DNA from: an uncultured Terracidiphilus sp.
Lineage (GTDB): Bacteria > Acidobacteriota > Terriglobia > Terriglobales > Acidobacteriaceae
Direction: 5' to 3'
Assembly (NCBI GenBank): GCA_964560845.1
Contig: CAZLMY010000007.1
Location: 6,815 to 70,814, forward strand
DNA: 64,000 nucleotides
Shown: piece by piece, positions 1-64,000 of the stretch
Numbering within the stretch: the first letter of the stretch is position 1
Layout: the number at the start of each line of letters is the position of its first letter
Program-made: the position numbers and the translations under genes
The notes under the pieces: generated by a model
The model's input: the letters and a program-made list of their open reading frames with translations, nothing else
Told to the model about the DNA's origin: nothing
The model's database searches: none

Positions 1-114
1 TTGCGACCACGCCACCACCGGGAAAGCAAAGAGAAGAACCCCGAAGATCAGGGCAGCAAGCGTTGCACACAGCCAGAGCCATCGCCATCCGATGCGAAAG
101 CGAGACGCCTCCAT
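1..114 (-). CDS. 5' end of a putative membrane-protein CDS running off the left edge (partial)
   Basis: Own minus-strand translation. ATG at 114 (in-frame alternative ATG at 165) gives MEASRFRIGWRWLWLCATLAALIFGVLLFAFPVVAWSQ, open to base 1. N-terminus is hydrophobic and TM-like. No homology evidence. Confidence 0.25.
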   Translation of the reverse strand, partial: MEASRFRIGWRWLWLCATLAALIFGVLLFAFPVVAWSQ

Positions 115-361
115 TGCCGCGCGCCGCCTGGCCCCAGGCTCGCTCGAAAGCTCAAAAACAACCATACTCGCACACGTCCGGTGTCCGATTCCGCACTCCC
201 CTCTCCGCCTTCGGAGGAGGATTTGGCCGGAATCCAATCGAATACGCCGTGCGAAACACCGCAGCTTCGAGGATCGAAATTGATCGAAGTATAGCTCAGA
301 AACTGAGCCGTGAAATATTTATAAGTCGAGATAATTCGACAAAGTTAGTGGCGGACATTCG

Positions 362-1786
362 TTAAAGTAAGCACTTGCCGCCATCCCCGCGGTGCTGCGC
401 CATATAACTGGCCGCGTCGAACTTCTTCGCCGTCGAGCCCGCCATCATGGTCCGCACCAACCCGAAAACAGGCCGGTTGAACCACGGCCGGTCGTGCCTG
501 CCCACAATCGCCCAAGCAATCCCCGCATAGCCGCTCGGGTCGCGTCCATCCAATTCGTAGCGGTCGTTCAGTTCCACAGCCCATTCGAACGCCGTGGCCG
601 GGTCCGGCGCCCATTCCAGAATCTTCTTGCCCCAATACATGCGCATGTACCCATGCATCCAGCCCGTCTCAACCATCTCCCGCTGCGCCGCATTCCATAA
701 CTCGTCGGCCGTCTCGCCGCGCTCCAGTACCTTGAGCGCATAGCGGTAGGGCCGCGCATCCCCGGCGTGTTCAATCAGCGTCTTGCGCGCCCACGGCGCC
801 GCGCACCTCCAGTTATCGTAATTAGCCTCGTGCCGTACAAACAGCACAGCCAGTTCCCGCCAACCAATCAACTCTTCCAGAAACTTGTCTGCCGTAGCAG
901 CCGCAACGTTGCCCTTGCCCACCGCCCGCTTTACGGCTGCCGCAATTGTCAGCGGTCCAATGTTGCCGAAGTGCAGCCAAGGCGACAACCGGCTCGTGCC
1001 TTTCATCTCAGGATGGTTACGCGCGACATCGTAACTCGATAACTCCAGCCGCACAAACTCATTCAGTCTGCTTATCGCTGCGTGCGTGCCGCCGGTAAAA
1101 CCATCGACTGGCGCCACGTTGCGATCGAGTTTGTTGAACCCTTGGGTAATATCTTCCACAAGCGAGAACTGCGCGAGCTTCGTCCAGGGAGTCCATGGCT
1201 TGGTCGGGACGAGCTTCTGCGGCGTCAGCAGGTACCGGGGCAGTTCCCTTTTCAGATGCGGCCTGAAGTGATGCAGCAATACAAAGCTGCGATCGAACAC
1301 CCGCGAGGGCACAACCACATCGGCATCCACCGTCCAGAAAGGAATCTTCAGCCGCTTGGCCAGCACCCGCCGCCACCGCTCCGGCTCGCGCAAGCGATTC
1401 TCGTCGCCAACCAGCAGCGCCGCATCCACTTCTTCCAGAAACCCTTCGAGCGTAGCGTCCGGCGCTCGTCGCACCACAAAGCCCACCCCGAGTTCCGCCG
1501 CATCTTCAGCCACGTCGCGCAGCCCCTGCGCCATAAAGCGATAATGCCGCAAGTTGGCGTTGGGATAGTTCGCGATCACCTGAAAGTAAACAACCACCGG
1601 CAGTCCCAACAGATTCCCTGCCTCGATTGCCACATCGAGCGCAGGGTTATCGAGGGTCCGCATCGCCCGTTGCATCCAGTACACGACGCAATGTGCGCCC
1701 GGGCGAGGCGCACCACCGCGCCGCACCGTTACCCGGAGTTTTTCGGCGAGGGTGGAAAGATAAACCGGTAGGCCAGAGTCAGGCAT
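362..1786 (-). CDS. phr: Deoxyribodipyrimidine (CPD) photolyase, class II-like
   Basis: 474-aa ORF. N-terminal VVYWMQRAMRTLDNPALDVA and C-terminal GRHDRPWFNRPVFGLVRTMMAGSTAKKFD fit the class II photolyase pattern. Confidence 0.88.
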   Translation of the reverse strand: MPDSGLPVYLSTLAEKLRVTVRRGGAPRPGAHCVVYWMQRAMRTLDNPALDVAIEAGNLLGLPVVVYFQVIANYPNANLRHYRFMAQGLRDVAEDAAELGVGFVVRRAPDATLEGFLEEVDAALLVGDENRLREPERWRRVLAKRLKIPFWTVDADVVVPSRVFDRSFVLLHHFRPHLKRELPRYLLTPQKLVPTKPWTPWTKLAQFSLVEDITQGFNKLDRNVAPVDGFTGGTHAAISRLNEFVRLELSSYDVARNHPEMKGTSRLSPWLHFGNIGPLTIAAAVKRAVGKGNVAAATADKFLEELIGWRELAVLFVRHEANYDNWRCAAPWARKTLIEHAGDARPYRYALKVLERGETADELWNAAQREMVETGWMHGYMRMYWGKKILEWAPDPATAFEWAVELNDRYELDGRDPSGYAGIAWAIVGRHDRPWFNRPVFGLVRTMMAGSTAKKFDAASYMAQHRGDGGKCLL

Positions 1787-1896
1787 CGCCTCTTCAGGCT
1801 ATATCGTTTCCGGAGGTAGAACGATTTGTCTTTCGATGCTGCCATAATAGTTCAGAGAATACTTTGGGGGCATTTCGGGATGAGAGTACAAAGTCT

Positions 1897-2313
1897 ATGT
1901 TCCATTGGATAGCGAATTTCCGGAAAACAATGCGGCAAAATCGGCTCGCCCGTTCTCGCACGGTTAGTTTTAACTTCACTTCCGGAGGAGCAGCCTACAC
2001 GAGTTGCCTGAATGGCGAATTGGAAGTCGACGAACTGATTCCATGGACAAAGATCGAATCGGTCGCGGCATTCAAGCGTGACGTCTTCTCATACGATCTC
2101 ATCTGCATCGGTCTCGAAACTTCTGCTTTCTCTTATGAAATCAATGAAGAGATGGTGTGCTGGACGGCCTTTCTCAAGGAACTGCCCAGATACCTACCCG
2201 GCTGTCTCGAGGCGGATGATTGGTACGAAGCGGTTCGGTTGCCACCGTTTACAAGAAACTGGACCATCCTCTACACCCGCGAAACAACTTCCGATCTGGC
2301 TGCGGGCGCCTGA
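1897..2313 (+). CDS. Hypothetical cytoplasmic protein (orphan, lower-GC segment)
   Basis: Track ORF 1627-2313 trimmed to the internal ATG at 1897 (MFHWIANFRK...), because upstream codons overlap the photolyase 5' end. No recognisable motif, weak SD. Confidence 0.35.
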   Translation: MFHWIANFRKTMRQNRLARSRTVSFNFTSGGAAYTSCLNGELEVDELIPWTKIESVAAFKRDVFSYDLICIGLETSAFSYEINEEMVCWTAFLKELPRYLPGCLEADDWYEAVRLPPFTRNWTILYTRETTSDLAAGA

Positions 2314-2392
2314 CAAGAAACGGCGCGGGCGGGGACGCCCGCGCGACAGCCGGTCAGGCGGAACTTCCCCCGCCAAAAGAAGTTAGGGCGCG

Positions 2393-2791
2393 ATGAGCCT
2401 GCGCGGCATGGATGCGACCATGACCGTCGCATCCGCCACCGACGGCGATGTCTTCCGCGCGTATGTGGAGCAGGTGCTGTGTGCCGCGCTCCACCCCGGC
2501 GACGTGGTGGTGATGGATAACTTGTCGGCACACAAGGTAGCGGAGATACGCGAGCGGATCGAAGCTTGCGGTGCGCAACTGCTCTATCTGCCGCCCTACT
2601 CGCCGGACTTGAACCCCATCGAGAAGGCCTGGTCGAAGTTCAAGAAGTTCCTGCGTGACGCCAAAGCACGAACCAAAGAAGCACTCGATCAAGCCGTCAC
2701 CGATGCCCTCAAAACCATAACCGCTGACAACGCTGCGGCATGGTTCCGCCACTGCGGCTACCAGGGCACACCAATTATGGTTTCGCTCTAA
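2393..2791 (+). pseudogene. IS630-family (Tc1/mariner-like) transposase, C-terminal DDE fragment only (mobile-element relic)
   Basis: FRAYVEQVL...VVVMDNLSAHK...LLYLPPYSPDLNPIEKAWSKFKKFLR is the classic IS630 DD(35)E core. Only about 130 of about 340 aa are present. No N-terminal HTH part and no recognisable inverted-repeat ends. Confidence 0.8.
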
Positions 2792-5052
2792 GGCAGCGTG
2801 ATTTTCTGCTGCAAACCGAGATCTTGCGAAGAGCTGCCGACAAGCACAGTGTAGGCGCCGGGGATCAGTTTCCATGCGTCGGCGCCTTCGTCATAGACAG
2901 TCAGCCGATCGCGATCCACCGGAATGGAGACCTGTTTCGATTCGCCCGCGGCCAGATCGACGCGCGCAAATCCGATCAGCCGCTTGGGCGGTTCGGCGGC
3001 CGCATCGGGCAGTGAGGCGTAAACCTGAACGATCTCAGTGCCGGCGCGCTTGCCCGTGTTGCGGACCGTGAGTGAGACGGCAAGCACATCGCCGCTCTTC
3101 ACGTTCAGCCCGGAGTAGGCGTAGCTGGTATAGGACAGACCGAAGCCGAAGGGGAACAGCACGGACTTCTTTTCCGCGTCGTACCACTTGTAGCCGACCT
3201 TGAGTTTCTCGTCGTATGAAATCTGGAACGGCGGCAGGCCATTGGCGCGGAGCGTCATGATCTTGTTGATGTCGGCTCCCGGAGTGAAGTTGATCTGGGA
3301 GGTGGGCGGCGGCGTGATCAGCGTGGGATGCGGCAGGTCTGAGTCGCTCTTGGGGAAGGTGATGGCCAGCTTGCCGGTGGGGTTCACCTGGCCTGTAAGG
3401 ATGCCGGCCAATGCCTCTGCGCCGCGGATGCCGGGATACCAGGCTTCAATGACGCCCGCGACCTTTTCAATCCAGGGCATGGTGGCCGGGCTGCCTGTTT
3501 CGAGCACCACGACGGTCTTGCGATTGGCTGCGGCCACGGTCTCAATCAACTTGTTTTGTACGTCGCCCAGGTCCAGGGTCTTCAGGTCCATTCCTTCCGA
3601 CTCCCATTGAGAAGCGAAGACGATGGCGACATCGGCCTGCTTGGCCGCTGTGGCCGCGGCGTCAAGATCGTCGCCGGAGACGAAGGAGACGTTGGCGGAG
3701 GGCAGCTTGGCTATCAACGCCTTCAGCGGTGAATCGCGCAGCCAGGCCTGGCGCATGTAGCCGGGCATGGTGCCTTGCGGGGGCGGAGGGACGGCGCTTC
3801 CACCCGGAGGGTCGACTTGCGCCGAACCGCCGCCGGTGAGCACGCCCACATCGGCATGACCGCCAATCATCACCACGGTATGCACGCTGGCCGCCTCGAG
3901 CGGCAAAACATGATGCTCATTCTTGAGCAGAACGATGCTCTTCTCAGCGATGTTCTCAGCCAGCGCATAGCCGCGCTCCACATCCGGCACCATCTTTACC
4001 ACGGGATGGTCGAACAAGCCGGAGGCAAAGATGGTGCGCACGATGCGATGCACGTGCTCGTCGATTTCGGCCTGCGAAACTTCGCCGCTCTCGACCGCCT
4101 TCTGCAAGGTGTCGCCGAAGAAGACTTTTCCGGGCTGCTCCTGGTCAAGGCCGGCATGGGAAGCTTTGACCGCGGAATGGGTCCCGCCCCAGTCGGAGAG
4201 AACAAAGCCCTGGAAGTGGAAGTCCTTCTTCAGCACTTCGTTGAGCAGGTAGTTGTTCTCGCAGGCAAAATCGCCATTCACGCGGTTATAAGAGCACATG
4301 AAGGCGCCGGCATCGGAGATTTTGAGCGCGATCTCGAAGGCGCGCAAGTCGGTCTCGCGCATCGAACGCTTGTCGATGTTGGCGTTCACGGCGTTGCGTC
4401 CGCTCTCCTGGTCGTTGATGGCATAGTGCTTCAGGTCGCCGATAATGTTCTCGGACTGCACGCCCTTGACGAAGTTGCCTACGAGGATGCCGGCCAGCAG
4501 CGGATCTTCGCCCTGGTACTCGAAGGTGCGGCCGTTGCGCGGTTCGCGGGGCAGATTCACTCCGCCGCCAAGCGACATGCTGTAGCCTTGCGCGCGCAGT
4601 TCCCTGCCGATGAGCGCGCCATAAGCGTATGCGCCGTCCGGGTCCCAGGCAGAAGCAGCGGCCAGATTGTTGGGCAATGCGGTGGAGTAGCGGCCGCCGG
4701 CGGCGCCGCGCGTCACGCCATAGGCCGAATCCGCCATCTGAATCGCCGGAATTCCAAGCCGCGGGACGGCAATGGAGTAGCCGGCGCCGCCGTTGGAATC
4801 CGTGGGGCCGGTAACGCCGAAGGGCAGGCCCTGCCCATGGAGCAAGGAGATTTTCTCGTCCAATGTCATCTCGTGGATGACCAGATCGGCCCGCGCATCG
4901 GCAGACATGCTGGTTTCTGACCAGGGATAGTGCTTGGGCGGCTGTGGTCCCCTTGGCCCCTGCGCAAACGCAATCGGTGTTGCCGCAAAAGCTGTGGCCA
5001 GAGCGAACGCGCACGCCGCGCGACTCCGGCTGTTCAATCGGATCTTCGTCAT
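2788..5052 (-). CDS. bglX: Secreted glycoside hydrolase family 3 beta-glucosidase
   Basis: KHYAINDQE and GFVLSDWGG (GH3 nucleophile SDW motif). Fn3-like C-terminus. Start moved to ATG 5052, giving signal peptide MTKIRLNSRSRAACAFALATAFAATPIAFAQ. Confidence 0.9.
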   Translation of the reverse strand: MTKIRLNSRSRAACAFALATAFAATPIAFAQGPRGPQPPKHYPWSETSMSADARADLVIHEMTLDEKISLLHGQGLPFGVTGPTDSNGGAGYSIAVPRLGIPAIQMADSAYGVTRGAAGGRYSTALPNNLAAASAWDPDGAYAYGALIGRELRAQGYSMSLGGGVNLPREPRNGRTFEYQGEDPLLAGILVGNFVKGVQSENIIGDLKHYAINDQESGRNAVNANIDKRSMRETDLRAFEIALKISDAGAFMCSYNRVNGDFACENNYLLNEVLKKDFHFQGFVLSDWGGTHSAVKASHAGLDQEQPGKVFFGDTLQKAVESGEVSQAEIDEHVHRIVRTIFASGLFDHPVVKMVPDVERGYALAENIAEKSIVLLKNEHHVLPLEAASVHTVVMIGGHADVGVLTGGGSAQVDPPGGSAVPPPPQGTMPGYMRQAWLRDSPLKALIAKLPSANVSFVSGDDLDAAATAAKQADVAIVFASQWESEGMDLKTLDLGDVQNKLIETVAAANRKTVVVLETGSPATMPWIEKVAGVIEAWYPGIRGAEALAGILTGQVNPTGKLAITFPKSDSDLPHPTLITPPPTSQINFTPGADINKIMTLRANGLPPFQISYDEKLKVGYKWYDAEKKSVLFPFGFGLSYTSYAYSGLNVKSGDVLAVSLTVRNTGKRAGTEIVQVYASLPDAAAEPPKRLIGFARVDLAAGESKQVSIPVDRDRLTVYDEGADAWKLIPGAYTVLVGSSSQDLGLQQKITLP

Positions 5053-5288
5053 AATCTGCCTCTCTGAATGGGTTCTTGTTGGCTGGGCGACTCGTGGACA
5101 CGGTCCCCGATGCGGGCTTGGGTGACTGCTGAGCACATCAATCGAACGCGCCTCATGGTAGAGGGCGAGGCGCCCGGGCGCAAGACCGGCCAAGCCTGAA
5201 GGGTCCCTCGGCAAGCGCTCAAGGTTGGTGACGAAGCATCAGGGGAGTTGGACCCAAACAGGCTCTGGTAAAAGTCGATTTGTGAATG

Positions 5289-5308
5289 GGCACGACTGAA
5301 TTCGTGCC
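5289..5308. repeat. GGCACGA-N6-TCGTGCC hairpin unit (same submotif as in elements at 5367-5472 and 8320-8394)
   Basis: Perfect 7-bp inverted repeat read directly: ggcacgactgaattcgtgcc. Confidence 0.6.
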
Positions 5309-5342
5309 GCAAGAAACAGATTAAAGACGGGTGGGCTTTACA

Positions 5343-5515
5343 GGCTGCGGAAAGACTCTTCGGGAAGGCTCGGTGCGTCAGGGCACGACCGGGGCACCGG
5401 GGGACCCTCAGGGTCGGGGTCGCGTGCCGATAAGGCCCATAGAATGAGTGGGGCTTTAGCCCCCGAGGGATGCTTTTCAGAACTTCTGGGTCAAAACAAG
5501 AGTTTTTCCGCAGCC
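5343..5515. repeat. Structured intergenic repeat element (REP/MITE-like), copy A
   Basis: Bounded by a perfect 11-bp inverted repeat, GGCTGCGGAAA (5343-5353) / TTTCCGCAGCC (5505-5515). Core 5367-5472 contains GTCAGGGCACGAC...GCGTGCCGATAA...GGGCTTTAGCCCCCGAGGGAT, alignable to the reverse complement of 8320-8394. Nested palindrome GACCCTCAGGGTC. Confidence 0.65.
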
Positions 5516-5711
5516 CTGGAGGGAAGTCTTTCAGCGATCTGAATTGTCGCCGCAGGACGCAGAACGGGAGAGAAGCACGCGGAGAGGCTTTCAGCCGGAA
5601 ATAGGGAAATAGTGCAAACCTGAACTGGCGGCGATGCAGCCATTCGCGCCGAGAGGATTCCGTTTCATCCTCCCGGCGCCTTCGATTCTTCAGATGTCTC
5701 TGAAATCGGAC

Positions 5712-8231
5712 CTATTCGAGCGTGAGGTCCACTCCTTTTCCGGTATCGGGCAAGGTCGCAACCCAGACATGAGTAGCAGCATTCCATGCGGCTGTAGACG
5801 CCTTGCCGATTCGGTTGCTGTGTCCGTGCGGCGGATACCAGCCATACACTTCAATGGCGATCGTCGACCACCAAGCCGGATAACTCCCCTGGTGCGGGCC
5901 CACGGAAACGTGGAGTGTCTTGCCTTCCGTCGTGCAGGTCGCCTCCATACGCAGATAGTTTCCTTGCCTGAAGTCGAACGATTTGCCGTCGTCCTGATAG
6001 AGGCTGCCCTTGCAATCTTCACCGACATACACGCGCAGGGTGAGAGGGCCATTGGGCACTTCCATGGTGCTTTGGGTTAATGGCACGACGGGCAAGATCG
6101 CGCCGCCTCGCACATAGACGGGCAGAACCGCAACGTTGGGCTGCACCATGACCGGCTTCAATACGGTTGCACCAGCCGGCGGCCGCGGACCTTTCTTCTG
6201 CTCTCCGTCGCGACTTTCCACTGCGGCCGACTGCGCCACCAGTTGGCCCGTCCAATAGTCGTACCAGAGGCCCGGGGGCATTTGAACTTCATACGGGTCT
6301 AACTCGTCCGGATAGGACGGCGGCGCAACCAACAGGTCGGGGCCGAAAAGAAACTCGGCCGGCGCGTCGAGGTCGATGGGATGCAGATCCTTGGCCGCAT
6401 CCGGAAACTCCAGGAACAGCGGTCGCACGATGGGCAATCCGGTCCGCGACATCTCTTCGGCAGTGGTGTAGAGATAGGGCAACAGCTTGTAGCGCTCTTC
6501 AATGGAATGGCGGCGAATGGCTTCTTGCTCCGGCCCGTTCACCCATGGCTCCTGGTCGTTGGTGCCGCTGGCCGTGTGGTCGCGATCGATGGGCTGAAAG
6601 GCAGCAACTTCAAGCCACTTGGTCAGCAGGTCAGGCTGCGGAGAACCCGCGAATCCGCCGACATCCGCGCCGCTCATCGCAAATCCGCTCAGCCCGAGGT
6701 TCTCAAGCATGGGCGTTGTAAGGCGCAGATGGTTCCAGGTGGAGCTGTTATCGCCTGTCCAAGTGGAAGCATAGCGCTGGCCGCCTGCATAACTGGCGCG
6801 CGTCAAAACGAAAGGGCGCAGGTTGGGCTGCAGCTTCAACAGGCCATCGTAAGTGGCGCGCGAGTTCTCCATGCCGTAGACATTGTGGATTTCAAGATGG
6901 CTCGCGGTGCGCTTTTGAAAGCCCGGCTCATCAATGCGATGCTGGATGTCGTCGGGCATGGTCTTGGACGGGACGCCAAAGACCGCCGGCTCGTTCATGT
7001 CATTCCAAAAGCCCGCGACACCTTCCGCGACGAAGCCCTTATAGAGCGAGCCCCACCAGGTGCGCGTTTGTTGTTGCGTGAAATCGGGAAAGACCGAATC
7101 CCCTGGCCAAACCTTCCCGATGTATATCGCCCCATTAGGATACTTCACGAAATGGTCGCCGGCCTTGCCTGAGTCGTAGGGAGCGTATCCCGCATCGGGC
7201 AACATGGCGATGTGAAGATCGGTGATGGCGACCACATGAATCTGCTGATTATCGAGATCCTTGATCATCTTTTCAAAGGAAGGGAATCTCGTCTGGTCGA
7301 CGGTGAACGGTCTGTTCTTGCGCTGATAGTCGATGTCGAGATAGATGGCGTCGACTGGAATCTTGTCGGCGCGCAGACGATTTGCGATCTCGCGAACGCG
7401 CGATTCAGGATAGTAACTGTAGCGCGACTGCTGATAACCGAAGGACCACAAAGGCGGAAGCGGTGTGGGGCCGGTCAACCACGCGTAGTCCTCAACCACT
7501 TGCTTGGGACCGGGTCCGTAGAGGAGATAGTAATCGACCGGGCCGGCCGGAGCGCCGAAGGAATAGGAATCGGCGAACTCCTTGCCGAAGTCGAAGCTTG
7601 CCCGCCAGCTGTTGTCGAACAGAACTCCCAACACGCGGCCTTGATTCCACGAGATGAAGAAGGGAATGCTTTTGTAGATCGGGTCGGTAGACTCCTGCCA
7701 GCCGAACGAATCGGTATTCCAATCGGTGAATGCCTGGCCGCGCCGATCGAGTGGGCCGACTTTGTCGCCGAGGCCGAAAAAGTGCTCCTCGGGGTTCATC
7801 TTTTTGTAAACCTTAAACGAGGAATCCTGGTACATGAGCGGACGCGCGTCCTGCTGCAGAATGTTCCCGGCGAGGTCGCTCACAGTGAGCCGCAGCTTGC
7901 TATCGAAGCTTACGCGCAGGGCTTTGGTGCTGAAGCCTGCGCTCTCGGCCGTCACGGCGACTCTGGAGGTGCGCGCTTGCGGCAGAACTGCCCACGAGGC
8001 GTCTTCAGGGAGTTGTCCGTCTTTGCCTGCGCGGACACGCAGCACGTCGTCGCGCAGCGCCGTGACTTGGATCGTGACGCCTTGGCCTGAGACCTCGACG
8101 CCGTTTGACAGGGCACGCATCTGCGCCGTTGCGGCAGGCACAGATTGCGCCGGGGCCGGGGAAGCCGGGAATGCGGCGATTATTGAGAAAAGGCCTATTG
8201 CTGCCCAACTGAGATTGAAACGAGAGATCAT
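5712..8231 (-). CDS. Secreted glycoside hydrolase family 31 alpha-glucosidase
   Basis: GFWNDMNEPAVF (GH31 WxDMNE catalytic motif) and TRASYAGGQRYASTWTGDN. Start set to ATG 8231 with GGGAGG 7 nt upstream and signal peptide MISRFNLSWAAIGLFSIIAAFPASPAPAQS. Confidence 0.9.
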   Translation of the reverse strand: MISRFNLSWAAIGLFSIIAAFPASPAPAQSVPAATAQMRALSNGVEVSGQGVTIQVTALRDDVLRVRAGKDGQLPEDASWAVLPQARTSRVAVTAESAGFSTKALRVSFDSKLRLTVSDLAGNILQQDARPLMYQDSSFKVYKKMNPEEHFFGLGDKVGPLDRRGQAFTDWNTDSFGWQESTDPIYKSIPFFISWNQGRVLGVLFDNSWRASFDFGKEFADSYSFGAPAGPVDYYLLYGPGPKQVVEDYAWLTGPTPLPPLWSFGYQQSRYSYYPESRVREIANRLRADKIPVDAIYLDIDYQRKNRPFTVDQTRFPSFEKMIKDLDNQQIHVVAITDLHIAMLPDAGYAPYDSGKAGDHFVKYPNGAIYIGKVWPGDSVFPDFTQQQTRTWWGSLYKGFVAEGVAGFWNDMNEPAVFGVPSKTMPDDIQHRIDEPGFQKRTASHLEIHNVYGMENSRATYDGLLKLQPNLRPFVLTRASYAGGQRYASTWTGDNSSTWNHLRLTTPMLENLGLSGFAMSGADVGGFAGSPQPDLLTKWLEVAAFQPIDRDHTASGTNDQEPWVNGPEQEAIRRHSIEERYKLLPYLYTTAEEMSRTGLPIVRPLFLEFPDAAKDLHPIDLDAPAEFLFGPDLLVAPPSYPDELDPYEVQMPPGLWYDYWTGQLVAQSAAVESRDGEQKKGPRPPAGATVLKPVMVQPNVAVLPVYVRGGAILPVVPLTQSTMEVPNGPLTLRVYVGEDCKGSLYQDDGKSFDFRQGNYLRMEATCTTEGKTLHVSVGPHQGSYPAWWSTIAIEVYGWYPPHGHSNRIGKASTAAWNAATHVWVATLPDTGKGVDLTLE

Positions 8232-8319
8232 TTGTTTGCCTCCCGGTACCGACTGCGACAACCGCATCCACATAGAAAAATACCTCATTCAGGACAATTC
8301 AGGTTTCAAAAGGGCAAGA

Positions 8320-8394
8320 ATCCCTCGGGGCTAAAGCCCGCCTTATTTCAGGGCTTGTTATGGCACGCCTGAAGTCGTGCCCTGACACACAGCC
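8320..8394. repeat. Structured intergenic repeat element, copy B (inverted relative to copy A)
   Basis: ATCCCTCGGGGCTAAAGCCC...TATGGCACGCCTGAAGTCGTGCCCTGACACAC. Its reverse complement aligns with 5367-5472. Lies in the 168-bp GH13/GH31 spacer. Confidence 0.65.
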
Positions 8395-8399
8395 AGTAT

Positions 8400-10250
8400 C
8401 TACTTCACTTCAAAGACGGTCATGGATTCGGCGGGCTCGTCGATGGTGAGTTTGCCGGCGGCGAGGACTGCGTTGGTGATTGCAGCAGGCGCGAGGGCGT
8501 GGAACTGGGAGCAGCCGGCTAACGCCGTATTTTCGACGGGCAGAGCGACGGGCTGGGTGCTCGTGGCCTTGTTTGCGACGATGAGATAGCTGGATTTGGA
8601 ATGATCCGGCCGGCAGCCGCCACCGTCCGACGTGCGCATGAAGGCAAAGAGGTTCTCGTCCGCGAACAGATTCTGTTCGAGGCCCGTTTGCAGTGCTGGG
8701 CTGGATTTGCGAAGGGCGAGCAGCGTCGAAGTGAAGGCGAAGACGTCTTGCTCTGCAACGGTTCGGCCAGATTGAGTGAAGGCGTCATGCGTATAGCCGC
8801 TGAAGCCTCCGGGAAAGTCGTGGCGGTTGTCAGGATCGGCGCCGCCGGGCATGGCGATTTCGTCACCGGAATAGATTTGCGGCATGCCGCGCAGCGTGGC
8901 GATGAGTCCGAGCGCCAATTTCAACCTAGGCAAGGAGCCATTCGCTTCGGTGAAGAAACGCGTGGTGTCGTGATTGCCGATGAAGGGAACGAGCCTCTCG
9001 GGATGCGGGTAGAGAGCATCCTGACGGAGCACGGCGGCTAACTCGGTCATCGGCTTTCCATGAGCCAAGACGTCGCGCAGGGTGAAATAGACAGGAAAGT
9101 CGAAGGGCGTGTCGAGGCCTGTGTCGATGCCGTTGTGGGCGGCGCCTCCGGCAAAGAACGAAGTAACTTCAGGATCGCGATGAAAGATCTCGCCCACGGT
9201 CGTCAGGTGCGGGTAGGCGTTATGGATTGCCGCATGGAAGTCGTGCCAGAAGGCGCGATTCACGTACGGGAAGGTATCGAGGCGAATACCGTCGAGGTTG
9301 GCAGTCTCAACCCACCATAATGCATTCTGAATGAGGTAGCGAGAGACCAGTGGGTTTTCCTGGTTGAGGTCGGGCATGGCGTCTGTGAACCAGCCGCCGG
9401 TAATATCTCGCCACGCTTGATTGGGTGCGTGAGGGTCGACAAGCTGGTAGAAGTTGTGCTGAGCCGAGCGATGATTCTGAAGCGTTCCGTGAAACCAATC
9501 GGGAGCCGGAGGATCGAGCACCCAGGGATGCTGGACGCCGAGATGGTTGGGCACAAGATCGATGACCAGCTTCATATCTCGGGCGTGCAGCGAAGCGGAA
9601 AGATGGCGGTAATCGTCGAGGGTGCCGAAGTGCGAATCGACCGCATAGAGATCGGTAGCGGCGTAGCCATGATAAGACTCGGGCATGGAGCCGTTTGTCG
9701 CAACCGGGGTGGTCCACAGAGCGGTGACGCCGAGTTCGTGCAGGTAGTCGAGATGCTGTTCGATGCCGGCGAAATCGCCGCCGTGCCATCCCCTTGGAGC
9801 GGAGCGATCGTCGCCAGGCTGGTTGTTCAATGGGTTTCCATCGGCGAAGCGGTCGGTCATCACCAGATAGAGCACATCGGCCGATGAGAACCCGCGATGG
9901 AAGGCGGGGTCGCTATTGCGTTCGGCCAGGACGAAGGGCTGCCGCACCCGGCCTTGGCCGTTGCTGACGGTTATCCACAGTGTCTGTGCGGCGGGCGAAG
10001 AGGTCTCAAGCCACAGGAAGGCCCAATGACCATTGGCCGAGATTTCAGTGTGACTAAGTTTGACTCGGTTGCCTGTGACCAGAAAATGACTGTGCGCGAG
10101 GTTCTCACCCTGAACCAGCAGCATGGGGTCGGGCAGACCCAGAAACCAGTTGGGCGGATCGATTTTGGCAATACGAGGCGACTGCGACCATGAGGCGGGG
10201 TTCGAACAACAGAATGAACCAAACAGCAAAAGCGATAGCCAGAACCGCAT
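8400..10250 (-). CDS. Secreted GH13 alpha-amylase-family enzyme (cyclomaltodextrinase/neopullulanase-like)
   Basis: GH13 conserved regions DLVPNHLG, GIRLDTFPY, GEIFH and FIGNHD. The track start at 10262 is TTG. ATG at 10250 is preceded by GGAGA at 6 nt and gives signal peptide MRFWLSLLLFGSFCCS. Confidence 0.88.
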   Translation of the reverse strand: MRFWLSLLLFGSFCCSNPASWSQSPRIAKIDPPNWFLGLPDPMLLVQGENLAHSHFLVTGNRVKLSHTEISANGHWAFLWLETSSPAAQTLWITVSNGQGRVRQPFVLAERNSDPAFHRGFSSADVLYLVMTDRFADGNPLNNQPGDDRSAPRGWHGGDFAGIEQHLDYLHELGVTALWTTPVATNGSMPESYHGYAATDLYAVDSHFGTLDDYRHLSASLHARDMKLVIDLVPNHLGVQHPWVLDPPAPDWFHGTLQNHRSAQHNFYQLVDPHAPNQAWRDITGGWFTDAMPDLNQENPLVSRYLIQNALWWVETANLDGIRLDTFPYVNRAFWHDFHAAIHNAYPHLTTVGEIFHRDPEVTSFFAGGAAHNGIDTGLDTPFDFPVYFTLRDVLAHGKPMTELAAVLRQDALYPHPERLVPFIGNHDTTRFFTEANGSLPRLKLALGLIATLRGMPQIYSGDEIAMPGGADPDNRHDFPGGFSGYTHDAFTQSGRTVAEQDVFAFTSTLLALRKSSPALQTGLEQNLFADENLFAFMRTSDGGGCRPDHSKSSYLIVANKATSTQPVALPVENTALAGCSQFHALAPAAITNAVLAAGKLTIDEPAESMTVFEVK

Positions 10251-10333
10251 GAAATTCTCCAAGGAAAGGTCGCTGACGGGATAAGATTAAGCGCCGAATT
10301 GCGTAGCCGTCAGCGTTAAAAGAACGTTACGGG

Positions 10334-10370
10334 ACAAAAATCCGCGGCAGCCGGTTGAAGACTGCCGCGG
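10334..10370 (-). terminator. Rho-independent terminator downstream of the TonB-dependent receptor gene
   Basis: Minus strand reads CCGCGGCAG-tcttcaaccgg-CTGCCGCGG followed by ATTTTTG. Perfect 9-bp GC-rich stem plus T-tract. Confidence 0.6.
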
Positions 10371-10543
10371 GTTGGTAACAAAAATGCGGCAAGTTAGCTT
10401 CCGCTTCGCGCAGTTGGCGAGTTAGCTGGGTCGCGGAGCTAGCGAAGTTGGCGAGAGTCTCCGTTCATGGCAGCGCCGGCTCGTGGGAGAGCCAGTGCTG
10501 CCTGGAACAGAAGACTTCTTGTCCGAATTGCAGATGGGTTGCA

Positions 10544-13500
10544 TTAGAAGCGGAGACGGCCTCCGAACTCAAATTGGCGCTCAGTGTATTCGCGGGAACT
10601 ATCGATAGCTCCGAAATTGCTGAGCGGATTGGAATTCTTGACTCCGCTGTCAAAGTAGCCGTTGGGGTTCTGGAACTGCGGGGTGTTGGCGAGGTTGTAG
10701 ACCTGGAAGCGGAATTCGAAGTTCATCTTTTCCGGCAGCGTGAAGCTCTTGAACAGAGCAGCATCGGCGCCGCGATATCCGGGTCCGTGAATGACGTTGC
10801 GGTTGAGCGTTCCGGGGCGGGTAGGGATGCCCGCGGCGGTAACCGGCGGTGGCGCGAAGGAAGACGGATCGAACCACTGGTGGAGCGTCTTGGGATAGCC
10901 GATGCTTTTGACGACATCGACGCGGTTGGTGAATTTGGAGCCGATGATATTGCCCGAGGGGTCAGTGCCGCTGTTGGTGGTCAGGTCAAACGGAGTGCCG
11001 GTCTGCATGGTGACCACGGTGTTGAACTGCCAGCCGCCGATGATTTCGTCGAGGGCAAGCGGGATGTTCGCGGCCAGGGCCTGACCGCGGCCGAAGGGCA
11101 ACTGGACGAGGGCGCTGGAGGTGAACGACTGGCGCTGATCCTGATCGGCGCTGCCGTAGTTGGCGGCCAAGTCGATCCCGGAAGCGGTGATGAACATGTT
11201 CTGTCCTGCGCCGTTGGCTCCGGTAGAGAAGGCACCGTTGGAGTTGTCGAAGGTGTGGGACCAGGTGTAAGCAGCGGTCAACTGGACACCCTTGATGGCG
11301 CGGCGGTTGAGGAAGAGCTGCAGCGAGTTGTAATTGCCGGTGCCGATGTTGGCGCCTTCAGTCACGGTGCCGCGGGTGGGATAGAGCGTGGTGGTGCTGT
11401 TGAGCACCGGTCCGTTGATGTTGAACCAGGTGGAGAGGTTGTTGGAGCGGTCGCCGACGTAGGCAGCATTGATTGAGGTGTTGGCGTCGATCTGATGCTG
11501 CAACTGCAGGTTCCATTCCTGGACCATGGGGGTTTTGTTGTTGGGCAGAATGGCCAGCAACGAGGCGTTGACGGGGTTGGCGCGATTGACCGTGGAACCG
11601 AAGACCGGCAGGGGCAGAGCGGCCGTTGCGGCCTGGTTGTTGTTGTTCTGCAAGGGGCCTTGACCGGTGAAGGTGATCCGGTAGCCGCCGTTGTTGTTGC
11701 CCGCCTGGTACTCCTCAGCGCCATTGAAATCGGGGTTGTTGGACAACTGGTTGTTGACGCCGCCACGGTCGAGGAAGTAGAACATGCCGAAGCCGCCGCG
11801 CAACGAGGTCTTGCCCGTACCGAACAGATCGTAGGCAAAGCCGAGGCGAGGAGCGAAGTTGCTCTTGTCGGTCTGGACGATGCTGCGGCTGACGCCGTTG
11901 GCGCCTGCCACCACGAGGGTTTGCGTGTTCAGGTCGAAGTCGGACTGGTTGTTGTTCTTCTCGTAGGGATTGGTGTAGAGGTCGTAGCGCACGCCGAGGT
12001 TGAAGGTCAGGCGGCGGTTGAACTTCCAATCGTCCTGCGCGTAGTAGCCGGTCTCCCAGTTGATGGTGTCGAAGTATTGGCTGGCGACGCCGATGGCGTA
12101 GTCGGTAAATCCGGCGAGGAGTTCAGACTGCTCGAATCCGGTGAAGCGGCCGGTGTTGGGGTAATTGAATCCACCAATGTTGAACTGGCCCTTGGAGTCG
12201 GGTGTGTTGAAGAAGGCCACTTCGCGGTGAATGATGGAAGTGCCTAGCTTTAGATTGTGCTTGCCATGATTCCAGGAAACGGAGTCGGCAAACTGGTTGG
12301 TGTGCTGGGGGACTTCATAGGGGCCGTAGTCGCCCGTGTACTCGAGCTCATAGCCGTTGCCGCCGATGAGGGCTCCGCCGCCCAGCAGCGAATTGCGATT
12401 GGCATTTTGGATGCCGAGGTTGGCCGAAACCGCTTCGCCTTCGTCCGGGTTGATGTAGGCGTAGTAGGGGCGGATGTATCCATAGCGGAATTCGTTGATG
12501 ACATTCGGCGAAAAGATATGGGTCCATCCGGCAGCGCCGCCACGGGGGTGGTTGACGTTGGAGCCGGTACCGTAACCGGCGGGGAGGGCGGCAAATTCGC
12601 TGGTCTTGGGATTGGCGAACTCGCTGTAGCTGTAGCGGACGAACAGCATGTCGCTGTGGGTGACATTGGCGTCGAGGCGAACGTCGAAGTCGTTGTCGTT
12701 GAGGGTTTCGTGTTCGTGGGTCTGGTAGTTCTGAATCAGGCCATTGAAGGAGCCGATTCCGGGGGTGGGCAGCGGGAAAGCCTGCAGGTATTTCAACCCG
12801 GCGGCATTGGCGCGGCCGGCCGGGATCTTGTTGCCGGGGAACGGGGCGCAGGTCATGGGGTCAAAGATGGCGCCGAGCGGAATGGCAGCGGCGGACAGGG
12901 GGCAACCGGTGGTCTGGTACCAGGACGAAGAGGCGGGGCTGGTGGTGGTGAAATTGCCAAGCAGCTCGCTGAAATCGCCGGTGCGTTCGAGCGCCGAAGG
13001 AACCGTGACCATGCCGGAATTGCCGGGGAGCGCTTCACGGATGTCGGCCATGTCGCCGAACATGAAGAGCTTGTCCTTGATGATGGGTCCGCCGGCGGCA
13101 AAGCCGAACTGATGCTTGCGATAGGTGGTGGTGGTGGGATTGGTTGAGAAATAGGCGTTCTGAGCGTTGTTGGCGTCGAATGCCTGGTCGCGATAGAACT
13201 CGAAGGCGGTGCCGTGGTACTTGTTGGTTCCGCTCCGGATGGAGGTCTGAATGATGGCGCCGCCGGCCTTGCCGAATTCGGCGGGAGCCATGGTGGTGTT
13301 GACGCGGAACTCCTGGGTGGCTTCGATGGGGGGGATAAAAACGATGGAGTTCACCAGGCCGTCATTGTTGTCGACGCCATCCAACTCGTAGTTGTTGGCT
13401 TGCTGGCGCAGACCGTTGGTGGAAAGCGTGGTGCCGCCGGTGTCAAAGAAGCGCGAGAACTCGACGTTGCCATTGATGCCGGAAGCGGCCGAACCGTAGG

Positions 13501-14035
13501 CTCCGCGAGTGACGCCTGGGGTGAGCAGCGCCAATTGGGTGAAGTTGCGGCCGTTCAGAGGCAGATCTTCAATCTGATCGGCTTGGACAACGGATCCGGT
13601 GGAAGAGGTGGACACATCCACGATGGGCGCATCGTCTGAGACGGTAACCGATTCCTTGACGGAGCCGGGTTTCATTTTGAAGACCAGCGCGATGGATTGC
13701 GAAACTTGGAGAACAAAGGGCTGATCCTCGGTAGCGAAGCCGGGGGCCGTAGCGGTGGCCTTGTAGTTGCCGCGAGGCAGGGCGTTAAAGCTGAATCCGC
13801 CGTTTGAATCGGAAACGGTGGTGCGGACCATGCCGCTGTCGGCGCTGAGCAGTTGGATGGAAGCGGCGGCGATTGCGGCACCGGTCTTGTCTTCGACGGT
13901 GCCTCGGACACTGCCCAAGTCGGACTGGGCAAAGAGGCGGGGTGATAGCAGGCTCGAAATGAGAATCGCGATTGTCAGAGACAACCAGCGAAAGCGGCGC
14001 AGCCGTTGGGGCAGCGCAGTGAGATTTGTAGACAT
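10544..14035 (-). CDS. TonB-dependent outer-membrane receptor with N-terminal carboxypeptidase-regulatory-like domain
   Basis: SVRGTVEDKTGAAIAAASIQLL...SNGGFSFNALPRGNY (CarboxypepD_reg-like). 1163 aa, beta-rich, C-terminal ...FEFGGRLRF. ATG 14035 preceded by GGAGG. Signal peptide ...LLSPRLFAQS. Confidence 0.85.
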   Translation of the reverse strand: MSTNLTALPQRLRRFRWLSLTIAILISSLLSPRLFAQSDLGSVRGTVEDKTGAAIAAASIQLLSADSGMVRTTVSDSNGGFSFNALPRGNYKATATAPGFATEDQPFVLQVSQSIALVFKMKPGSVKESVTVSDDAPIVDVSTSSTGSVVQADQIEDLPLNGRNFTQLALLTPGVTRGAYGSAASGINGNVEFSRFFDTGGTTLSTNGLRQQANNYELDGVDNNDGLVNSIVFIPPIEATQEFRVNTTMAPAEFGKAGGAIIQTSIRSGTNKYHGTAFEFYRDQAFDANNAQNAYFSTNPTTTTYRKHQFGFAAGGPIIKDKLFMFGDMADIREALPGNSGMVTVPSALERTGDFSELLGNFTTTSPASSSWYQTTGCPLSAAAIPLGAIFDPMTCAPFPGNKIPAGRANAAGLKYLQAFPLPTPGIGSFNGLIQNYQTHEHETLNDNDFDVRLDANVTHSDMLFVRYSYSEFANPKTSEFAALPAGYGTGSNVNHPRGGAAGWTHIFSPNVINEFRYGYIRPYYAYINPDEGEAVSANLGIQNANRNSLLGGGALIGGNGYELEYTGDYGPYEVPQHTNQFADSVSWNHGKHNLKLGTSIIHREVAFFNTPDSKGQFNIGGFNYPNTGRFTGFEQSELLAGFTDYAIGVASQYFDTINWETGYYAQDDWKFNRRLTFNLGVRYDLYTNPYEKNNNQSDFDLNTQTLVVAGANGVSRSIVQTDKSNFAPRLGFAYDLFGTGKTSLRGGFGMFYFLDRGGVNNQLSNNPDFNGAEEYQAGNNNGGYRITFTGQGPLQNNNNQAATAALPLPVFGSTVNRANPVNASLLAILPNNKTPMVQEWNLQLQHQIDANTSINAAYVGDRSNNLSTWFNINGPVLNSTTTLYPTRGTVTEGANIGTGNYNSLQLFLNRRAIKGVQLTAAYTWSHTFDNSNGAFSTGANGAGQNMFITASGIDLAANYGSADQDQRQSFTSSALVQLPFGRGQALAANIPLALDEIIGGWQFNTVVTMQTGTPFDLTTNSGTDPSGNIIGSKFTNRVDVVKSIGYPKTLHQWFDPSSFAPPPVTAAGIPTRPGTLNRNVIHGPGYRGADAALFKSFTLPEKMNFEFRFQVYNLANTPQFQNPNGYFDSGVKNSNPLSNFGAIDSSREYTERQFEFGGRLRF

Positions 14036-14182
14036 CAATGTCCTCCAGAAGCGTTGAGAGAGGTTCGGTACTCCGGTTCGGGGATGCGGCGGCGTCCGTG
14101 CCTCTCCTCGTAACCTCAATCCACAAAACGCTTCCGATGAAAGAGGGGTCAATCTACTTTCGGCCTATTCGTCGTCATTTGA

Positions 14183-14234
14183 AGATCTCCGGGTAAATGC
14201 CTATTTTTGAGGGTGCTGTGAAAACAGATCTCCG
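14183..14234. promoter_or_regulatory. Pair of 9-bp direct repeats AGATCTCCG in the divergent regulator/receptor promoter region
   Basis: AGATCTCCG at 14183-14191 and 14226-14234, 43 bp apart (about 4 helical turns). wHTH (OmpR/CadC-type) regulators typically bind direct repeats. Functional role is purely inferred. Confidence 0.2.
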
Positions 14235-14328
14235 CGAAAAAGGGAAGATTCATGGACCAGGCGCCGATCGGGCAGCGAGCGGGCAGGGGCTTCTATTAAG
14301 CTTGGGTGGGAGAAACCCTTCGGGATCG

Positions 14329-16473
14329 ATGGCGATGGCAGAGCAGGCGAGCGGAGCCACACTACGGTTTGGTCTATTTGAAGCCGACCTGAAAACAGGG
14401 GAGTTGCGGCGATCCGGGATACGCGTCCGGTTGCAGGGCCAGCCCTTCAAACTGCTTGCGGTTCTGCTGCAGCATCCGGGCGAAGTGGTGACCCGGGAGC
14501 AGTTGCATCAGGAGCTGTGGGGCGCCGATACAACGGTCGACTTCGACCATAGCCTGGGCATTGCTGTGAACAAGCTGCGGGAGGCTCTGGGCGACTCGGC
14601 GGAGAATCCGCGGTTTGTGGAGACGCTGCCCAAGCGAGGATACCGGTTTATTGCGCCGGTGAAGGCCGCGGAACCGCCTGTGCAGGAACAGACAGCGCCT
14701 CTGCCGGTAGCCCTGGCTTCAGTTGCGATTCCGGCACGAGTGAAGCCTTGGCAATGGGCAGCTAGCACATTGGTGGTTTTGGGCGTGGCGCTCGGACTCG
14801 CGCTGCTTCGCCCCGCGGCCCGGTCGCCGTATCGCGTGCAGCAGGTGACGTTCTCAGGGCATGTATTGACCAACGACACGGAGTTGCAGGGGTTTTCAAG
14901 CTCGGCGGGCGATGGTACGCGGCTCTATTTCTCGCAAATGGACAACGGCAACCCGGTTCTGGCCGTGGCACTGGCCGCCAACGGAGAGATCGGCCAGATG
15001 CATATCCCCACGGAAATCGGTGCCCCGCTGATCGGGTCGCTTTCGCCGGACGGGTCAAAGTTGATTGTTCGCAGCCATTTGCAGGCCGAGCCGGAACAGC
15101 CGCTGTGGGTTGTGCCGACGCTTGGCGGGGATGCGCGCCGGGTGCCCAACGTCTTGGCCCACGACGCCACATGGATGCCGGACGGGCATCGCCTGCTGAT
15201 CGCAAACGGCAATGAGCTGACGGTGGTGGGAAGCGACGGCAGCGAACCGCACAAACTGCTGACGACGGCAGGCCTGGCTTTCTGGCTGCGCTGGTCTCCC
15301 GAAGGCAGCCGGCTCCGCTTTACGCTTCGCGACCCGGCGCGCCAGACCTCGGAGCTGTGGGAGGTGGCAGCGGATGGCAGCAACCCGCATCCGTTGCTGC
15401 CGGGCTGGAGCCAACCGGCCTCGGAATGCTGCGGGAGCTGGACCGCCGACGGCGAGCAATTCGTCTTTCAGTCCTCGCACAACGGCAACAGCAACATCTG
15501 GGCGCGCCGGGAAATGCCCTGGTACCGGCCGCAAGGCAAGCCCGCGCAAATCACCAACGGGCCGCTCGACTACCAGGCTCCCAGCACTTCTCCCGGGAAC
15601 CATGTCGTTACCTTTATCGGAGTGAATGCGCAGATCGAGTTGCTGCGGGCGCTGCCCGGCTCCCGGACGTTTGTGGCGCTGGACCAAAACCTGGCCGCAG
15701 CGGCGCTTGCCGAATACTCGCCCGACGGCCAATGGGTGGCGTGGCTGAACGCCTCCGACAGCTCGTTGTGGCGCAGCCGGGTTGACGGAAGCCAGCGCAT
15801 TGAGTTGACCACGCCGCCTCTGCGCATATTCGGGATGAAGTGGTCGCCGGACGACCGCCGCCTGGCAGTGATGGCGGAGGAGCCAGGGAAGCCCTGGAAG
15901 ATCTACCTGATCGATGCGGAAGGGGGAAAGTTCACCCCCGTTCTGAACGAGGGCCGCAATGAAGCCGATCCCGACTGGGCCGGGGACGGGCAGTCTCTGG
16001 TGTTCGGACGGCTGCCGAACCGCATGGATAGCGTTCAGCCCAAAGCCATTTACATGCTCGACCTGGAAACCCACCGCGTAACCGGGGTGCCGGGATCGAC
16101 GGGACTCTTCAGCCCCCGGCTATCTCCGGACGGGCGCTATATCGCCGCCATGCGGCTGGACCAGATGGCGCTGATGCTGTTCGATCGAAGCACGCAGAAA
16201 TGGACGGCTATCAGCAATCACGGGGTGGGCGATCCGACCTGGTCGCACGACGGCAAGTATGTCTACTTTCAGGATTTCCTGGAGGCCGGCAAGCCCATCT
16301 ACCGCATCGCCGTTCCTTCGGGGCAGCCGGAGCAGGTGGCTACGATCGACAGTTTGCGGCCCATTGCGGCCACCGACTATCGGTTGATTGGCCTGTCGCC
16401 CGGAGATTTGCCCATGGTGAGCGCCAGGACTTCCACGGTGAACCTGTACAGCGTCGATCTGAACGAGCGGTGA
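14329..16473 (+). CDS. Membrane-anchored CadC/ToxR-like winged-helix transcriptional regulator with periplasmic TolB-like beta-propeller
   Basis: N-terminal trans_reg_C-like LRFGLFEADLKTGELRRSG...FKLLAVLLQHPGEVVTREQLHQELW...LPKRGYRFIAPV. Single TM WQWAASTLVVLGVALGLALL. Repeated SPDG/WSPDG blades. Start ATG 14329 is uncertain. Confidence 0.8.
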   Translation: MAMAEQASGATLRFGLFEADLKTGELRRSGIRVRLQGQPFKLLAVLLQHPGEVVTREQLHQELWGADTTVDFDHSLGIAVNKLREALGDSAENPRFVETLPKRGYRFIAPVKAAEPPVQEQTAPLPVALASVAIPARVKPWQWAASTLVVLGVALGLALLRPAARSPYRVQQVTFSGHVLTNDTELQGFSSSAGDGTRLYFSQMDNGNPVLAVALAANGEIGQMHIPTEIGAPLIGSLSPDGSKLIVRSHLQAEPEQPLWVVPTLGGDARRVPNVLAHDATWMPDGHRLLIANGNELTVVGSDGSEPHKLLTTAGLAFWLRWSPEGSRLRFTLRDPARQTSELWEVAADGSNPHPLLPGWSQPASECCGSWTADGEQFVFQSSHNGNSNIWARREMPWYRPQGKPAQITNGPLDYQAPSTSPGNHVVTFIGVNAQIELLRALPGSRTFVALDQNLAAAALAEYSPDGQWVAWLNASDSSLWRSRVDGSQRIELTTPPLRIFGMKWSPDDRRLAVMAEEPGKPWKIYLIDAEGGKFTPVLNEGRNEADPDWAGDGQSLVFGRLPNRMDSVQPKAIYMLDLETHRVTGVPGSTGLFSPRLSPDGRYIAAMRLDQMALMLFDRSTQKWTAISNHGVGDPTWSHDGKYVYFQDFLEAGKPIYRIAVPSGQPEQVATIDSLRPIAATDYRLIGLSPGDLPMVSARTSTVNLYSVDLNER

Positions 16474-16546
16474 AATGAAGCTGGATGTTCGAAAGCGTTG
16501 GCCGGTTGGGGAGTCTCGAGAACAGAAGCGCTTGGGTCCGTGCATT

Positions 16547-16575
16547 CCCAGGTCCCCAAAAGCGAGGGACCTGGG
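16547..16575. repeat. Conserved hairpin repeat R1, copy 1 (possible bidirectional terminator between regulator and hcp)
   Basis: CCCAGGTCCC-caaaagcga-GGGACCTGGG, a perfect 10-bp stem. Extended match TTCCCAGGTCCCCAAAAGCGAGGGACCTGGGGCACCCAA to 22412-22450. Confidence 0.6.
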
Positions 16576-16629
16576 GCACCCAATTGAATGGCGCGTCGAC
16601 CTTGCGCAATCCGCCTGCCCGCTATTGCC

Positions 16630-18273
16630 TTAGCCGAGCATCGCCGCCAGATCTTCTTCGGCGGTCTTGATGGCCATGAGGTTGAACTTCTCATGGAGCA
16701 GATCGAGCACGGCGGGAGACAGGAAGGCCGGAAGCGTGGGTCCGATGCGGATGTTGCGCACACCCAGGTGGAGCAACGTGAGCAGGACTGCGACGGCCTT
16801 CTGCTCGTACCAGGACAAGACCAGAGACAGCGGCAGGTCGTTGACGCCGCATTCAAAGGCCTTGGCGAGCGCCAGCGCGATTTGCAGGGCGGAGTAGGTG
16901 TCGTTGCACTGACCCAGATCGAGCAGGCGCGGAATGCCGCCGATGTCCCCGAACTCCAGCTTGTTGAAGCGGAACTTGCCGCAGGCCAGGGTCAGGATGA
17001 GGCAGTCGTTGGGGATGGATTCGGCCAGTTCGGTGTAGTAGCTACGCCCGCTGCGCGCTCCGTCGCAGCCGCCGATGAGAAAGAAGCGGCGAACCGCACC
17101 GGACTTGACTGCTTCAATAACCTGTCCGGCGACGCTGAGGACCGCGTTGTGGCCAAAGCCGACGGTGATCTGCTCGTCGCTGCCGTCTTCGCCATATCCC
17201 GGAGCGCGCAAGGCCGCGGCAATGACCGCGCTGAAATCCTGGTTATCGATGTGCGGCACGGCGGGCCAGGCAACCATCCCTGAAGTGAAGATGCGGTCCA
17301 TATAACTGCCCTTGGGCTGCTGGATGCAATTGGAGGTCATGAGAATGGCGCCCGGGAACTCGGCGAATTCATCGGCCTGGTCAACCCATGCCCCGCCGTA
17401 GTTTCCGGCCAGATGCTCGTAGGCCTTGAGCTTGGGGTATCCGTGGGCGGGCAGCATCTCGCCATGGGTATAGATCTGAATGCCGAGGCCCTTGGTTTGC
17501 TCAAGCAGAGCGTAGAGGTCGTGCAGATCGTGTCCGGAAACCAGGATGGCCTTGCCCTTGCGGGCATGGAGCCTGACTTTGGCGGGCTGGGGATGGCCGA
17601 AGGTCTCGGTGTGCGCCTTGTCGAGGATTTCCATGACGCGGTAGTTGAGTTCTCCGACAGCCAGAGCGTTGGCCAACAGTTCGGTGGCCGTGGGAGCGGG
17701 CTTGGTGAGGAAGTCGAGAATCTCGTGAATCTTGGCCATGGAGACGGGGTCTCCGGCGCCGAGGGCCAGAGCATGAGCGGCATAGGCGGCAACGCCCTTG
17801 ATGCCGTAGAGGACCAGCTCCTGCAAATTCGCGATTTCCTTGCTCTCAGTGAGGAAGCGCACGGGAAGCAGCACCTGCTTGCCCTGGGTCAACAGGCCTT
17901 CGAGGGTCGGCGCGGGCACCCAGGCTGCGGGACCTCCCAACTCACCGGGAACCACGCCGGCCGCGACGCTGGCGTTCTCATAGAGTGCGCGGGCAGCGAC
18001 GCGCGTGGAGACGGCCTGGTGAATCAGCTCCACCAGCCGCTGGGGATCGAAGTTGACATTGGTGAGGGTGGCAAAGACCGCATGAATGGTGAAGGCGTCG
18101 ATCTCGGGATCGCAAGCGCCGAGACGGTGCGCGCGGTGCGCATACATGGAGATGCCCTTGACGGCGTGGATCAGCAGATCCTGCAGTGTTGCGGTGGTTT
18201 CGTCCTTGCCGCAGACGCCCAGTGTCTGGCAGCCCTCGCCCTTTGAAGTCTGTTCGCATTGATAACAAAACAT
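16630..18273 (-). CDS. hcp: Hybrid-cluster protein / hydroxylamine (NO) reductase
   Basis: N-terminal Cys cluster MFCYQCEQTSKGEGCQTLGVCGK. 547 aa, with conserved ...GGCDGA... and ...TLACGKFRF... segments. Confidence 0.95.
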   Translation of the reverse strand: MFCYQCEQTSKGEGCQTLGVCGKDETTATLQDLLIHAVKGISMYAHRAHRLGACDPEIDAFTIHAVFATLTNVNFDPQRLVELIHQAVSTRVAARALYENASVAAGVVPGELGGPAAWVPAPTLEGLLTQGKQVLLPVRFLTESKEIANLQELVLYGIKGVAAYAAHALALGAGDPVSMAKIHEILDFLTKPAPTATELLANALAVGELNYRVMEILDKAHTETFGHPQPAKVRLHARKGKAILVSGHDLHDLYALLEQTKGLGIQIYTHGEMLPAHGYPKLKAYEHLAGNYGGAWVDQADEFAEFPGAILMTSNCIQQPKGSYMDRIFTSGMVAWPAVPHIDNQDFSAVIAAALRAPGYGEDGSDEQITVGFGHNAVLSVAGQVIEAVKSGAVRRFFLIGGCDGARSGRSYYTELAESIPNDCLILTLACGKFRFNKLEFGDIGGIPRLLDLGQCNDTYSALQIALALAKAFECGVNDLPLSLVLSWYEQKAVAVLLTLLHLGVRNIRIGPTLPAFLSPAVLDLLHEKFNLMAIKTAEEDLAAMLG

Positions 18274-18340
18274 GATTGCCTCGCCGTCCTGATATGGATT
18301 GATTTCAAAACGAGCATAGGCGGGGCGCGAGCAGGCTACA

Positions 18341-18354
18341 GCGACTTAAGTCAC
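18341..18354. promoter_or_regulatory. Candidate CRP/FNR-type (5-N4-5) operator, hcp-proximal
   Basis: GCGAC-TTAA-GTCAC (reverse complement GTGAC-TTAA-GTCGC). Centre is about 74 nt upstream of the hcp ATG. Confidence 0.4.
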
Positions 18355-18396
18355 TGGCAGGCGCATTCTTGCCGCGAAAGTTTTTTCGGGCTGCGA

Positions 18397-18410
18397 GTGA
18401 CCAAAGTCGC
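18397..18410. promoter_or_regulatory. Candidate CRP/FNR-type (5-N4-5) operator, ric-proximal
   Basis: GTGAC-CAAA-GTCGC. With flanks (AGTGACnnAAGTCGCTG) it matches the reverse complement of the 18339-18356 site at 15/18 positions. Centre is about 53 nt upstream of the ric ATG. Confidence 0.4.
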
Positions 18411-18457
18411 TGTGCGGCGCGGCGGGCGGATCTAGGTTGAAGTGGAAGGAGATCGCC

Positions 18458-19180
18458 ATGACCGCTACAACCCAAACCGTTCGGGACATTGCCCTGGACC
18501 AGCCCACCGCCATTCGGGTGTTTGAACATTTTGGAATCGACTATTGCTGCGGGGGCCGCAAGCCGCTCTCTGAGGCGTGTGCCGCCGGCAACCTTGAAGT
18601 GGACGCCGTGATTGCCGCGCTTGAGCTGGCCGCCCGCGGACCCGCACCGAATACAAAGGACTGGTCGCAGGCCTCGCTGGAAAGCTTGAGCGGGCACATC
18701 GAGGCCACGCATCATGTCTATGTGAAGACCGAGCTTCCCCGCCTTGCCCTGCTGGCCGAGAAGGTGGTGCATCGCCATGGAGCTACGCAGGCCGAACTGC
18801 CGCAGATTCAGACTGCGCTGGCGCAGTTGGATGAGGAACTGACGCAGCACCTGGCAAAGGAAGAAGCGATTCTGTTTCCGCATATTGTGAAACTGGAGCG
18901 CGCTTTGGCTGAAGGCAGCGCCAGGCCGGTGAGTTGTTTTGGCACCGTGGCCAACCCCATTGCCATGATGACCCAGGAGCACGATGCGGCCGGTGCGCTG
19001 GTGGCGCAGATCCGCAGCCTGAGTCACGACTTCGCCACGCCTCCTGAAGCTTGCCCGACCTACCATGCGTTCTTCGACGGCTTGCGGGATTTCGAACGCG
19101 ACCTGCACCAGCACATTCACCTGGAAAACAACATTCTCTTTCCGCGGGCCATTGCCATGGAGGCATCTGCCGCAGTTTGA
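18458..19180 (+). CDS. ytfE: Iron-sulfur cluster repair di-iron protein (RIC/YtfE/ScdA family)
   Basis: FGIDYCCGG (ScdA_N motif) plus hemerythrin-like His/Glu repeats (HHVYVKTELP, HLAKEEAILFP, HIHLENNILFP). ATG 18458 preceded by AGGAG. The track start at 18437 is TTG. Confidence 0.9.
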   Translation: MTATTQTVRDIALDQPTAIRVFEHFGIDYCCGGRKPLSEACAAGNLEVDAVIAALELAARGPAPNTKDWSQASLESLSGHIEATHHVYVKTELPRLALLAEKVVHRHGATQAELPQIQTALAQLDEELTQHLAKEEAILFPHIVKLERALAEGSARPVSCFGTVANPIAMMTQEHDAAGALVAQIRSLSHDFATPPEACPTYHAFFDGLRDFERDLHQHIHLENNILFPRAIAMEASAAV

Positions 19181-19207
19181 TCGGCCGGGCGGAGCTATGA
19201 TTCCCCT

Positions 19208-19852
19208 ATGCACGTGGAGTTTCATTTGTGCGACATCCTGGCCAACTCCATCACCCACGGAGTCGGCGTTCTGTTTGCCGTGGCAGGCGCCGTGTTCCTG
19301 ATCGGCGCCTCAATGCACGGGTCGGCATCGCAGATTGTTGGCTGCGCCATTTTCTCTGTCACGCTGGTGCTGGTGTATCTGTGCTCCACGCTCTACCACT
19401 CGCTGGTGCGGACGCGAGCACGCCATGTGTTCCATGTGCTGGATCACTCCGCCATCTACCTGCTGATTGCCGGAACCTATACGCCGTTCACGCTGGTTTC
19501 GCTGCGCGGGCCGGTGGGATGGGTCTTGTTTGGCGTGGTCTGGACGCTGGCCGTCGCCGGGGTGATCTTCAAGAGCATGGCGGTAGGGCGCTTTGCCTTG
19601 GCATCCGCATTGGTCTATCTGTTTCAAGGCTGGTTTATCGTCTTTGCCGCCAACCCCTTGCTGCACGCCATCGGCTGGCACGGCATGATGTGGATCGGCG
19701 CCGGTGGCGTGGCCTACACGCTGGGCATGGTGTTTTTCGCGCTTGACCGCATTCGGTTCTTTCACGCGGCGTGGCACCTGTTCGTGCTGGCCGGCAGCGT
19801 GGCCCATTACTTCGCGATTTTGTTTTATGTGGTGCCTGCGCACGTGGTGTAA
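19208..19852 (+). CDS. Hemolysin III / PAQR-family 7-TM protein
   Basis: Seven hydrophobic segments. HVLDHSAIYLLIAGTYTPF and HLFVLAGSVAHY motifs are typical of HlyIII/YqfA. Confidence 0.85.
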   Translation: MHVEFHLCDILANSITHGVGVLFAVAGAVFLIGASMHGSASQIVGCAIFSVTLVLVYLCSTLYHSLVRTRARHVFHVLDHSAIYLLIAGTYTPFTLVSLRGPVGWVLFGVVWTLAVAGVIFKSMAVGRFALASALVYLFQGWFIVFAANPLLHAIGWHGMMWIGAGGVAYTLGMVFFALDRIRFFHAAWHLFVLAGSVAHYFAILFYVVPAHVV

Positions 19853-19858
19853 GAGGGG

Positions 19859-19881
19859 GCCGCGCATTTGAAGCGGCTTTT
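19859..19881 (+). terminator. Weak intrinsic terminator after the hemolysin III gene
   Basis: GCCGC-gcatttgaa-GCGGC followed by TTTT. Only a 5-bp stem. Confidence 0.3.
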
Positions 19882-20018
19882 AGAGGCCTTGTTTGGTGCG
19901 CAAATCCCTAGGGCGTTTCAACGCGGCTCAATAAGCTGAGGAAATGTCAGTCTCTCTGCATTTCAATTCCGCTCACCGAGCGCTGGAGATTTCTCAGCAC
20001 ATGCCGCCGTTGCCCCGC

Positions 20019-20065
20019 AAAAAAAAGACTGGCCCGAGCTCCGTCCGTTGCGGAGAATTAGGGCC
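20019..20065 (-). terminator. Orphan rho-independent terminator on the minus strand
   Basis: Minus strand reads GGCCCtaattCTCCGcaacggaCGGAGctcGGGCC agtc TTTTTTTT. It lies about 290 nt beyond the nearest minus-strand stop codon (20353). Confidence 0.55.
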
Positions 20066-20352
20066 GCTTGGCGCATCATAGAGAGATCGAAGGCCTTTTT
20101 TTCGTTCAATCTTGGGGCGAGAAAACGCTCCGATTTGCTGGAATAGGCACCCCTCCACCGTTTTCGACGTATCAAACAGAAAACAAACAGGTTAAGCCTA
20201 TGTTCGCCTCAAACACGTATTGAAAACAAAGAACTTGCTAAAATCTGGCCTGCGGTTTCGCACGGCCGAATCGACCCTGTCGGGCCTGAGGTTCCGTTCT
20301 TTGGTTCCGGCCTTGCCTTGTTAGGCAAGTGCAACGTGTTTTGCGCCGGCTT

Positions 20353-21351
20353 TTATCCCATGCGATTCTGACGGTTGGATGGGTTTTTCTTGGTCAGAAG
20401 GCCGCGCAGGTGGTTGATGGCGATAATCCACGGAACGCAGATGGAAAATACCAGACGCGCCAGCAGGGCCCGTGGACTGCGGCTGGAGATAAAGCGCCAG
20501 TCGGCGCGAAAGGCGAACCAGCCCACCATCGCCAGAACCGCCAGGAGCGGGAGAACGGTCCAGGGCAGGCAGGCGAGGGCCGCGACCTCAAGCAGGCAGC
20601 GGCCGCCATTGCGAAACAGGCGAACGGTTCGCACGCCCAAAATGCCGTCGCTGGCGGCGTAGCGGGCGAGCTGGCGGCAGGTGGCTGCGAAGGAGTTCCG
20701 GGGCCGGTAGAACGCCTTGGCCTGGTTGACGAAGGCTGGCGCCGTGGCGCGACGGGCTTCCAGGTCGAAGAAGGTGTCATCGCCCAGCAGAACGGTCTCG
20801 GGAAAGCCACCGACGCGCTTCCATAGATCCTTGGTAAAGGCCATGGAGCGTGCCGTGCAGGATTTGCTCAGCTCGTCGGGCGAGACCTTGACGCCAAAGT
20901 AGGGCGCGGAGGCCACGTCCCAAAGAGTCGGGTCGACGAGGTCGAGGCAGGCGCCGCCCAAGGCGTACTCGGAGGTCCCGGCAACGATCGGCTCGGTGAT
21001 CCGGGCCATCCAGTCGGGCAGATAGGTGCATCCAGCGTCGACGCAGGCGACGATCTCGGAGGTCGAGGCGGCAATCGCCACATTGCGGCCTCTGGAGACG
21101 GGGCCGGGGCAGTTCTTCAGGCTGCAGGATTCGTCGCGAATGGGCTGCAGGAGGTCGTTGCTGCGGGCAGCTTCGACCAGCCACTCCCAGGTGCCGTCGG
21201 TTGAGCCGCCGTCGACGATGACGATCTCGGCCGGCAGGGGGATCTGCGCCAGGAGGCACGGAATAAGCCTGGGAATGTCTTCAATCTCGTTGAGGACGGT
21301 GGAAATAATGCTGACGGGCTGCATGGGAAAAGTATAGCGAGCTAGGAGCAT
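20353..21351 (-). CDS. Family 2 glycosyltransferase with C-terminal membrane segments
   Basis: VSIISTVLNEIEDIPRLI...IVIVDGGSTDGT...VACVDAGC (GT2 fold signatures). C-terminal hydrophobic helices. Start ambiguous (ATG 21351 or 21324). Confidence 0.8.
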   Translation of the reverse strand: MLLARYTFPMQPVSIISTVLNEIEDIPRLIPCLLAQIPLPAEIVIVDGGSTDGTWEWLVEAARSNDLLQPIRDESCSLKNCPGPVSRGRNVAIAASTSEIVACVDAGCTYLPDWMARITEPIVAGTSEYALGGACLDLVDPTLWDVASAPYFGVKVSPDELSKSCTARSMAFTKDLWKRVGGFPETVLLGDDTFFDLEARRATAPAFVNQAKAFYRPRNSFAATCRQLARYAASDGILGVRTVRLFRNGGRCLLEVAALACLPWTVLPLLAVLAMVGWFAFRADWRFISSRSPRALLARLVFSICVPWIIAINHLRGLLTKKNPSNRQNRMG

Positions 21352-21574
21352 TTCCCGGGCAGATTGACCCGATGCGCGCTTTGACGATAGAATTGTAAAG
21401 TTTGGCGATGCACCCCTTTGAGGATGTGCGGGGCTATGCTGGGCTCACCGCTGGGAAACCATGGCGTGTGTGCGGCCCGCTCCCGCAGTAGTCACTCCCG
21501 GAATGCGACCCAATGAAGGATTCGAAATTACGATGCGCCTCGTTTCTTGAAACCCGAGCGCTGGAGGGTTTGTT

Positions 21575-21901
21575 ATGTACGCAGTGATTCGCACCGGTGG
21601 GAAGCAGTACCGGGTCGCTCCGGGCGACGTGGTCAAGATTGAAAGCGTGGTTACGGAAGATCAGACGATCGAGTTCAGCGACGTGCTGGCAGTCTCCGGC
21701 GAGCCGGGAACCGTAGCCAAGCCGGCCAGCGCCAAGGTGACGGCAGAGGTGCTGGGCGAAGGCCGCGGCGCCAAGATCCTTGTCTTCCACTTGAAGCGCA
21801 AGAAACAGTACAAGAAGCTGCAGGGACACCGGCAGAACTTCACCGAGATACGCATCAAGGCCATCGAGGCCGACGGCGTAACCTATACCGCAGCGAGCTA
21901 A
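21575..21901 (+). CDS. rplU: 50S ribosomal protein L21
   Basis: MYAVIRTGGKQYRVAPGDVVKIE... is the canonical bL21 N-terminus. Confidence 0.97.
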   Translation: MYAVIRTGGKQYRVAPGDVVKIESVVTEDQTIEFSDVLAVSGEPGTVAKPASAKVTAEVLGEGRGAKILVFHLKRKKQYKKLQGHRQNFTEIRIKAIEADGVTYTAAS

Positions 21902-22041
21902 GAGCTCGCCGCCAGCTTTTACCTGCTAGCTTTTCGCTGCTAGCAATTTCGTGGTTCAGAATTGACTTGGGCTTCCGGCAAAGCAGAGCTAAGGGCTAGC
22001 GGCTGAGAGCTGAGAGCTGATTTCGAGAAGGGGATTCGGCA

Positions 22042-22305
22042 ATGGCACATAAGAAGGGTGGAGGCAGCTCCACAAACGGACGCGACTCCAATGCACAGCG
22101 ACTGGGCGTAAAAGCCTTTGGCGGCGAACTGGTTACCGGCGGAACGATCATCATGCGCCAGCGCGGTACCCGCATCAAGCCGGGCCTGAACGTAGGCATC
22201 GGCTCCGACGACACACTGTTTGCCAAGATTTCAGGCCGGGTTGTGTTCTCCGACCACGGCAATCGTGGGCGCTTTGCGTCCATCGAAGTGGTGGCGGCCG
22301 AGTAA
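22042..22305 (+). CDS. rpmA: 50S ribosomal protein L27
   Basis: [29 protein letters not shown]...[10 protein letters not shown] is canonical bL27. Confidence 0.97.
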
Positions 22306-22411
22306 TTCAGCAGCAATTCAACGACGAGAGGCCACGGCGATGCTGTGGCCTCTCGTCGTTCCGGTGGCTCAGCGCGCGTTCAGGGCGGCTTGGATTCGAG
22401 GCTATTGCTTT

Positions 22412-22440
22412 CCCACGTCCCCAAACGCGAGGGACCTGGG
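22412..22440. repeat. Conserved hairpin repeat R1, copy 2 (downstream of rpmA)
   Basis: CCCACGTCCC-caaacgcga-GGGACCTGGG (9/10 bp stem). Same orientation and flanks as 16547-16575. Confidence 0.6.
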
Positions 22441-22492
22441 CACCCAGACTTGTGAATTTTGAACGCCAGCCCCTGTTGCCGAGTCCCTGCCT

Positions 22493-23371
22493 TCAGGATT
22501 CGGACTTGCGGTCTTTGAAGCTGCGATCGAGAACTTTCTCCACGACCTTCTCGACGTCGGTGAGGAAGAAACTGTTCACGGGCTGCTGCACGGCTACCCG
22601 GGTTCCGGTGTGGCCCAGGGCGGATGCAATCTTGTTCCAGCGATAAAGGGTGGAGTCGACCGGCACCACCACCGGCTCGTGAACCGGCTCAGGCAGCGCG
22701 CAGTAAGCGATCCAAATAGAAGCCGTGATCATGATCAGCGACTGGTAGACGAATTGCAAAGGCGTGGTGAGCGAAGAGTTGCGGGCGACCAGCGAGGAGA
22801 AGGCGAAGTCATTGGCCGACATCAGGCCCAATCCCAGGGCAATGCCGAACGCCATGTCGCGAATGGAGAAGCGCAGAGCGTTCATGCTCATGCAGAGAAA
22901 TGCCAGCAGGCACAGCTCGAGAATGCTCACAGAGCGCATCAGTCCGTCGGCGATATCGGGGAGCATGAGGATGCCGGGCCGTTTGAAGGAAGTGGAGGAA
23001 AGGGTCACGATGACCGAGGCCAGAACGACCCATCGAAAGGCCACCGTCCCGAGCTTCAGCAGACCCGCATACGCCGAAAGGGCCGTGCGGAAAACCTCCA
23101 AACAGACAAAATACAGCAGCAGGGCGCTTACCCCGTAGACCGCCCAATAGAAATAGAAGTAGGTAATCAGCCAGGTCTGCGAAGGGAAAATCAGGTGGTC
23201 GCCGGTGAGCAGCAGCCACAACACGGGCGCCGAGGCCACCCGCAAGGCCAGGTAAGCGCCCATGGCCGGGAAGCGGCGCTGCAGGCCTTTGCGCCTGAAG
23301 AGAGCCGCAAGAGTCACCCAAAGCGCAAACTCCACGCCCGTCAGCAGCGACATGATGGTCTCAGAAGACAT
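22493..23371 (-). CDS. Hypothetical polytopic membrane protein
   Basis: About 7 hydrophobic helices and a charged C-terminal tail ...VEKVLDRSFKDRKSES. The track start at 23434 is TTG. First ATGs are at 23371 and 23353. No family recognised. Confidence 0.55.
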   Translation of the reverse strand: MSSETIMSLLTGVEFALWVTLAALFRRKGLQRRFPAMGAYLALRVASAPVLWLLLTGDHLIFPSQTWLITYFYFYWAVYGVSALLLYFVCLEVFRTALSAYAGLLKLGTVAFRWVVLASVIVTLSSTSFKRPGILMLPDIADGLMRSVSILELCLLAFLCMSMNALRFSIRDMAFGIALGLGLMSANDFAFSSLVARNSSLTTPLQFVYQSLIMITASIWIAYCALPEPVHEPVVVPVDSTLYRWNKIASALGHTGTRVAVQQPVNSFFLTDVEKVVEKVLDRSFKDRKSES

Positions 23372-23479
23372 AGGCGTACTGCCACCATCCCAAAGGGTGA
23401 CCTTCAGGATAGCGCCGTCTTCGATTCTGCTCAACCGGAAAGCGGCATAGCCATTTGCAACTTTGGTGCTACCTGGGTT

Positions 23480-23659
23480 CTATTGGCTTTGCGGTGCTTT
23501 GGGGCAGGTGGGCAGCCCCGGGACACATTGTGGGACGGGGAAGTTTTGAGTCGCGGATTGCCGGCTTGGCAAGGGGCGGTGGTTTCGGGGCGAGACGGTG
23601 GCTGCGACAGCGCCAAGAATCACGATGGAAAGGGCAAATACACGCAGGGTGAGCTTCAT
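23480..23659 (-). CDS. Small secreted Cys-pair peptide (59 aa, below ORF-track cutoff)
   Basis: Own translation: MKLTLRVFALSIVILGAVAATVSPRNHRPLPSRQSATQNFPVPQCVPGLPTCPKAPQSQ*. AAGGGAG SD 8 nt upstream of the ATG. Clear signal-peptide-like N-terminus. Lies 45 nt upstream of the membrane-protein ORF. Confidence 0.35.
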   Translation of the reverse strand: MKLTLRVFALSIVILGAVAATVSPRNHRPLPSRQSATQNFPVPQCVPGLPTCPKAPQSQ

Positions 23660-23982
23660 GGTCCGTACTCCCTTGAGAAGATGGAAGAAACCGAAAAATG
23701 ATCTTGCCGTGCGCCTGTATCGTAGAGAATAAGGACGGGGAAGTCCAGTGTTTTCATAGACTTGAGCAACTGGTAATGGCGTTGATTACTAACGTCATTC
23801 GTCCTAGTTGAAATGCCCGCATCGGACTGCCCTTCCGGGGCGCTCTCTGCGCTTCAGATCAGTCCTCGCGCCATGCTAAAATGAAGGCAGGAAGATTCGC
23901 GAAAGCCCCCGTCTTTCAAGCGGTTAGTCCCTGATTTCCAGCCCGCAATCTCGATCCCGGAACCGCTCCTGTCTGGTGCTGA

Positions 23983-26607
<2,625 letters not shown>

Positions 26608-26687
26608 TGCGATCCGGTTGCAGGTTTGCGGAAATAGTGTCCTGATTTGCGCAAAACTGGCTCGAACAACCTTGAGAATCGATGAAT

Positions 26688-26716
26688 CTGGAGAGAGGGG
26701 TTTCCCTTCTCTCCAG
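26688..26716 (+). terminator. Strong hairpin downstream of gyrB (terminator candidate, no T-tract)
   Basis: CTGGAGAGAGGGG-ttt-CCCTTCTCTCCAG. The outer 9 bp are perfect. Confidence 0.4.
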
Positions 26717-27119
26717 CGCGCCGCGAGACAACTTATTGATTCTACTTATACAAAAGACGGAACAAGTCATACCTCCATTTGAATGATGGTATTTGCATAT
26801 CGTCTTGAATTCGCATCAAATTAAGCAACTGTTCCAGACCAGGGCGAGTGCCGAAAGTCAGGCAGCTACCCGCGGCCGGTAATCACAACCATGCTTCTTA
26901 CAGAATCCAGAACCAACGATTGGTCTCCCGGTGTTGTCTTCCAAGAGCCCATCGGCGGTTAGAACCTTGCCCGTTCCACTCCTATTCCGTTCAGGAAGAA
27001 TGGGCTGGACGCGACCCGTCAGGCACGCTGCCAGAAGCAGCTCCGAAGGGGACAACCAACTGGACAGTGCCGGGGGATCTGGGAGCCGGCCACGGAATGG
27101 GTCGGCGATGCTCGCGGTT

Positions 27120-28112
27120 TCAGGAAAGTGTTGTTGGTGGTACTAGCTCCGCGGGTGGTGTCGCCTTGGCCAGCGCAAGTATTGCTCCTGCAAACAGCAG
27201 CGTGTCGGCAAAGTAGTTGATCCCCTCGATCTTGACGGCAGTGCTTGGGTCGGCTAGCGAAGCGATCAGGATAGGCACATAGATGAACACAACCAGCAGC
27301 ACGATCCAGGTGCCGAGATAAGTTGCCGCCATCCGCGTCTTCCTGGCCGAGAGCATGGCTGCCGCGCCGGCCATGAGCATTGCGCCAGTCAGATAACCGA
27401 TGACCGGGCGCGCGGGAATCCACACAGGCATCAATTGTTCGAGCGGGACGCCAGGACGCGCGAGCGGGTGCAGGAAATGTTCGACTCCAAAAAACAGAGC
27501 GGCGAGGCCGATCAATACGCGGCCCACAGTTACCAGCTTGCGCGCGACCTGGCCCTGTGTCGCGCCCTGCATCGCGTTACCAGCAAGAAGCCAGCCGCCG
27601 GCGGCGAACCCCATCTCTCGAATCACAAGCGTCCATCCGAATCTATCTCCGGGGCCGGCGAGGGCCGCCGGGAATTCCAACATGGCCACAAAAAGAAACA
27701 TCATGATCCCGAACAGGAGGCCGGACCAGCGCACCAGAATGTTTGTGGCGATGCTCAACGAAGCGGCGAGTAGCGCAATTCCCACGAAATACGCCCAAAA
27801 CAATCGCCACGGCATATAGGAGGGAACGGCGGAAAGGACGAGCTCCGCGCCTGCAATATGCAGGGCACCGAAGACCGCCAAGGGGACAGCGAAGCATAAG
27901 TTGCTCAAGGCTACAATCTTGTCCAGGCCGCCAGCCCGAGCGACAGCAGCCTTTGCGCTCCAAAGCGCAACCGCGAAAAGCAGGATTCCAATGCTGCACA
28001 TCGCGATCACGGTACGTGAGATCCCGAAAAATGAGTCGATCAGATTCGAGTGCATGAGCCATACCAGAAGTAGGTTCGCGCACCCAATCGTTGAGCACGC
28101 TTTGCTGATCAC
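27120..28112 (-). CDS. Hypothetical polytopic membrane protein
   Basis: 8-9 hydrophobic helices. The track start at 28112 is GTG, and the first ATG (28055) gives MHSNLIDSFFG. No family recognised. Confidence 0.6.
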   Translation of the reverse strand: MISKACSTIGCANLLLVWLMHSNLIDSFFGISRTVIAMCSIGILLFAVALWSAKAAVARAGGLDKIVALSNLCFAVPLAVFGALHIAGAELVLSAVPSYMPWRLFWAYFVGIALLAASLSIATNILVRWSGLLFGIMMFLFVAMLEFPAALAGPGDRFGWTLVIREMGFAAGGWLLAGNAMQGATQGQVARKLVTVGRVLIGLAALFFGVEHFLHPLARPGVPLEQLMPVWIPARPVIGYLTGAMLMAGAAAMLSARKTRMAATYLGTWIVLLVVFIYVPILIASLADPSTAVKIEGINYFADTLLFAGAILALAKATPPAELVPPTTLS

Positions 28113-28282
28113 TATAGCTCAAAACTGCACAACGAGGTGCAGGCAATGGCTTTTCTCACCGGTCGATTTCCTCAGCGGCCGACTGGCCACGGTCTGAATT
28201 TAGAATTCTCTGTCTTTCTCAACTAACGGTTCGATCTTAACCATATATGCGCCTCGTGTAAACTTATGATGGAGGAACTTGA

Positions 28283-28576
28283 ATGAGCACGAAACAACTA
28301 CTGGCTGAAATCGATCGCGGCATCAATGCCTTGCAGAAGGCACGTGCCTTGTGTTTGAAAGGCGACACCGTTGCAACAAAAGCTAAGGGAACCGCGTCCA
28401 AGACAGTCAAGGCAACAAAGGCGCCTGCAAAAAAGGCGGCTAAAGGCGGTATGAGCGAAGAGGGTCGCGCCAAAATCGCCGCTGCTCAGCAAAAGCGTTG
28501 GGCAAAGGTGAAGCGGGAAAAGAAGAGGGCTGCCAAGGCCGCTAAGGCTGCAGTTGTCGTTCCCGCAGCACAGTAA
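28283..28576 (+). CDS. Small Lys/Ala-rich basic protein (histone H1-like composition)
   Basis: GGAGG 7 nt upstream of the ATG. KAKGTASKTVKATKAPAKKAAKGG...RAKIAAAQQKRWAKVKREKKRAAKAAKAA. Followed by a 13-bp-stem hairpin. Confidence 0.6.
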   Translation: MSTKQLLAEIDRGINALQKARALCLKGDTVATKAKGTASKTVKATKAPAKKAAKGGMSEEGRAKIAAAQQKRWAKVKREKKRAAKAAKAAVVVPAAQ

Positions 28577-28595
28577 CTCCATCTCGCACGCACAA

Positions 28596-28632
28596 ATATT
28601 GGCCCTGAAGGTATCGACCTCAGGGCCAATAT
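28596..28632 (+). terminator. Hairpin terminator candidate after the basic-protein gene
   Basis: ATATTGGCCCTGA...TCAGGGCCAATAT, 13 consecutive base pairs. No clear T-tract. Confidence 0.45.
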
Positions 28633-28999
28633 CTCTGGCGTTCGCTGTTTCAGTATGCAGACACGGTTCAAAACAAGCCCGCAAGCGCAACTTTGTACGC
28701 AGGACCGCCCCGAATGGTGGCGGTGACGAATTCCTGTCAGCCGCCCGAGTCGGCATCGAGATCCAGTAAGCCTCGAGGGAACCTGACTTAGACCGGTTCC
28801 ACGATGCGTGTGTCCTTTGTAGCGCTGCGGAATGTGGCTTTTTTCTTGCGGAAATGGCTACTTAAAGGCATTGCTTTCCAGTCACATCAATCGGGGAACC
28901 GACGTGGAGGTGTTCATCGTCGGCTTGTCCAAGGTAACTGAAGGATGGGTTGCCAGCCCCGCGCTGCCAAGATCCTGGTGACTCTTGCAATGGTAGTTC

Positions 29000-29398
29000 T
29001 TAACGTGGCGTATTTTTTCGTCGCCGACGGTCGCTCTCCTTCATGATTTCCCTCAAATCCGCAGCCGGCCGTATCTCTTTCGTTCCCAACTTCATACCTG
29101 GATGTTGCGCGATAAGTTGAATGGCATGATTGAGGTCTCGCGCGTCAAGAATCAGAAGGCCGCCGAGTTGTTCCTTGGTTTCCGCGTAGGGGCCGTCGGT
29201 GGTCGCGACCTTGCCGTTTTTCCAGTACAGGGTTACCGCGGTCTCCTGAGGCTGAAGAGGCACTTCGACGGCAACATGTCCGTTGGCGCGCAGATGGTCG
29301 TTGTACTCAAAACAGTCGTCGAATACTTTGTTTCGCTCGCTCTCAGACATGTTTTCGAACTTGCCGGGTTCCAAGTAGCCCAAACAGATGTATTTCAT
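29000..29398 (-). CDS. YCII-related (DGPF) domain protein
   Basis: MKYICLGY...TTDGPYAETKEQLGGLLILDARDLNHAIQL is the YCII/DGPF signature. Confidence 0.85.
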   Translation of the reverse strand: MKYICLGYLEPGKFENMSESERNKVFDDCFEYNDHLRANGHVAVEVPLQPQETAVTLYWKNGKVATTDGPYAETKEQLGGLLILDARDLNHAIQLIAQHPGMKLGTKEIRPAADLREIMKESDRRRRKNTPR

Positions 29399-29541
29399 CC
29401 CAACCCTCCTGGTTTCCCGTGGCTCAGAGAGATGTAGCCGGTCATGCGGGCATCAGATAGCCGGTCGGGAAACCGAAGAATCGATAGCCACTGTTTTCAA
29501 ATGTCCGCAGATCAAAAGCGCAGGCCGCCCCGGAAGAATGT

Positions 29542-30138
29542 TCATAGACTTCCGGTGGGGACTGCGCCGGCTCGCTCGTAATTCACGAGAATCACGCCTT
29601 TTGAGGTGACCGTGCTTTCCGTCACCTTGAATGCCGCCGGGATCGTTCCATCGGCAAACAATCGTTTCCCACTGCCCAGCGTGATTGGAAATACCTTCAG
29701 CCAGAACGCATCGACCAAATCATTCTTCATAAGGGTCTGAACCAGAGTTGCGCTTCCATACACGTGCAAATCAGGCCCTTCCTGCTGTTTGAGTTCGATG
29801 ATTTGTTCGGCAATGTCTCCGTTGAGAAAGACCGTTGGCTGCCATTCGTGGGAAGTGACGGTATTTGAAGCCACGTACTTGGTAGCTGTGTTGACGGCCG
29901 GCCAAATGTCACCATGTTGTGGCCAGAATTGTGACCAAAGGTCGAAGGTTCTGCGCCCCAACAGCAAGTCAAACGGCAGGTTCATCTGCTTTTTCATGGC
30001 CGCTCCGCTTACAGCGTCTGAATGGGGGCCGATCCACCCGCCATACGCGAAGCCTCCGCTGGTATCTTCCTGTGGGCCGCCTGGGGCCTGCACGACCCCA
30101 TCCAGGGAGACAAACTCGAGCACATTGATTTTTCTCAT
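29542..30138 (-). CDS. Dihydrofolate-reductase-family (RibD C-terminal domain) protein
   Basis: [22 protein letters not shown]...[13 protein letters not shown]...[10 protein letters not shown]. Confidence 0.85.
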
Positions 30139-30307
30139 CTCCGCGTTCCTTTCGAGTCCTATTTGCTTTTTGTCGCAGCAGCCAAAACAGAGGTATTCAC
30201 TGTTTTTCTCTTCATAGCGTATGGAACGAACCGGCAGCAGAACGGTGCGCCGGCTCGTTCATCCCGTCACCGCGGAGCTTGATCCCAAGCCGCGGTGCGA
30301 AGGTTGT

Positions 30308-30685
30308 TTACTTGCTTTCGCCAGGTTCCAGTTCCGGAGCCGGGAAGAAAAGAAGCTCGCGCACCTCGCCAACCGCATCGCAGAAGATGGCACCCTTGCG
30401 CGCCCACGCGAGGGCCTCGTCCATATCGGCGCATTCCAGTATCCAAAATCCGCCCATGTGTTCCTTGGTCTCGGTGTACGGCCCGTCGGTAACGAGCACT
30501 TTGCGGTCGGGCTGGACCCGCAGCGTTTTCGCGCTGGCAGCCGGGGAAATGCCGCAGGCGAACTTCCTCACGCCGGCAGCAATCAATTCGCGGTTGAGAG
30601 CGTGGATCTCCTCGATCATCGCTTCGGTTACGACGGACGGGTCGAAGTCGTCGGGTAGGTAGTTAGCAACCAGATACTGTGGCAT
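30308..30685 (-). CDS. YCII-related (DGPF) domain protein
   Basis: VTDGPYTETKEHMGGFWILECADMDEALAWA. AGGAGA SD. Confidence 0.85.
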   Translation of the reverse strand: MPQYLVANYLPDDFDPSVVTEAMIEEIHALNRELIAAGVRKFACGISPAASAKTLRVQPDRKVLVTDGPYTETKEHMGGFWILECADMDEALAWARKGAIFCDAVGEVRELLFFPAPELEPGESK

Positions 30686-30746
30686 ATTCTCTCCTTTGTT
30701 CTGTGTCGGTATTCGGGCGAACCGATAGCCCTGCCTTCACCCTATA

Positions 30747-30773
30747 GTCGAACGGCCTGGCCTGAATTCGACA
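30747..30773 (-). promoter_or_regulatory. Candidate ECF42-type promoter upstream of the YCII gene
   Basis: Minus strand reads TGTCGA-attcaggccaggccgtt(17 nt)-CGAC, about 60 nt upstream of ATG 30685. As I recall it, the published ECF42 target motif is TGTCGA (-35) and CGA/TC (-10). Confidence 0.45.
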
Positions 30774-30836
30774 CATCCACCAAAGAATTCTGCTTCTTTT
30801 GCGTTTTGCTCGAGGCGACCGGAGGTGACCGCTCCA

Positions 30837-31676
30837 TCAATGCTTGGCGTGGACAACGCGAACACCAAGGTGTCCGGGCGCGAGTCCTTGAACCGCGTCA
30901 CCGAACCTGGACGCGATCTGCTCGAAACCGATATCTTCAATGTCACTAAACCCGTGCGTGCGCAGAAACGCTGCCATGTCCTCCGGCACGAAGCGGCTGG
31001 CCGAACGCTCCCCAATCTTCTCAAGCTGCTCGGTCCGCTGCTTTTCCAATTGCCTTAACTCTTCAGAGAACGCCTCGGGAGGTTCCATGTAGTCGAATAC
31101 CACCTCCGAGTCCTGGATGGACGTCATGTAGTCCAGAGTGCGGCCAATAGCGTCCTGTGTCAGATAGGGCACAACTCCGAGCCAGGTGAAAAATGCGGGC
31201 GAGTTCTGCTGAAATTCTGCAGCGGCGAGCTTCTCTCCCACATCTTCCCGATCGAAATCGACCGGCACGAGAACAAGCCCGGCCGGAAGTGCGATTTGAG
31301 CATCGGCCAGGCGTTCGAGCTTACCGGCCTGCGTTGCGGGGTGGTCCAGCTCGTAGATACGGATCTCCAGCGCGCTATGGGGATTCCGGAGCGCGAACGT
31401 GTCGAGTCCGGCGCCAAGGATGACGATCTGGCGAACCCCTCGTTCGACGGCCTTCGCCAACGCATCTTCCGCGATCCGGGCTCGCGCGGCGTTGAACAGA
31501 CGTCCAAGACTGGCTGCGGGATGTGCGTTCGCAAATTGGAGCACGTCGTCTTCGTCCTCACCCAGAATCTTCATGGCAAATGGGTCACGGAGGATTGAGC
31601 CCCGATCGAGGAGCTGATGAGCAGCTCGTTGGCGGGCGGGTATCAGGGCTGTGCGGCTGGGCTCGTTCGGCTTCAT
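30837..31676 (-). CDS. Class I SAM-dependent methyltransferase (LCM / TIGR00027-like)
   Basis: SRTALIPARQRAAH...RQIVILGAGLDTFALR (GxGxD SAM-binding loop). Confidence 0.8.
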   Translation of the reverse strand: MKPNEPSRTALIPARQRAAHQLLDRGSILRDPFAMKILGEDEDDVLQFANAHPAASLGRLFNAARARIAEDALAKAVERGVRQIVILGAGLDTFALRNPHSALEIRIYELDHPATQAGKLERLADAQIALPAGLVLVPVDFDREDVGEKLAAAEFQQNSPAFFTWLGVVPYLTQDAIGRTLDYMTSIQDSEVVFDYMEPPEAFSEELRQLEKQRTEQLEKIGERSASRFVPEDMAAFLRTHGFSDIEDIGFEQIASRFGDAVQGLAPGHLGVRVVHAKH

Positions 31677-31761
31677 CTTCGAGGTCTCCGTTCTTATTCA
31701 TAACCGATCGCTAACTGATCGCACGAGTTGCCGAGGGCCAGGTTCGCGCCGTGAGATTCTC

Positions 31762-33009
31762 TTACTTCAGCTGTCGGATCCGCTCTTGCAGGAATTGCCG
31801 CTCGGGTTCCTGTTCGGTCAGGGCCAGGGCCTTCTCATAAGAGGACCGCGCCTCGCCTGCCTTGCCGAGTCTGCGGTACATATCCGCACGGGCTGAATGC
31901 GCCAGGTAGTAGTTTGCCAATTCGCCTTGTTCCAACACCGCGTCGATATGCGTTAGACCTGCCTCCGGGCCATCGCGCATGGCAATTGCGACGGCACGAT
32001 TGAGATGGACAACCGGCGACGGCTGAATTCGTACCAACTGGTCGTAAATCGCGACAATTTGCCGCCAGTCGGTTTCAGCGACCGACTGCGCCTCCGCATG
32101 AACGGCCGCAATCGCAGCCTGTAGCGTATACGAGCCGAAGCGGCGGGACTCCAAGGCTTTCTCCAGCAATGCCACTCCCTCCGCGATCTGTTTGCTGTTC
32201 CAGCGCGAGCGGTCTTGATTCTCCAGCAAGATCAGCTCCCCGGTCGGAGAGGTTCTTGCGGCATGGCGGGATTCCTGGATCAACATCAAGGAGAGGAGCC
32301 CCATGACTTCCGGCTCTGGCTGAAGGTCGACCAGCAGCCGGCCCAGCCGAATCGCCTCGCCGGTCAGTTCGGCGCGCGTTACTTCCGCGCCCGCCGCTGC
32401 CGAATAGCCCTCGTTAAAGACGAGATAGATGACCTGGAGCACAGCGCCGAGCCGCTCCGGCAATTCCTGCGGCGCCGGCACCTCGTAGGGCACCTTTGCC
32501 TCTCGAATCTTTGCCTTTGCGCGCACAATGCGCTGGGCCAGCGTGCGGGGAGCGATGAGGAAGGCCTTTGCGATTTCCTCTGTTGTCAGTCCGCAGACCT
32601 CGTGCAAGGTGAGCGCAACGTGCGCTTCCGGCGAGAGGGCGGGATGGCAGCAGGTAAAGATGAGGCGGAGCCGGTCGTCCTCGATTCCTTCGTCCTCGAG
32701 GAACTCCACGTTGACGTACGGCTCGACGTGGAGCGCAGGGTCTTTCTGAGCGCTGTCGAAGCGCGCCCGCCGGCGCATTCCGTCTATCGCTTTGAAGCGC
32801 GCGGCTGAAATGAGCCAAGGGCGCGGTTTAGCCGGTATGCCGGTCTGAGGCCAGGTGACCAAAGCAGCGGCAAAGGCCTCGTGCATGGCCTCCTCGGCGA
32901 CATCGAGATCCCCGAGCATCCGCACCAGGGTAGCAAGAATCCTGCCCGATTCGGACCGGTAAAGCGCCTCTATGGTTCGGCTGAGCTGTTCTTGGACATT
33001 CTGCTCCAT
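31762..33009 (-). CDS. ECF sigma factor with long C-terminal TPR-like extension (ECF42-type)
   Basis: From ATG 33009: MEQNVQEQLSRTIEALYRSESGRILATLVRMLGDLDVAEEAMHEAF...WLISAARFKAIDGMRRR (region 2) and LTTEEIAKAFLIAPRTLAQRIVRAK (region 4 HTH). About 220 extra C-terminal residues. Flanked by YCII genes. Confidence 0.85.
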   Translation of the reverse strand: MEQNVQEQLSRTIEALYRSESGRILATLVRMLGDLDVAEEAMHEAFAAALVTWPQTGIPAKPRPWLISAARFKAIDGMRRRARFDSAQKDPALHVEPYVNVEFLEDEGIEDDRLRLIFTCCHPALSPEAHVALTLHEVCGLTTEEIAKAFLIAPRTLAQRIVRAKAKIREAKVPYEVPAPQELPERLGAVLQVIYLVFNEGYSAAAGAEVTRAELTGEAIRLGRLLVDLQPEPEVMGLLSLMLIQESRHAARTSPTGELILLENQDRSRWNSKQIAEGVALLEKALESRRFGSYTLQAAIAAVHAEAQSVAETDWRQIVAIYDQLVRIQPSPVVHLNRAVAIAMRDGPEAGLTHIDAVLEQGELANYYLAHSARADMYRRLGKAGEARSSYEKALALTEQEPERQFLQERIRQLK

Positions 33010-33279
33010 GCACGTCAAGCTAACAAACGAACGCACGCGACACAACTGCATCCGATCGCAGCTTATCCACCGTTCAGGAAAGGCCAATGCGCCGATGAAG
33101 GACCGTCTGTGCCGGCACACCAGCACAGGCCCTGGCAACGCCTAGCAGAGCCACTCAGCCCCGTTGCTCCCCTCAACGAAAGAATTCTGCGGCAATGTGA
33201 TCGAGTCCGGCACAATTCGTCGCTTACGGAGATGAAGGCCGAGTTCAGATCAACTGAAACGCGCCGTTGAGGAGAGGTC

Positions 33280-35016
33280 ATGAATCGCATCTTGAACAAG
33301 TCTCTGCTGTACAAACTCTGCAATTTCCTTCTCTGCCTGGTGGTTCCAGCCTTGACGGTTGGCTCATCTTCCGCACAAACCGCGCCCACAAACCCCGCGT
33401 GGGTGAACGGAGCGACGTACCAGGTGGGAGCCATCGTCTCCTATCTGGGTTACGACTACAAGGCGCTGGTGTATCAGACGGACTGGGTGGGCGCGAACTG
33501 GGACCCGGCGGATTCGCCGACCCTGTGGTCAAAGATGGGACCCGACGGACCCGCGCCAACTCCGCAGCCAACGCCAACCCCTACGCTGCTGCCGCCTGGA
33601 TGCGATGCGCTTTGGGTGGCCGGGACCGCCTACCTGGGCGGAGCGACGGTGAGCTACAACGGCATCAACTACCAGGCAAACTGGTGGACCCAAGGCAATG
33701 AGCCCGACACCAGCAACGGCGTGAGCGGCAGCGGCCAGCCCTGGACCATCATTCCCGGATGCAACGGGTCCGTTCCAGTCACGGTGCCGCCTGTTCCGGT
33801 TACAACCCCCCCGCCGCCTGTGTCCACACCCCCTACACCTCCTACGCCGCCAACGCCTAATCCCTCAGACGGTTCTACCGGCACCATCAACTTTCACTTG
33901 CTGCTGGGCGTCGGCTCGGCGCAAGACAGCCTCACGCTGACAGGCGGCAACTACACCGATCTCATCGAGTCGAACATCATTGCCGGCGTGATGATGGGCC
34001 ATCTGATCGGCGAAGACTACCCCGGCATCCAGTTCAACAAGGACTACCTTTATGGGTCGATCATGGGCCAGCTGTTGCAAGAGAACATTGAAACCGAGCT
34101 CTATGTTTCGACCGGAACGCAGATCGATCCTTCTCCCGATCAGGCCGCCGTCATGGGGCAGGGGCAGGGCGGTCCGTACCAGATCAATAACTATGCCGCG
34201 GATATGGTATCGGGAACCTACGATCCTGAAGGTCACTCGCTTATCAACTATATTGCGTTGCAGAATAGCATCGGCTACACCTTTGCAACTGCTGCGCAAC
34301 AGCACCTGCTGAACACTCCGGCGTCGTTCAATGACAAGTATTACGGACCGATGCTGACAGGCTATTTCCACTACAACGATTTCGTTGCATTGATTGTGAC
34401 CGGCAAGGGGCCGGGTGGCTGGACAACGCCCTGGGAACCGGCCTACGACAAGGCCTTGGCAAACTTTACCAACCTTCCCGGCAACTTCCTGGATATACTG
34501 CTGAACGCGGCATATAACCAGGGATACTATGGCCCATTGGTGAGTTACTACAGCGTGCTCGGTTCCACGGCGACTGCGTCCACAGTCGCTTCGGTCGATG
34601 ACTTTGCATCGGTATGGGGCAACTCGGATAGCTACCATCAGTATCCGTACCAGGTTCGTTACTATCTGGACCAGCTTTACGACAATCCGATTCCGACGGC
34701 TGGACCGGAGACGCTGGTGACGCCGCAGAATCAGGTCGATTTCTCAATGGCCTCCCTGCAGACGGTCTTCACCAACGTGTTTACCAAACTCTCCTACGCC
34801 GGCAGCAACAATCAGTTGGAAGCGATTTCGGCAGACCAGGCACAAGCTGCGTTCGGTGCGGCTCTCACGCAGGCAGGGTTGTCGTCAAGCGCGACGCTCA
34901 GCCTGAGCAATGCGTCGGACCGCGGCCAGATTTTCACGCTGCTTGAAGACGCAATCTCACAACTAGAAGCAGTTACCGGGATGCAGTTCAACGCAACTTC
35001 GAACGGGCAGCTCTAG
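33280..35016 (+). CDS. Secreted protein: 2 x CBM5/12-like chitin-binding modules + Pro/Thr linker + uncharacterised lysozyme-like C-terminal domain
   Basis: GGAGAGG SD and a signal peptide. AWVNGATYQVGAIVSYLGYDYKALVYQTDW...WDP and LWVAGTAYLGGATVSYNGINYQANWWTQGNEP are CBM5/12-like. The C-domain carries ES (230-231), GGPYQI (297-302) and AAYNQG (410-415). Confidence 0.75.
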   Translation: MNRILNKSLLYKLCNFLLCLVVPALTVGSSSAQTAPTNPAWVNGATYQVGAIVSYLGYDYKALVYQTDWVGANWDPADSPTLWSKMGPDGPAPTPQPTPTPTLLPPGCDALWVAGTAYLGGATVSYNGINYQANWWTQGNEPDTSNGVSGSGQPWTIIPGCNGSVPVTVPPVPVTTPPPPVSTPPTPPTPPTPNPSDGSTGTINFHLLLGVGSAQDSLTLTGGNYTDLIESNIIAGVMMGHLIGEDYPGIQFNKDYLYGSIMGQLLQENIETELYVSTGTQIDPSPDQAAVMGQGQGGPYQINNYAADMVSGTYDPEGHSLINYIALQNSIGYTFATAAQQHLLNTPASFNDKYYGPMLTGYFHYNDFVALIVTGKGPGGWTTPWEPAYDKALANFTNLPGNFLDILLNAAYNQGYYGPLVSYYSVLGSTATASTVASVDDFASVWGNSDSYHQYPYQVRYYLDQLYDNPIPTAGPETLVTPQNQVDFSMASLQTVFTNVFTKLSYAGSNNQLEAISADQAQAAFGAALTQAGLSSSATLSLSNASDRGQIFTLLEDAISQLEAVTGMQFNATSNGQL

Positions 35017-35038
35017 AGCCATTGCGAGGAGCCTTCAC

Positions 35039-35066
35039 CCCAGCGACGAAACCCTGTCGTTGGGGA
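35039..35066. terminator. Hairpin between convergent genes (bidirectional terminator candidate)
   Basis: CCCCAGCGAC-gaaaccct-GTCGTTGGGG, a 10-bp stem including one G-U pair. Confidence 0.45.
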
Positions 35067-35126
35067 CCCCGGAAATGTTTCCCCAAAGATACCGTACCTG
35101 AATTATGAAAGCCGATGGTCACAGTA

Positions 35127-37865
35127 TTAGGACCGGTTGCGCGCTTGGGCCAGCATACCTTCTGCTTTGCGGATTGTCGGCGAGCCGGGCGGCAGAGTCT
35201 TCACACGAATGGCGACTGCTTCAGCCAGTAGCGGTTCCGCTTCCCGCTTTCGTCCCTCCTGCAAGAGCAAGGTTGCCAGCGCCTCCAATGCCTTTGCAAT
35301 CGATGGATGACCGGCGGGAAGCGAGCCTCTGAACACAGCGAGCGCATGTTTGAAGGTGGTTTCCGCTTCGGCATTTTGGTGACTCGCCATTTCGAGCCTG
35401 CCAAGAGCAAGGTATGAAGCCGCGGTTTCAGGATGCGTTTCTCCATACTTCTTTCGGCGAATGGCCAAGGCGGAATCCAACAATTGTTTTGCCTCTACCA
35501 ACTTGCCGCGCTCCACAAGAAGCTTTCCCAAGTTGCCTTTGGCGCGAGCCACGAGTGGACTGTCCGGCGCAAGCAACTTTTCGCGCAGCTCAAGCGACTT
35601 GCGAAAGAGCGGCTCTGCCTTGTCATACAGCCCGCGGTCTTCATAAAGAGAGGCCAGGTTGTTTTCGTCGATGGCAACCGACCGGCTCTCCGGTCCCAAT
35701 GCATCCGTTTGAATGGACAAGGCGTCCCCGTAAAGTTGTTCCGCTTCGTCGAACTCACCCTTGTCTTCAAGGAGGCTTGCCAGATCTCCCTCGGTCATGC
35801 CGAGCGAGTTGTGACGGGGTCCAAGCACTTTACGGCGGAGGGCGATAGACTGGCGAAAGAGGCTCTCTGCCTCATCGTATTTACCCAGCGCGTTTAGCAG
35901 TTCGCCCAGTATGGTCATGGCCTGTGCTGTCTCCGGATGATCTTCGCCAAGATCGGACTTGGCAATGGCCAACATGCGGCGGGCCTTGATCTCTGCGGCG
36001 GCAAAGTCTCCATTTTCCTGCAGCAGGTGGGTATCGTTGGCGAGCACCCACACCATGTCCTCGCTGGTTTGACCCGGTAACTTATCGAGTATCGCAATCG
36101 CCTGCTCAAAGAGCGCCTCAGCCTGACGCGGATCTCCCTTGTATAGCTCAATCAGCCCCAGTTCATTCAGCGCCTGCGCAGTCTCCCGACTACGTGGTCC
36201 GGTCAGAGATTGGCGCAATGCGAGCGCTTTCTTTGCCATTTTCTCCGCCTCGGCATTCTGTCCGTTCTGGTCAAGTACCGAAGCCAGGTCATAGAGCCCG
36301 GTTGCGGTTTCAATCGAGTTATCTCCAGACACTTTCCGGCGAAGGTCGAGCGACTGCTTCAAGAGCTGTTCGGCACGGTTGAAGACACCGAGGCTCTCAT
36401 AGACACGCCCCAATGTAGAAAAGAGACTGGCCTGGATTTCCGGTTCCTTGTTCAGAGTCTGACTGACTTCCATGCTTCCGCGATCGAGCAGTTGCCGCGC
36501 TGTGGGATTTGTGCCTCGCGCGCTTTCCGGGTCGGCACCGACGAAGACACTTTCCAAAAGATGAGAGACGCGCCCGGATCTTTCCAATTGCATCTGCGCC
36601 TGGTTGCGCTGCTGCTGCAGCCGTTTGGCGAGCACGGCCATGCCAATGCTGAAGCCAACAATCAAGAGCAATGCAAGCGTTGCCCCCGCAACTCCCCAGC
36701 GATGTCTGCCGACAAACTTCGAGGCATGGTAGGCAAAGGAACTGGAGCGGGCCTGAACCGGGAATCCGCCCAGATAGCGCTCGATATCTTCTTGAAATGC
36801 CTCGACGGAGGAGTAGCGCCGCTGCGGGTCTTTCTCTAGCGCGACCAGCAGAATCGTGTCAAGATCGTGGGCCGACGCCTTGCTCAGCTTGAGCCACGCG
36901 CCCGTCTCGCGGGCCGCCATGCTGGGCCGCGTCGGGGCGGTGTCGCAGATCTCGCGTTCAATGTCGGAGGCGCGTGTGCTGCCGATATGCAGGGGCATGC
37001 GTTCTGTGAGTAACTTATAGAGCAGCACGCCCAGAGAATACACGTCAGAAAGGGTGGTGATGGGCTCGCCGCGCGCCTGCTCCGGGCTGGCGTAGCCTGG
37101 AGTCATGAGACGCTCCGCGGCGATGGTAAGGTTCCGCATCGAGGCCGGCGTGGAGGACGCGGCATCGCTGGTGAGTAACTTGGCGATGCCAAAATCGAGC
37201 AGCTTCGGATCGCCGCCGGCAGTAACAAGGACATTTTCCGGTTTGATGTCGCGGTGGACAATCAAATTGCGATGCGCGTAACTGACCGCGTCGGCAATTC
37301 GGCAGAACAGAACAAGCCGTTCACGAATGCTGAGTCGATGGCGAGCGCAGTAAATGTCGACGGGCACTCCGTCAACATATTCCATGACCACATAGGGCCA
37401 CCCCGCGGCCGTGTCTCCGCCGTCGAGCAAGCCGGCAATACCGGGGTGTTCCAGGTTGGCGAGGATTTGCCGTTCGGTGCGAAAGCGCTCCACGGTTGAG
37501 CGGCTCATGAATTCAGACCGCATCAGTTTGATGGCCACATGTTTTTGGAACTGATCGTCGGCTCGCAGCGCAAGGTACACGACGCCCATGCCGCCCTGGC
37601 CCAATTCTCTGACAATCTCGTATTGCCCAATCCGCTCGCCGATGGCAAGGCCTGTAACACCGGCCGCTTCTTTTGAGATGACGCCATCGATGATTTGTTG
37701 CGACTCGTTGCTGCAAAGGATGAGGGACTCAACCTGGCGGCGCAACTCGTCTTCTCCGGCACATGCCTGGTCGAGATACTTTTTGCGTGCGGAAGGGTTC
37801 ATCTCTGCGGCAGCGTGAAACAGAGACTCCAGCCGTTGCCAATATTCCGATGAGATTGAGGCCAT
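35127..37865 (-). CDS. Transmembrane Ser/Thr protein kinase with C-terminal TPR array
   Basis: GQGGMGVVYLA, VAIKLM, HRDIKPENVL, DFGIAK, GYASPEQ. TM WGVAGATLALLLIVGFSIGMAVL. At least 8 TPR-like repeats. Start taken at ATG 37865 (GGAGGG upstream), with an alternative at 37961. Confidence 0.9.
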   Translation of the reverse strand: MASISSEYWQRLESLFHAAAEMNPSARKKYLDQACAGEDELRRQVESLILCSNESQQIIDGVISKEAAGVTGLAIGERIGQYEIVRELGQGGMGVVYLALRADDQFQKHVAIKLMRSEFMSRSTVERFRTERQILANLEHPGIAGLLDGGDTAAGWPYVVMEYVDGVPVDIYCARHRLSIRERLVLFCRIADAVSYAHRNLIVHRDIKPENVLVTAGGDPKLLDFGIAKLLTSDAASSTPASMRNLTIAAERLMTPGYASPEQARGEPITTLSDVYSLGVLLYKLLTERMPLHIGSTRASDIEREICDTAPTRPSMAARETGAWLKLSKASAHDLDTILLVALEKDPQRRYSSVEAFQEDIERYLGGFPVQARSSSFAYHASKFVGRHRWGVAGATLALLLIVGFSIGMAVLAKRLQQQRNQAQMQLERSGRVSHLLESVFVGADPESARGTNPTARQLLDRGSMEVSQTLNKEPEIQASLFSTLGRVYESLGVFNRAEQLLKQSLDLRRKVSGDNSIETATGLYDLASVLDQNGQNAEAEKMAKKALALRQSLTGPRSRETAQALNELGLIELYKGDPRQAEALFEQAIAILDKLPGQTSEDMVWVLANDTHLLQENGDFAAAEIKARRMLAIAKSDLGEDHPETAQAMTILGELLNALGKYDEAESLFRQSIALRRKVLGPRHNSLGMTEGDLASLLEDKGEFDEAEQLYGDALSIQTDALGPESRSVAIDENNLASLYEDRGLYDKAEPLFRKSLELREKLLAPDSPLVARAKGNLGKLLVERGKLVEAKQLLDSALAIRRKKYGETHPETAASYLALGRLEMASHQNAEAETTFKHALAVFRGSLPAGHPSIAKALEALATLLLQEGRKREAEPLLAEAVAIRVKTLPPGSPTIRKAEGMLAQARNRS

Positions 37866-37964
37866 GTTCCCTCCAGTATTCGCTTGATGGCTTTGCGGCA
37901 AGATTGGATGCGGTTCTGGAAGCGAGGTGAATGGAATGGGTTCCTTTGGAACTGGCTGCACGAG

Positions 37965-38558
37965 TTATGCTTCGGTTGCGGATCCTCCGGATTTCAATTC
38001 GCGTTGCAGCCAGGCGCGCGCCATCTTCCATTCTCGTCCGATGGTGGCGGTGGATATGTTGAGGATGACGGCAGACTCCTCGGTCGTGAGTCCGCCAAAG
38101 CAAATCAGATCCACCAACTGGGCCTTGCGTTCATCCACCTGCTTCAGCTTATCCAGCGCTTCCTGCACGGCCAGCATGTCCATCGAGTCTGCGTCGGAGA
38201 TGCGATGGAAGTCGTCGAGCGTCACCCGCTGCAGCATTGCTCCGCCGCGCTTGTCGCGGCTGCGTGCCCGGGCATGGTCCACCAGTACACGGCGCATCTC
38301 AGTGGATGCCATAGCGATGAAGTGGGCGCGGTCATGGAGACAGAGATCGCCTCCCATCAATCGCAGATAGGCTTCATGCACAAGGCCTGTAGGAGAGAGG
38401 GTGTGGTCGGGGCGTTCCTTGCGCATGTAGGCCGAAGCGAGACGGCGCAGATTGGCATAGACCAGGGCGGCAAGCTCTTCGCCAGCCTGCGGGTCGCCAT
38501 CGCGCCAGCGAACCAGAAGCGCCTTGGTGGCCGAATCGGGGTTTGGTGCTTCCTTCAT
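37965..38558 (-). CDS. ECF sigma factor (TIGR02999-like; kinase-associated, ECF43-like context)
   Basis: From ATG 38558: MKEAPNPDSATKALLVRWRDGDPQAGEELAALVYANLRRLA...HEAYLRL (region 2) and LTTEESAVILNISTATIGREWKMARAWL (region 4). Confidence 0.88.
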   Translation of the reverse strand: MKEAPNPDSATKALLVRWRDGDPQAGEELAALVYANLRRLASAYMRKERPDHTLSPTGLVHEAYLRLMGGDLCLHDRAHFIAMASTEMRRVLVDHARARSRDKRGGAMLQRVTLDDFHRISDADSMDMLAVQEALDKLKQVDERKAQLVDLICFGGLTTEESAVILNISTATIGREWKMARAWLQRELKSGGSATEA

Positions 38559-39082
38559 CGCGTGCAGGATAGCACCTGAAGCAGTCCTGCGGAAGAGCCG
38601 ATCGCGGAGGATTCGATGTCGCCACTGCCGACGTCTTCCAGAATCGTCGCTCCAGACTTTCTGGCTCAGCAATTGCAGGTGCCGCACAAGGCTCATCGTA
38701 ACTCCGAGCGGAAAACCGACGGCCAGGAGTTACGAAGACCAACTGCGTCCCGCGCACGCTTGAGGACGTCGCCGGCATTCCTGCGTCGTCCACTCAATAC
38801 TCTCAATTTCCGTTTGCGACGTCATTGTTCACGACGAACATTAACTTCCGTGGAGTAAAATTGCGTATTCAATGCCGAACTCTTGTAAGTGGGATTCGTT
38901 TTGTGCCCGGCGATGCCTACGCGATCGCACACACTTGTACGGAAATCGGGCGCGTCTCGGAACCGGGGGCTGCTTTGCCGCGCCTTCGATTGCGATTCCC
39001 GCAGTCCTCGAGGCAAGAGAACAGCCGACAGGAGCTGTAAGATTCCAAGAAGTCTGGATGAATCGGAAGGGACTCAAGCCCA

Positions 39083-41188
39083 ATGTCCGTCGCTGAATTC
39101 CGCACCATCGCCGAGCGATCTCGCGAACTGTTATCCCAACTCACCTTAGCCGAAAAGGCAAGCGTACTATCGGGATCGAACGGATTCTACGCCGGCATAG
39201 CCGACATGATGATCGGAGGCTACGGCGCTCACACCTGGGATGCCGGCATGGTCGAGCGCGTCGGGATTGAAGGACTGAAGTTCCTCGATGGACCGCGTGG
39301 TGTGGTTATGCGCGGCGCGACAACATTCCCCGTTTCCATGGCTCGCGGCGCAACCTTCGATGTCGATCTGGAAGAACGGATCGGTGAAGCGATCGGCCGC
39401 GAGGTGCGCGCGTTGGGCGGCAATCTCTTCGCCGGCGTCTGCATCAATCTTCCGCGCCATCCGGCCTGGGGCCGAGCGCAGGAGACCTACGGAGAGGACC
39501 CTGAGCATCTGGCAAGCTTCGGAGTGGCAGCCGTGCGCGGCGTGCAGCGTCACGCCATGGCTTGCGCCAAGCACTTCGCGTTGAACTCCATGGAGAACGC
39601 ACGTTTTCTTGTCGATGTCACAGCCAGCCCACGGGCATTGCACGAGGTCTATCTGCCGCACTTCCGGCGGTGCGTGGATGCGGGAGTTGCGTGCATCATG
39701 AGCGCCTACAACTCGGTCAACGGAGAATACTGCGGCGAGAACGAGGCGTTGCTGACCGGCATTCTCAAGAAGCGCTGGGGATTTCGCGGCTTTGTGATCA
39801 CCGACTTCATCTTCGGCCTGCGCGACGGGGCCAAAGCCGTGCGGGCCGGCCAAGACGTCGAGATGCCATTCCGCAACCAGATCGCAAAGAACCTGGAGCG
39901 TTGGGTACGGGAAGGCAAGGTTTCGATCGAGCGGGTGGACGATGCGGTGCTCCGCATTCTGACGACGCAACTGGAATTCGCTGCAAGGCCTGCATCGGCG
40001 GTCGACAAGAAGGTCCACACTGCGCTCGCTCGCGAGGCTGCGGCGAAGTCGATCGTTGTGCTCAAGAACGACGGGCTGTTGCCGCTTGGGAACGTGAAGC
40101 GTCTCGCGGTAATCGGCAAGCTTGCCGCTGTTGCCAACACCGGCGACGGCGGGTCGTCGAATACGATTCCCGATTATGTCGTGACTCCTTTGGAAGGGCT
40201 CCGCGCTGCGCTCGCGGATCGATGCGAGATTCTTTTCGACGACGGCTCGGACGCAACCAAGGCTGCGGCTCTGGCTGCCAGTTGCGACGCCGCGATCGTC
40301 GTAGCGGGGTATACACACGCTGACGAAGGTGAGTTTGTTTCGCCCGGAAACGAGGCCGTCAAGAAGTTTTTCCCTCTGCCCCGCCTGCGCGACCTGCCGC
40401 ATCTGTTCAAGATCCTCTTGGAATCGCGAAGGGGGCGCGCGGGAGGGGCTTTCGCTCCCGGCGGCGACAGGACCCGGCTCACGCTTCGACCCGAAGACGA
40501 AACGCTGATTCTTGCCGTGGCGGAGGCAAATCCTCGCACGGCTGTAGCCGTGATGGCCGGCTCGACGGTTCTCATGGAAGCCTGGCGCGAGCGTGTCGCC
40601 GCGATATTGATGCTGTGGTATCCAGGGCAAGAGGGCGGACATGCCTTTGCCGACATCTTGACGGGCCGCGTCAATCCAAGTGGGCGGCTGCCTTTCGTCG
40701 TGCCTGTCGAGGCCGCGCATCTTCCCTACTTCGACAAGGACGCCACCTCGATCGTCTACGACCTCTGGCACGGCTATCGCAAGCTCGACCGCGACGGTCA
40801 TACACCGGCGTTTCCCTACGGCTTCGGGTTGAGCTACACAACGTTCGCCTATAGCAACTTCACCGCGGTGCGCGATGGCGATTTATTGAAGCTGAAGCTG
40901 CGCGTTGCCAATACCGGTACGCGCGACGGCGACGAGGTTGTGCAAGTCTATGCCAGTGCAATGAACTCGCAAGTTGAGCGCGCCGTGCGCGAGCTGAAAG
41001 CATTCACGCGCGTCAGCGTACCGGCCGGCAGCTCGAAAGATGTCTCGATCGACCTGCCCATCGAGCAGCTCGCTTACTTCGATGAAAAGCGGGATGAATT
41101 TGTTCTTGAGCCTCTGGTGTACGAATTCATTGCTGCGCGCCATGCGAGTGACGCCAATGCGCCAAGCGTAAGGGTGCGGTTGCCGTGA
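39083..41188 (+). CDS. Cytoplasmic glycoside hydrolase family 3 beta-glucosidase
   Basis: KHFALNSMEN and GFVITDF (GH3 nucleophile region). Fn3-like C-terminus ...GDEVVQVYAS. No signal peptide. Confidence 0.9.
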   Translation: MSVAEFRTIAERSRELLSQLTLAEKASVLSGSNGFYAGIADMMIGGYGAHTWDAGMVERVGIEGLKFLDGPRGVVMRGATTFPVSMARGATFDVDLEERIGEAIGREVRALGGNLFAGVCINLPRHPAWGRAQETYGEDPEHLASFGVAAVRGVQRHAMACAKHFALNSMENARFLVDVTASPRALHEVYLPHFRRCVDAGVACIMSAYNSVNGEYCGENEALLTGILKKRWGFRGFVITDFIFGLRDGAKAVRAGQDVEMPFRNQIAKNLERWVREGKVSIERVDDAVLRILTTQLEFAARPASAVDKKVHTALAREAAAKSIVVLKNDGLLPLGNVKRLAVIGKLAAVANTGDGGSSNTIPDYVVTPLEGLRAALADRCEILFDDGSDATKAAALAASCDAAIVVAGYTHADEGEFVSPGNEAVKKFFPLPRLRDLPHLFKILLESRRGRAGGAFAPGGDRTRLTLRPEDETLILAVAEANPRTAVAVMAGSTVLMEAWRERVAAILMLWYPGQEGGHAFADILTGRVNPSGRLPFVVPVEAAHLPYFDKDATSIVYDLWHGYRKLDRDGHTPAFPYGFGLSYTTFAYSNFTAVRDGDLLKLKLRVANTGTRDGDEVVQVYASAMNSQVERAVRELKAFTRVSVPAGSSKDVSIDLPIEQLAYFDEKRDEFVLEPLVYEFIAARHASDANAPSVRVRLP

Positions 41189-41274
41189 TGGGCTCCGGTA
41201 GAAGATCCGTCGACGTTGACCGCACCCTGGCAGGGTGTTCTCATTCTTGCGTAGAGGGTGGCATTCCGTGACGG

Positions 41275-42144
41275 CTAGGCGAGATTGCGTTTGTAAAGTG
41301 CAAGGAGTTCGGCCCAGGCGCGTTCGGCTCCCTCTTCGTTGTAGACCTGGCTGCCGCGCACAGTCCAGCCGTGATTGCAGCCGTTGTAGACCTCGACAGT
41401 TGCGGTGAGATGGGCTGCGGCAAAGGCTGCTTTGAGTGTGTCCTTGGCAGCGGGATCGCGCTTGTCGTCGTTGTCGGCAACCGCACAGAGAACTTCCGCT
41501 TTCATCTTCGGGATGAGCAGGTGGGGGCTGTCGGGCTTGTCGGTAACCAGGCCTCCGCCATGAAAAGTGGCTGCGGCGCCGACGCGGTTGGGATTAGTGG
41601 CCGCAGTGCGGAAGGTGAGCGGGCCGCCCATGCAGTATCCCTGAACGCCCATCTTCTTTTTCTTGTCGGTTTGAGGCTGTGCATCGAGGAAGCCGGCGTA
41701 TGACTTGGCGTCAGCGATGTTGGCGGCGGCGGTGAGGGCTGCCGCCATGGGCATGACTTTGGCGCGGTCTTCAGGTTTGCTGAAGTCGAACGACCCATCG
41801 ACCACAGGCGCCTTGGCGTTGCGATAGAAGGGATTCGGGACCAGAACCACGTAGCCCTGGGATGCGAGCCGTTGGCCCAACCCCCGGAAAACGGGCCGAA
41901 GGCCGAGGATATCGGTCCACACCAGAACGGCGGGCCATGCGCCTTTGCCCTCAGGGTAGAAGAGAGCGGAATCGGAGACGCCGCTGGCCATGGGCACGTC
42001 GACGTCGGTCTCGACTACTCTGGCTTGTGCCGTTGCGGCGGGCGCGTGCAGCCCGACGGCGGCGGCGGCGGCTCCGAGGCCGAAGGCGCGGCGCGAAACG
42101 GTGGGATCGTGTGTGAGGCCTTGGTGAATGAATTCATCGCACAT
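41275..42144 (-). CDS. Dienelactone hydrolase family protein with Tat-like signal
   Basis: SRRAFGLGAAAAAVGLHAPAATAQA, GYCMGG nucleophile elbow, ...VYNGCNHGW. Start set to ATG 42144. Confidence 0.85.
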   Translation of the reverse strand: MCDEFIHQGLTHDPTVSRRAFGLGAAAAAVGLHAPAATAQARVVETDVDVPMASGVSDSALFYPEGKGAWPAVLVWTDILGLRPVFRGLGQRLASQGYVVLVPNPFYRNAKAPVVDGSFDFSKPEDRAKVMPMAAALTAAANIADAKSYAGFLDAQPQTDKKKKMGVQGYCMGGPLTFRTAATNPNRVGAAATFHGGGLVTDKPDSPHLLIPKMKAEVLCAVADNDDKRDPAAKDTLKAAFAAAHLTATVEVYNGCNHGWTVRGSQVYNEEGAERAWAELLALYKRNLA

Positions 42145-42349
42145 GCGGTGGAAGTCTCCTGGGTTCTCTTCCGAAAAGTATGGGGGAAGCGGCACGATTT
42201 GTCGATCCGATAAAGTGAGAGGATGTGTCCGGCGTCCAGGAGGCATCTGAATATGCCACCGAGAATGGACCTCAACTTAGACTATGGAAGGAAGCGGTCA
42301 GGTCCTGGTTTGGCATGAATGAAACTCAACCTCAATGGCAGGTATTTGG

Positions 42350-43186
42350 CTAAGCCTTCCACTGGTAGAAAACGCCGCGCAGGTATCGCTTGGGCTCCAG
42401 TTCCGGACAGATTCCGGAGATCGATTCAGTTGAGCCGACGATGAGGGCGCCATCTCGTGCCAGACACCTGGTCAGATTCCGAAACAACCTGATCTTGTCA
42501 GGCTCGGTAAAGTAGATAGCCACGTTGCGGCAAAGAATCACGTCGAAAGGGTTTGGAAAGGAGAACGGCTCCAGAAGGTTCATCGTCCGGAAGGAAGCAA
42601 GGGAGCGAATCTCGTCCCGAACCCTCCATCGCTCTCCGGAAGCCTTGAAATGCCGGGTGAGCATTTCCTGGGACATGCCGCGTTCCAGTTCCATGCGGGT
42701 GTATTCGCCATAACTCGCCTGGGCCACGACCTTGTTGGAGATGTCGGTTCCCAGGATGCGAATGTCATAGCGAGTTAGATCGCCGAGCAGTTCCTTGAGC
42801 ACCATGGCAATGCTGTAGGCCTCCTGCCCGGTAGAACAAGCGGCGCTCCAGATGCGGATCGGGATCCGTGTACCGTAACCATTGCGGCGGTCTACCAGTT
42901 CGGGAACGAGCTTGTGGCGAAGCAGGTCAAAGGGAGCCGCATCGCGAAAGAAGGAGGTTTCATTGGTGGTGATGGCTTCAATGACCCGTGCGCGAAGTTT
43001 TGAGGTCGAGTCGGCCCGCACTTTATAGAACAATTCAGCGAAGCTGGTTACGCCAACGTCGGATAGCAGGGCGGCCAAGCGCGTCTCGACAAGATAGCGC
43101 TTGGAATCGTCCAAGCTGATTCCGCAGATCTCCTGGATATAGCGGGACCATGCCGGCATTTCTTCGCGCGTGATGGCAACAGTCAT
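42350..43186 (-). CDS. cheR: Chemotaxis protein methyltransferase CheR
   Basis: TNETSFFRD and IRIWSAACSTGQEAYS. 4-nt overlap with cheB. Confidence 0.92.
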   Translation of the reverse strand: MTVAITREEMPAWSRYIQEICGISLDDSKRYLVETRLAALLSDVGVTSFAELFYKVRADSTSKLRARVIEAITTNETSFFRDAAPFDLLRHKLVPELVDRRNGYGTRIPIRIWSAACSTGQEAYSIAMVLKELLGDLTRYDIRILGTDISNKVVAQASYGEYTRMELERGMSQEMLTRHFKASGERWRVRDEIRSLASFRTMNLLEPFSFPNPFDVILCRNVAIYFTEPDKIRLFRNLTRCLARDGALIVGSTESISGICPELEPKRYLRGVFYQWKA

Positions 43187-44310
43187 CCTCGATATCCCTT
43201 GACAATGGCGGAGATCCGGCCGGCAATGGATTCCAGCGGCAGGACGACATCGACAACGCCGGCGTCGAGCGCGGCTTTGGGCATGCCATAAACGACACAG
43301 CTCGGCTCATCCTGGGCAATCACATAGCATCCGTGGCGCTTGAGGAGCCGCAAGCCGAGGGTTCCGTCGCTGCCCATTCCCGTAAGAATCACGGCCATGG
43401 CGCGGCCGGGAAACCTGCTGGCAGCGGAGCGAAACAGGTAGTCGACGGAGGGCCGGCAGTTGTTTTCCGGAGGGTCGTCGGTAATTTCGATGACCGGCTG
43501 CATCTCCGAGCCTGTGCCAAGCCGCATCTGCCGTCCGCCGGGCGCGATGTAGACCGTGTTCGGCTCGGGATGATCGCCATGCGCCGCTTCTTTGACACGG
43601 AGCGAGCATTTGCCGGCCAGCCTTTCGGCCAGCGATATGGTGAAGATAGGCGGCATGTGTTGCACGATCAGGATGGGGACGCCAATATCCTTCGGGATGG
43701 TGGGGAGAATCTCGGCCAGAGCATTGGGTCCGCCGGTCGAGACGCCGATGAGGACCATTTCCGGCTTGGCAGGATTGGAAATGCGCTGCATCCGTCTGCC
43801 GATGTCGTTGATGGATGGGCTTTCAGGCAAAGGTTCCGGCCGAAAAGCGGGTTTGGGAAGGGGCGGGCGGGGGGAATTGGAACCGCCGCGCAGAATAGCG
43901 CGGACTTCGAGGCGATGGGCCAGGGCGCGAATGCGGGGAGTCAGTTCCCGCAGCATTTGCTCCCGCGCTTGTTCCGGAGATGCGGAATCGGGTTTGGTGA
44001 TGAAGTCAAAAGCCCCCTTTTCAAGGGCGCGCATGGTGAGTTCGCCGCCGCGATGGGACAGGGCGCTGACGACGATGACCTCGACCTTGGGTGCTCCGCT
44101 GCGCAGCAGGGCATCAAGGACCGCCAGGCCATCCATCTCCGGCATCTCGATGTCGAGAGTGAGAATGTCGGGCTTCAGTTCCCTGACCTTCTCCAAGGCA
44201 AGCTTGCCGTTGCTCGCACTGCCCACGACCTCGACTCCCGGAAGAGAGGCAAGCACATCCGCAAGCACCCTCCGGAAGAGGACCGCATCGTCGACAACCA
44301 GGACTCGCAC
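43183..44310 (-). CDS. cheB: Chemotaxis response regulator protein-glutamate methylesterase CheB
   Basis: REC: RVLVVDDAVLFRR...DILTLDIEMPEMDG. Esterase: IGVSTGGPNAL, QHMPPIFT, GMGSDG. Confidence 0.93.
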   Translation of the reverse strand: MRVLVVDDAVLFRRVLADVLASLPGVEVVGSASNGKLALEKVRELKPDILTLDIEMPEMDGLAVLDALLRSGAPKVEVIVVSALSHRGGELTMRALEKGAFDFITKPDSASPEQAREQMLRELTPRIRALAHRLEVRAILRGGSNSPRPPLPKPAFRPEPLPESPSINDIGRRMQRISNPAKPEMVLIGVSTGGPNALAEILPTIPKDIGVPILIVQHMPPIFTISLAERLAGKCSLRVKEAAHGDHPEPNTVYIAPGGRQMRLGTGSEMQPVIEITDDPPENNCRPSVDYLFRSAASRFPGRAMAVILTGMGSDGTLGLRLLKRHGCYVIAQDEPSCVVYGMPKAALDAGVVDVVLPLESIAGRISAIVKGYRG

Positions 44311-44312
44311 GT

Positions 44313-44813
44313 CTAGCCTTTCTTCTCGTCGTTCGAGAGCGGGTTTGGCAACAGGTCATCGACACCAAGCACCGCGGCCAGATCAAGCAGAGCCACGAGG
44401 CGCTGACCGCTGTGAAACACACCGCGCAGTTTCTGCATCTGCACGCCATTGAGGTTCGGGGGAGGATGGTCCAGCCCGCCCGGCGGGACCACAACCGCGT
44501 CGGCTACGCTGTCAACAAGCAACCCGACAGGCTCGCCTTTCCAGTCTGCGATCAGGATGCGGCTCTCCGGGCCAATTTTGACGGAGCCCAGTTCCAGACG
44601 CACGCATAAATCGATCAAAGTAATGATCCGGCCTCGCAAATTGCGGATGCCTGCCACAAAATCCGGAGCATGCCGTACAGGCGTGATCTCGCCCACCATG
44701 ATCACTTCCTGGATCAGGGTGGCATCGATTGCGAAAAGGCCATCGGCTCCGAGATAGAAGGTCGCGGTCAGCAGATCCTCATCGGTTTCAGGATCGGAAA
44801 TTATTGTTGCCAT
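44313..44813 (-). CDS. cheW: Chemotaxis coupling protein CheW
   Basis: CheW-like fold, ...FAIDATLIQEVI...IRNLRGRIITLIDL...VGLLVDSV. ATG 44813 with GAGGAAG SD, 10 nt after the MCP stop. Confidence 0.9.
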   Translation of the reverse strand: MATIISDPETDEDLLTATFYLGADGLFAIDATLIQEVIMVGEITPVRHAPDFVAGIRNLRGRIITLIDLCVRLELGSVKIGPESRILIADWKGEPVGLLVDSVADAVVVPPGGLDHPPPNLNGVQMQKLRGVFHSGQRLVALLDLAAVLGVDDLLPNPLSNDEKKG

Positions 44814-44823
44814 GTCCACTTCC

Positions 44824-45687
44824 TCAGACTCTGAATTTGGCCACTTGGGCGCCAAGTTGTTCCGCCAGTTTGGATAGTTCGGCGGCACTGCTCTGCACCT
44901 GTTCGCCGCCCTCCTGGATGCCGGACACGGCCAGGTTCACATTCGCAATGTCCGCGGCAATGCTCTTCGACACTTGCGCGGTTTGAGAGACGTGTTCATT
45001 GGCATCGCGCACGCCTTCCGAAGCACGGGCTATATTGCCGGCCACATCCCTCGTGACTGTAGCCTGCTCTTCAATGGCCGCCGCGATGCTGGCCACAATT
45101 CCGCCCACGTCGCGGATGACCGTGGCAATTTGAGCCATATCGCCGACCGCCATGCCGGTGGAGCTCTGAATGCCGGCAATGCGCGCCTTGATGTCCAATG
45201 TGGCTTCGGCAGTCTGCTTGGCGAGTTCCTTGATCTCGTTTGCGACGACCGCGAAGCCCTTGCCGGCGCTGCCCGCGCGGGCGGCTTCGATGGTAGCATT
45301 CAACGCAAGCAGGTTGGTCTGCGCCGAAATGTTGGTGATGGTCTCGGTGACCAACCCGATCTCCTGAGCCGCCTGACCCAGCTTTTGCATCTGTTCCGCG
45401 ATGGTCCGCGCCTGCGTTGTCGCGTCCTCGCTGATGATGCGCGCCCGCGCAGTATTGGCGGAGATGTCGCCCACCGTGGCGCTCATCTCTTCCGTGGCGC
45501 TGGCCACCGAAGCCAGGCTGTTGGAGGATTGCTCCATGCCTGCGACGATCGAGAAGACATTGGTGCTGGCCTCTTCGGCTGCCGCGGCCACGGTATGAGT
45601 CCGGTCGGAGACAGTGGCTGTTCCGTATGCCGTCTGCTTGGAAATGGCCGAGAGCTCCGTTGCGGAACTGGCCAAGGTCTGCACGCC
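44824..45687. repeat. Paralogous MCP signalling-domain segment (copy 1 of tandem duplication)
   Basis: The last 287 codons align without gaps to 46625-47488. Long identical peptide runs, and roughly 80% nucleotide identity by eye in the compared stretches. Confidence 0.8.
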
Positions 45688-46542
45688 GGCCGAGATATCG
45701 CTTAGCAAGTTGCGCAGGCTGTTCTTCATGCTGTTCAGGGCGGTAGTCGCTTCGCCAATCTCGTCGGTAGATTCCACCACCAGATCCGCTGCCGAGAGGT
45801 CGCTGTTGGCAATCCGATTGGCAAAGTCAACGGACTTCCTAAGAGGCCGGATCACCAGTTTGCGAATCAGCAGGTAGACCGATCCGCCGGAAGCCAGAAG
45901 CGTGAGAAAACTCAGCAGGAAGATTGCCACTGAATTGGAAAAAGAGGTTGCCACAAGCTGGTCGGTGGACGCAGTTACGGCGAAGGCGCCTCGCAAATCG
46001 CCGACTTTCATGCCTTCCTTGGCATACCCAAATGGGCCTTTTTCGCCCACGGGATCGCCATGGCACACCAGGCAATCCTGGGTAATGCGAACCGGCCGCG
46101 CATAGCGCATGACTTCTTTTCCGTCCGCCGATTGGCGTTCGGAGAATTCCTTCAGCGCAGGATCCGCTTGAAACATTTCCAGGGCGTGGCGCTCAAATGC
46201 GTCCGGCTGGTTCTTGGGATTGCGCGGAGTGAGGGAAGGCGTATGGAAAGTCATCTGATTCTTGTTCGCATACTCCTCGGCAACACTCCAGGCCGCAACC
46301 ACCGGCACCTGGCTGAGGGACCTGAATTTGCCATCGGGCACAAGAGTGGGCAGATTCCCGGAGAACCAGAGCTGTGTCTCGGTCGCCATACCGGTTATTT
46401 GGCGGATCTTGTCGCGGAAAGCTTCTTCCGCCTGCTGGTTGATCCGCCGCTGGGTGACCCAGAAGCTGATCAACGAACTGGTGGTGAGAACAAGGACGAT
46501 TGTTCCCACGATTTTTCCCGAAAGCTTGGCGTTCTTGAACAT
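44824..46542 (-). CDS. Methyl-accepting chemotaxis protein with periplasmic c-type-heme (CxxCH) Tll0287/DUF3365-like sensor
   Basis: TM1 (res 11-29). Periplasmic region carries CLVCH (codons at 46060-46074) within ...[23 protein letters not shown]...GDLRGAF. TM2, HAMP-like region and signalling-domain tip [32 protein letters not shown]. Confidence 0.9.
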
Positions 46543-46624
46543 GCGAACTCTCGTTTCTTTGGCCGGAAGTGGACATCAAAGGGACTCTCAGAAAAGGGCC
46601 CCTCGCATCAAATCTTGACTCGCA

Positions 46625-47488
46625 TCACATCTTGAACTGCGCTACCTGGGAACCGAGCCTTTCAGCCAGCACAGACAGTTCGGTGGCGCTGCTTTGTACC
46701 TGTTCGCCGCCGCGACGCATCTCGGTGACCGTCATGGTAAGGCCGGAGATATCGTGCGCAATGCCCTGGGAAACCGTCGCCGTCTGCGAAACATGTTCAT
46801 TGGCCTCGCGGACTCCGATGGAAGCCTGCGCGATGTTGCCCGCCACATCCTTGGTGACCGTGGCTTGCTCTTCGATGGCCGCCGCGATGCTGGCGACAAT
46901 CCCGCCCACATCCCGGATCACGTTTGTGATTTGCCCGATATCGCTGATTGCGGTGCCCGTCGAGCTCTGGATTCCCGCGATGCGCGCCTTGATATCCAGG
47001 GTGGCATCGGCGGTCTGCTTCGCCAGTTCCTTGATCTCGTTGGCAACCACGGCAAAACCCTTGCCTGCACTGCCCGCGCGCGCCGCTTCAATGGTCGCGT
47101 TCAAAGCCAGCAAATTGGTTTGGGCAGAGATGTTGGTAATGGTCTCGGTTACGTTTCCGATCTCCTGTGCGGCCTGACCCAGTTTCTGCATCTGGTCCGC
47201 GATGGTGAGGGCCTGAGAGGTGGCCTGCTCGCTGATGGCCCGAGCGCGCGAGGTGTTTGAGGAGATGTCGCCGACCGTGACGCTCATCTCTTCGGTGGCG
47301 CTGGCAACGGAAGAGAGGCTGCTGGAGGACTGCTCCATGCCCGAGGCAATCGACATGGTTGCGGCACTGGCCTCTTCGGCTGCGGCAGCCACCGCATCGG
47401 CTTGCTGGGCCATTGTGGCCGCACCGGAGGCCGTCTGCTTGGAGATTGCGGTGAGCTCGGTGGCGGAGGATGCCAGGGTGTGAACGCC
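46625..47488. repeat. Paralogous MCP signalling-domain segment (copy 2 of tandem duplication)
   Basis: See 44824-45687. Confidence 0.8.
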
Positions 47489-48322
47489 CTCGGCGATACC
47501 TCCTACGAGCTTGCGCAGGTTGTCGTTCATGGTCTTGGTCGTGTTGGCCAGCTCGCCCAACTCGTCTTTTCTGGCCAGCAGCGCTTCGGGCAAATTCACA
47601 TTGGTCAGGTTTCCCTCGGAGATCACCTTCAAACGCGCCACAACCAGGGCCAAGGGATCGAGAACCCTGTGACTGAAGATAAAACCGACTCCCAGGCTCG
47701 CCCCGATTGCCAGCAGGCATGCCAACGCGATAATCCATTCGGTCCTGACCTGGCTTTCGATTTCATGGTCAACATCGGCATCGATCAGCTCGGTAAGACT
47801 CGCCGTGAGCGCATCGGAGAGATCGCGAACCTGAGCTCCGTGCGGCTCGACCGTCGCCACCAGTTCCTCGTCTACGGACGCGATGCGCTTGGCTCCGCCG
47901 CTCATGGCTTCTTGAGCGATGGCTACCTGCTCTTGATGAAGCAGGGGCAGTTCAGTGGCGATCTTTGCCACCCGATCCTTGTTTTCCTGCAAGACGAATT
48001 TCCTGCTGCCTTCCGGCAAAGGGGCGAACGCGGTGTTGATTTCGGTCCAGTCTTCTTCGACCTTCTGCTTGTAAGCGGCGGCCTTGTCCATCTTTCCGTC
48101 TGAGACGAAGAGAAGAACGCGCCGGAGGTCGGATCTGGCCTTCATCAACTTCAAGTCAATTTGAGAAGACATCAGGAGGGTAGGGATCCTGGTGTCCTTC
48201 ATCCTGCCAAGCTGCTGGCGGACATCGATCGCCATGGTAATTACCAGAGCTGATGCGGCGATTACCACGATGAGAAGGGCAGCCAAGGCGTAAACCTTTT
48301 GAGTGCTCATCTTCTGATTCAT
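46625..48322 (-). CDS. Methyl-accepting chemotaxis protein with four-helix-bundle-type periplasmic sensor and HAMP
   Basis: AAGGAGAG SD. TM1, helical periplasmic region of about 170 aa, TM2, HAMP (...DELGELANTTKTMNDNLRKLV), and the same signalling tip as its neighbour. Confidence 0.9.
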   Translation of the reverse strand: MNQKMSTQKVYALAALLIVVIAASALVITMAIDVRQQLGRMKDTRIPTLLMSSQIDLKLMKARSDLRRVLLFVSDGKMDKAAAYKQKVEEDWTEINTAFAPLPEGSRKFVLQENKDRVAKIATELPLLHQEQVAIAQEAMSGGAKRIASVDEELVATVEPHGAQVRDLSDALTASLTELIDADVDHEIESQVRTEWIIALACLLAIGASLGVGFIFSHRVLDPLALVVARLKVISEGNLTNVNLPEALLARKDELGELANTTKTMNDNLRKLVGGIAEGVHTLASSATELTAISKQTASGAATMAQQADAVAAAAEEASAATMSIASGMEQSSSSLSSVASATEEMSVTVGDISSNTSRARAISEQATSQALTIADQMQKLGQAAQEIGNVTETITNISAQTNLLALNATIEAARAGSAGKGFAVVANEIKELAKQTADATLDIKARIAGIQSSTGTAISDIGQITNVIRDVGGIVASIAAAIEEQATVTKDVAGNIAQASIGVREANEHVSQTATVSQGIAHDISGLTMTVTEMRRGGEQVQSSATELSVLAERLGSQVAQFKM

Positions 48323-48396
48323 TGCAATTCTCTCCTTGATTACCTGTGCTGGTTCGCCGCCAAGCTGTCCGCCGGGTGCGACAAAAGTTCAATGTT

Positions 48397-51300
48397 CTAG
48401 TTGACTTGCGGGGTTGGGATGGAGGCCGGAGGGCCTGCTCGCCAAAACTCCCGCAGTCGACTCAAGAGCCGGTCCCGGTCGAGCTTCGTTTGATAGTCGT
48501 CAATGCCCGCGGCGCTGCCTCGGGCGATATCGTCTTCGCCGGCCAGGCTGGTGAGGGCAATGATGGGCAGCCGCGCCGTGAGGGCGTCGCCGCGAATGCG
48601 CCGCGCCAATCCCAAGCCATCCAGCCGCGGCATTTCGATGTCGGTGACCACGGCACGGACGCGCTCATGATTTTGCTGAAGGATCTCCCAGGCGGCTTCG
48701 CCGTCGGGTGCTCCCAGCACCAGGTAGCCGTCTTCCTCAAGGAAACGAGTCACCTGGGAGCGGAAGAAGTCGGAGTCCTCCACCAGCAGAATCGTGTTTT
48801 CCTGTTTGCCGTGGGAACTTGGTTGCGCAATGGCTTGCTGGACAGCCCATTCCGGCCAGGTTGCGTCCACCAGTTCGTAGAGATCGACGATCAGCGCGGT
48901 GCGGCCGTGAATGATGGTGGAACCGGCCACGCCCTTTTGGCTGTGCGTCGTTTGATCGATCTTGGCGCCCGTTTCAACAACATCCACAGGCATGGTTCCC
49001 AGCAAACCCACCTCATGGCCGCGAATGTTGGCAATCATGACCGCAAGTTCAGTCTCGTCGCCAATGGGGTCGACCTGTGCCGTGTCCGACAGCGTGACCA
49101 ACGGCAGGGAGCCGCCGTGGTATTGCATTGTGCGTCGTCCGGCTATTGTCTCCACCTGCTTGGCCGCGATCTGCTCGATGCGCGTCACAGTATCCAGCGG
49201 AACGGCGCAAAGCACATCCGGCGGATTGCGGAACAAAATCAACTGCTGGCTGTCGGCTGTTTGTTCGCGAGCCGCGCTCTCTGCCCGTTCCCGGGCGCTT
49301 GCGGCGCGGGTAACCGCGTCCAGTTTGGCCTTGGCGGCGAGACCTGCAACGTCGAGGATGAGAGCCACGGAGCCGTCGCCCAGGATGGTGGCCCCGGCAT
49401 ACTCTTCCATTCCCTTCAGGTGTGAACCGAGAGGTTTGACGACAATTTCTTCGGTGTCGTGAAAGCTGCCCACCACCAACCCGTAGGTTTGCGTGCCGGT
49501 GTTCACCACTACGATTTCCAGGGTGCCGCCGCTATGGCGCCTATCGCGGCCGGTGCGGACATAAGGCACGGTGGCGGACGTCGGAGGTGCTGGTGGTTCG
49601 CCCTCCAGAGGGATGCGCGGCGAGCGCCTGTCTGCCAGCCGGGTGCGGCGGTCTACCTCGCGACGTCCGCCACGCTCATCGACATAGGTTGGGACAACTC
49701 CCAGCACGTCGGCAAAGCGCACCAGCGGGATGAGCTGATCGCGCAAGAGCAGAACTTCAGCATCTCCCACGATCTCAATGCGGGTCTTGGCCGCGCCGGG
49801 AAGAACGTGCCGCAACTCCTGCACGTTGGTCTGCGGAATGGCGAAGCACTCGCCTTCGACGGAGACGATCAGGGAGGGAATAATGGCCAGTGTCAGCGGC
49901 AATTTGATGCGAAAGGTTGTGCCCTTGCCGACCACCGAGAGGATTTCGACTTTGCCGCCGAGACGATCGAGGTTGGTCTTGACCACGTCCATGCCCACGC
50001 CGCGTCCGGAGACGTCGTTGGCCTGCTTGGTGGTGGAAAGTCCGGGCAGAAAGATCAACGCGGCCTTGTCTTTATCCGACATGCCCTTGAGCTTGTCCGC
50101 GGTGATCAGCTGTTTTTCAAGAGCCGCCTTGGCGACGCGCTCCGGGTCGATTCCCCGGCCGTCGTCGACGATTTCCACCACAACCTGCCCGGCTTCGTGC
50201 CGTGCTTCGATGGTGATCGAGGCCTGGCGCGGCTTGCCGGCGCGAACCCGGTCTTCGGGCATTTCCACGCCATGGTCGACGGCGTTGCGCACCATATGGG
50301 TAAGGGGATCGGACAGGGATTCGATCAGGGTCCTGTCCATGGCGACTTCCTTGCCTCGGATGTCGAGCTGAATATCCTTGTGCAGAGCGGCGGCCAGATC
50401 GCGCACCAGGCGGGGAAACTTGCCGAAGACGTTGCCGATGGGCTGAAGGCGGGTCTGCATGACCACATCCTGCAACTCGCAGGTGATCTGATTGATTCGC
50501 TGGAATGCGGCCTTGAGGGCACGCGGGTTCTGTTGCGCGAGCGTAGAGCGCAACTGATTGCGGCCCAGCACCAGCTCGCCGGCCAGATTCATCAACATTT
50601 CCAGGGTTCCCACGCTGACCCGGATGCTGTCTTCGACTACAGCGGCGCTTGCAGGCGCAGGTTGGTTGGCAGCCGGCTTTGCGGCAGCAGGACCAGGCGC
50701 GGCCGAAACCGGCAGATTGGTTGGCAACACCCGGCTGGGCTGAATTTCGGCAGCCAGAGACAGGGCCACCTGGGGCGGAATCTGTGCAGGCGTTGGCAGA
50801 GCTAACGCCGGCCGTGCGACTGGTTCGAAGAGTGAGGCGGCAGACGCGGAGAGCAGCTTGACTCTGTCTCGATTATGGGGGAACAAGGGGCCAATATCGT
50901 CCGGCTTGATCGCCGTGGCCAGGATAAACCGCACCGGCAGTTGCGTTCCCAGAGGACCGTCGAGCGTTCCGACCGCGTCGAAGTTCACTTCGCAATCGAG
51001 AATCTCTCCGGACTCCATCAACTTGCGGAAGACATCCAGCACATTCTGGCCGCGCCGTTCGATATCGTGGATCAGGTCGTACTCCACGGAGTACAAATAC
51101 CGGCCGGACTCCTTCGACTGGTCGTAATCGAACCTGGAAAGGACCGCGGGTAACCCTCCGCCCTCCGGTGTGACCGCGATGGTTTGAGTCAGCGAGGCCT
51201 TTCGCTCCTGCGGCAAATAGGACGAGGTCAAGCCAGTCAGGCTCAACACCAGGTCGTCGATATCGGCGTCGGCGCTTTCGGCGGGGTGGTTGATCATCTC

Positions 51301-51606
51301 CCGCAACTGGTCGAAGGCCGTCAGCAGCAGGTTGGTGATCTCGGCGTTCGGGACCATTTTCTTCGACCGCACCATGTCCAGCACGGTCTCGGCCTTGTGA
51401 GACAGGTCCTTGACCTTGGTCAGGCCGAAGTATCCGCTGGCGCCCTTGATGGAATGGGCGGCGCGGAATACCTTATTCACCAACTCCAAATCAATGTCCG
51501 CCCCACCCTCTTCGATGGCCAGCAAGTCGGCCTCAATCGTGGTCAGATGCTCCCGCGATTCATTGATGAATTCACCGAGTAATTCGTCGTCCAGATCCCC
51601 ATCCAT
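48397..51606 (-). CDS. cheA: Hybrid chemotaxis histidine kinase CheA: Hpt - dimerisation - HATPase - CheW-like x2 - receiver
   Basis: Hpt: FRAAHSIKGASGYFG. Dimerisation: SIRVSVGTLEMLMNLAGELVLGRNQL. HATPase: HMVRNAVDHGVE, DDGRGID, GRGVGMDVV. Two CheW-like segments (CFAIPQTNVQEL...GATILGDGSVALILDV and LCAVPLDTVTRIEQ...GRTALIVDLYELV). C-terminal REC: ILLVEDSDFFR...VVTDIEMPRLDG. AGGAGA SD. Confidence 0.93.
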   Translation of the reverse strand: MDGDLDDELLGEFINESREHLTTIEADLLAIEEGGADIDLELVNKVFRAAHSIKGASGYFGLTKVKDLSHKAETVLDMVRSKKMVPNAEITNLLLTAFDQLREMINHPAESADADIDDLVLSLTGLTSSYLPQERKASLTQTIAVTPEGGGLPAVLSRFDYDQSKESGRYLYSVEYDLIHDIERRGQNVLDVFRKLMESGEILDCEVNFDAVGTLDGPLGTQLPVRFILATAIKPDDIGPLFPHNRDRVKLLSASAASLFEPVARPALALPTPAQIPPQVALSLAAEIQPSRVLPTNLPVSAAPGPAAAKPAANQPAPASAAVVEDSIRVSVGTLEMLMNLAGELVLGRNQLRSTLAQQNPRALKAAFQRINQITCELQDVVMQTRLQPIGNVFGKFPRLVRDLAAALHKDIQLDIRGKEVAMDRTLIESLSDPLTHMVRNAVDHGVEMPEDRVRAGKPRQASITIEARHEAGQVVVEIVDDGRGIDPERVAKAALEKQLITADKLKGMSDKDKAALIFLPGLSTTKQANDVSGRGVGMDVVKTNLDRLGGKVEILSVVGKGTTFRIKLPLTLAIIPSLIVSVEGECFAIPQTNVQELRHVLPGAAKTRIEIVGDAEVLLLRDQLIPLVRFADVLGVVPTYVDERGGRREVDRRTRLADRRSPRIPLEGEPPAPPTSATVPYVRTGRDRRHSGGTLEIVVVNTGTQTYGLVVGSFHDTEEIVVKPLGSHLKGMEEYAGATILGDGSVALILDVAGLAAKAKLDAVTRAASARERAESAAREQTADSQQLILFRNPPDVLCAVPLDTVTRIEQIAAKQVETIAGRRTMQYHGGSLPLVTLSDTAQVDPIGDETELAVMIANIRGHEVGLLGTMPVDVVETGAKIDQTTHSQKGVAGSTIIHGRTALIVDLYELVDATWPEWAVQQAIAQPSSHGKQENTILLVEDSDFFRSQVTRFLEEDGYLVLGAPDGEAAWEILQQNHERVRAVVTDIEMPRLDGLGLARRIRGDALTARLPIIALTSLAGEDDIARGSAAGIDDYQTKLDRDRLLSRLREFWRAGPPASIPTPQVN

Positions 51607-51616
51607 GCTGGTTCTC

Positions 51617-51934
51617 CTATTCCCAACTTCCGCTCACATTGAGGCGCCCCGTCAGCCGCATGCTTTGCAACAGGCGGTAGATGTCGGGGCAGACGTTGGT
51701 CACGCGAAGGCTTCCGCCGCAGCGCGCCAGGCTATTGGCGGCTGCAATCAGCAGACCCATGCCGCTTGAGTCCAGCATTTTGGCGCCTGCCAGGTCGAAC
51801 GCCAGTTCGCGCACGCCCTTGTTCAACATGTCTTTGAGGCTTGTCTGCAACTCCGGAATCAAGACCGCGGTCAGATCGCCCGTGAACTTTACGGAACCTT
51901 TCTGGTCGCTGAGTTCTATAACGTATGGCGCCAT
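51617..51934 (-). CDS. STAS-domain anti-sigma-factor antagonist (SpoIIAA/RsbV-like)
   Basis: 105 aa. ...AFDLAGAKMLDSSGMGLLIAA... carries the phosphorylatable DSSG motif. 10 nt upstream of cheA. Confidence 0.88.
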   Translation of the reverse strand: MAPYVIELSDQKGSVKFTGDLTAVLIPELQTSLKDMLNKGVRELAFDLAGAKMLDSSGMGLLIAAANSLARCGGSLRVTNVCPDIYRLLQSMRLTGRLNVSGSWE

Positions 51935-51938
51935 TTTT

Positions 51939-52367
51939 TCAGTTTTCCTTTCCTGCTTGTTCTTTCTTGCTTATCCAGAGTGTGATCTGGTTGCCGCGGC
52001 GATTGAAGCGCACGCGGTCGGCATAGAGGGTGTAGAGGTGCAACCCGCGGCCCGAAGTCGAGGTCAAATCCAATCCTCTTGGTCGGGCCTTGTGCCAGTT
52101 AAAGCCAGTGCCCTGATCGCAGACCTGCAAGCGAATCCACTCCCGTCCCACCCAAAGCCGCAAGGTGACCAGCTTGGCCGGATCGCTTTCATTTCCGTGA
52201 AGAATGGCGTTGTTGAGGCTCTCCCGCATCAACAACTCCACGGCAAAGCAGACAGGACAGAGGTCTTTCTTTTGGAGCAGCGCCCGAATCTGGCCGCAGA
52301 GGGTCTCCACTTCTGCCAATTGCGAAGGGATGACTTGCGAAAAAGTGGGGCTGTCTGCCCGGCTCAT
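51939..52367 (-). CDS. Anti-sigma regulatory factor Ser/Thr kinase (RsbW/SpoIIAB-like, HATPase_c_2)
   Basis: From ATG 52367: ...ESLNNAILHGN (N-box), VCDQGTGF (G1), SGRGLHL (G2). Its ATG overlaps the upstream stop as ATGA (52364-52367). Confidence 0.8.
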   Translation of the reverse strand: MSRADSPTFSQVIPSQLAEVETLCGQIRALLQKKDLCPVCFAVELLMRESLNNAILHGNESDPAKLVTLRLWVGREWIRLQVCDQGTGFNWHKARPRGLDLTSTSGRGLHLYTLYADRVRFNRRGNQITLWISKKEQAGKEN

Positions 52368-53596
52368 CGTTCCACCCCCATAAACAGCGTGTCGTCGGCG
52401 GGAGACAAACCGGCCATGAGTTCGTCGACCACAGCGGGGACCACGTCCCCGAGGGGCGCGCATCGCCGCGCATAACATGCATTGGCCAGGCGCACGAGGC
52501 CTTCCTCGAACGATCCGCCGGTTTCAATCAACCCGTCGGTATAGAAGAAAATGCGGTCGCCCCGCTGCAGGGTCATTTCGGTGACGCCGAAGACTGCGTC
52601 GGGAAATGCCCCGACTACGTCGCCTTCCTGTCGCAGAATCAGCGGTTTGTCCCCATTGTTCGCGACCACGATGGCGGGGGGATGGCCGGCATTCACCAGA
52701 GATAGCTGACCGGTTCTATGGTTGAGCCGGGCATAGATGAGAGTGAAGAACGCGCCCGACGGAAGAATGCGGCACAGCGAGCTATTGATGGCGCGCACGA
52801 TCTCCGGGGCCAGGTGCAAGGGGCCGGCATACTCGTTGGCGAGGGCTTTCAGCGAGGCGGTCCAAAGCGAGGCGGCCAGGTCGTGGCCGCTGGCATCCGC
52901 AATCAGGTAGTCCACGATGCCCTGCCCGGAAGAGAACACGTCGTAGAAGTCTCCGCCGGCGGCAAGCACCTGACGAATCGAAACCTGAAAGGAAGCTTCC
53001 GGCAAGTCTTCAGGGCGGGGCATGAGGCTTTGCTGGGCGCTGGCCAGCAACTGCACCCTCTCCACCTGGAGTTCGGCAAGCCGCTCGTAGGCTCTCTTGA
53101 GCCGCAGATGGGTGCGAACGCGGGCAATCACCTCTGCACCTACGATGGGCTTGGTGATGTAGTCGACCCCGCCGATTTCAAAGCCCTGGACCTTGGTGGC
53201 AATATCGTCGTTGGCGGAGATGAAGAGAATCGGGGTGGTAAAGGCTGTGGATTCCGCATTCAAGGTGCAGCTAACGTCGAAGCCGGACCCATCCGGCAAA
53301 TTGACGTCAAGAAGAATCAGGTCGGGACGCAAGGTTCGGATTCCTTGAACGGCTCCGGAAACGTCCCCTGCGCTAGCGGTGCGAAATCCGGCCCTCTTGA
53401 GGAGGCCTTCAATTGTGCGCACGATGCTGAAATCGTCATCGACGACGAAAACCAAAGGGGAAAGCTCTCGTTCCTCGACGAGTATTCTGGCGTTCTCCAG
53501 TGGAATGACCGGTTCTTTGCGGGGACCCAAGACTCTCAGCCCTTCCTTGCATTCTTGTCGCTTTGCTTCATTTATCGGCAGTTTTGACGTTTTCAT
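52364..53596 (-). CDS. Response-regulator receiver fused to PP2C (SpoIIE/RsbU-type) phosphatase
   Basis: REC: LVFVVDDDFSIVR...DLILLDVNLPDGSG...KP. PP2C: GGDFYDVF, ADASGHDLAAS, FFYTDGLIE, DDTLFMGVER. Confidence 0.9.
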   Translation of the reverse strand: MKTSKLPINEAKRQECKEGLRVLGPRKEPVIPLENARILVEERELSPLVFVVDDDFSIVRTIEGLLKRAGFRTASAGDVSGAVQGIRTLRPDLILLDVNLPDGSGFDVSCTLNAESTAFTTPILFISANDDIATKVQGFEIGGVDYITKPIVGAEVIARVRTHLRLKRAYERLAELQVERVQLLASAQQSLMPRPEDLPEASFQVSIRQVLAAGGDFYDVFSSGQGIVDYLIADASGHDLAASLWTASLKALANEYAGPLHLAPEIVRAINSSLCRILPSGAFFTLIYARLNHRTGQLSLVNAGHPPAIVVANNGDKPLILRQEGDVVGAFPDAVFGVTEMTLQRGDRIFFYTDGLIETGGSFEEGLVRLANACYARRCAPLGDVVPAVVDELMAGLSPADDTLFMGVER

Positions 53597-53597
53597 T

Positions 53598-53629
53598 CGA
53601 AGAAAATCAAGGAGGCAAACCCGGCCTCC
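53598..53629 (-). terminator. Weak hairpin/attenuator candidate between the Hpt gene and the REC-PP2C gene
   Basis: Minus strand reads GGAGGC-cgggttt-GCCTCC followed by TTGATTTTCTT. Only a 6-bp stem. Confidence 0.3.
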
Positions 53630-53690
53630 GATTCAACGAAGGCGATCGCCGACCACCCTGCATCTGAAACGCTGCAAGTGCTTGGGGCGT

Positions 53691-55097
53691 TCAGCTACTG
53701 GCTTGAGTGAGGTGCTCTGTCATTGCATCTTCGAGTTGAAAGAACGCGAATTGCAACGCATCCACTTGACCGGCAACCGATTCGAGATCGCCCGCTATCC
53801 CAGCCTTTTCGATTCTGTGGGCGAGGGCCCTCAGCGCTTCGCCGCCGATGTTCGCCGCGGCTCCCTTGATCAAGTGCGCCTTGCCTCCCGCGCCCTGCGG
53901 ATCACCGCTTTCGGCCAGAGTGCGCAACGCCTCGATCTGGCGGGGCATGGCGTCAAGGAAATCGCGCATCACGAGTTGAATCAGCTCTTCGTCATTCATC
54001 AGACGACTCGCCATCCCAGCCCGATCGAAGACAATTGGCAAGCCCGGTAGCGGCAAAGCGGGAGGCGCGCCCTCGGTGAGGAGCGGTGGGGTTTCAGTTG
54101 TCGGTGAGGTCTCGGCAGCTGGACCCGGCATCCAACGCGAGAGCACCTCTGCCAACACCTTCGAATACACCGGTTTAGAGACATAATCGTTCATCCCCGC
54201 CTCGATGCACTCCAGCCGATCGCTCTGCTGGCAATGAGCGGTCATCGCAATGATGGGGATGTGTGGATTCATGGTCGGGAAAGCCGAACTGCGGATCTGG
54301 CGGGTAGCTTCGAGGCCATCCATCTGCGGCATCTGCACGTCCATCAGCACCAGGTCATAGGCGTGGGAAGCCAGCGCCTGGAGTGCCTCGATTCCGTTCT
54401 CTGCGATATCCGCAGTGAGGCCAAGCATGCCGAGGATGCCCAGAGCCACCTGCTGGTTGGTGGAATTGTCCTCAGCAAGCAGGATTCGTGCCTCGATACC
54501 CGCGAAGATTTTTTGGGATGGGGCGGAAGAATGGGCCGCTGTGCTGTTCAGAGAGTTGACCTTGGCTGGGGACAAATCAGGGATGGCGCGGGAGCGTTGC
54601 CGACCAACAAGTGGCTTGTTTCCATCACCGGACAACAACTCCTCTTCGCGGTTCCCGCCAACGATGGAAGCATTGAGATTCGCGAAACCGATCTCGGCTT
54701 CGGAGGATTTCACGATTGGTTGGTGTTCGAGCACATTCTGGATGATCGCGATGTAGCCGTCGACCGCCCCCTCGCCACTCCGAATGGGCGAAATCTCAAT
54801 CTCAGCAGTGTAAAGCGACCCGTCCTTGCGCCGATTGATCGCTTCGTCGTGCCAAGCTTCTCCGGCTCGAATCCTCTCCCAGATCTGTGTGTAAAACGCC
54901 TGCGAATGCCTTCCGGGACTGAGAACTCGATGGGTCTGCCCCACCAGCTCCTGGCTGGCGTATCCAGTCATTGTGGTGAAAGCCGGGTTCACGAACTGAA
55001 TGATTCCGTCCAGGTCGGCGATGACGACAGCGACGTCCACGCGCTCGACAGCCTTGAACATGCCAGAGCAGACCAGCCCTTGGTTGGTGTTGAACAC
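53691..55097 (-). CDS. PAS - receiver - Hpt phosphorelay protein (no HisKA/HATPase core)
   Basis: GTG 55097 preceded by AGGGAGG at 6 nt. PAS: VVIADLDGIIQFVNPAFTTMTGYASQELVGQ...RKDGSLY. REC: ILLAEDNSTNQQV...DLVLMDVQMPQMDG. Hpt: GKAHLIKGAAANIGGEAL. Confidence 0.85.
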   Translation of the reverse strand: MFNTNQGLVCSGMFKAVERVDVAVVIADLDGIIQFVNPAFTTMTGYASQELVGQTHRVLSPGRHSQAFYTQIWERIRAGEAWHDEAINRRKDGSLYTAEIEISPIRSGEGAVDGYIAIIQNVLEHQPIVKSSEAEIGFANLNASIVGGNREEELLSGDGNKPLVGRQRSRAIPDLSPAKVNSLNSTAAHSSAPSQKIFAGIEARILLAEDNSTNQQVALGILGMLGLTADIAENGIEALQALASHAYDLVLMDVQMPQMDGLEATRQIRSSAFPTMNPHIPIIAMTAHCQQSDRLECIEAGMNDYVSKPVYSKVLAEVLSRWMPGPAAETSPTTETPPLLTEGAPPALPLPGLPIVFDRAGMASRLMNDEELIQLVMRDFLDAMPRQIEALRTLAESGDPQGAGGKAHLIKGAAANIGGEALRALAHRIEKAGIAGDLESVAGQVDALQFAFFQLEDAMTEHLTQASS

Positions 55098-55146
55098 AGT
55101 TGGCCTCCCTGGCGCAAAGCTGTACTTTGCTTATCGTCCGATGTGC

Positions 55147-55156
55147 ACAGATCTGT
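55147..55156. promoter_or_regulatory. Perfect 10-bp palindrome ACAGATCTGT upstream of the che/partner-switch cluster
   Basis: Lies 50-60 nt upstream of GTG 55097. Also flanked by the 7-bp inverted repeat GCTGTAC (55119-55125) / GTACAGC (55155-55161). Function is inferred only. Confidence 0.2.
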
Positions 55157-55211
55157 ACAGCACGTATTTTGTCTCAAGAATTTGGAGAGCAATAACAACT
55201 GGGTCCCTTAG

Positions 55212-55556
55212 CCAGAAACTCCTTTACAGCTCGGCGAGCGACAGCCTGAGCGTGACAAGAAAGAAGATGTCATGGGCTATTTTCCCAAGTGGGGTAACAT
55301 TGGTGGAACCTTTGGCGAAACCGGCGCTAAGTTAGCCGTTGTTATGGGTACTTAATGGACAAACTTCGCCAAGACCGGCAATCCGAATTCGAGCGACAAC
55401 TCGAACTCGGCAGCCTTGCCGGACTGGCCGCAGTTGGACGACGCGCAAAGCTATCTTCAATTCGGGGCGGAGGGCCAGGTCGCACATGCGGCGGGGCTGC
55501 GCAGCACCCAGTGCCGTGCGTATGCTGGGGCGCTGGCCAGGCGCGACCGCCGATGA
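55212..55556 (+). pseudogene. C-terminal remnant of a type-B carboxylesterase gene with an in-frame stop
   Basis: Own translation: ...AKLAVVMGT*WTNFAKTGNPNSSDNSNSAALPDWPQLDDAQSYLQFGAEGQVAHAAGLRSTQCRAY... WTNFAKTGNPN...WP...GLRxxxCxF/Y is the conserved C-terminal pattern of carboxylesterase/cholinesterase enzymes. TAA at 55353 replaces the expected Tyr. About 400 N-terminal codons are missing. Confidence 0.6.
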
Positions 55557-55655
55557 AACTCGCAGGCAGGCGGCCGGGTTGCTGTGCCGGCGTGCCTGCC
55601 GTCCGGTTGAGGCGATCAATTCTGTTGCCCTGCGCATTGCGTGCATGGCGTCTCC

Positions 55656-55829
55656 CTAACGAGGACTGTCGAGGACCGCAATCAGCAGGGCAAGCACAGT
55701 AAGGCGAACGCTGCGCCTGCGCCGTACGTTGCGCTCCGCCCTCTTTTCATCCTGGAAGCGAATTGCCGTTTTCACTCTCTCGAATCTGCCTCGTTGGTCA
55801 TCCATCACAAACGATCTTGCCTGATTCAT
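55656..55829 (-). CDS. Candidate small tail-anchored membrane protein (57 aa, below ORF-track cutoff)
   Basis: Own translation: MNQARSFVMDDQRGRFERVKTAIRFQDEKRAERNVRRRRSVRLTVLALLIAVLDSPR*. GGAGAGGAAGG 8 nt upstream of the ATG. No homology evidence. Confidence 0.25.
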   Translation of the reverse strand: MNQARSFVMDDQRGRFERVKTAIRFQDEKRAERNVRRRRSVRLTVLALLIAVLDSPR

Positions 55830-56108
55830 ACACGCCGCCTTCCTCTCCGGGACTCACCGACAATCTCTAGCGCCTTCGACAATGCCCTAACTCGGAACCA
55901 ATGCACTGAAACCGTTCGATGCTTAGTCGCAACGGTCACACACATGGTTCAAAGGACTGCATCTCTTTTGAAAACACCGTAATGCCGCATCCCACTAGCT
56001 CTATCGACGTGCGCAAAGGTGAGCTACATCTGCCCGGGCGGCATTCGTAGTGAAGTTACCAGAAAGGAGTCAGTGTCCTGATTTGGAACGTACGGCCTGC
56101 GCCTCAAA

Positions 56109-57701
56109 TTACGAAGGACTAATCGCAGTTGCGGGGGCGGAGGACTCTTCCCCACTTGCCTTCCTTCTTTGAGCAAGACGGCGCCTGTGTCGATCCACGG
56201 CAGCACTGGCCTCGACCAGGAGCGCGAGCAGGGGGACGAGCCAAACAACCCTGGCCTGATAGCGCGCTTCGTTGGCCGAAATCCCCCCGCAAATCGCGGC
56301 ATTCAGGACTATCCCGGCAAATGCCCAAAGGAAGACTCTCTTGAGCAGCGGACTTATGGTTCTACCAGGAAGAACTGCGAGCCAGACCAAGAGCAGATAG
56401 AGGAAGGAAATCGACACACAAAAGTATGGAAGAGCCTTCAAGATTACGGAAGGCATGGTTCCCTGGTAGGCGGCAGTGGAGCGAATCTGGGCAAGAACCT
56501 CGAGCGGAAAGGTCCGGTCCATGTTGTCTTTTTCGCCTGGATTGTACTGAAAGTCCGCGAGGCTGAAGTTCAGGAATTGTGCTGCCGCGTTGCGCAGACC
56601 CGACCTTGCGACGCCGAGCGGATCGTAGCGCAGAACCGCGAGAAAAAAGCGGAACTGCTCCGCGCTCAGAGCACGGCGTTGGTCGTACGTAGCCATTTCA
56701 TAGACTGACTTGCCGGGCTCCGTGCCAAAGAGAAAAGTGTAAGAAGACATGGGAAACTCACTACGGTAGGCACAGAGAGTGAAGTTGCTTTGCGGACAAG
56801 TGGCGCGCAGATAGTTTGTGCCCGGTCCGTCGTCAACCAATCGGGCCGCGATCAAGGGAAAGCGCAAGGGCGCCGCGCCAGTGGCGCGAGTAATTCCGTA
56901 GGTTACGAGAGACTGGCCGCCGTAGGCGGTGACAGCAGCAAGCAGGATGACGCAAAGCCCTCGCCGATTGGCAAAGGTACGCCGCAACAGGTTGGCAGCC
57001 ACGGCTATGCCAATCAGCATGACCGCAAGCAGGACGCAGGTATCATGCGCCAGGAGTGCGAACGCCAGAAGCAGGTACCAGAGAACGTTCTCGAGGCGCC
57101 CAAGGCGATGCTCCGCGGAGATCAGAATCGCGCAGGCGAGAACGGTCAACCCGGCAAAGATGTCGGGCATCAGATAACTGGCGAAAAACGAAACGTCCGA
57201 CAGCACGCATAATCCTGCGCAAATCCAGGGCAAAGCGGGCCAAACCGGCATTTCGAGAGCGCGAACCGACAGGTAGAGGGCAAGAAAGACGGCAGCGGCC
57301 TGGACCAGGATTGTCAGCCAGAACCCGCCGCTCACCGCGCCCAGATAAAGCAGGAGCCCCCAATAGAGCGATCTGCCCAGCATGATGCCCTTCTTCTTGA
57401 TGTCTTCCAGGCTCCGCGTATGCGCTGCGCCGATATTGTGCAGGCTTCGCTCGGCTGCTTCGGAGCTCGAACTGCCTGCGGCGGCAGGGGCGTCGCTGTC
57501 TGCGGCGGTCCATGCGGTTCGCAGATGCGTGAATTTGTTGATGGCCGCATCTTCGCTACGCATATAGGTTCTTGTATCGATGTAATAGAAAGGGCCGCGG
57601 TTCCAGATGGAAGGCCACAAAAGCAGGACAATCAATCCGGCCAGCACAAGCGGCCGAAGCAAGGAAGCATGAATACGCAACTGGATTCTCCCAAAACGCA
57701 T
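56109..57701 (-). CDS. Large polytopic membrane protein of unknown function (possibly GT-C-like)
   Basis: 530 aa with at least 10 hydrophobic helices, a soluble loop of about 120 aa (res 330-450) and a basic C-terminal tail. No family motif recognised with certainty. Confidence 0.6.
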   Translation of the reverse strand: MRFGRIQLRIHASLLRPLVLAGLIVLLLWPSIWNRGPFYYIDTRTYMRSEDAAINKFTHLRTAWTAADSDAPAAAGSSSSEAAERSLHNIGAAHTRSLEDIKKKGIMLGRSLYWGLLLYLGAVSGGFWLTILVQAAAVFLALYLSVRALEMPVWPALPWICAGLCVLSDVSFFASYLMPDIFAGLTVLACAILISAEHRLGRLENVLWYLLLAFALLAHDTCVLLAVMLIGIAVAANLLRRTFANRRGLCVILLAAVTAYGGQSLVTYGITRATGAAPLRFPLIAARLVDDGPGTNYLRATCPQSNFTLCAYRSEFPMSSYTFLFGTEPGKSVYEMATYDQRRALSAEQFRFFLAVLRYDPLGVARSGLRNAAAQFLNFSLADFQYNPGEKDNMDRTFPLEVLAQIRSTAAYQGTMPSVILKALPYFCVSISFLYLLLVWLAVLPGRTISPLLKRVFLWAFAGIVLNAAICGGISANEARYQARVVWLVPLLALLVEASAAVDRHRRRLAQRRKASGEESSAPATAISPS

Positions 57702-57902
57702 CGTATGAATACCTGTAGCGGCTCTCTATTATTTCGCCAGAGGCTCGTAGAATGGCTTACCCCAACATAGCAGCTAGCCTGCAATGCGATTCAAGAAGCG
57801 CGTTCATCCGGGAACCGCTCCAATCTATCACGTTCGACAGGGAAGGTTCAGACCAGCGGATGCACGCAACGAGACGGGCATGGGCGGTCGAGGTTCAAGA
57901 TC

Positions 57903-58601
57903 ATGAGTAGTGGCCTGTATTCCGAGCCGAGGACGCGGCCCGCCGTGCGCCGCATGGCGTTGGGGGCGGAATTCCTGCTGCTGTTTGTGGGCCTGCCAGT
58001 GGGCTACCGTTTCTGCCCGGTGCAGTTTCCGCCGCTGCCGCTGCTGTGGCTGGTGGCCGCCTATGGATTATGGCGGTTGCTCCGCAAACCGGGATTCGAT
58101 CGCGGCAAGCTCTGGAATCCGGGGCCCTTGACGGACAGGCTGCCCTCGATTCTGGGCATCTTTGCCATTTGGGCGTTGGGCGTGTGGTGGGCAGTGAGAG
58201 AGTTTGCGCCGAGGCTGGAATGGAGCCTGGTGCGGCCGCATCCGGTGTTCTGGGCAGTGGTGATGGTGGCCTACCCAGCGTTGTCGGTCTACCCGCAGGG
58301 ACTGCTCTACAGAACATTCTTCTTCGAGCGCTATCAGCCCCTGTTTCCGGCCAGGTGGGCCATGGTCGTGGCCAGCGCCTCGGCCTTCGCCTTTCTGCAC
58401 ATTATTTTCCGGAACTGGCTGGCGATCGGACTTACCTGTGCCGGGGGCCTGCTGTTTGCCTTGCGCTATGCGCAGACCCGGTCGCTGGCCACATCGAGCT
58501 TCGAACATGCCCTGTTCGGCTGCTGGCTCTTCACGGTGGGGCTGGGGCAATATTTCTTCCACGGCACGGTGGAGGCGGTGAGTTCGTCGCTGCGCTGGTA
58601 A
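57903..58601 (+). CDS. CPBP-family (CAAX/Abi-like) intramembrane metalloprotease
   Basis: YRTFFFERY (EExxxR-like), FAFLH (FxxxH) and FEHALFG (His motif) within multiple TM helices. Confidence 0.8.
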   Translation: MSSGLYSEPRTRPAVRRMALGAEFLLLFVGLPVGYRFCPVQFPPLPLLWLVAAYGLWRLLRKPGFDRGKLWNPGPLTDRLPSILGIFAIWALGVWWAVREFAPRLEWSLVRPHPVFWAVVMVAYPALSVYPQGLLYRTFFFERYQPLFPARWAMVVASASAFAFLHIIFRNWLAIGLTCAGGLLFALRYAQTRSLATSSFEHALFGCWLFTVGLGQYFFHGTVEAVSSSLRW

Positions 58602-58737
58602 CCACCTGCGGTGGGGCTGACCGCCTGCGGCGGCCGGCGAGGCCAGACATGACTCCATAAATGTCCATGCGATTGCCCATGCACGAGAGCCCGGCAGACG
58701 ATGGCGACGCGGGTGGCCGTGCTACCCTTCTTCCATC

Positions 58738-59805
58738 GTGCGCATTCCCATTCTTGTTGCTCTCATGTTGACGGCCACGGCGCCGTGCTTCAGTCAAACG
58801 CCTGCGGCTCCGAACCTGCCCAGCGACCCGCGCGCTGTGTTCGCGGCCGCTGCGCCGTTCTATGACTTCACCGACGTAACCTTGAAGCCGTGGCATCTGA
58901 AGGCCACTTACCAACTCTACGATGACAAAGGCAATCCCAGCGAGCAGGGAACCTATGAATATTGGTGGGCATCGCCAAAGCTGCATCGAAGCTCTTGGAT
59001 CCGAGGGAATCAGAACCGGACAGATTGGTGGACGGCTGGCGGTGCCCTCTACCGCAAGGAAAGCGGTGGGCCGTTGCGATATTTCGAGAGGACACTGGAA
59101 ACGGCTCTTCTGTCGCCGCTGCCCCAGCGCAGCGAAATCGAATCCGGAAGGTTGAAGCTCGAACTGATGAAGATTCCCGGAGGACAAGAAAGCTTTGCTT
59201 GCGTCACCACATCACTGCAATGGAAAGTTGACGGCAAACTGATGGCGCCGACTTCGGCCACGCCTCAGTACTACTGCTTTGATCTTCATACAATGACGCT
59301 GCGGATGGCTTATTCGAGTTTAATCACCACCATGTTCAGTCAAATTGTGAAGACGCAGGGTCACTTTCTAGCGAGGCAGGTTGCGGTTTCTGACGGAATG
59401 CAAAGGCTATTTTCGATTTCTGTCGATGCAATCGACGGGCTCGACCCTTTAGATGCGGCGCTCAAACCGGCTGCCGATTCGATTCCTACGCGGGCGACGG
59501 TTAGTCAGCCTGTGCCCGGCGAAACGGGGGACGGCGTAACCGCCGGACCGCTGGTCAAGAAGACGTTCCCTACCTATCCGATGATGGCGAAGATGGCCCG
59601 ACAGCAAGGTGTCGTTGTTCTTGCAGCCGTGATTGGCACGGACGGGCGGGTCCGCGATTTGGAGGTCCTCTCCTCCCCATCGCCGCTGTTGGCCGATTCG
59701 GCAGTGAAGGCAGTGAAGCAATGGGAGTATAAGCCGTACCTGCTAAATGGAGCGGCGGTCGAAGTGGAAACAGTCGTAAATGTGTATTACAGCCTGGGTA
59801 GATAG
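58738..59805 (+). CDS. Secreted TonB C-terminal-domain protein
   Basis: GTG start. Signal peptide MRIPILVALMLTATAPCFSQ. C-terminal ...YPMMAKMARQQGVVVLAAVIGTDGRVRDLEVLSS...AVKAVKQWEYKPYLLNG matches TonB_C. Confidence 0.8.
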   Translation: MRIPILVALMLTATAPCFSQTPAAPNLPSDPRAVFAAAAPFYDFTDVTLKPWHLKATYQLYDDKGNPSEQGTYEYWWASPKLHRSSWIRGNQNRTDWWTAGGALYRKESGGPLRYFERTLETALLSPLPQRSEIESGRLKLELMKIPGGQESFACVTTSLQWKVDGKLMAPTSATPQYYCFDLHTMTLRMAYSSLITTMFSQIVKTQGHFLARQVAVSDGMQRLFSISVDAIDGLDPLDAALKPAADSIPTRATVSQPVPGETGDGVTAGPLVKKTFPTYPMMAKMARQQGVVVLAAVIGTDGRVRDLEVLSSPSPLLADSAVKAVKQWEYKPYLLNGAAVEVETVVNVYYSLGR

Positions 59806-59877
59806 CAAGGCAGGCACCAACGACGCGAAGGCCAGCCGCAAGCGGCTGGCCTTCGTGGTCTGACCTGATCGAGTAGT

Positions 59878-60900
59878 TTAGAACCGCACCGAGGCGGCGC
59901 GGGGCGAGGTGCCGCTGAGTTCGGCGGCGCGGGCTTCAGCGTAACCAGCTGCACCCAAAAGGGCGGCGCGGCTGTCGAGGATGATGCGGACAGGCATGTT
60001 GATGAGCAACTGGCTCAAGCGGCCCTTGTCCTGGAAGGCCTTCATGAAGGTGCCGTCCTTCATCTTTTCCAGAATTTTGGGCGCAATGCCGCCGCCGATG
60101 TAGAGTCCGCCGACCGAGAGCACCTTGAGAGCCAGATTGCCGGCCTCGGCGCCATAGGCGGAGACGAACATGTCCAGTGCCTTCTCGCAGATCTCGCTCT
60201 TGGCTGCGAGAGCCAGCTCGGTGATGATGCCGTTGGGGTCGCTGACCCCGGCAAAACGCTCGGTGAGCCAGGCCGGCTCTTCCATGCCGCGCACTTCGCG
60301 CAGGAACTCGTAGATGTTGGTCAGGCCCATGCCGCTGATGACGCGCTCAAAGCTGATGCGGCCGTTGTACTTCTGTTTCAGGAAGCGCAGCAGGTCGATT
60401 TCGTCTTCGTTGCGGGGAGCGTAGTCGACGTGACCGCCCTCGGAAGGGTAAGGATGATGGCTTTGGCCATTCCAGGGCAGAATGCATTCGCCCAATCCGG
60501 TTCCGGCCGCGATCAGCGCACGGTTGCCGATCTGGCTGGCGTCGCCCTCGCTGAGGGTGAAAATCTGGTCGCCGGAAAGCTCGGCAATGCCGTAGCCGTT
60601 GGCCTCCAGATCGTTGATCAGGAAGACGTGATCGATGGTGAGGTTGATGGCCAGTTCGTGGCTATCCAGGGTCCAGGGAAGATTGGTGAGGCGCAGGCGC
60701 CCGTTGCGCACCGGGCCAGGCACGCCAAAGCAGGCCGCCGATACCCTTTCGGAACCCAGAAACTCTTTCACAATCTCTTCCAGGCCACTGTAGTCCTTGG
60801 CCGGAAATTGCTTGTCGCGGGTGTACTTCAGTTTGCCATCGGTAAAGTCATATAGCGCCAAATGGACTTTGGTGCCGCCTACATCGCCCGCCAGAATCAT
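59878..60900 (-). CDS. glk: Glucokinase
   Basis: MILAGDVGGTKVHLALYDF... plus ...GGLYIGGGIAPKIL. ATGA overlap with the pgl stop. Confidence 0.92.
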   Translation of the reverse strand: MILAGDVGGTKVHLALYDFTDGKLKYTRDKQFPAKDYSGLEEIVKEFLGSERVSAACFGVPGPVRNGRLRLTNLPWTLDSHELAINLTIDHVFLINDLEANGYGIAELSGDQIFTLSEGDASQIGNRALIAAGTGLGECILPWNGQSHHPYPSEGGHVDYAPRNEDEIDLLRFLKQKYNGRISFERVISGMGLTNIYEFLREVRGMEEPAWLTERFAGVSDPNGIITELALAAKSEICEKALDMFVSAYGAEAGNLALKVLSVGGLYIGGGIAPKILEKMKDGTFMKAFQDKGRLSQLLINMPVRIILDSRAALLGAAGYAEARAAELSGTSPRAASVRF

Positions 60901-61694
60901 CGTTCCCTCTCCAAAACCCCACAGCCTTCCCCATCCGTTGCGGGCAAAAGTGCAGCTGCAGCCTTATCCAGGATCAAAGTAAGTATACCGCTTGCAGGCC
61001 AAATCAGCTGACTGGGCAGCCTTTCCGGATCGCGCGGCCCGGTCAGAACTTCTTTCAGAACCGCGGCCTTGTCAGCCCCGGCGATGAGAAAGAATACACT
61101 GCTGGCGTGGTTGATGACCGGCCAGGTGAGTGTGATGCGCCAGGTGTCTTTCTGGGGCACATGGTTGGCGGTGACCAGGCGGCTCAATTCATGAATGGCG
61201 GCGGTGTTGGGAAACAGCGAGGCGGTGTGGCCGTCGTCTCCCATGCCCAGCGAAACCAGGTCGAAGCGAGGACTCTCGGCGCCCTCCAGGCGGAAGCTGT
61301 TGCGCAGTTCCGACTCGTAGCGGGCGGCGGCCACCTCCGGCTCCAACTCGCCGGCCATGCGGTGAATCTGGTCGGGATGCAGCGGCACCTTGTCGAGCAG
61401 CGCCTCGCGGGTCATGCGGTAGTTGCTTTCGGCGTCGTCGGGAGGAACCGAGCGTTCGTCGACCCAGAAGAGTTCGATGTTCTCCCACGGCATCCGCGCG
61501 CGCCAGGGATGCGACGGATCGGCCAGCAGTTCGAATGCGGCTTTGGGGGTAGATCCGCCGCTGATGGCGATGCGGGCTCGTCCCTGCGCCTCGACTGCCT
61601 CGCCGGCCATCTCGACAAAGTATTGCGCGGCCTTCCGGGCCAAGGCGGCCGGGTCGGGCGCTACGTAGTACTTGATTCTGAGTTTTCTCGGCAT
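60897..61694 (-). CDS. pgl: 6-phosphogluconolactonase
   Basis: IAISGGSTPKAAFELL, FWVDERSVPPDDAESNY, LGMGDDGHTASLFP. Confidence 0.9.
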   Translation of the reverse strand: MPRKLRIKYYVAPDPAALARKAAQYFVEMAGEAVEAQGRARIAISGGSTPKAAFELLADPSHPWRARMPWENIELFWVDERSVPPDDAESNYRMTREALLDKVPLHPDQIHRMAGELEPEVAAARYESELRNSFRLEGAESPRFDLVSLGMGDDGHTASLFPNTAAIHELSRLVTANHVPQKDTWRITLTWPVINHASSVFFLIAGADKAAVLKEVLTGPRDPERLPSQLIWPASGILTLILDKAAAALLPATDGEGCGVLERER

Positions 61695-61751
61695 GCCTTG
61701 CGGGGCCTCTGGTCCCAGGTTACAGGTTACACGGGAGTGATCGAGATGAAG

Positions 61752-62501
61752 TTACCGAATGGGCATATATTCATTCCTCATCCATTTGGATGATTGCCGA
61801 AACCAGGTCTTCAAATTGGTGGATAAATGGGCAGTCCAAGCCGGATCGATTTCGCCTCGTTCCTGTGCGAACCGCGCCAACGCATAAGCGTAGACATCCT
61901 CCGGCAGGTAGCCCAGCCTGCTCATGGACCAGCCTTGCCTGCGATCTTGCTGAAATTGAAGAAACCGTCTGGCAGCGTTAGCGGTAAAAACGCCCATACC
62001 CAGGTAAACGGTGGCCAGGTCGGTCAAAGGTTCCATGTCTTCGTCATCGCGATCCAAGCGGCCGCCGTCGAGCAAGATCACGTGACCTAGCTCGTGGGCC
62101 AGGGTTGCCACAACCGTGAGCGGGTCTTTCAACAACGAAGCACGAACAGCGACGAGTGGGTGCTCACCCTCGCAGCGCTTGCCGTAATGCAAGCCCGCCG
62201 GACCGTCCGGCTGGTAGCTGTGTTCGGGCAGCATCTCCACCAATTCGCTGGTGTCGGGAATGATGGCCAGCTCCACGTGGCTTCTAGGCACGCCCATGTA
62301 CCCGCAGATGCGGCAGAAGAGCGCCTCAACCCCGGCCTCGTTTGGCGCATAGGGGTCCGGGAAGAATTCGTCGGTGGGCAGCACCACCTTGGCGTTCTGC
62401 ATCCGGCTGGCCCCCAGCATCCGGCTCAGACGGCGCAGGCCTTCATCCACCCACAGGCGCTCTTCTTCCGCGATCGGCAGTCTTGGACGGAAACCAAACA
62501 T
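61752..62501 (-). CDS. Hypothetical protein with HExxH zinc-metallopeptidase motif
   Basis: VATLAHELGHVILLDGG (HELGH). No signal peptide or TM. No further family assignment possible by eye. Confidence 0.55.
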   Translation of the reverse strand: MFGFRPRLPIAEEERLWVDEGLRRLSRMLGASRMQNAKVVLPTDEFFPDPYAPNEAGVEALFCRICGYMGVPRSHVELAIIPDTSELVEMLPEHSYQPDGPAGLHYGKRCEGEHPLVAVRASLLKDPLTVVATLAHELGHVILLDGGRLDRDDEDMEPLTDLATVYLGMGVFTANAARRFLQFQQDRRQGWSMSRLGYLPEDVYAYALARFAQERGEIDPAWTAHLSTNLKTWFRQSSKWMRNEYMPIR

Positions 62502-62570
62502 GGCTATCAGTTTAGATGGCGAAGCGAGGTGTTTGTTTGTGGAAACAGCAAATTTACAAAAGAAGAGTTT

Positions 62571-63989
62571 TTAGCGGCCCAGGTACACGCGGTATTGCGT
62601 TTCCAGGACGCCGGCAGCACGGGCCAGAACCAGCTTGGAGAGGTTGTACTGGTAGAGGCTTTCGACAAGATTGCTCTGCGCCGACGCCAGTGTGGCTTGC
62701 GCGGTGACGAGGGGCAGGTTGTCGTCCACCCCGGCGTTGACCCGGTCGGTTTCGTCGGAGAGGGCGCGCGTGGCCAGTTCGACATTGGAGCGTGCAACCT
62801 CAACCAATTTGGAGGTGGCGTCGACGTCGAGCAGGGCCGAGCGCACCTGCTGGTCGATGTGGACCTTCAGGTCGTCGAGTTGGGCGTTGATGGCGGCAAG
62901 CTGGGCCGCGGAGGTATCGTTATCGCCGCGCAGTTTGGCCTCGCGGAATAGCGGCACACTGAGCGAGCCCTGCAGCACGAAATCGCCGTGGGAGGCTACG
63001 CCGTTGACCTTGCTGACGCCGTAATAACCGCCCAGGCTGAGGCTGGGCAGGCGCTGGCTGCGATAGGCGGCGTGCAGTGCCTTGGTCTCGGCGGCCTGGT
63101 TTTGCAGATTCTGATAGTCCTGGCGGCTCTTGTAGGCCGTGGCGCGCACTTCTTCCGGAGTCTCGGAGGCTAGATCGCTGTAGGGCGCGGGGTCGGTCAG
63201 CGCGATGTTCTGGCCGGGGTCGAGGCCGATCTCGCGTTTCAGCATGATCAGGTCTTTGGCCAGGGCGTTTTCAGCGGCGATCACCGCCTGCTGCTGAGAT
63301 TGGAGCTCGACGCGGGCGCGCAGTTCGTCGAGATTGGCGACGGTCCCGGCCAGGTGGGCCTCGTGGGCCTGGTCGAACAGAACTTTATCGGCGCTTTCAA
63401 GGGCCTTGGCGTTGTCCACTTCGCTGGCTGCGGCAATGGCGTGGAGGTAAGCCGTGGCCACCTGCTGTACCACCTCGCCGCGGGCCGACATCTTGGCAAA
63501 ATAGGCAGAACGCTCGCCTGCCCGAGCGGCCTTCCAACCGGCGATGACGGGGCCGGAGAATAGCATCTGGCTATAGTGAATCTGCGCCTGGGTCAGGTCG
63601 TCGCGGGTGATCTCGGAAATGCCGGCGGGCATCTTGCCGCCGAAAAGCTTGGCAAACTCACCGAAGACGCCGGGGCCAAAGCCCAGGGCGGCAAGATTGT
63701 GCTGGTAGACGCCGTTGTTGGCTGTCAAAGTGATGGTGGGCAGAAACAGTTGCAGCGCCTGGTTCTCTTCTCCTTGCAGCGCCTTTTGACCGCTTTCAGC
63801 CTCCTTGAGGCCAAGATTGGTCTCAAGACCGCGATGGATGGCGTCGTCGAGCGAGAGCTTGAGCGTGTCTTCGGTGGCAGGATGGGCCGTGACGCTGCCA
63901 AAGAACGGATTGGAGGCGGAAGTAGGATTTTGCGCCGCAACGGAGATGGCCGCCCCGGCCAACGCCAGGATCGCGAAAGAGGCGGGCAT
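62571..63989 (-). CDS. TolC-family outer-membrane efflux protein
   Basis: Signal peptide MPASFAILALAGAAISVAAQ. Two internally repeated coiled-coil/OEP halves (...LSLDDAIHRGLETNLGLKEAE...; ...ATAYKSRQDYQNLQNQAAE...). Confidence 0.88.
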   Translation of the reverse strand: MPASFAILALAGAAISVAAQNPTSASNPFFGSVTAHPATEDTLKLSLDDAIHRGLETNLGLKEAESGQKALQGEENQALQLFLPTITLTANNGVYQHNLAALGFGPGVFGEFAKLFGGKMPAGISEITRDDLTQAQIHYSQMLFSGPVIAGWKAARAGERSAYFAKMSARGEVVQQVATAYLHAIAAASEVDNAKALESADKVLFDQAHEAHLAGTVANLDELRARVELQSQQQAVIAAENALAKDLIMLKREIGLDPGQNIALTDPAPYSDLASETPEEVRATAYKSRQDYQNLQNQAAETKALHAAYRSQRLPSLSLGGYYGVSKVNGVASHGDFVLQGSLSVPLFREAKLRGDNDTSAAQLAAINAQLDDLKVHIDQQVRSALLDVDATSKLVEVARSNVELATRALSDETDRVNAGVDDNLPLVTAQATLASAQSNLVESLYQYNLSKLVLARAAGVLETQYRVYLGR

Positions 63990-64000
63990 GGCCCGTAGCC

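Follow-up and report, generated by a model that had tools for sequence, protein, structure and literature searches.

Che clusters of the ACF type that carry REC-Ser/Thr-phosphatase regulators have already been catalogued, among pathways in which a multidomain response regulator replaces CheY (PMC3447774), as in the acidobacterial cluster described here. Wsp signals through a REC-GGDEF cyclase, whereas the output here would be a PP2C and partner switch. The Wsp kinase WspE, like the CheA here, is of the hybrid type with a REC at its C-terminus, and the pathway serves a non-motility output. No experimentally characterised ACF pathway with a PP2C/partner-switch output was found in the literature searched. 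As in the present locus, che genes are combined with STAS antagonist(s) and a regulator of the REC-serine-phosphatase type in Shewanella oneidensis Che1 and in F7 clusters of ancestral type (stage 1/2) from Vibrio and Pseudomonas (PMC9855816, PMC7184735, PMC10107281): CrsR/CrsA are located inside che1 (PMC9855816), and ancestral F7 clusters hold anti-sigma antagonist and serine phosphatase genes (PMC7184735). Further likenesses are a heme-based receptor with a second MCP, CheB/CheR adaptation and, as we propose here, a non-motility role (RpoS control has been proposed). However, Che1/F7 include CheY and CheD, and their CheA is not a hybrid; our cluster lacks both proteins, and its hybrid CheA carries an additional CheW domain and a REC. 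Their receptor is the cytoplasmic 36H PAS-heme Aer2 rather than transmembrane receptors with 21 heptads per arm and a periplasmic heme-c Cache, and their gene order is unlike that seen here. CrsR also fuses phosphatase and kinase, whereas the kinase here is a separate gene (STAS-fused in relatives).

The preliminary description held that precedents exist only in Gammaproteobacteria, as fused proteins; a split REC-PP2C system has, however, been characterised in Bacillus cereus RsbK/RsbM/RsbY, with separate RsbV/RsbW (PMC4574943). There, the signal flows from RsbK to RsbY (REC-PP2C) and on to RsbV/RsbW: a methylation-controlled (RsbM) hybrid sensor kinase phosphorylates the REC-PP2C, which dephosphorylates a separate STAS while a separate RsbW opposes it, the same split layout as predicted here (PMC4574943). 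Sensing in B. cereus relies on one hybrid histidine kinase without CheB, in contrast to our MCP/CheW/CheA array, and the B. cereus locus encodes the target sigma factor SigB, whereas none is encoded here. In Pseudomonas aeruginosa HptB-HsbR-HsbA, several hybrid kinases feed one Hpt, which acts through a REC-PP2C on a STAS antagonist, a chain resembling the one considered here, and outputs are not necessarily classical cognate sigma factors (PMC5085249, PMC6482189). Unlike the present proteins, HsbR has its kinase domain in the same polypeptide, and HptB stands alone as an Hpt where the window encodes a PAS-REC-Hpt protein; the system has no che genes. PDB 3ke6 (Mycobacterium tuberculosis Rv1364c) was matched in our analysis. 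Rv1364c carries phosphatase, kinase and STAS domains in a single polypeptide, with no REC and no che linkage, and sets a precedent for the fusion of kinase and STAS found in relatives of our cluster.

Gene content and junctions

Ten co-directional open reading frames lie on the minus strand at positions 42350-55097 of the window, the whole 64-kb stretch of DNA analysed. The cluster is real and intact and comes from a soil acidobacterium. Domain assignments, judged against curated Pfam cut-offs, were all above them save the HAMP domain of the first receptor (21.5 bits vs 25), and the genes, domains and every junction were as the preliminary description had given them.

53691..55097, minus strand: PAS-REC-Hpt phosphorelay protein, 468 aa, GTG start (Pfam PAS 16-121, REC 205-318, Hpt 377-459)
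53611..53629, minus strand: terminator-like hairpin and T-rich tract in the PAS-REC-Hpt/REC-PP2C gap (6-bp stem, 5 G-C pairs, tail TTGATTTTCT)
52364..53596, minus strand: REC-PP2C (SpoIIE-family) response-regulator phosphatase, proposed output regulator (Pfam REC 49-160, SpoIIE 231-408)
51939..52367, minus strand: RsbW/SpoIIAB-like serine kinase, 142 aa (Pfam HATPase_c_2, E 3.5e-18)
51617..51934, minus strand: STAS anti-sigma-antagonist-like protein, 105 aa (Pfam STAS and STAS_2), predicted substrate of kinase and phosphatase
48397..51606, minus strand: hybrid CheA, 1069 aa (Pfam P1/Hpt, P3 (H-kinase_dim), P4 (HATPase_c), P5, extra CheW, REC)
46625..48322, minus strand: MCP1, transmembrane, with a helical (4HB-type) periplasmic domain (Pfam MCPsignal; HAMP 21.5 bits, below the 25-bit cut-off)
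44824..46542, minus strand: MCP2, transmembrane, with a periplasmic Tll0287-like (sCache_heme) heme-c domain (Pfam Tll0287-like E 5e-31, HAMP, MCPsignal)
44313..44813, minus strand: CheW coupling protein, 166 aa (Pfam CheW E 1e-24)
43183..44310, minus strand: CheB methylesterase with N-terminal REC (Pfam REC 3-107, CheB_methylest 186-366)
42350..43186, minus strand: CheR methyltransferase without TPR extension (Pfam CheR_N and CheR, E 3e-54)
37965-38696: ECF sigma gene, 3.65 kb beyond CheR, adjoining its own Ser/Thr kinase

Spacing is tight, with two 4-nt overlaps: 94 nt separate PAS-REC-Hpt from REC-PP2C, whose stop overlaps the start of the RsbW-like kinase (52367) as ATGA; then follow 4 nt to STAS, 10 nt to CheA, 74 nt to MCP1, 82 nt to MCP2, 10 nt to CheW (true start 44813, matching the JGI gene call), 2 nt to CheB and a 4-nt overlap into CheR. 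The 410 aa given for REC-PP2C are its maximal reading frame, and the true start is probably downstream of 53596; the NCBI copy of 388 aa would start at TTG 53530, widening the upstream gap to 160 nt, and most orthologues have 371 aa.

In CheA, the P5/CheW domain is interrupted by an insertion (E 4e-22), the second CheW domain scores E 1e-9, and Pfam detected no P2 domain. Orthologues of MCP1 match 4HB_MCP_1, and its arm from hairpin tip to C-terminus spans 147 aa, or 21 heptads; the signalling domains of the two receptors are 78% identical. MCP2 has its heme-c motif (CLVCH) at residue 157, and CxxCH is kept in orthologues. The Tll0287/sCache_heme family was recently reported as an NO-binding heme-c Cache with NO-sensor properties when fused to signalling modules (bioRxiv 10.64898/2026.02.01.703092). 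MCP2 is a candidate NO/redox receptor, with NO binding or the reporting of redox state as its probable function. CheB scores 396 bits with the NCBIfam CheB subfamily model (cut-off 293).

A stand-alone CheY had been reported absent, and tblastn of the 64-kb window indeed returned only four REC domains, all within the cluster; Pfam likewise found no flagellar or pilus genes across the window. The accompanying claim that no sigma-factor gene lies within or next to the cluster stood for the unit itself, but the ECF sigma gene is nearby. No target gene (sigma factor, cyclase or other) is kept adjoining the cluster in the neighbourhoods of the window and related loci.

Conservation of the switch and its linkage to che genes

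The catalytic and phospho-acceptor residues of the switch are intact and conserved. Across 15 orthologues of REC-PP2C, receiver residues D97, S127 and K149 are invariant and D53/D54 nearly so, as are, without exception, PP2C residues D216, D219, D234, G237, H238, D354, G355, D401 and D402. Alignment of the RsbW-like kinase to SpoIIAB reveals the N-box (ESLNNAILHG), G1 (DQGTGF) and G2 (SGRGL), all kept across phyla, and alignment to SpoIIAA puts STAS Ser56 (DSSG motif) at the phospho-serine position, its equivalent being invariant in 11 loci. Several relatives have an in-frame kinase-STAS fusion, which suggests that the trio works as one device.

Loci were compared as a sample from among the matches listed, and counts of loci are therefore minima. 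The core order REC-PP2C, RsbW-like kinase, STAS, hybrid CheA-REC, MCP(s), CheW, CheB, CheR is shared by other Acidobacteriota and is also present, whole or broken by contig ends, in Desulfobacterota, Lentisphaerota and Planctomycetota MAGs. REC-PP2C, RsbW, STAS and hybrid CheA (usually then MCP, CheW, CheB and CheR) follow one another in the close acidobacterial relatives (L083-L088), an Acidobacteriia locus (L009), Bryobacter (L010), Solidesulfovibrio magneticus (L011), Desulfobulbus (L013), Desulfobulbaceae (L015), two MAGs labelled "Proteobacteria" (L014, L020) and Phycisphaerales (L019), and are rearranged in a Lentisphaerae locus (L017). The che and partner-switch genes are thus syntenic in acidobacterial relatives, and the order shared across phyla bears out a functional tie between the trio and the che genes; the architecture is no peculiarity of this genome but belongs to a conserved family in at least four phyla. 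At REC-PP2C loci of ≤34% identity (L021-L037), no RsbW, STAS or CheA-P1 neighbour was found, which indicates that the che/switch association is specific to one REC-PP2C clade. Over its full length, CheA shares 40-47% identity with partner-switch-linked CheAs of other phyla vs only 30% with a paralogous non-hybrid CheA of a related acidobacterium; by these identities, partner-switch-linked CheAs are a separate orthologous family.

The PAS-REC-Hpt gene is, by comparison of loci, an accessory, lineage-specific component that is not conserved. It is missing from the corresponding position in L083, L084, L085, L087 and L088, and indeed in all other related loci examined. The closest relative among the matches listed (L086, 88% identity) has a full 787-aa PAS-HisKA-HATPase-REC-Hpt kinase there, to whose C-terminus residues 149-461 of PAS-REC-Hpt (REC and Hpt included) are 60% identical; relatives other than L086 carry either a hybrid kinase or a large gene with several PAS domains that overlaps the stop of cheR. 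The protein therefore looks like kinase-less kin of operon-linked hybrid kinases. Its PAS matches NifL PAS1 (TIGR02938, E 7e-24), below the model cut-off. The gene may be transcribed separately, of which the hairpin at 53611..53629 is a weak sign: terminator-like sites were not above chance region-wide (12 found vs 14.3 expected), and folding of the gap gave a z-score of just -0.94. Membership of PAS-REC-Hpt in a ten-gene unit, as first described, is not borne out by related loci, and since the gene is missing at that position elsewhere, the conserved unit is one of nine genes, with a variable Hpt-bearing partner.

Candidate routes of the phosphoryl group

What the sequences show is the set of genes, catalytic and acceptor residues that are intact, synteny that is conserved and a CheA family of its own; every phosphotransfer step, the sign of regulation, the ligand and the target are inferred. 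On this reading, a chemotaxis-type receptor array appears to be wired to a phosphatase/kinase/antagonist partner switch, not a motor. We consider it reasonably probable that the cluster is a non-motility (ACF-like) chemosensory pathway with partner-switch output. The array would comprise the two membrane receptors (4HB-type and heme-c Cache, the latter probably binding NO or reporting redox state), CheW and hybrid CheA, with adaptation by methylation through CheR and CheB. Receptor signals would set CheA autophosphorylation, and the phosphoryl group on P1 (Hpt) would pass to the receiver of REC-PP2C, altering PP2C activity on STAS phospho-Ser56; the RsbW-like kinase would oppose this by re-phosphorylating STAS. 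Unphosphorylated STAS would bind the kinase, changing the action of the kinase, or of STAS itself, on a partner. In a side branch, the C-terminal REC of CheA and PAS-REC-Hpt may drain phosphate from, or supply, the REC-PP2C receiver, a role that a full hybrid histidine kinase with Hpt would fill in relatives; REC-PP2C would then integrate periplasmic and cytoplasmic inputs (possibly a flavin/redox PAS). Same-clade loci without the CheA core support an output route in which an Hpt or CheA-P1 passes its phosphoryl group to REC-PP2C, because three of the five still have an Hpt donor adjoining the switch: a stand-alone CheA-P1-like Hpt follows it in L007, and a PAS hybrid kinase plus Hpt (L012) or a MASE6 hybrid kinase-REC-REC-Hpt (L016) lies beside it. 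In the remaining two, L005 and L008, CheA is absent and no obvious Hpt lies near the switch.

REC-PP2C had been called the only plausible output, which overstates the case, as CheA's REC and the Hpt relay leave other routes. Given the receiver within CheA itself and the recurrent linkage of a REC-Hpt protein or hybrid kinase, REC-PP2C may be phosphorylated by that linked Hpt rather than by P1. It is possible, if doubtful, that the relay and not the array drives the switch: PAS-REC-Hpt or a hybrid kinase Hpt would phosphorylate REC-PP2C (as HptB does HsbR), STAS/kinase would modulate the array (e.g. CheA or the receptors), and Che output would leave via CheA-REC towards a regulator whose gene lies elsewhere. 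In L085, L086, L013 and the window, the cluster is linked to a hybrid kinase with an Hpt or to a REC-Hpt protein; the large multi-PAS genes, possible further partners of this kind, run over the end of cheR in L084, L087 and L088. The CheA-less L012 and L016 with their hybrid kinases fit this route too, as do a STAS-chemoreceptor link proposed in Campylobacterota (PMC9239204) and the sole direct test on record, a Vibrio vulnificus two-hybrid assay that showed no CheA2-RsbU interaction, in a different Che class (PMC10107281). However, an Hpt domain is what CheA P1 itself is, only the P1-like Hpt comes after the switch in L007, and the Che-linked L009, L010 and L020 had no separate Hpt or hybrid kinase in the DNA fetched. 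STAS directly upstream of cheA in nearly all loci is compatible with both readings and does not favour feedback.

We regard as improbable a scheme in which the receiver of REC-PP2C serves chiefly as a phosphate sink that tunes CheA/CheB signalling, output runs from CheA-REC through the Hpt of PAS-REC-Hpt to an unlinked response regulator, and STAS/kinase form an unrelated stress circuit sharing the promoter. One kinase facing four competing receivers, the classical relay module that REC-Hpt represents and a switch target not identifiable in cis would suit it, but conservation extends to the REC-PP2C/RsbW/STAS trio and not to the PAS-REC-Hpt gene, the catalytic residues of PP2C do not vary, and kinase-STAS fusions in relatives suggest that the trio is one device. 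Chance adjacency of two independent operons (che and partner-switch) is scarcely credible, for although the 74-, 82- and 94-nt gaps might house internal promoters, the order is found in four or more phyla, the CheA family is specific to the clade and STAS and cheA are just 10 nt apart.

Split REC-PP2C switches and che clusters with REC-phosphatase regulators are known already; the design predicted here, in which an array is joined to a partner switch, recurs in several phyla.

Gene content and surroundings of the cluster

Region 42350-55097 holds ten co-directional ORFs on the minus strand. Reading the sequence bore out the ten-gene cluster of the preliminary description together with each of its junctions.

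Junctions of the cluster (all on the minus strand)
PAS-REC-Hpt / REC-PP2C: stop at 53691, longest REC-PP2C ORF from 53596; 94-nt gap, 53597-53690
REC-PP2C / RsbW-like kinase: kinase start at 52367; ATGA overlap
RsbW-like kinase / STAS: 4 nt
STAS / cheA: 10 nt
cheA / first MCP: 74 nt
First MCP / second MCP: 82 nt
Second MCP / cheW: true cheW start at 44813; 10 nt
cheW / cheB: 2 nt
cheB / cheR: 4-nt overlap

Every domain assignment proposed earlier scored above its curated Pfam cut-off, except the weak HAMP domain of the first MCP. MCP, CheA, CheW, CheB, and CheR all passed, giving a complete Che core, and CheB also exceeded its NCBIfam cut-off. Searching the 64-kb window by tblastn with the cluster's four receiver domains as queries returned no further REC domain; the earlier statement that a stand-alone CheY is lacking is therefore correct for the window. 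Pfam calls across the whole window likewise agreed with the reported absence of flagellar and pilus genes at the cluster, and included none of the auxiliary che genes (CheZ, CheC, CheX, CheD, or CheV); Rfam and tRNA scans of the window gave no matches. Products of the remaining genes include GyrB, glycoside hydrolases, a barrel protein of the outer membrane, a hybrid-cluster protein, and the like. The window belongs to a 224-kb JGI metagenome contig, and independent gene calling in another sample gave the same genes. Close homologues of the phosphatase (66-88% identical) and the kinase (43-72%) are numerous in soil and peat metagenomes, their named sources being Terracidiphilus MAGs; with the related Terriglobia and Bryobacter MAG loci, they make an acidobacterial (Terriglobia) origin likely.

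Other features of the window
56109-57701, minus strand: 530-aa ORF 1 kb upstream of the cluster, with an N-terminal hydrophobic segment and no Pfam match; shows no homology to the secreted proteins of ~700 aa that precede the cluster in three close acidobacterial relatives (L083, L084, L088)
28283-33138: stretch of lower GC (0.53) with small genes, two of which look YCII-like and one RibD_C-type reductase-like (translations judged by eye), adjoining an ECF-type sigma gene with a DUF6596 C-terminal domain (31762-33138)
35127-38696, minus strand: ECF sigma gene (Sigma70_ECF, 37965-38696), directly followed downstream by the gene for a 944-aa Ser/Thr kinase whose TPR region is long

Conservation of the chemosensory core and its partner switch

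A pattern scan in which each GTDB species was represented by one genome yielded at least 80 loci encoding relatives of REC-PP2C, which were compared by tblastn and blastp using domain-level queries from the window; six close relatives (L083-L088) came from exact-protein look-ups, and locus counts describe a sample rather than a census. Among the listed loci with at least 37% identity, the order REC-PP2C, RsbW, STAS, CheA recurred, usually followed by MCP, CheW, CheB, and CheR.

Loci with the core order
Acidobacteriia (L009) and Bryobacter (L010): core order
Solidesulfovibrio magneticus (L011), Desulfobulbus (L013), and Desulfobulbaceae (L015): core order
"Proteobacteria" MAGs (L014, L020): core order
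Phycisphaerales (L019, cut by the contig end) and L003 (contig end): core order
Lentisphaerae (L017) and Victivallales (L006): core rearranged

All six close relatives carried the same nine-gene core, that is, the cluster without PAS-REC-Hpt, as labelled by Pfam. No RsbW, STAS, or CheA neighbours were found at L021-L037, distant loci whose REC-PP2C is at most 34% identical among the matches listed. The che and partner-switch genes are thus syntenic in relatives, recurring across several phyla, and on this comparison their association is conserved and specific. The earlier interpretation of the two modules as one system stands in part, its functional link being well supported by synteny.

The linked CheA proteins share 40-47% identity with that of the window along their whole length of ~1050 residues, an alignment that covers the extra CheW domain and REC as well. 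Scanned piecewise, the window CheA showed no recognisable P2 domain, a P5/CheW domain (E 4e-22) broken up by an Arg-rich insertion, and, after P5, a further CheW-like domain (E 1e-9) separate from it. The insertion (49450-49630, CheA residues about 660-720) is an Arg/Pro-rich stretch of about 60 residues (RGGRREVDRRTRLADRRSPRIP...) inside P5, which splits the Pfam CheW match in two. Directly upstream of the partner-switch-linked cluster in the close relative L088 lies a second che cluster (L088:1-7208), which contains CheD and a non-hybrid CheA; its products are only 30% (CheA), 39% (CheB), 31% (CheR), and 35% (CheW) identical to those of the window. This co-occurrence is consistent with the partner-switch-linked cluster being an additional, non-motility system. 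By these identities, the linked CheA proteins make up a distinct family that accompanies the switch.

The residues expected of an RsbU/RsbV/RsbW-type switch are all present, namely the metal-binding aspartates of the PP2C, the N, G1, and G2 motifs of a GHKL serine kinase, and the phospho-serine of the STAS protein. Across 15 orthologues of REC-PP2C, D97, S127, and K149 of the receiver are invariant and D53/D54 nearly so, as are, without exception, the metal-site residues D216, D219, D234, G237, H238, D354, G355, D401, and D402. The 142-aa RsbW-like kinase aligns with SpoIIAB across its N-box, G1, and G2 motifs, and the STAS protein aligns with SpoIIAA, with an invariant serine, Ser56 (DSSG), at the phospho-serine position; the motifs of both are kept in loci of other phyla. 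Judged from these alignments, the functional residues of all three proteins are intact.

In several relatives, the kinase and STAS genes are fused in frame into one protein of 233-261 aa (junction e.g. ...GKDDGTMAAYVIE). They are separate in the window (51617-52367) and in the close relatives L086 and L085, and fused in about 8 of 62 homologue clusters. Fusion of a kinase to its own substrate/antagonist is unusual.

Kinase-STAS fusions
Close relatives: L083:11170-11871; L084:11113-11871; L087:11182-11922; L088:11134-11889
S. magneticus: L011:11155-11934
"Proteobacteria" MAG: L014:5683-6468

Neither the cluster nor the window contains a group-3 sigma gene, the only sigma genes present being the two ECF types. 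The claim that no sigma gene lies within or next to the cluster holds for its interior, but the nearest one, the Sigma70_ECF gene, is 3.65 kb beyond cheR; with its neighbouring 944-aa Ser/Thr kinase it appears to form a module of its own. No conserved target gene was found beside the cluster among the compared loci. The ~700-aa upstream secreted proteins were rejected as targets, being conserved only in the three close relatives and absent from the window, as were the neighbours of the distant loci, which are unrelated (transglutaminase/ATP-grasp genes, an OMP, a cation efflux protein). The target of the kinase could be encoded elsewhere.

Candidate phosphodonors and the receptors

Loci of the same clade that lack the CheA core mostly still encode an Hpt donor beside the switch; at L005 and L008, neither CheA nor an Hpt donor was seen within the DNA fetched. 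Che-linked loci often encode a hybrid kinase as well.

Candidate donors beside the switch or the che genes
L012: PAS hybrid kinase-REC, Hpt, and REC-GGDEF; beside the switch
L016: MASE6 hybrid kinase-REC-REC-Hpt; beside the switch
L086: PAS-HisKA-HATPase-REC-Hpt; upstream
L085: dCache-HAMP-HisKA-HATPase-REC-Hpt; overlaps the cheR stop
L084, L087, L088: multi-PAS giants of 1462-2001 aa; overlap the cheR stop
L013: PASx5-HisKA-HATPase-REC-Hpt, 1704 aa; upstream

In a Terriglobia MAG without the CheA core, the trio is followed by a stand-alone 216-aa protein (L007:11848-12498) whose Hpt is 59% identical to CheA-P1 and which looks like a remnant or a minimal donor. The Hpt histidine motifs of the window were read in the translations as AHSIKG (CheA-P1) and HLIKG (PAS-REC-Hpt). 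As these neighbourhoods suggest, the common denominator of the REC-PP2C clade is an Hpt-type donor, of which CheA-P1 is one form; this is the best computational support for phosphotransfer from Hpt/P1 to REC-PP2C, and it also means that CheA may not be the sole donor.

The PAS-REC-Hpt gene had been counted as an integral part of the cluster, a view that did not survive comparison, as none of the other loci examined has this gene at the equivalent position. Residues 149-461 of its product, a span that takes in REC and Hpt, match the C-terminal part of the hybrid kinase of L086 at 60% identity, but its PAS domain is unrelated to that of the kinase and it lacks the HisKA/HATPase core. With the REC-Hpt half as query, the 468-aa architecture was confined to this population, the remaining matches being generic hybrid-kinase C-termini, mostly fragments. 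We take the protein to be a reshuffled relative, without the kinase part, of the hybrid kinases linked to the operon, and its gene to be accessory. Its PAS domain resembles NifL PAS1, which hints at a flavin/redox sensor. Separate transcription from REC-PP2C is possible: pattern matching places a terminator-like hairpin in the 94-nt gap ahead of REC-PP2C, although such sites are no commoner region-wide than chance and the fold of the gap is no more stable than those of shuffled sequences.

Receptors of the cluster (minus strand)
46625-48322: first MCP, 4HB-type
44824-46542: second MCP, with a Tll0287-like domain containing CLVCH between two hydrophobic segments

The CxxCH motif is conserved in orthologues of the heme-c receptor. 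A recent preprint recasts Tll0287/DUF3365 as sCache_heme, a Cache domain that carries heme c, and reports NO-sensor rather than O2-sensor properties for it when fused to signalling modules (bioRxiv 10.64898/2026.02.01.703092). In some relatives, the second receptor carries a Cache_3-Cache_2 domain or is absent, so the input is variable and the core fixed. For the window, NO/redox is a probable input. A Prismane/Hcp (hybrid-cluster protein) gene is located 24 kb from the cluster (16630-18273, minus strand), and another about 9.5 kb upstream of the cluster in L087 (L087:1-686), beside a Crp-type regulator; the presence of Hcp genes near a putative NO-receptor cluster may be more than coincidence.

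The signalling domains of the two MCPs are 78% identical, and in both the arm between hairpin tip and C-terminus measures exactly 147 residues (21 heptads). Assigning the heptad class by alignment to PDB sequences was abandoned, as HMMER gap placement was ambiguous, and arm length was used in its place. It suggests class 42H, with 40H plus a tail as the alternative; in length, the receptors clearly exceed the 36H Aer2 type found in F7 systems.

Chemosensory class, precedents, and implications

In ACF clusters, a multidomain response regulator replaces single-domain CheY, and CheZ, CheC, CheX, CheD, and CheV are lacking (PMC3447774). Here REC-PP2C takes the place of CheY and all five auxiliary proteins are absent; NCBIfam returned only generic CheA, CheB, and MCP matches, and the cluster is ACF-like as judged by its gene-content features; indirect evidence is the distance of its CheA family from the CheD-containing paralogous cluster of L088. 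F7 stage 1/2 systems (Shewanella Che1) combine CheY and CheD with a non-hybrid CheA and, in the cytoplasm, a 36H PAS-heme Aer2-like receptor, whereas the cluster lacks CheY and CheD, its CheA bears a REC and an extra CheW domain, and its receptors span the membrane, have arms of 21 heptads, and include a periplasmic heme-c domain. Sharing none of these features, it is not a member of that class.

Links between chemosensory genes and partner switches have been described before. In Gammaproteobacteria, ancestral F7 clusters encode a serine phosphatase along with anti-sigma antagonist(s) (PMC7184735), CrsR/CrsA inside Shewanella che1 control RpoS (PMC9855816), and Vibrio vulnificus che2 encodes RsbU/RsbV, with a negative CheA2-RsbU two-hybrid result (PMC10107281). 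In HptB-HsbR-HsbA, an Hpt donor acts on a REC-PP2C-kinase fusion protein; the cluster also has an Hpt donor, but its phosphatase and kinase come from two ORFs that overlap at ATGA. The preliminary description had confined precedents to Gammaproteobacteria, with the two enzymes fused, which was too narrow: REC-Ser/Thr-phosphatase regulators are on record for ACF-type clusters (PMC3447774), and a split system has been characterised in Bacillus cereus, where RsbV and RsbW are separate from RsbK/RsbM/RsbY (PMC4574943), so both the split layout and the general idea were known already. Open-access papers and preprints yielded no report on this CheA/partner-switch family or on any acidobacterial example, in agreement with the earlier statement that no characterised acidobacterial equivalent was known to its author.

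The cluster is best described as an ACF-like chemosensory pathway that has a partner switch as its output, is conserved in several phyla, and probably takes NO/redox as input. A bolder reading, which we consider rather unlikely, is that it represents a distinct chemosensory class spanning Acidobacteriota, Desulfobacterota, Lentisphaerota, and Planctomycetota, whose dedicated output would be a sigma-independent partner switch merging periplasmic NO/redox (heme-c Cache receptor) and cytoplasmic PAS/hybrid-kinase inputs via competing Hpt donors, and acting on a new type of target that is neither sigma factor nor motor.

The ACF-like description leaves current ideas standing; phosphatase-type regulators already appear among the ACF outputs known from comparative genomics. 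The cluster is a good experimental target, though a specialist would find it no great surprise. Signalling has hardly been studied in acidobacteria, which are abundant in soil. The cluster offers a concrete, complete, and conserved pathway to test: it has an adaptation system, one of its receptors is likely to respond to NO/redox, and STAS Ser56 gives a defined phospho-serine read-out. If CheA-P1 does phosphorylate REC-PP2C, partner switching would be a general output of chemosensory arrays beyond Gammaproteobacteria, and the step would provide a handle on what such arrays control in non-model phyla.
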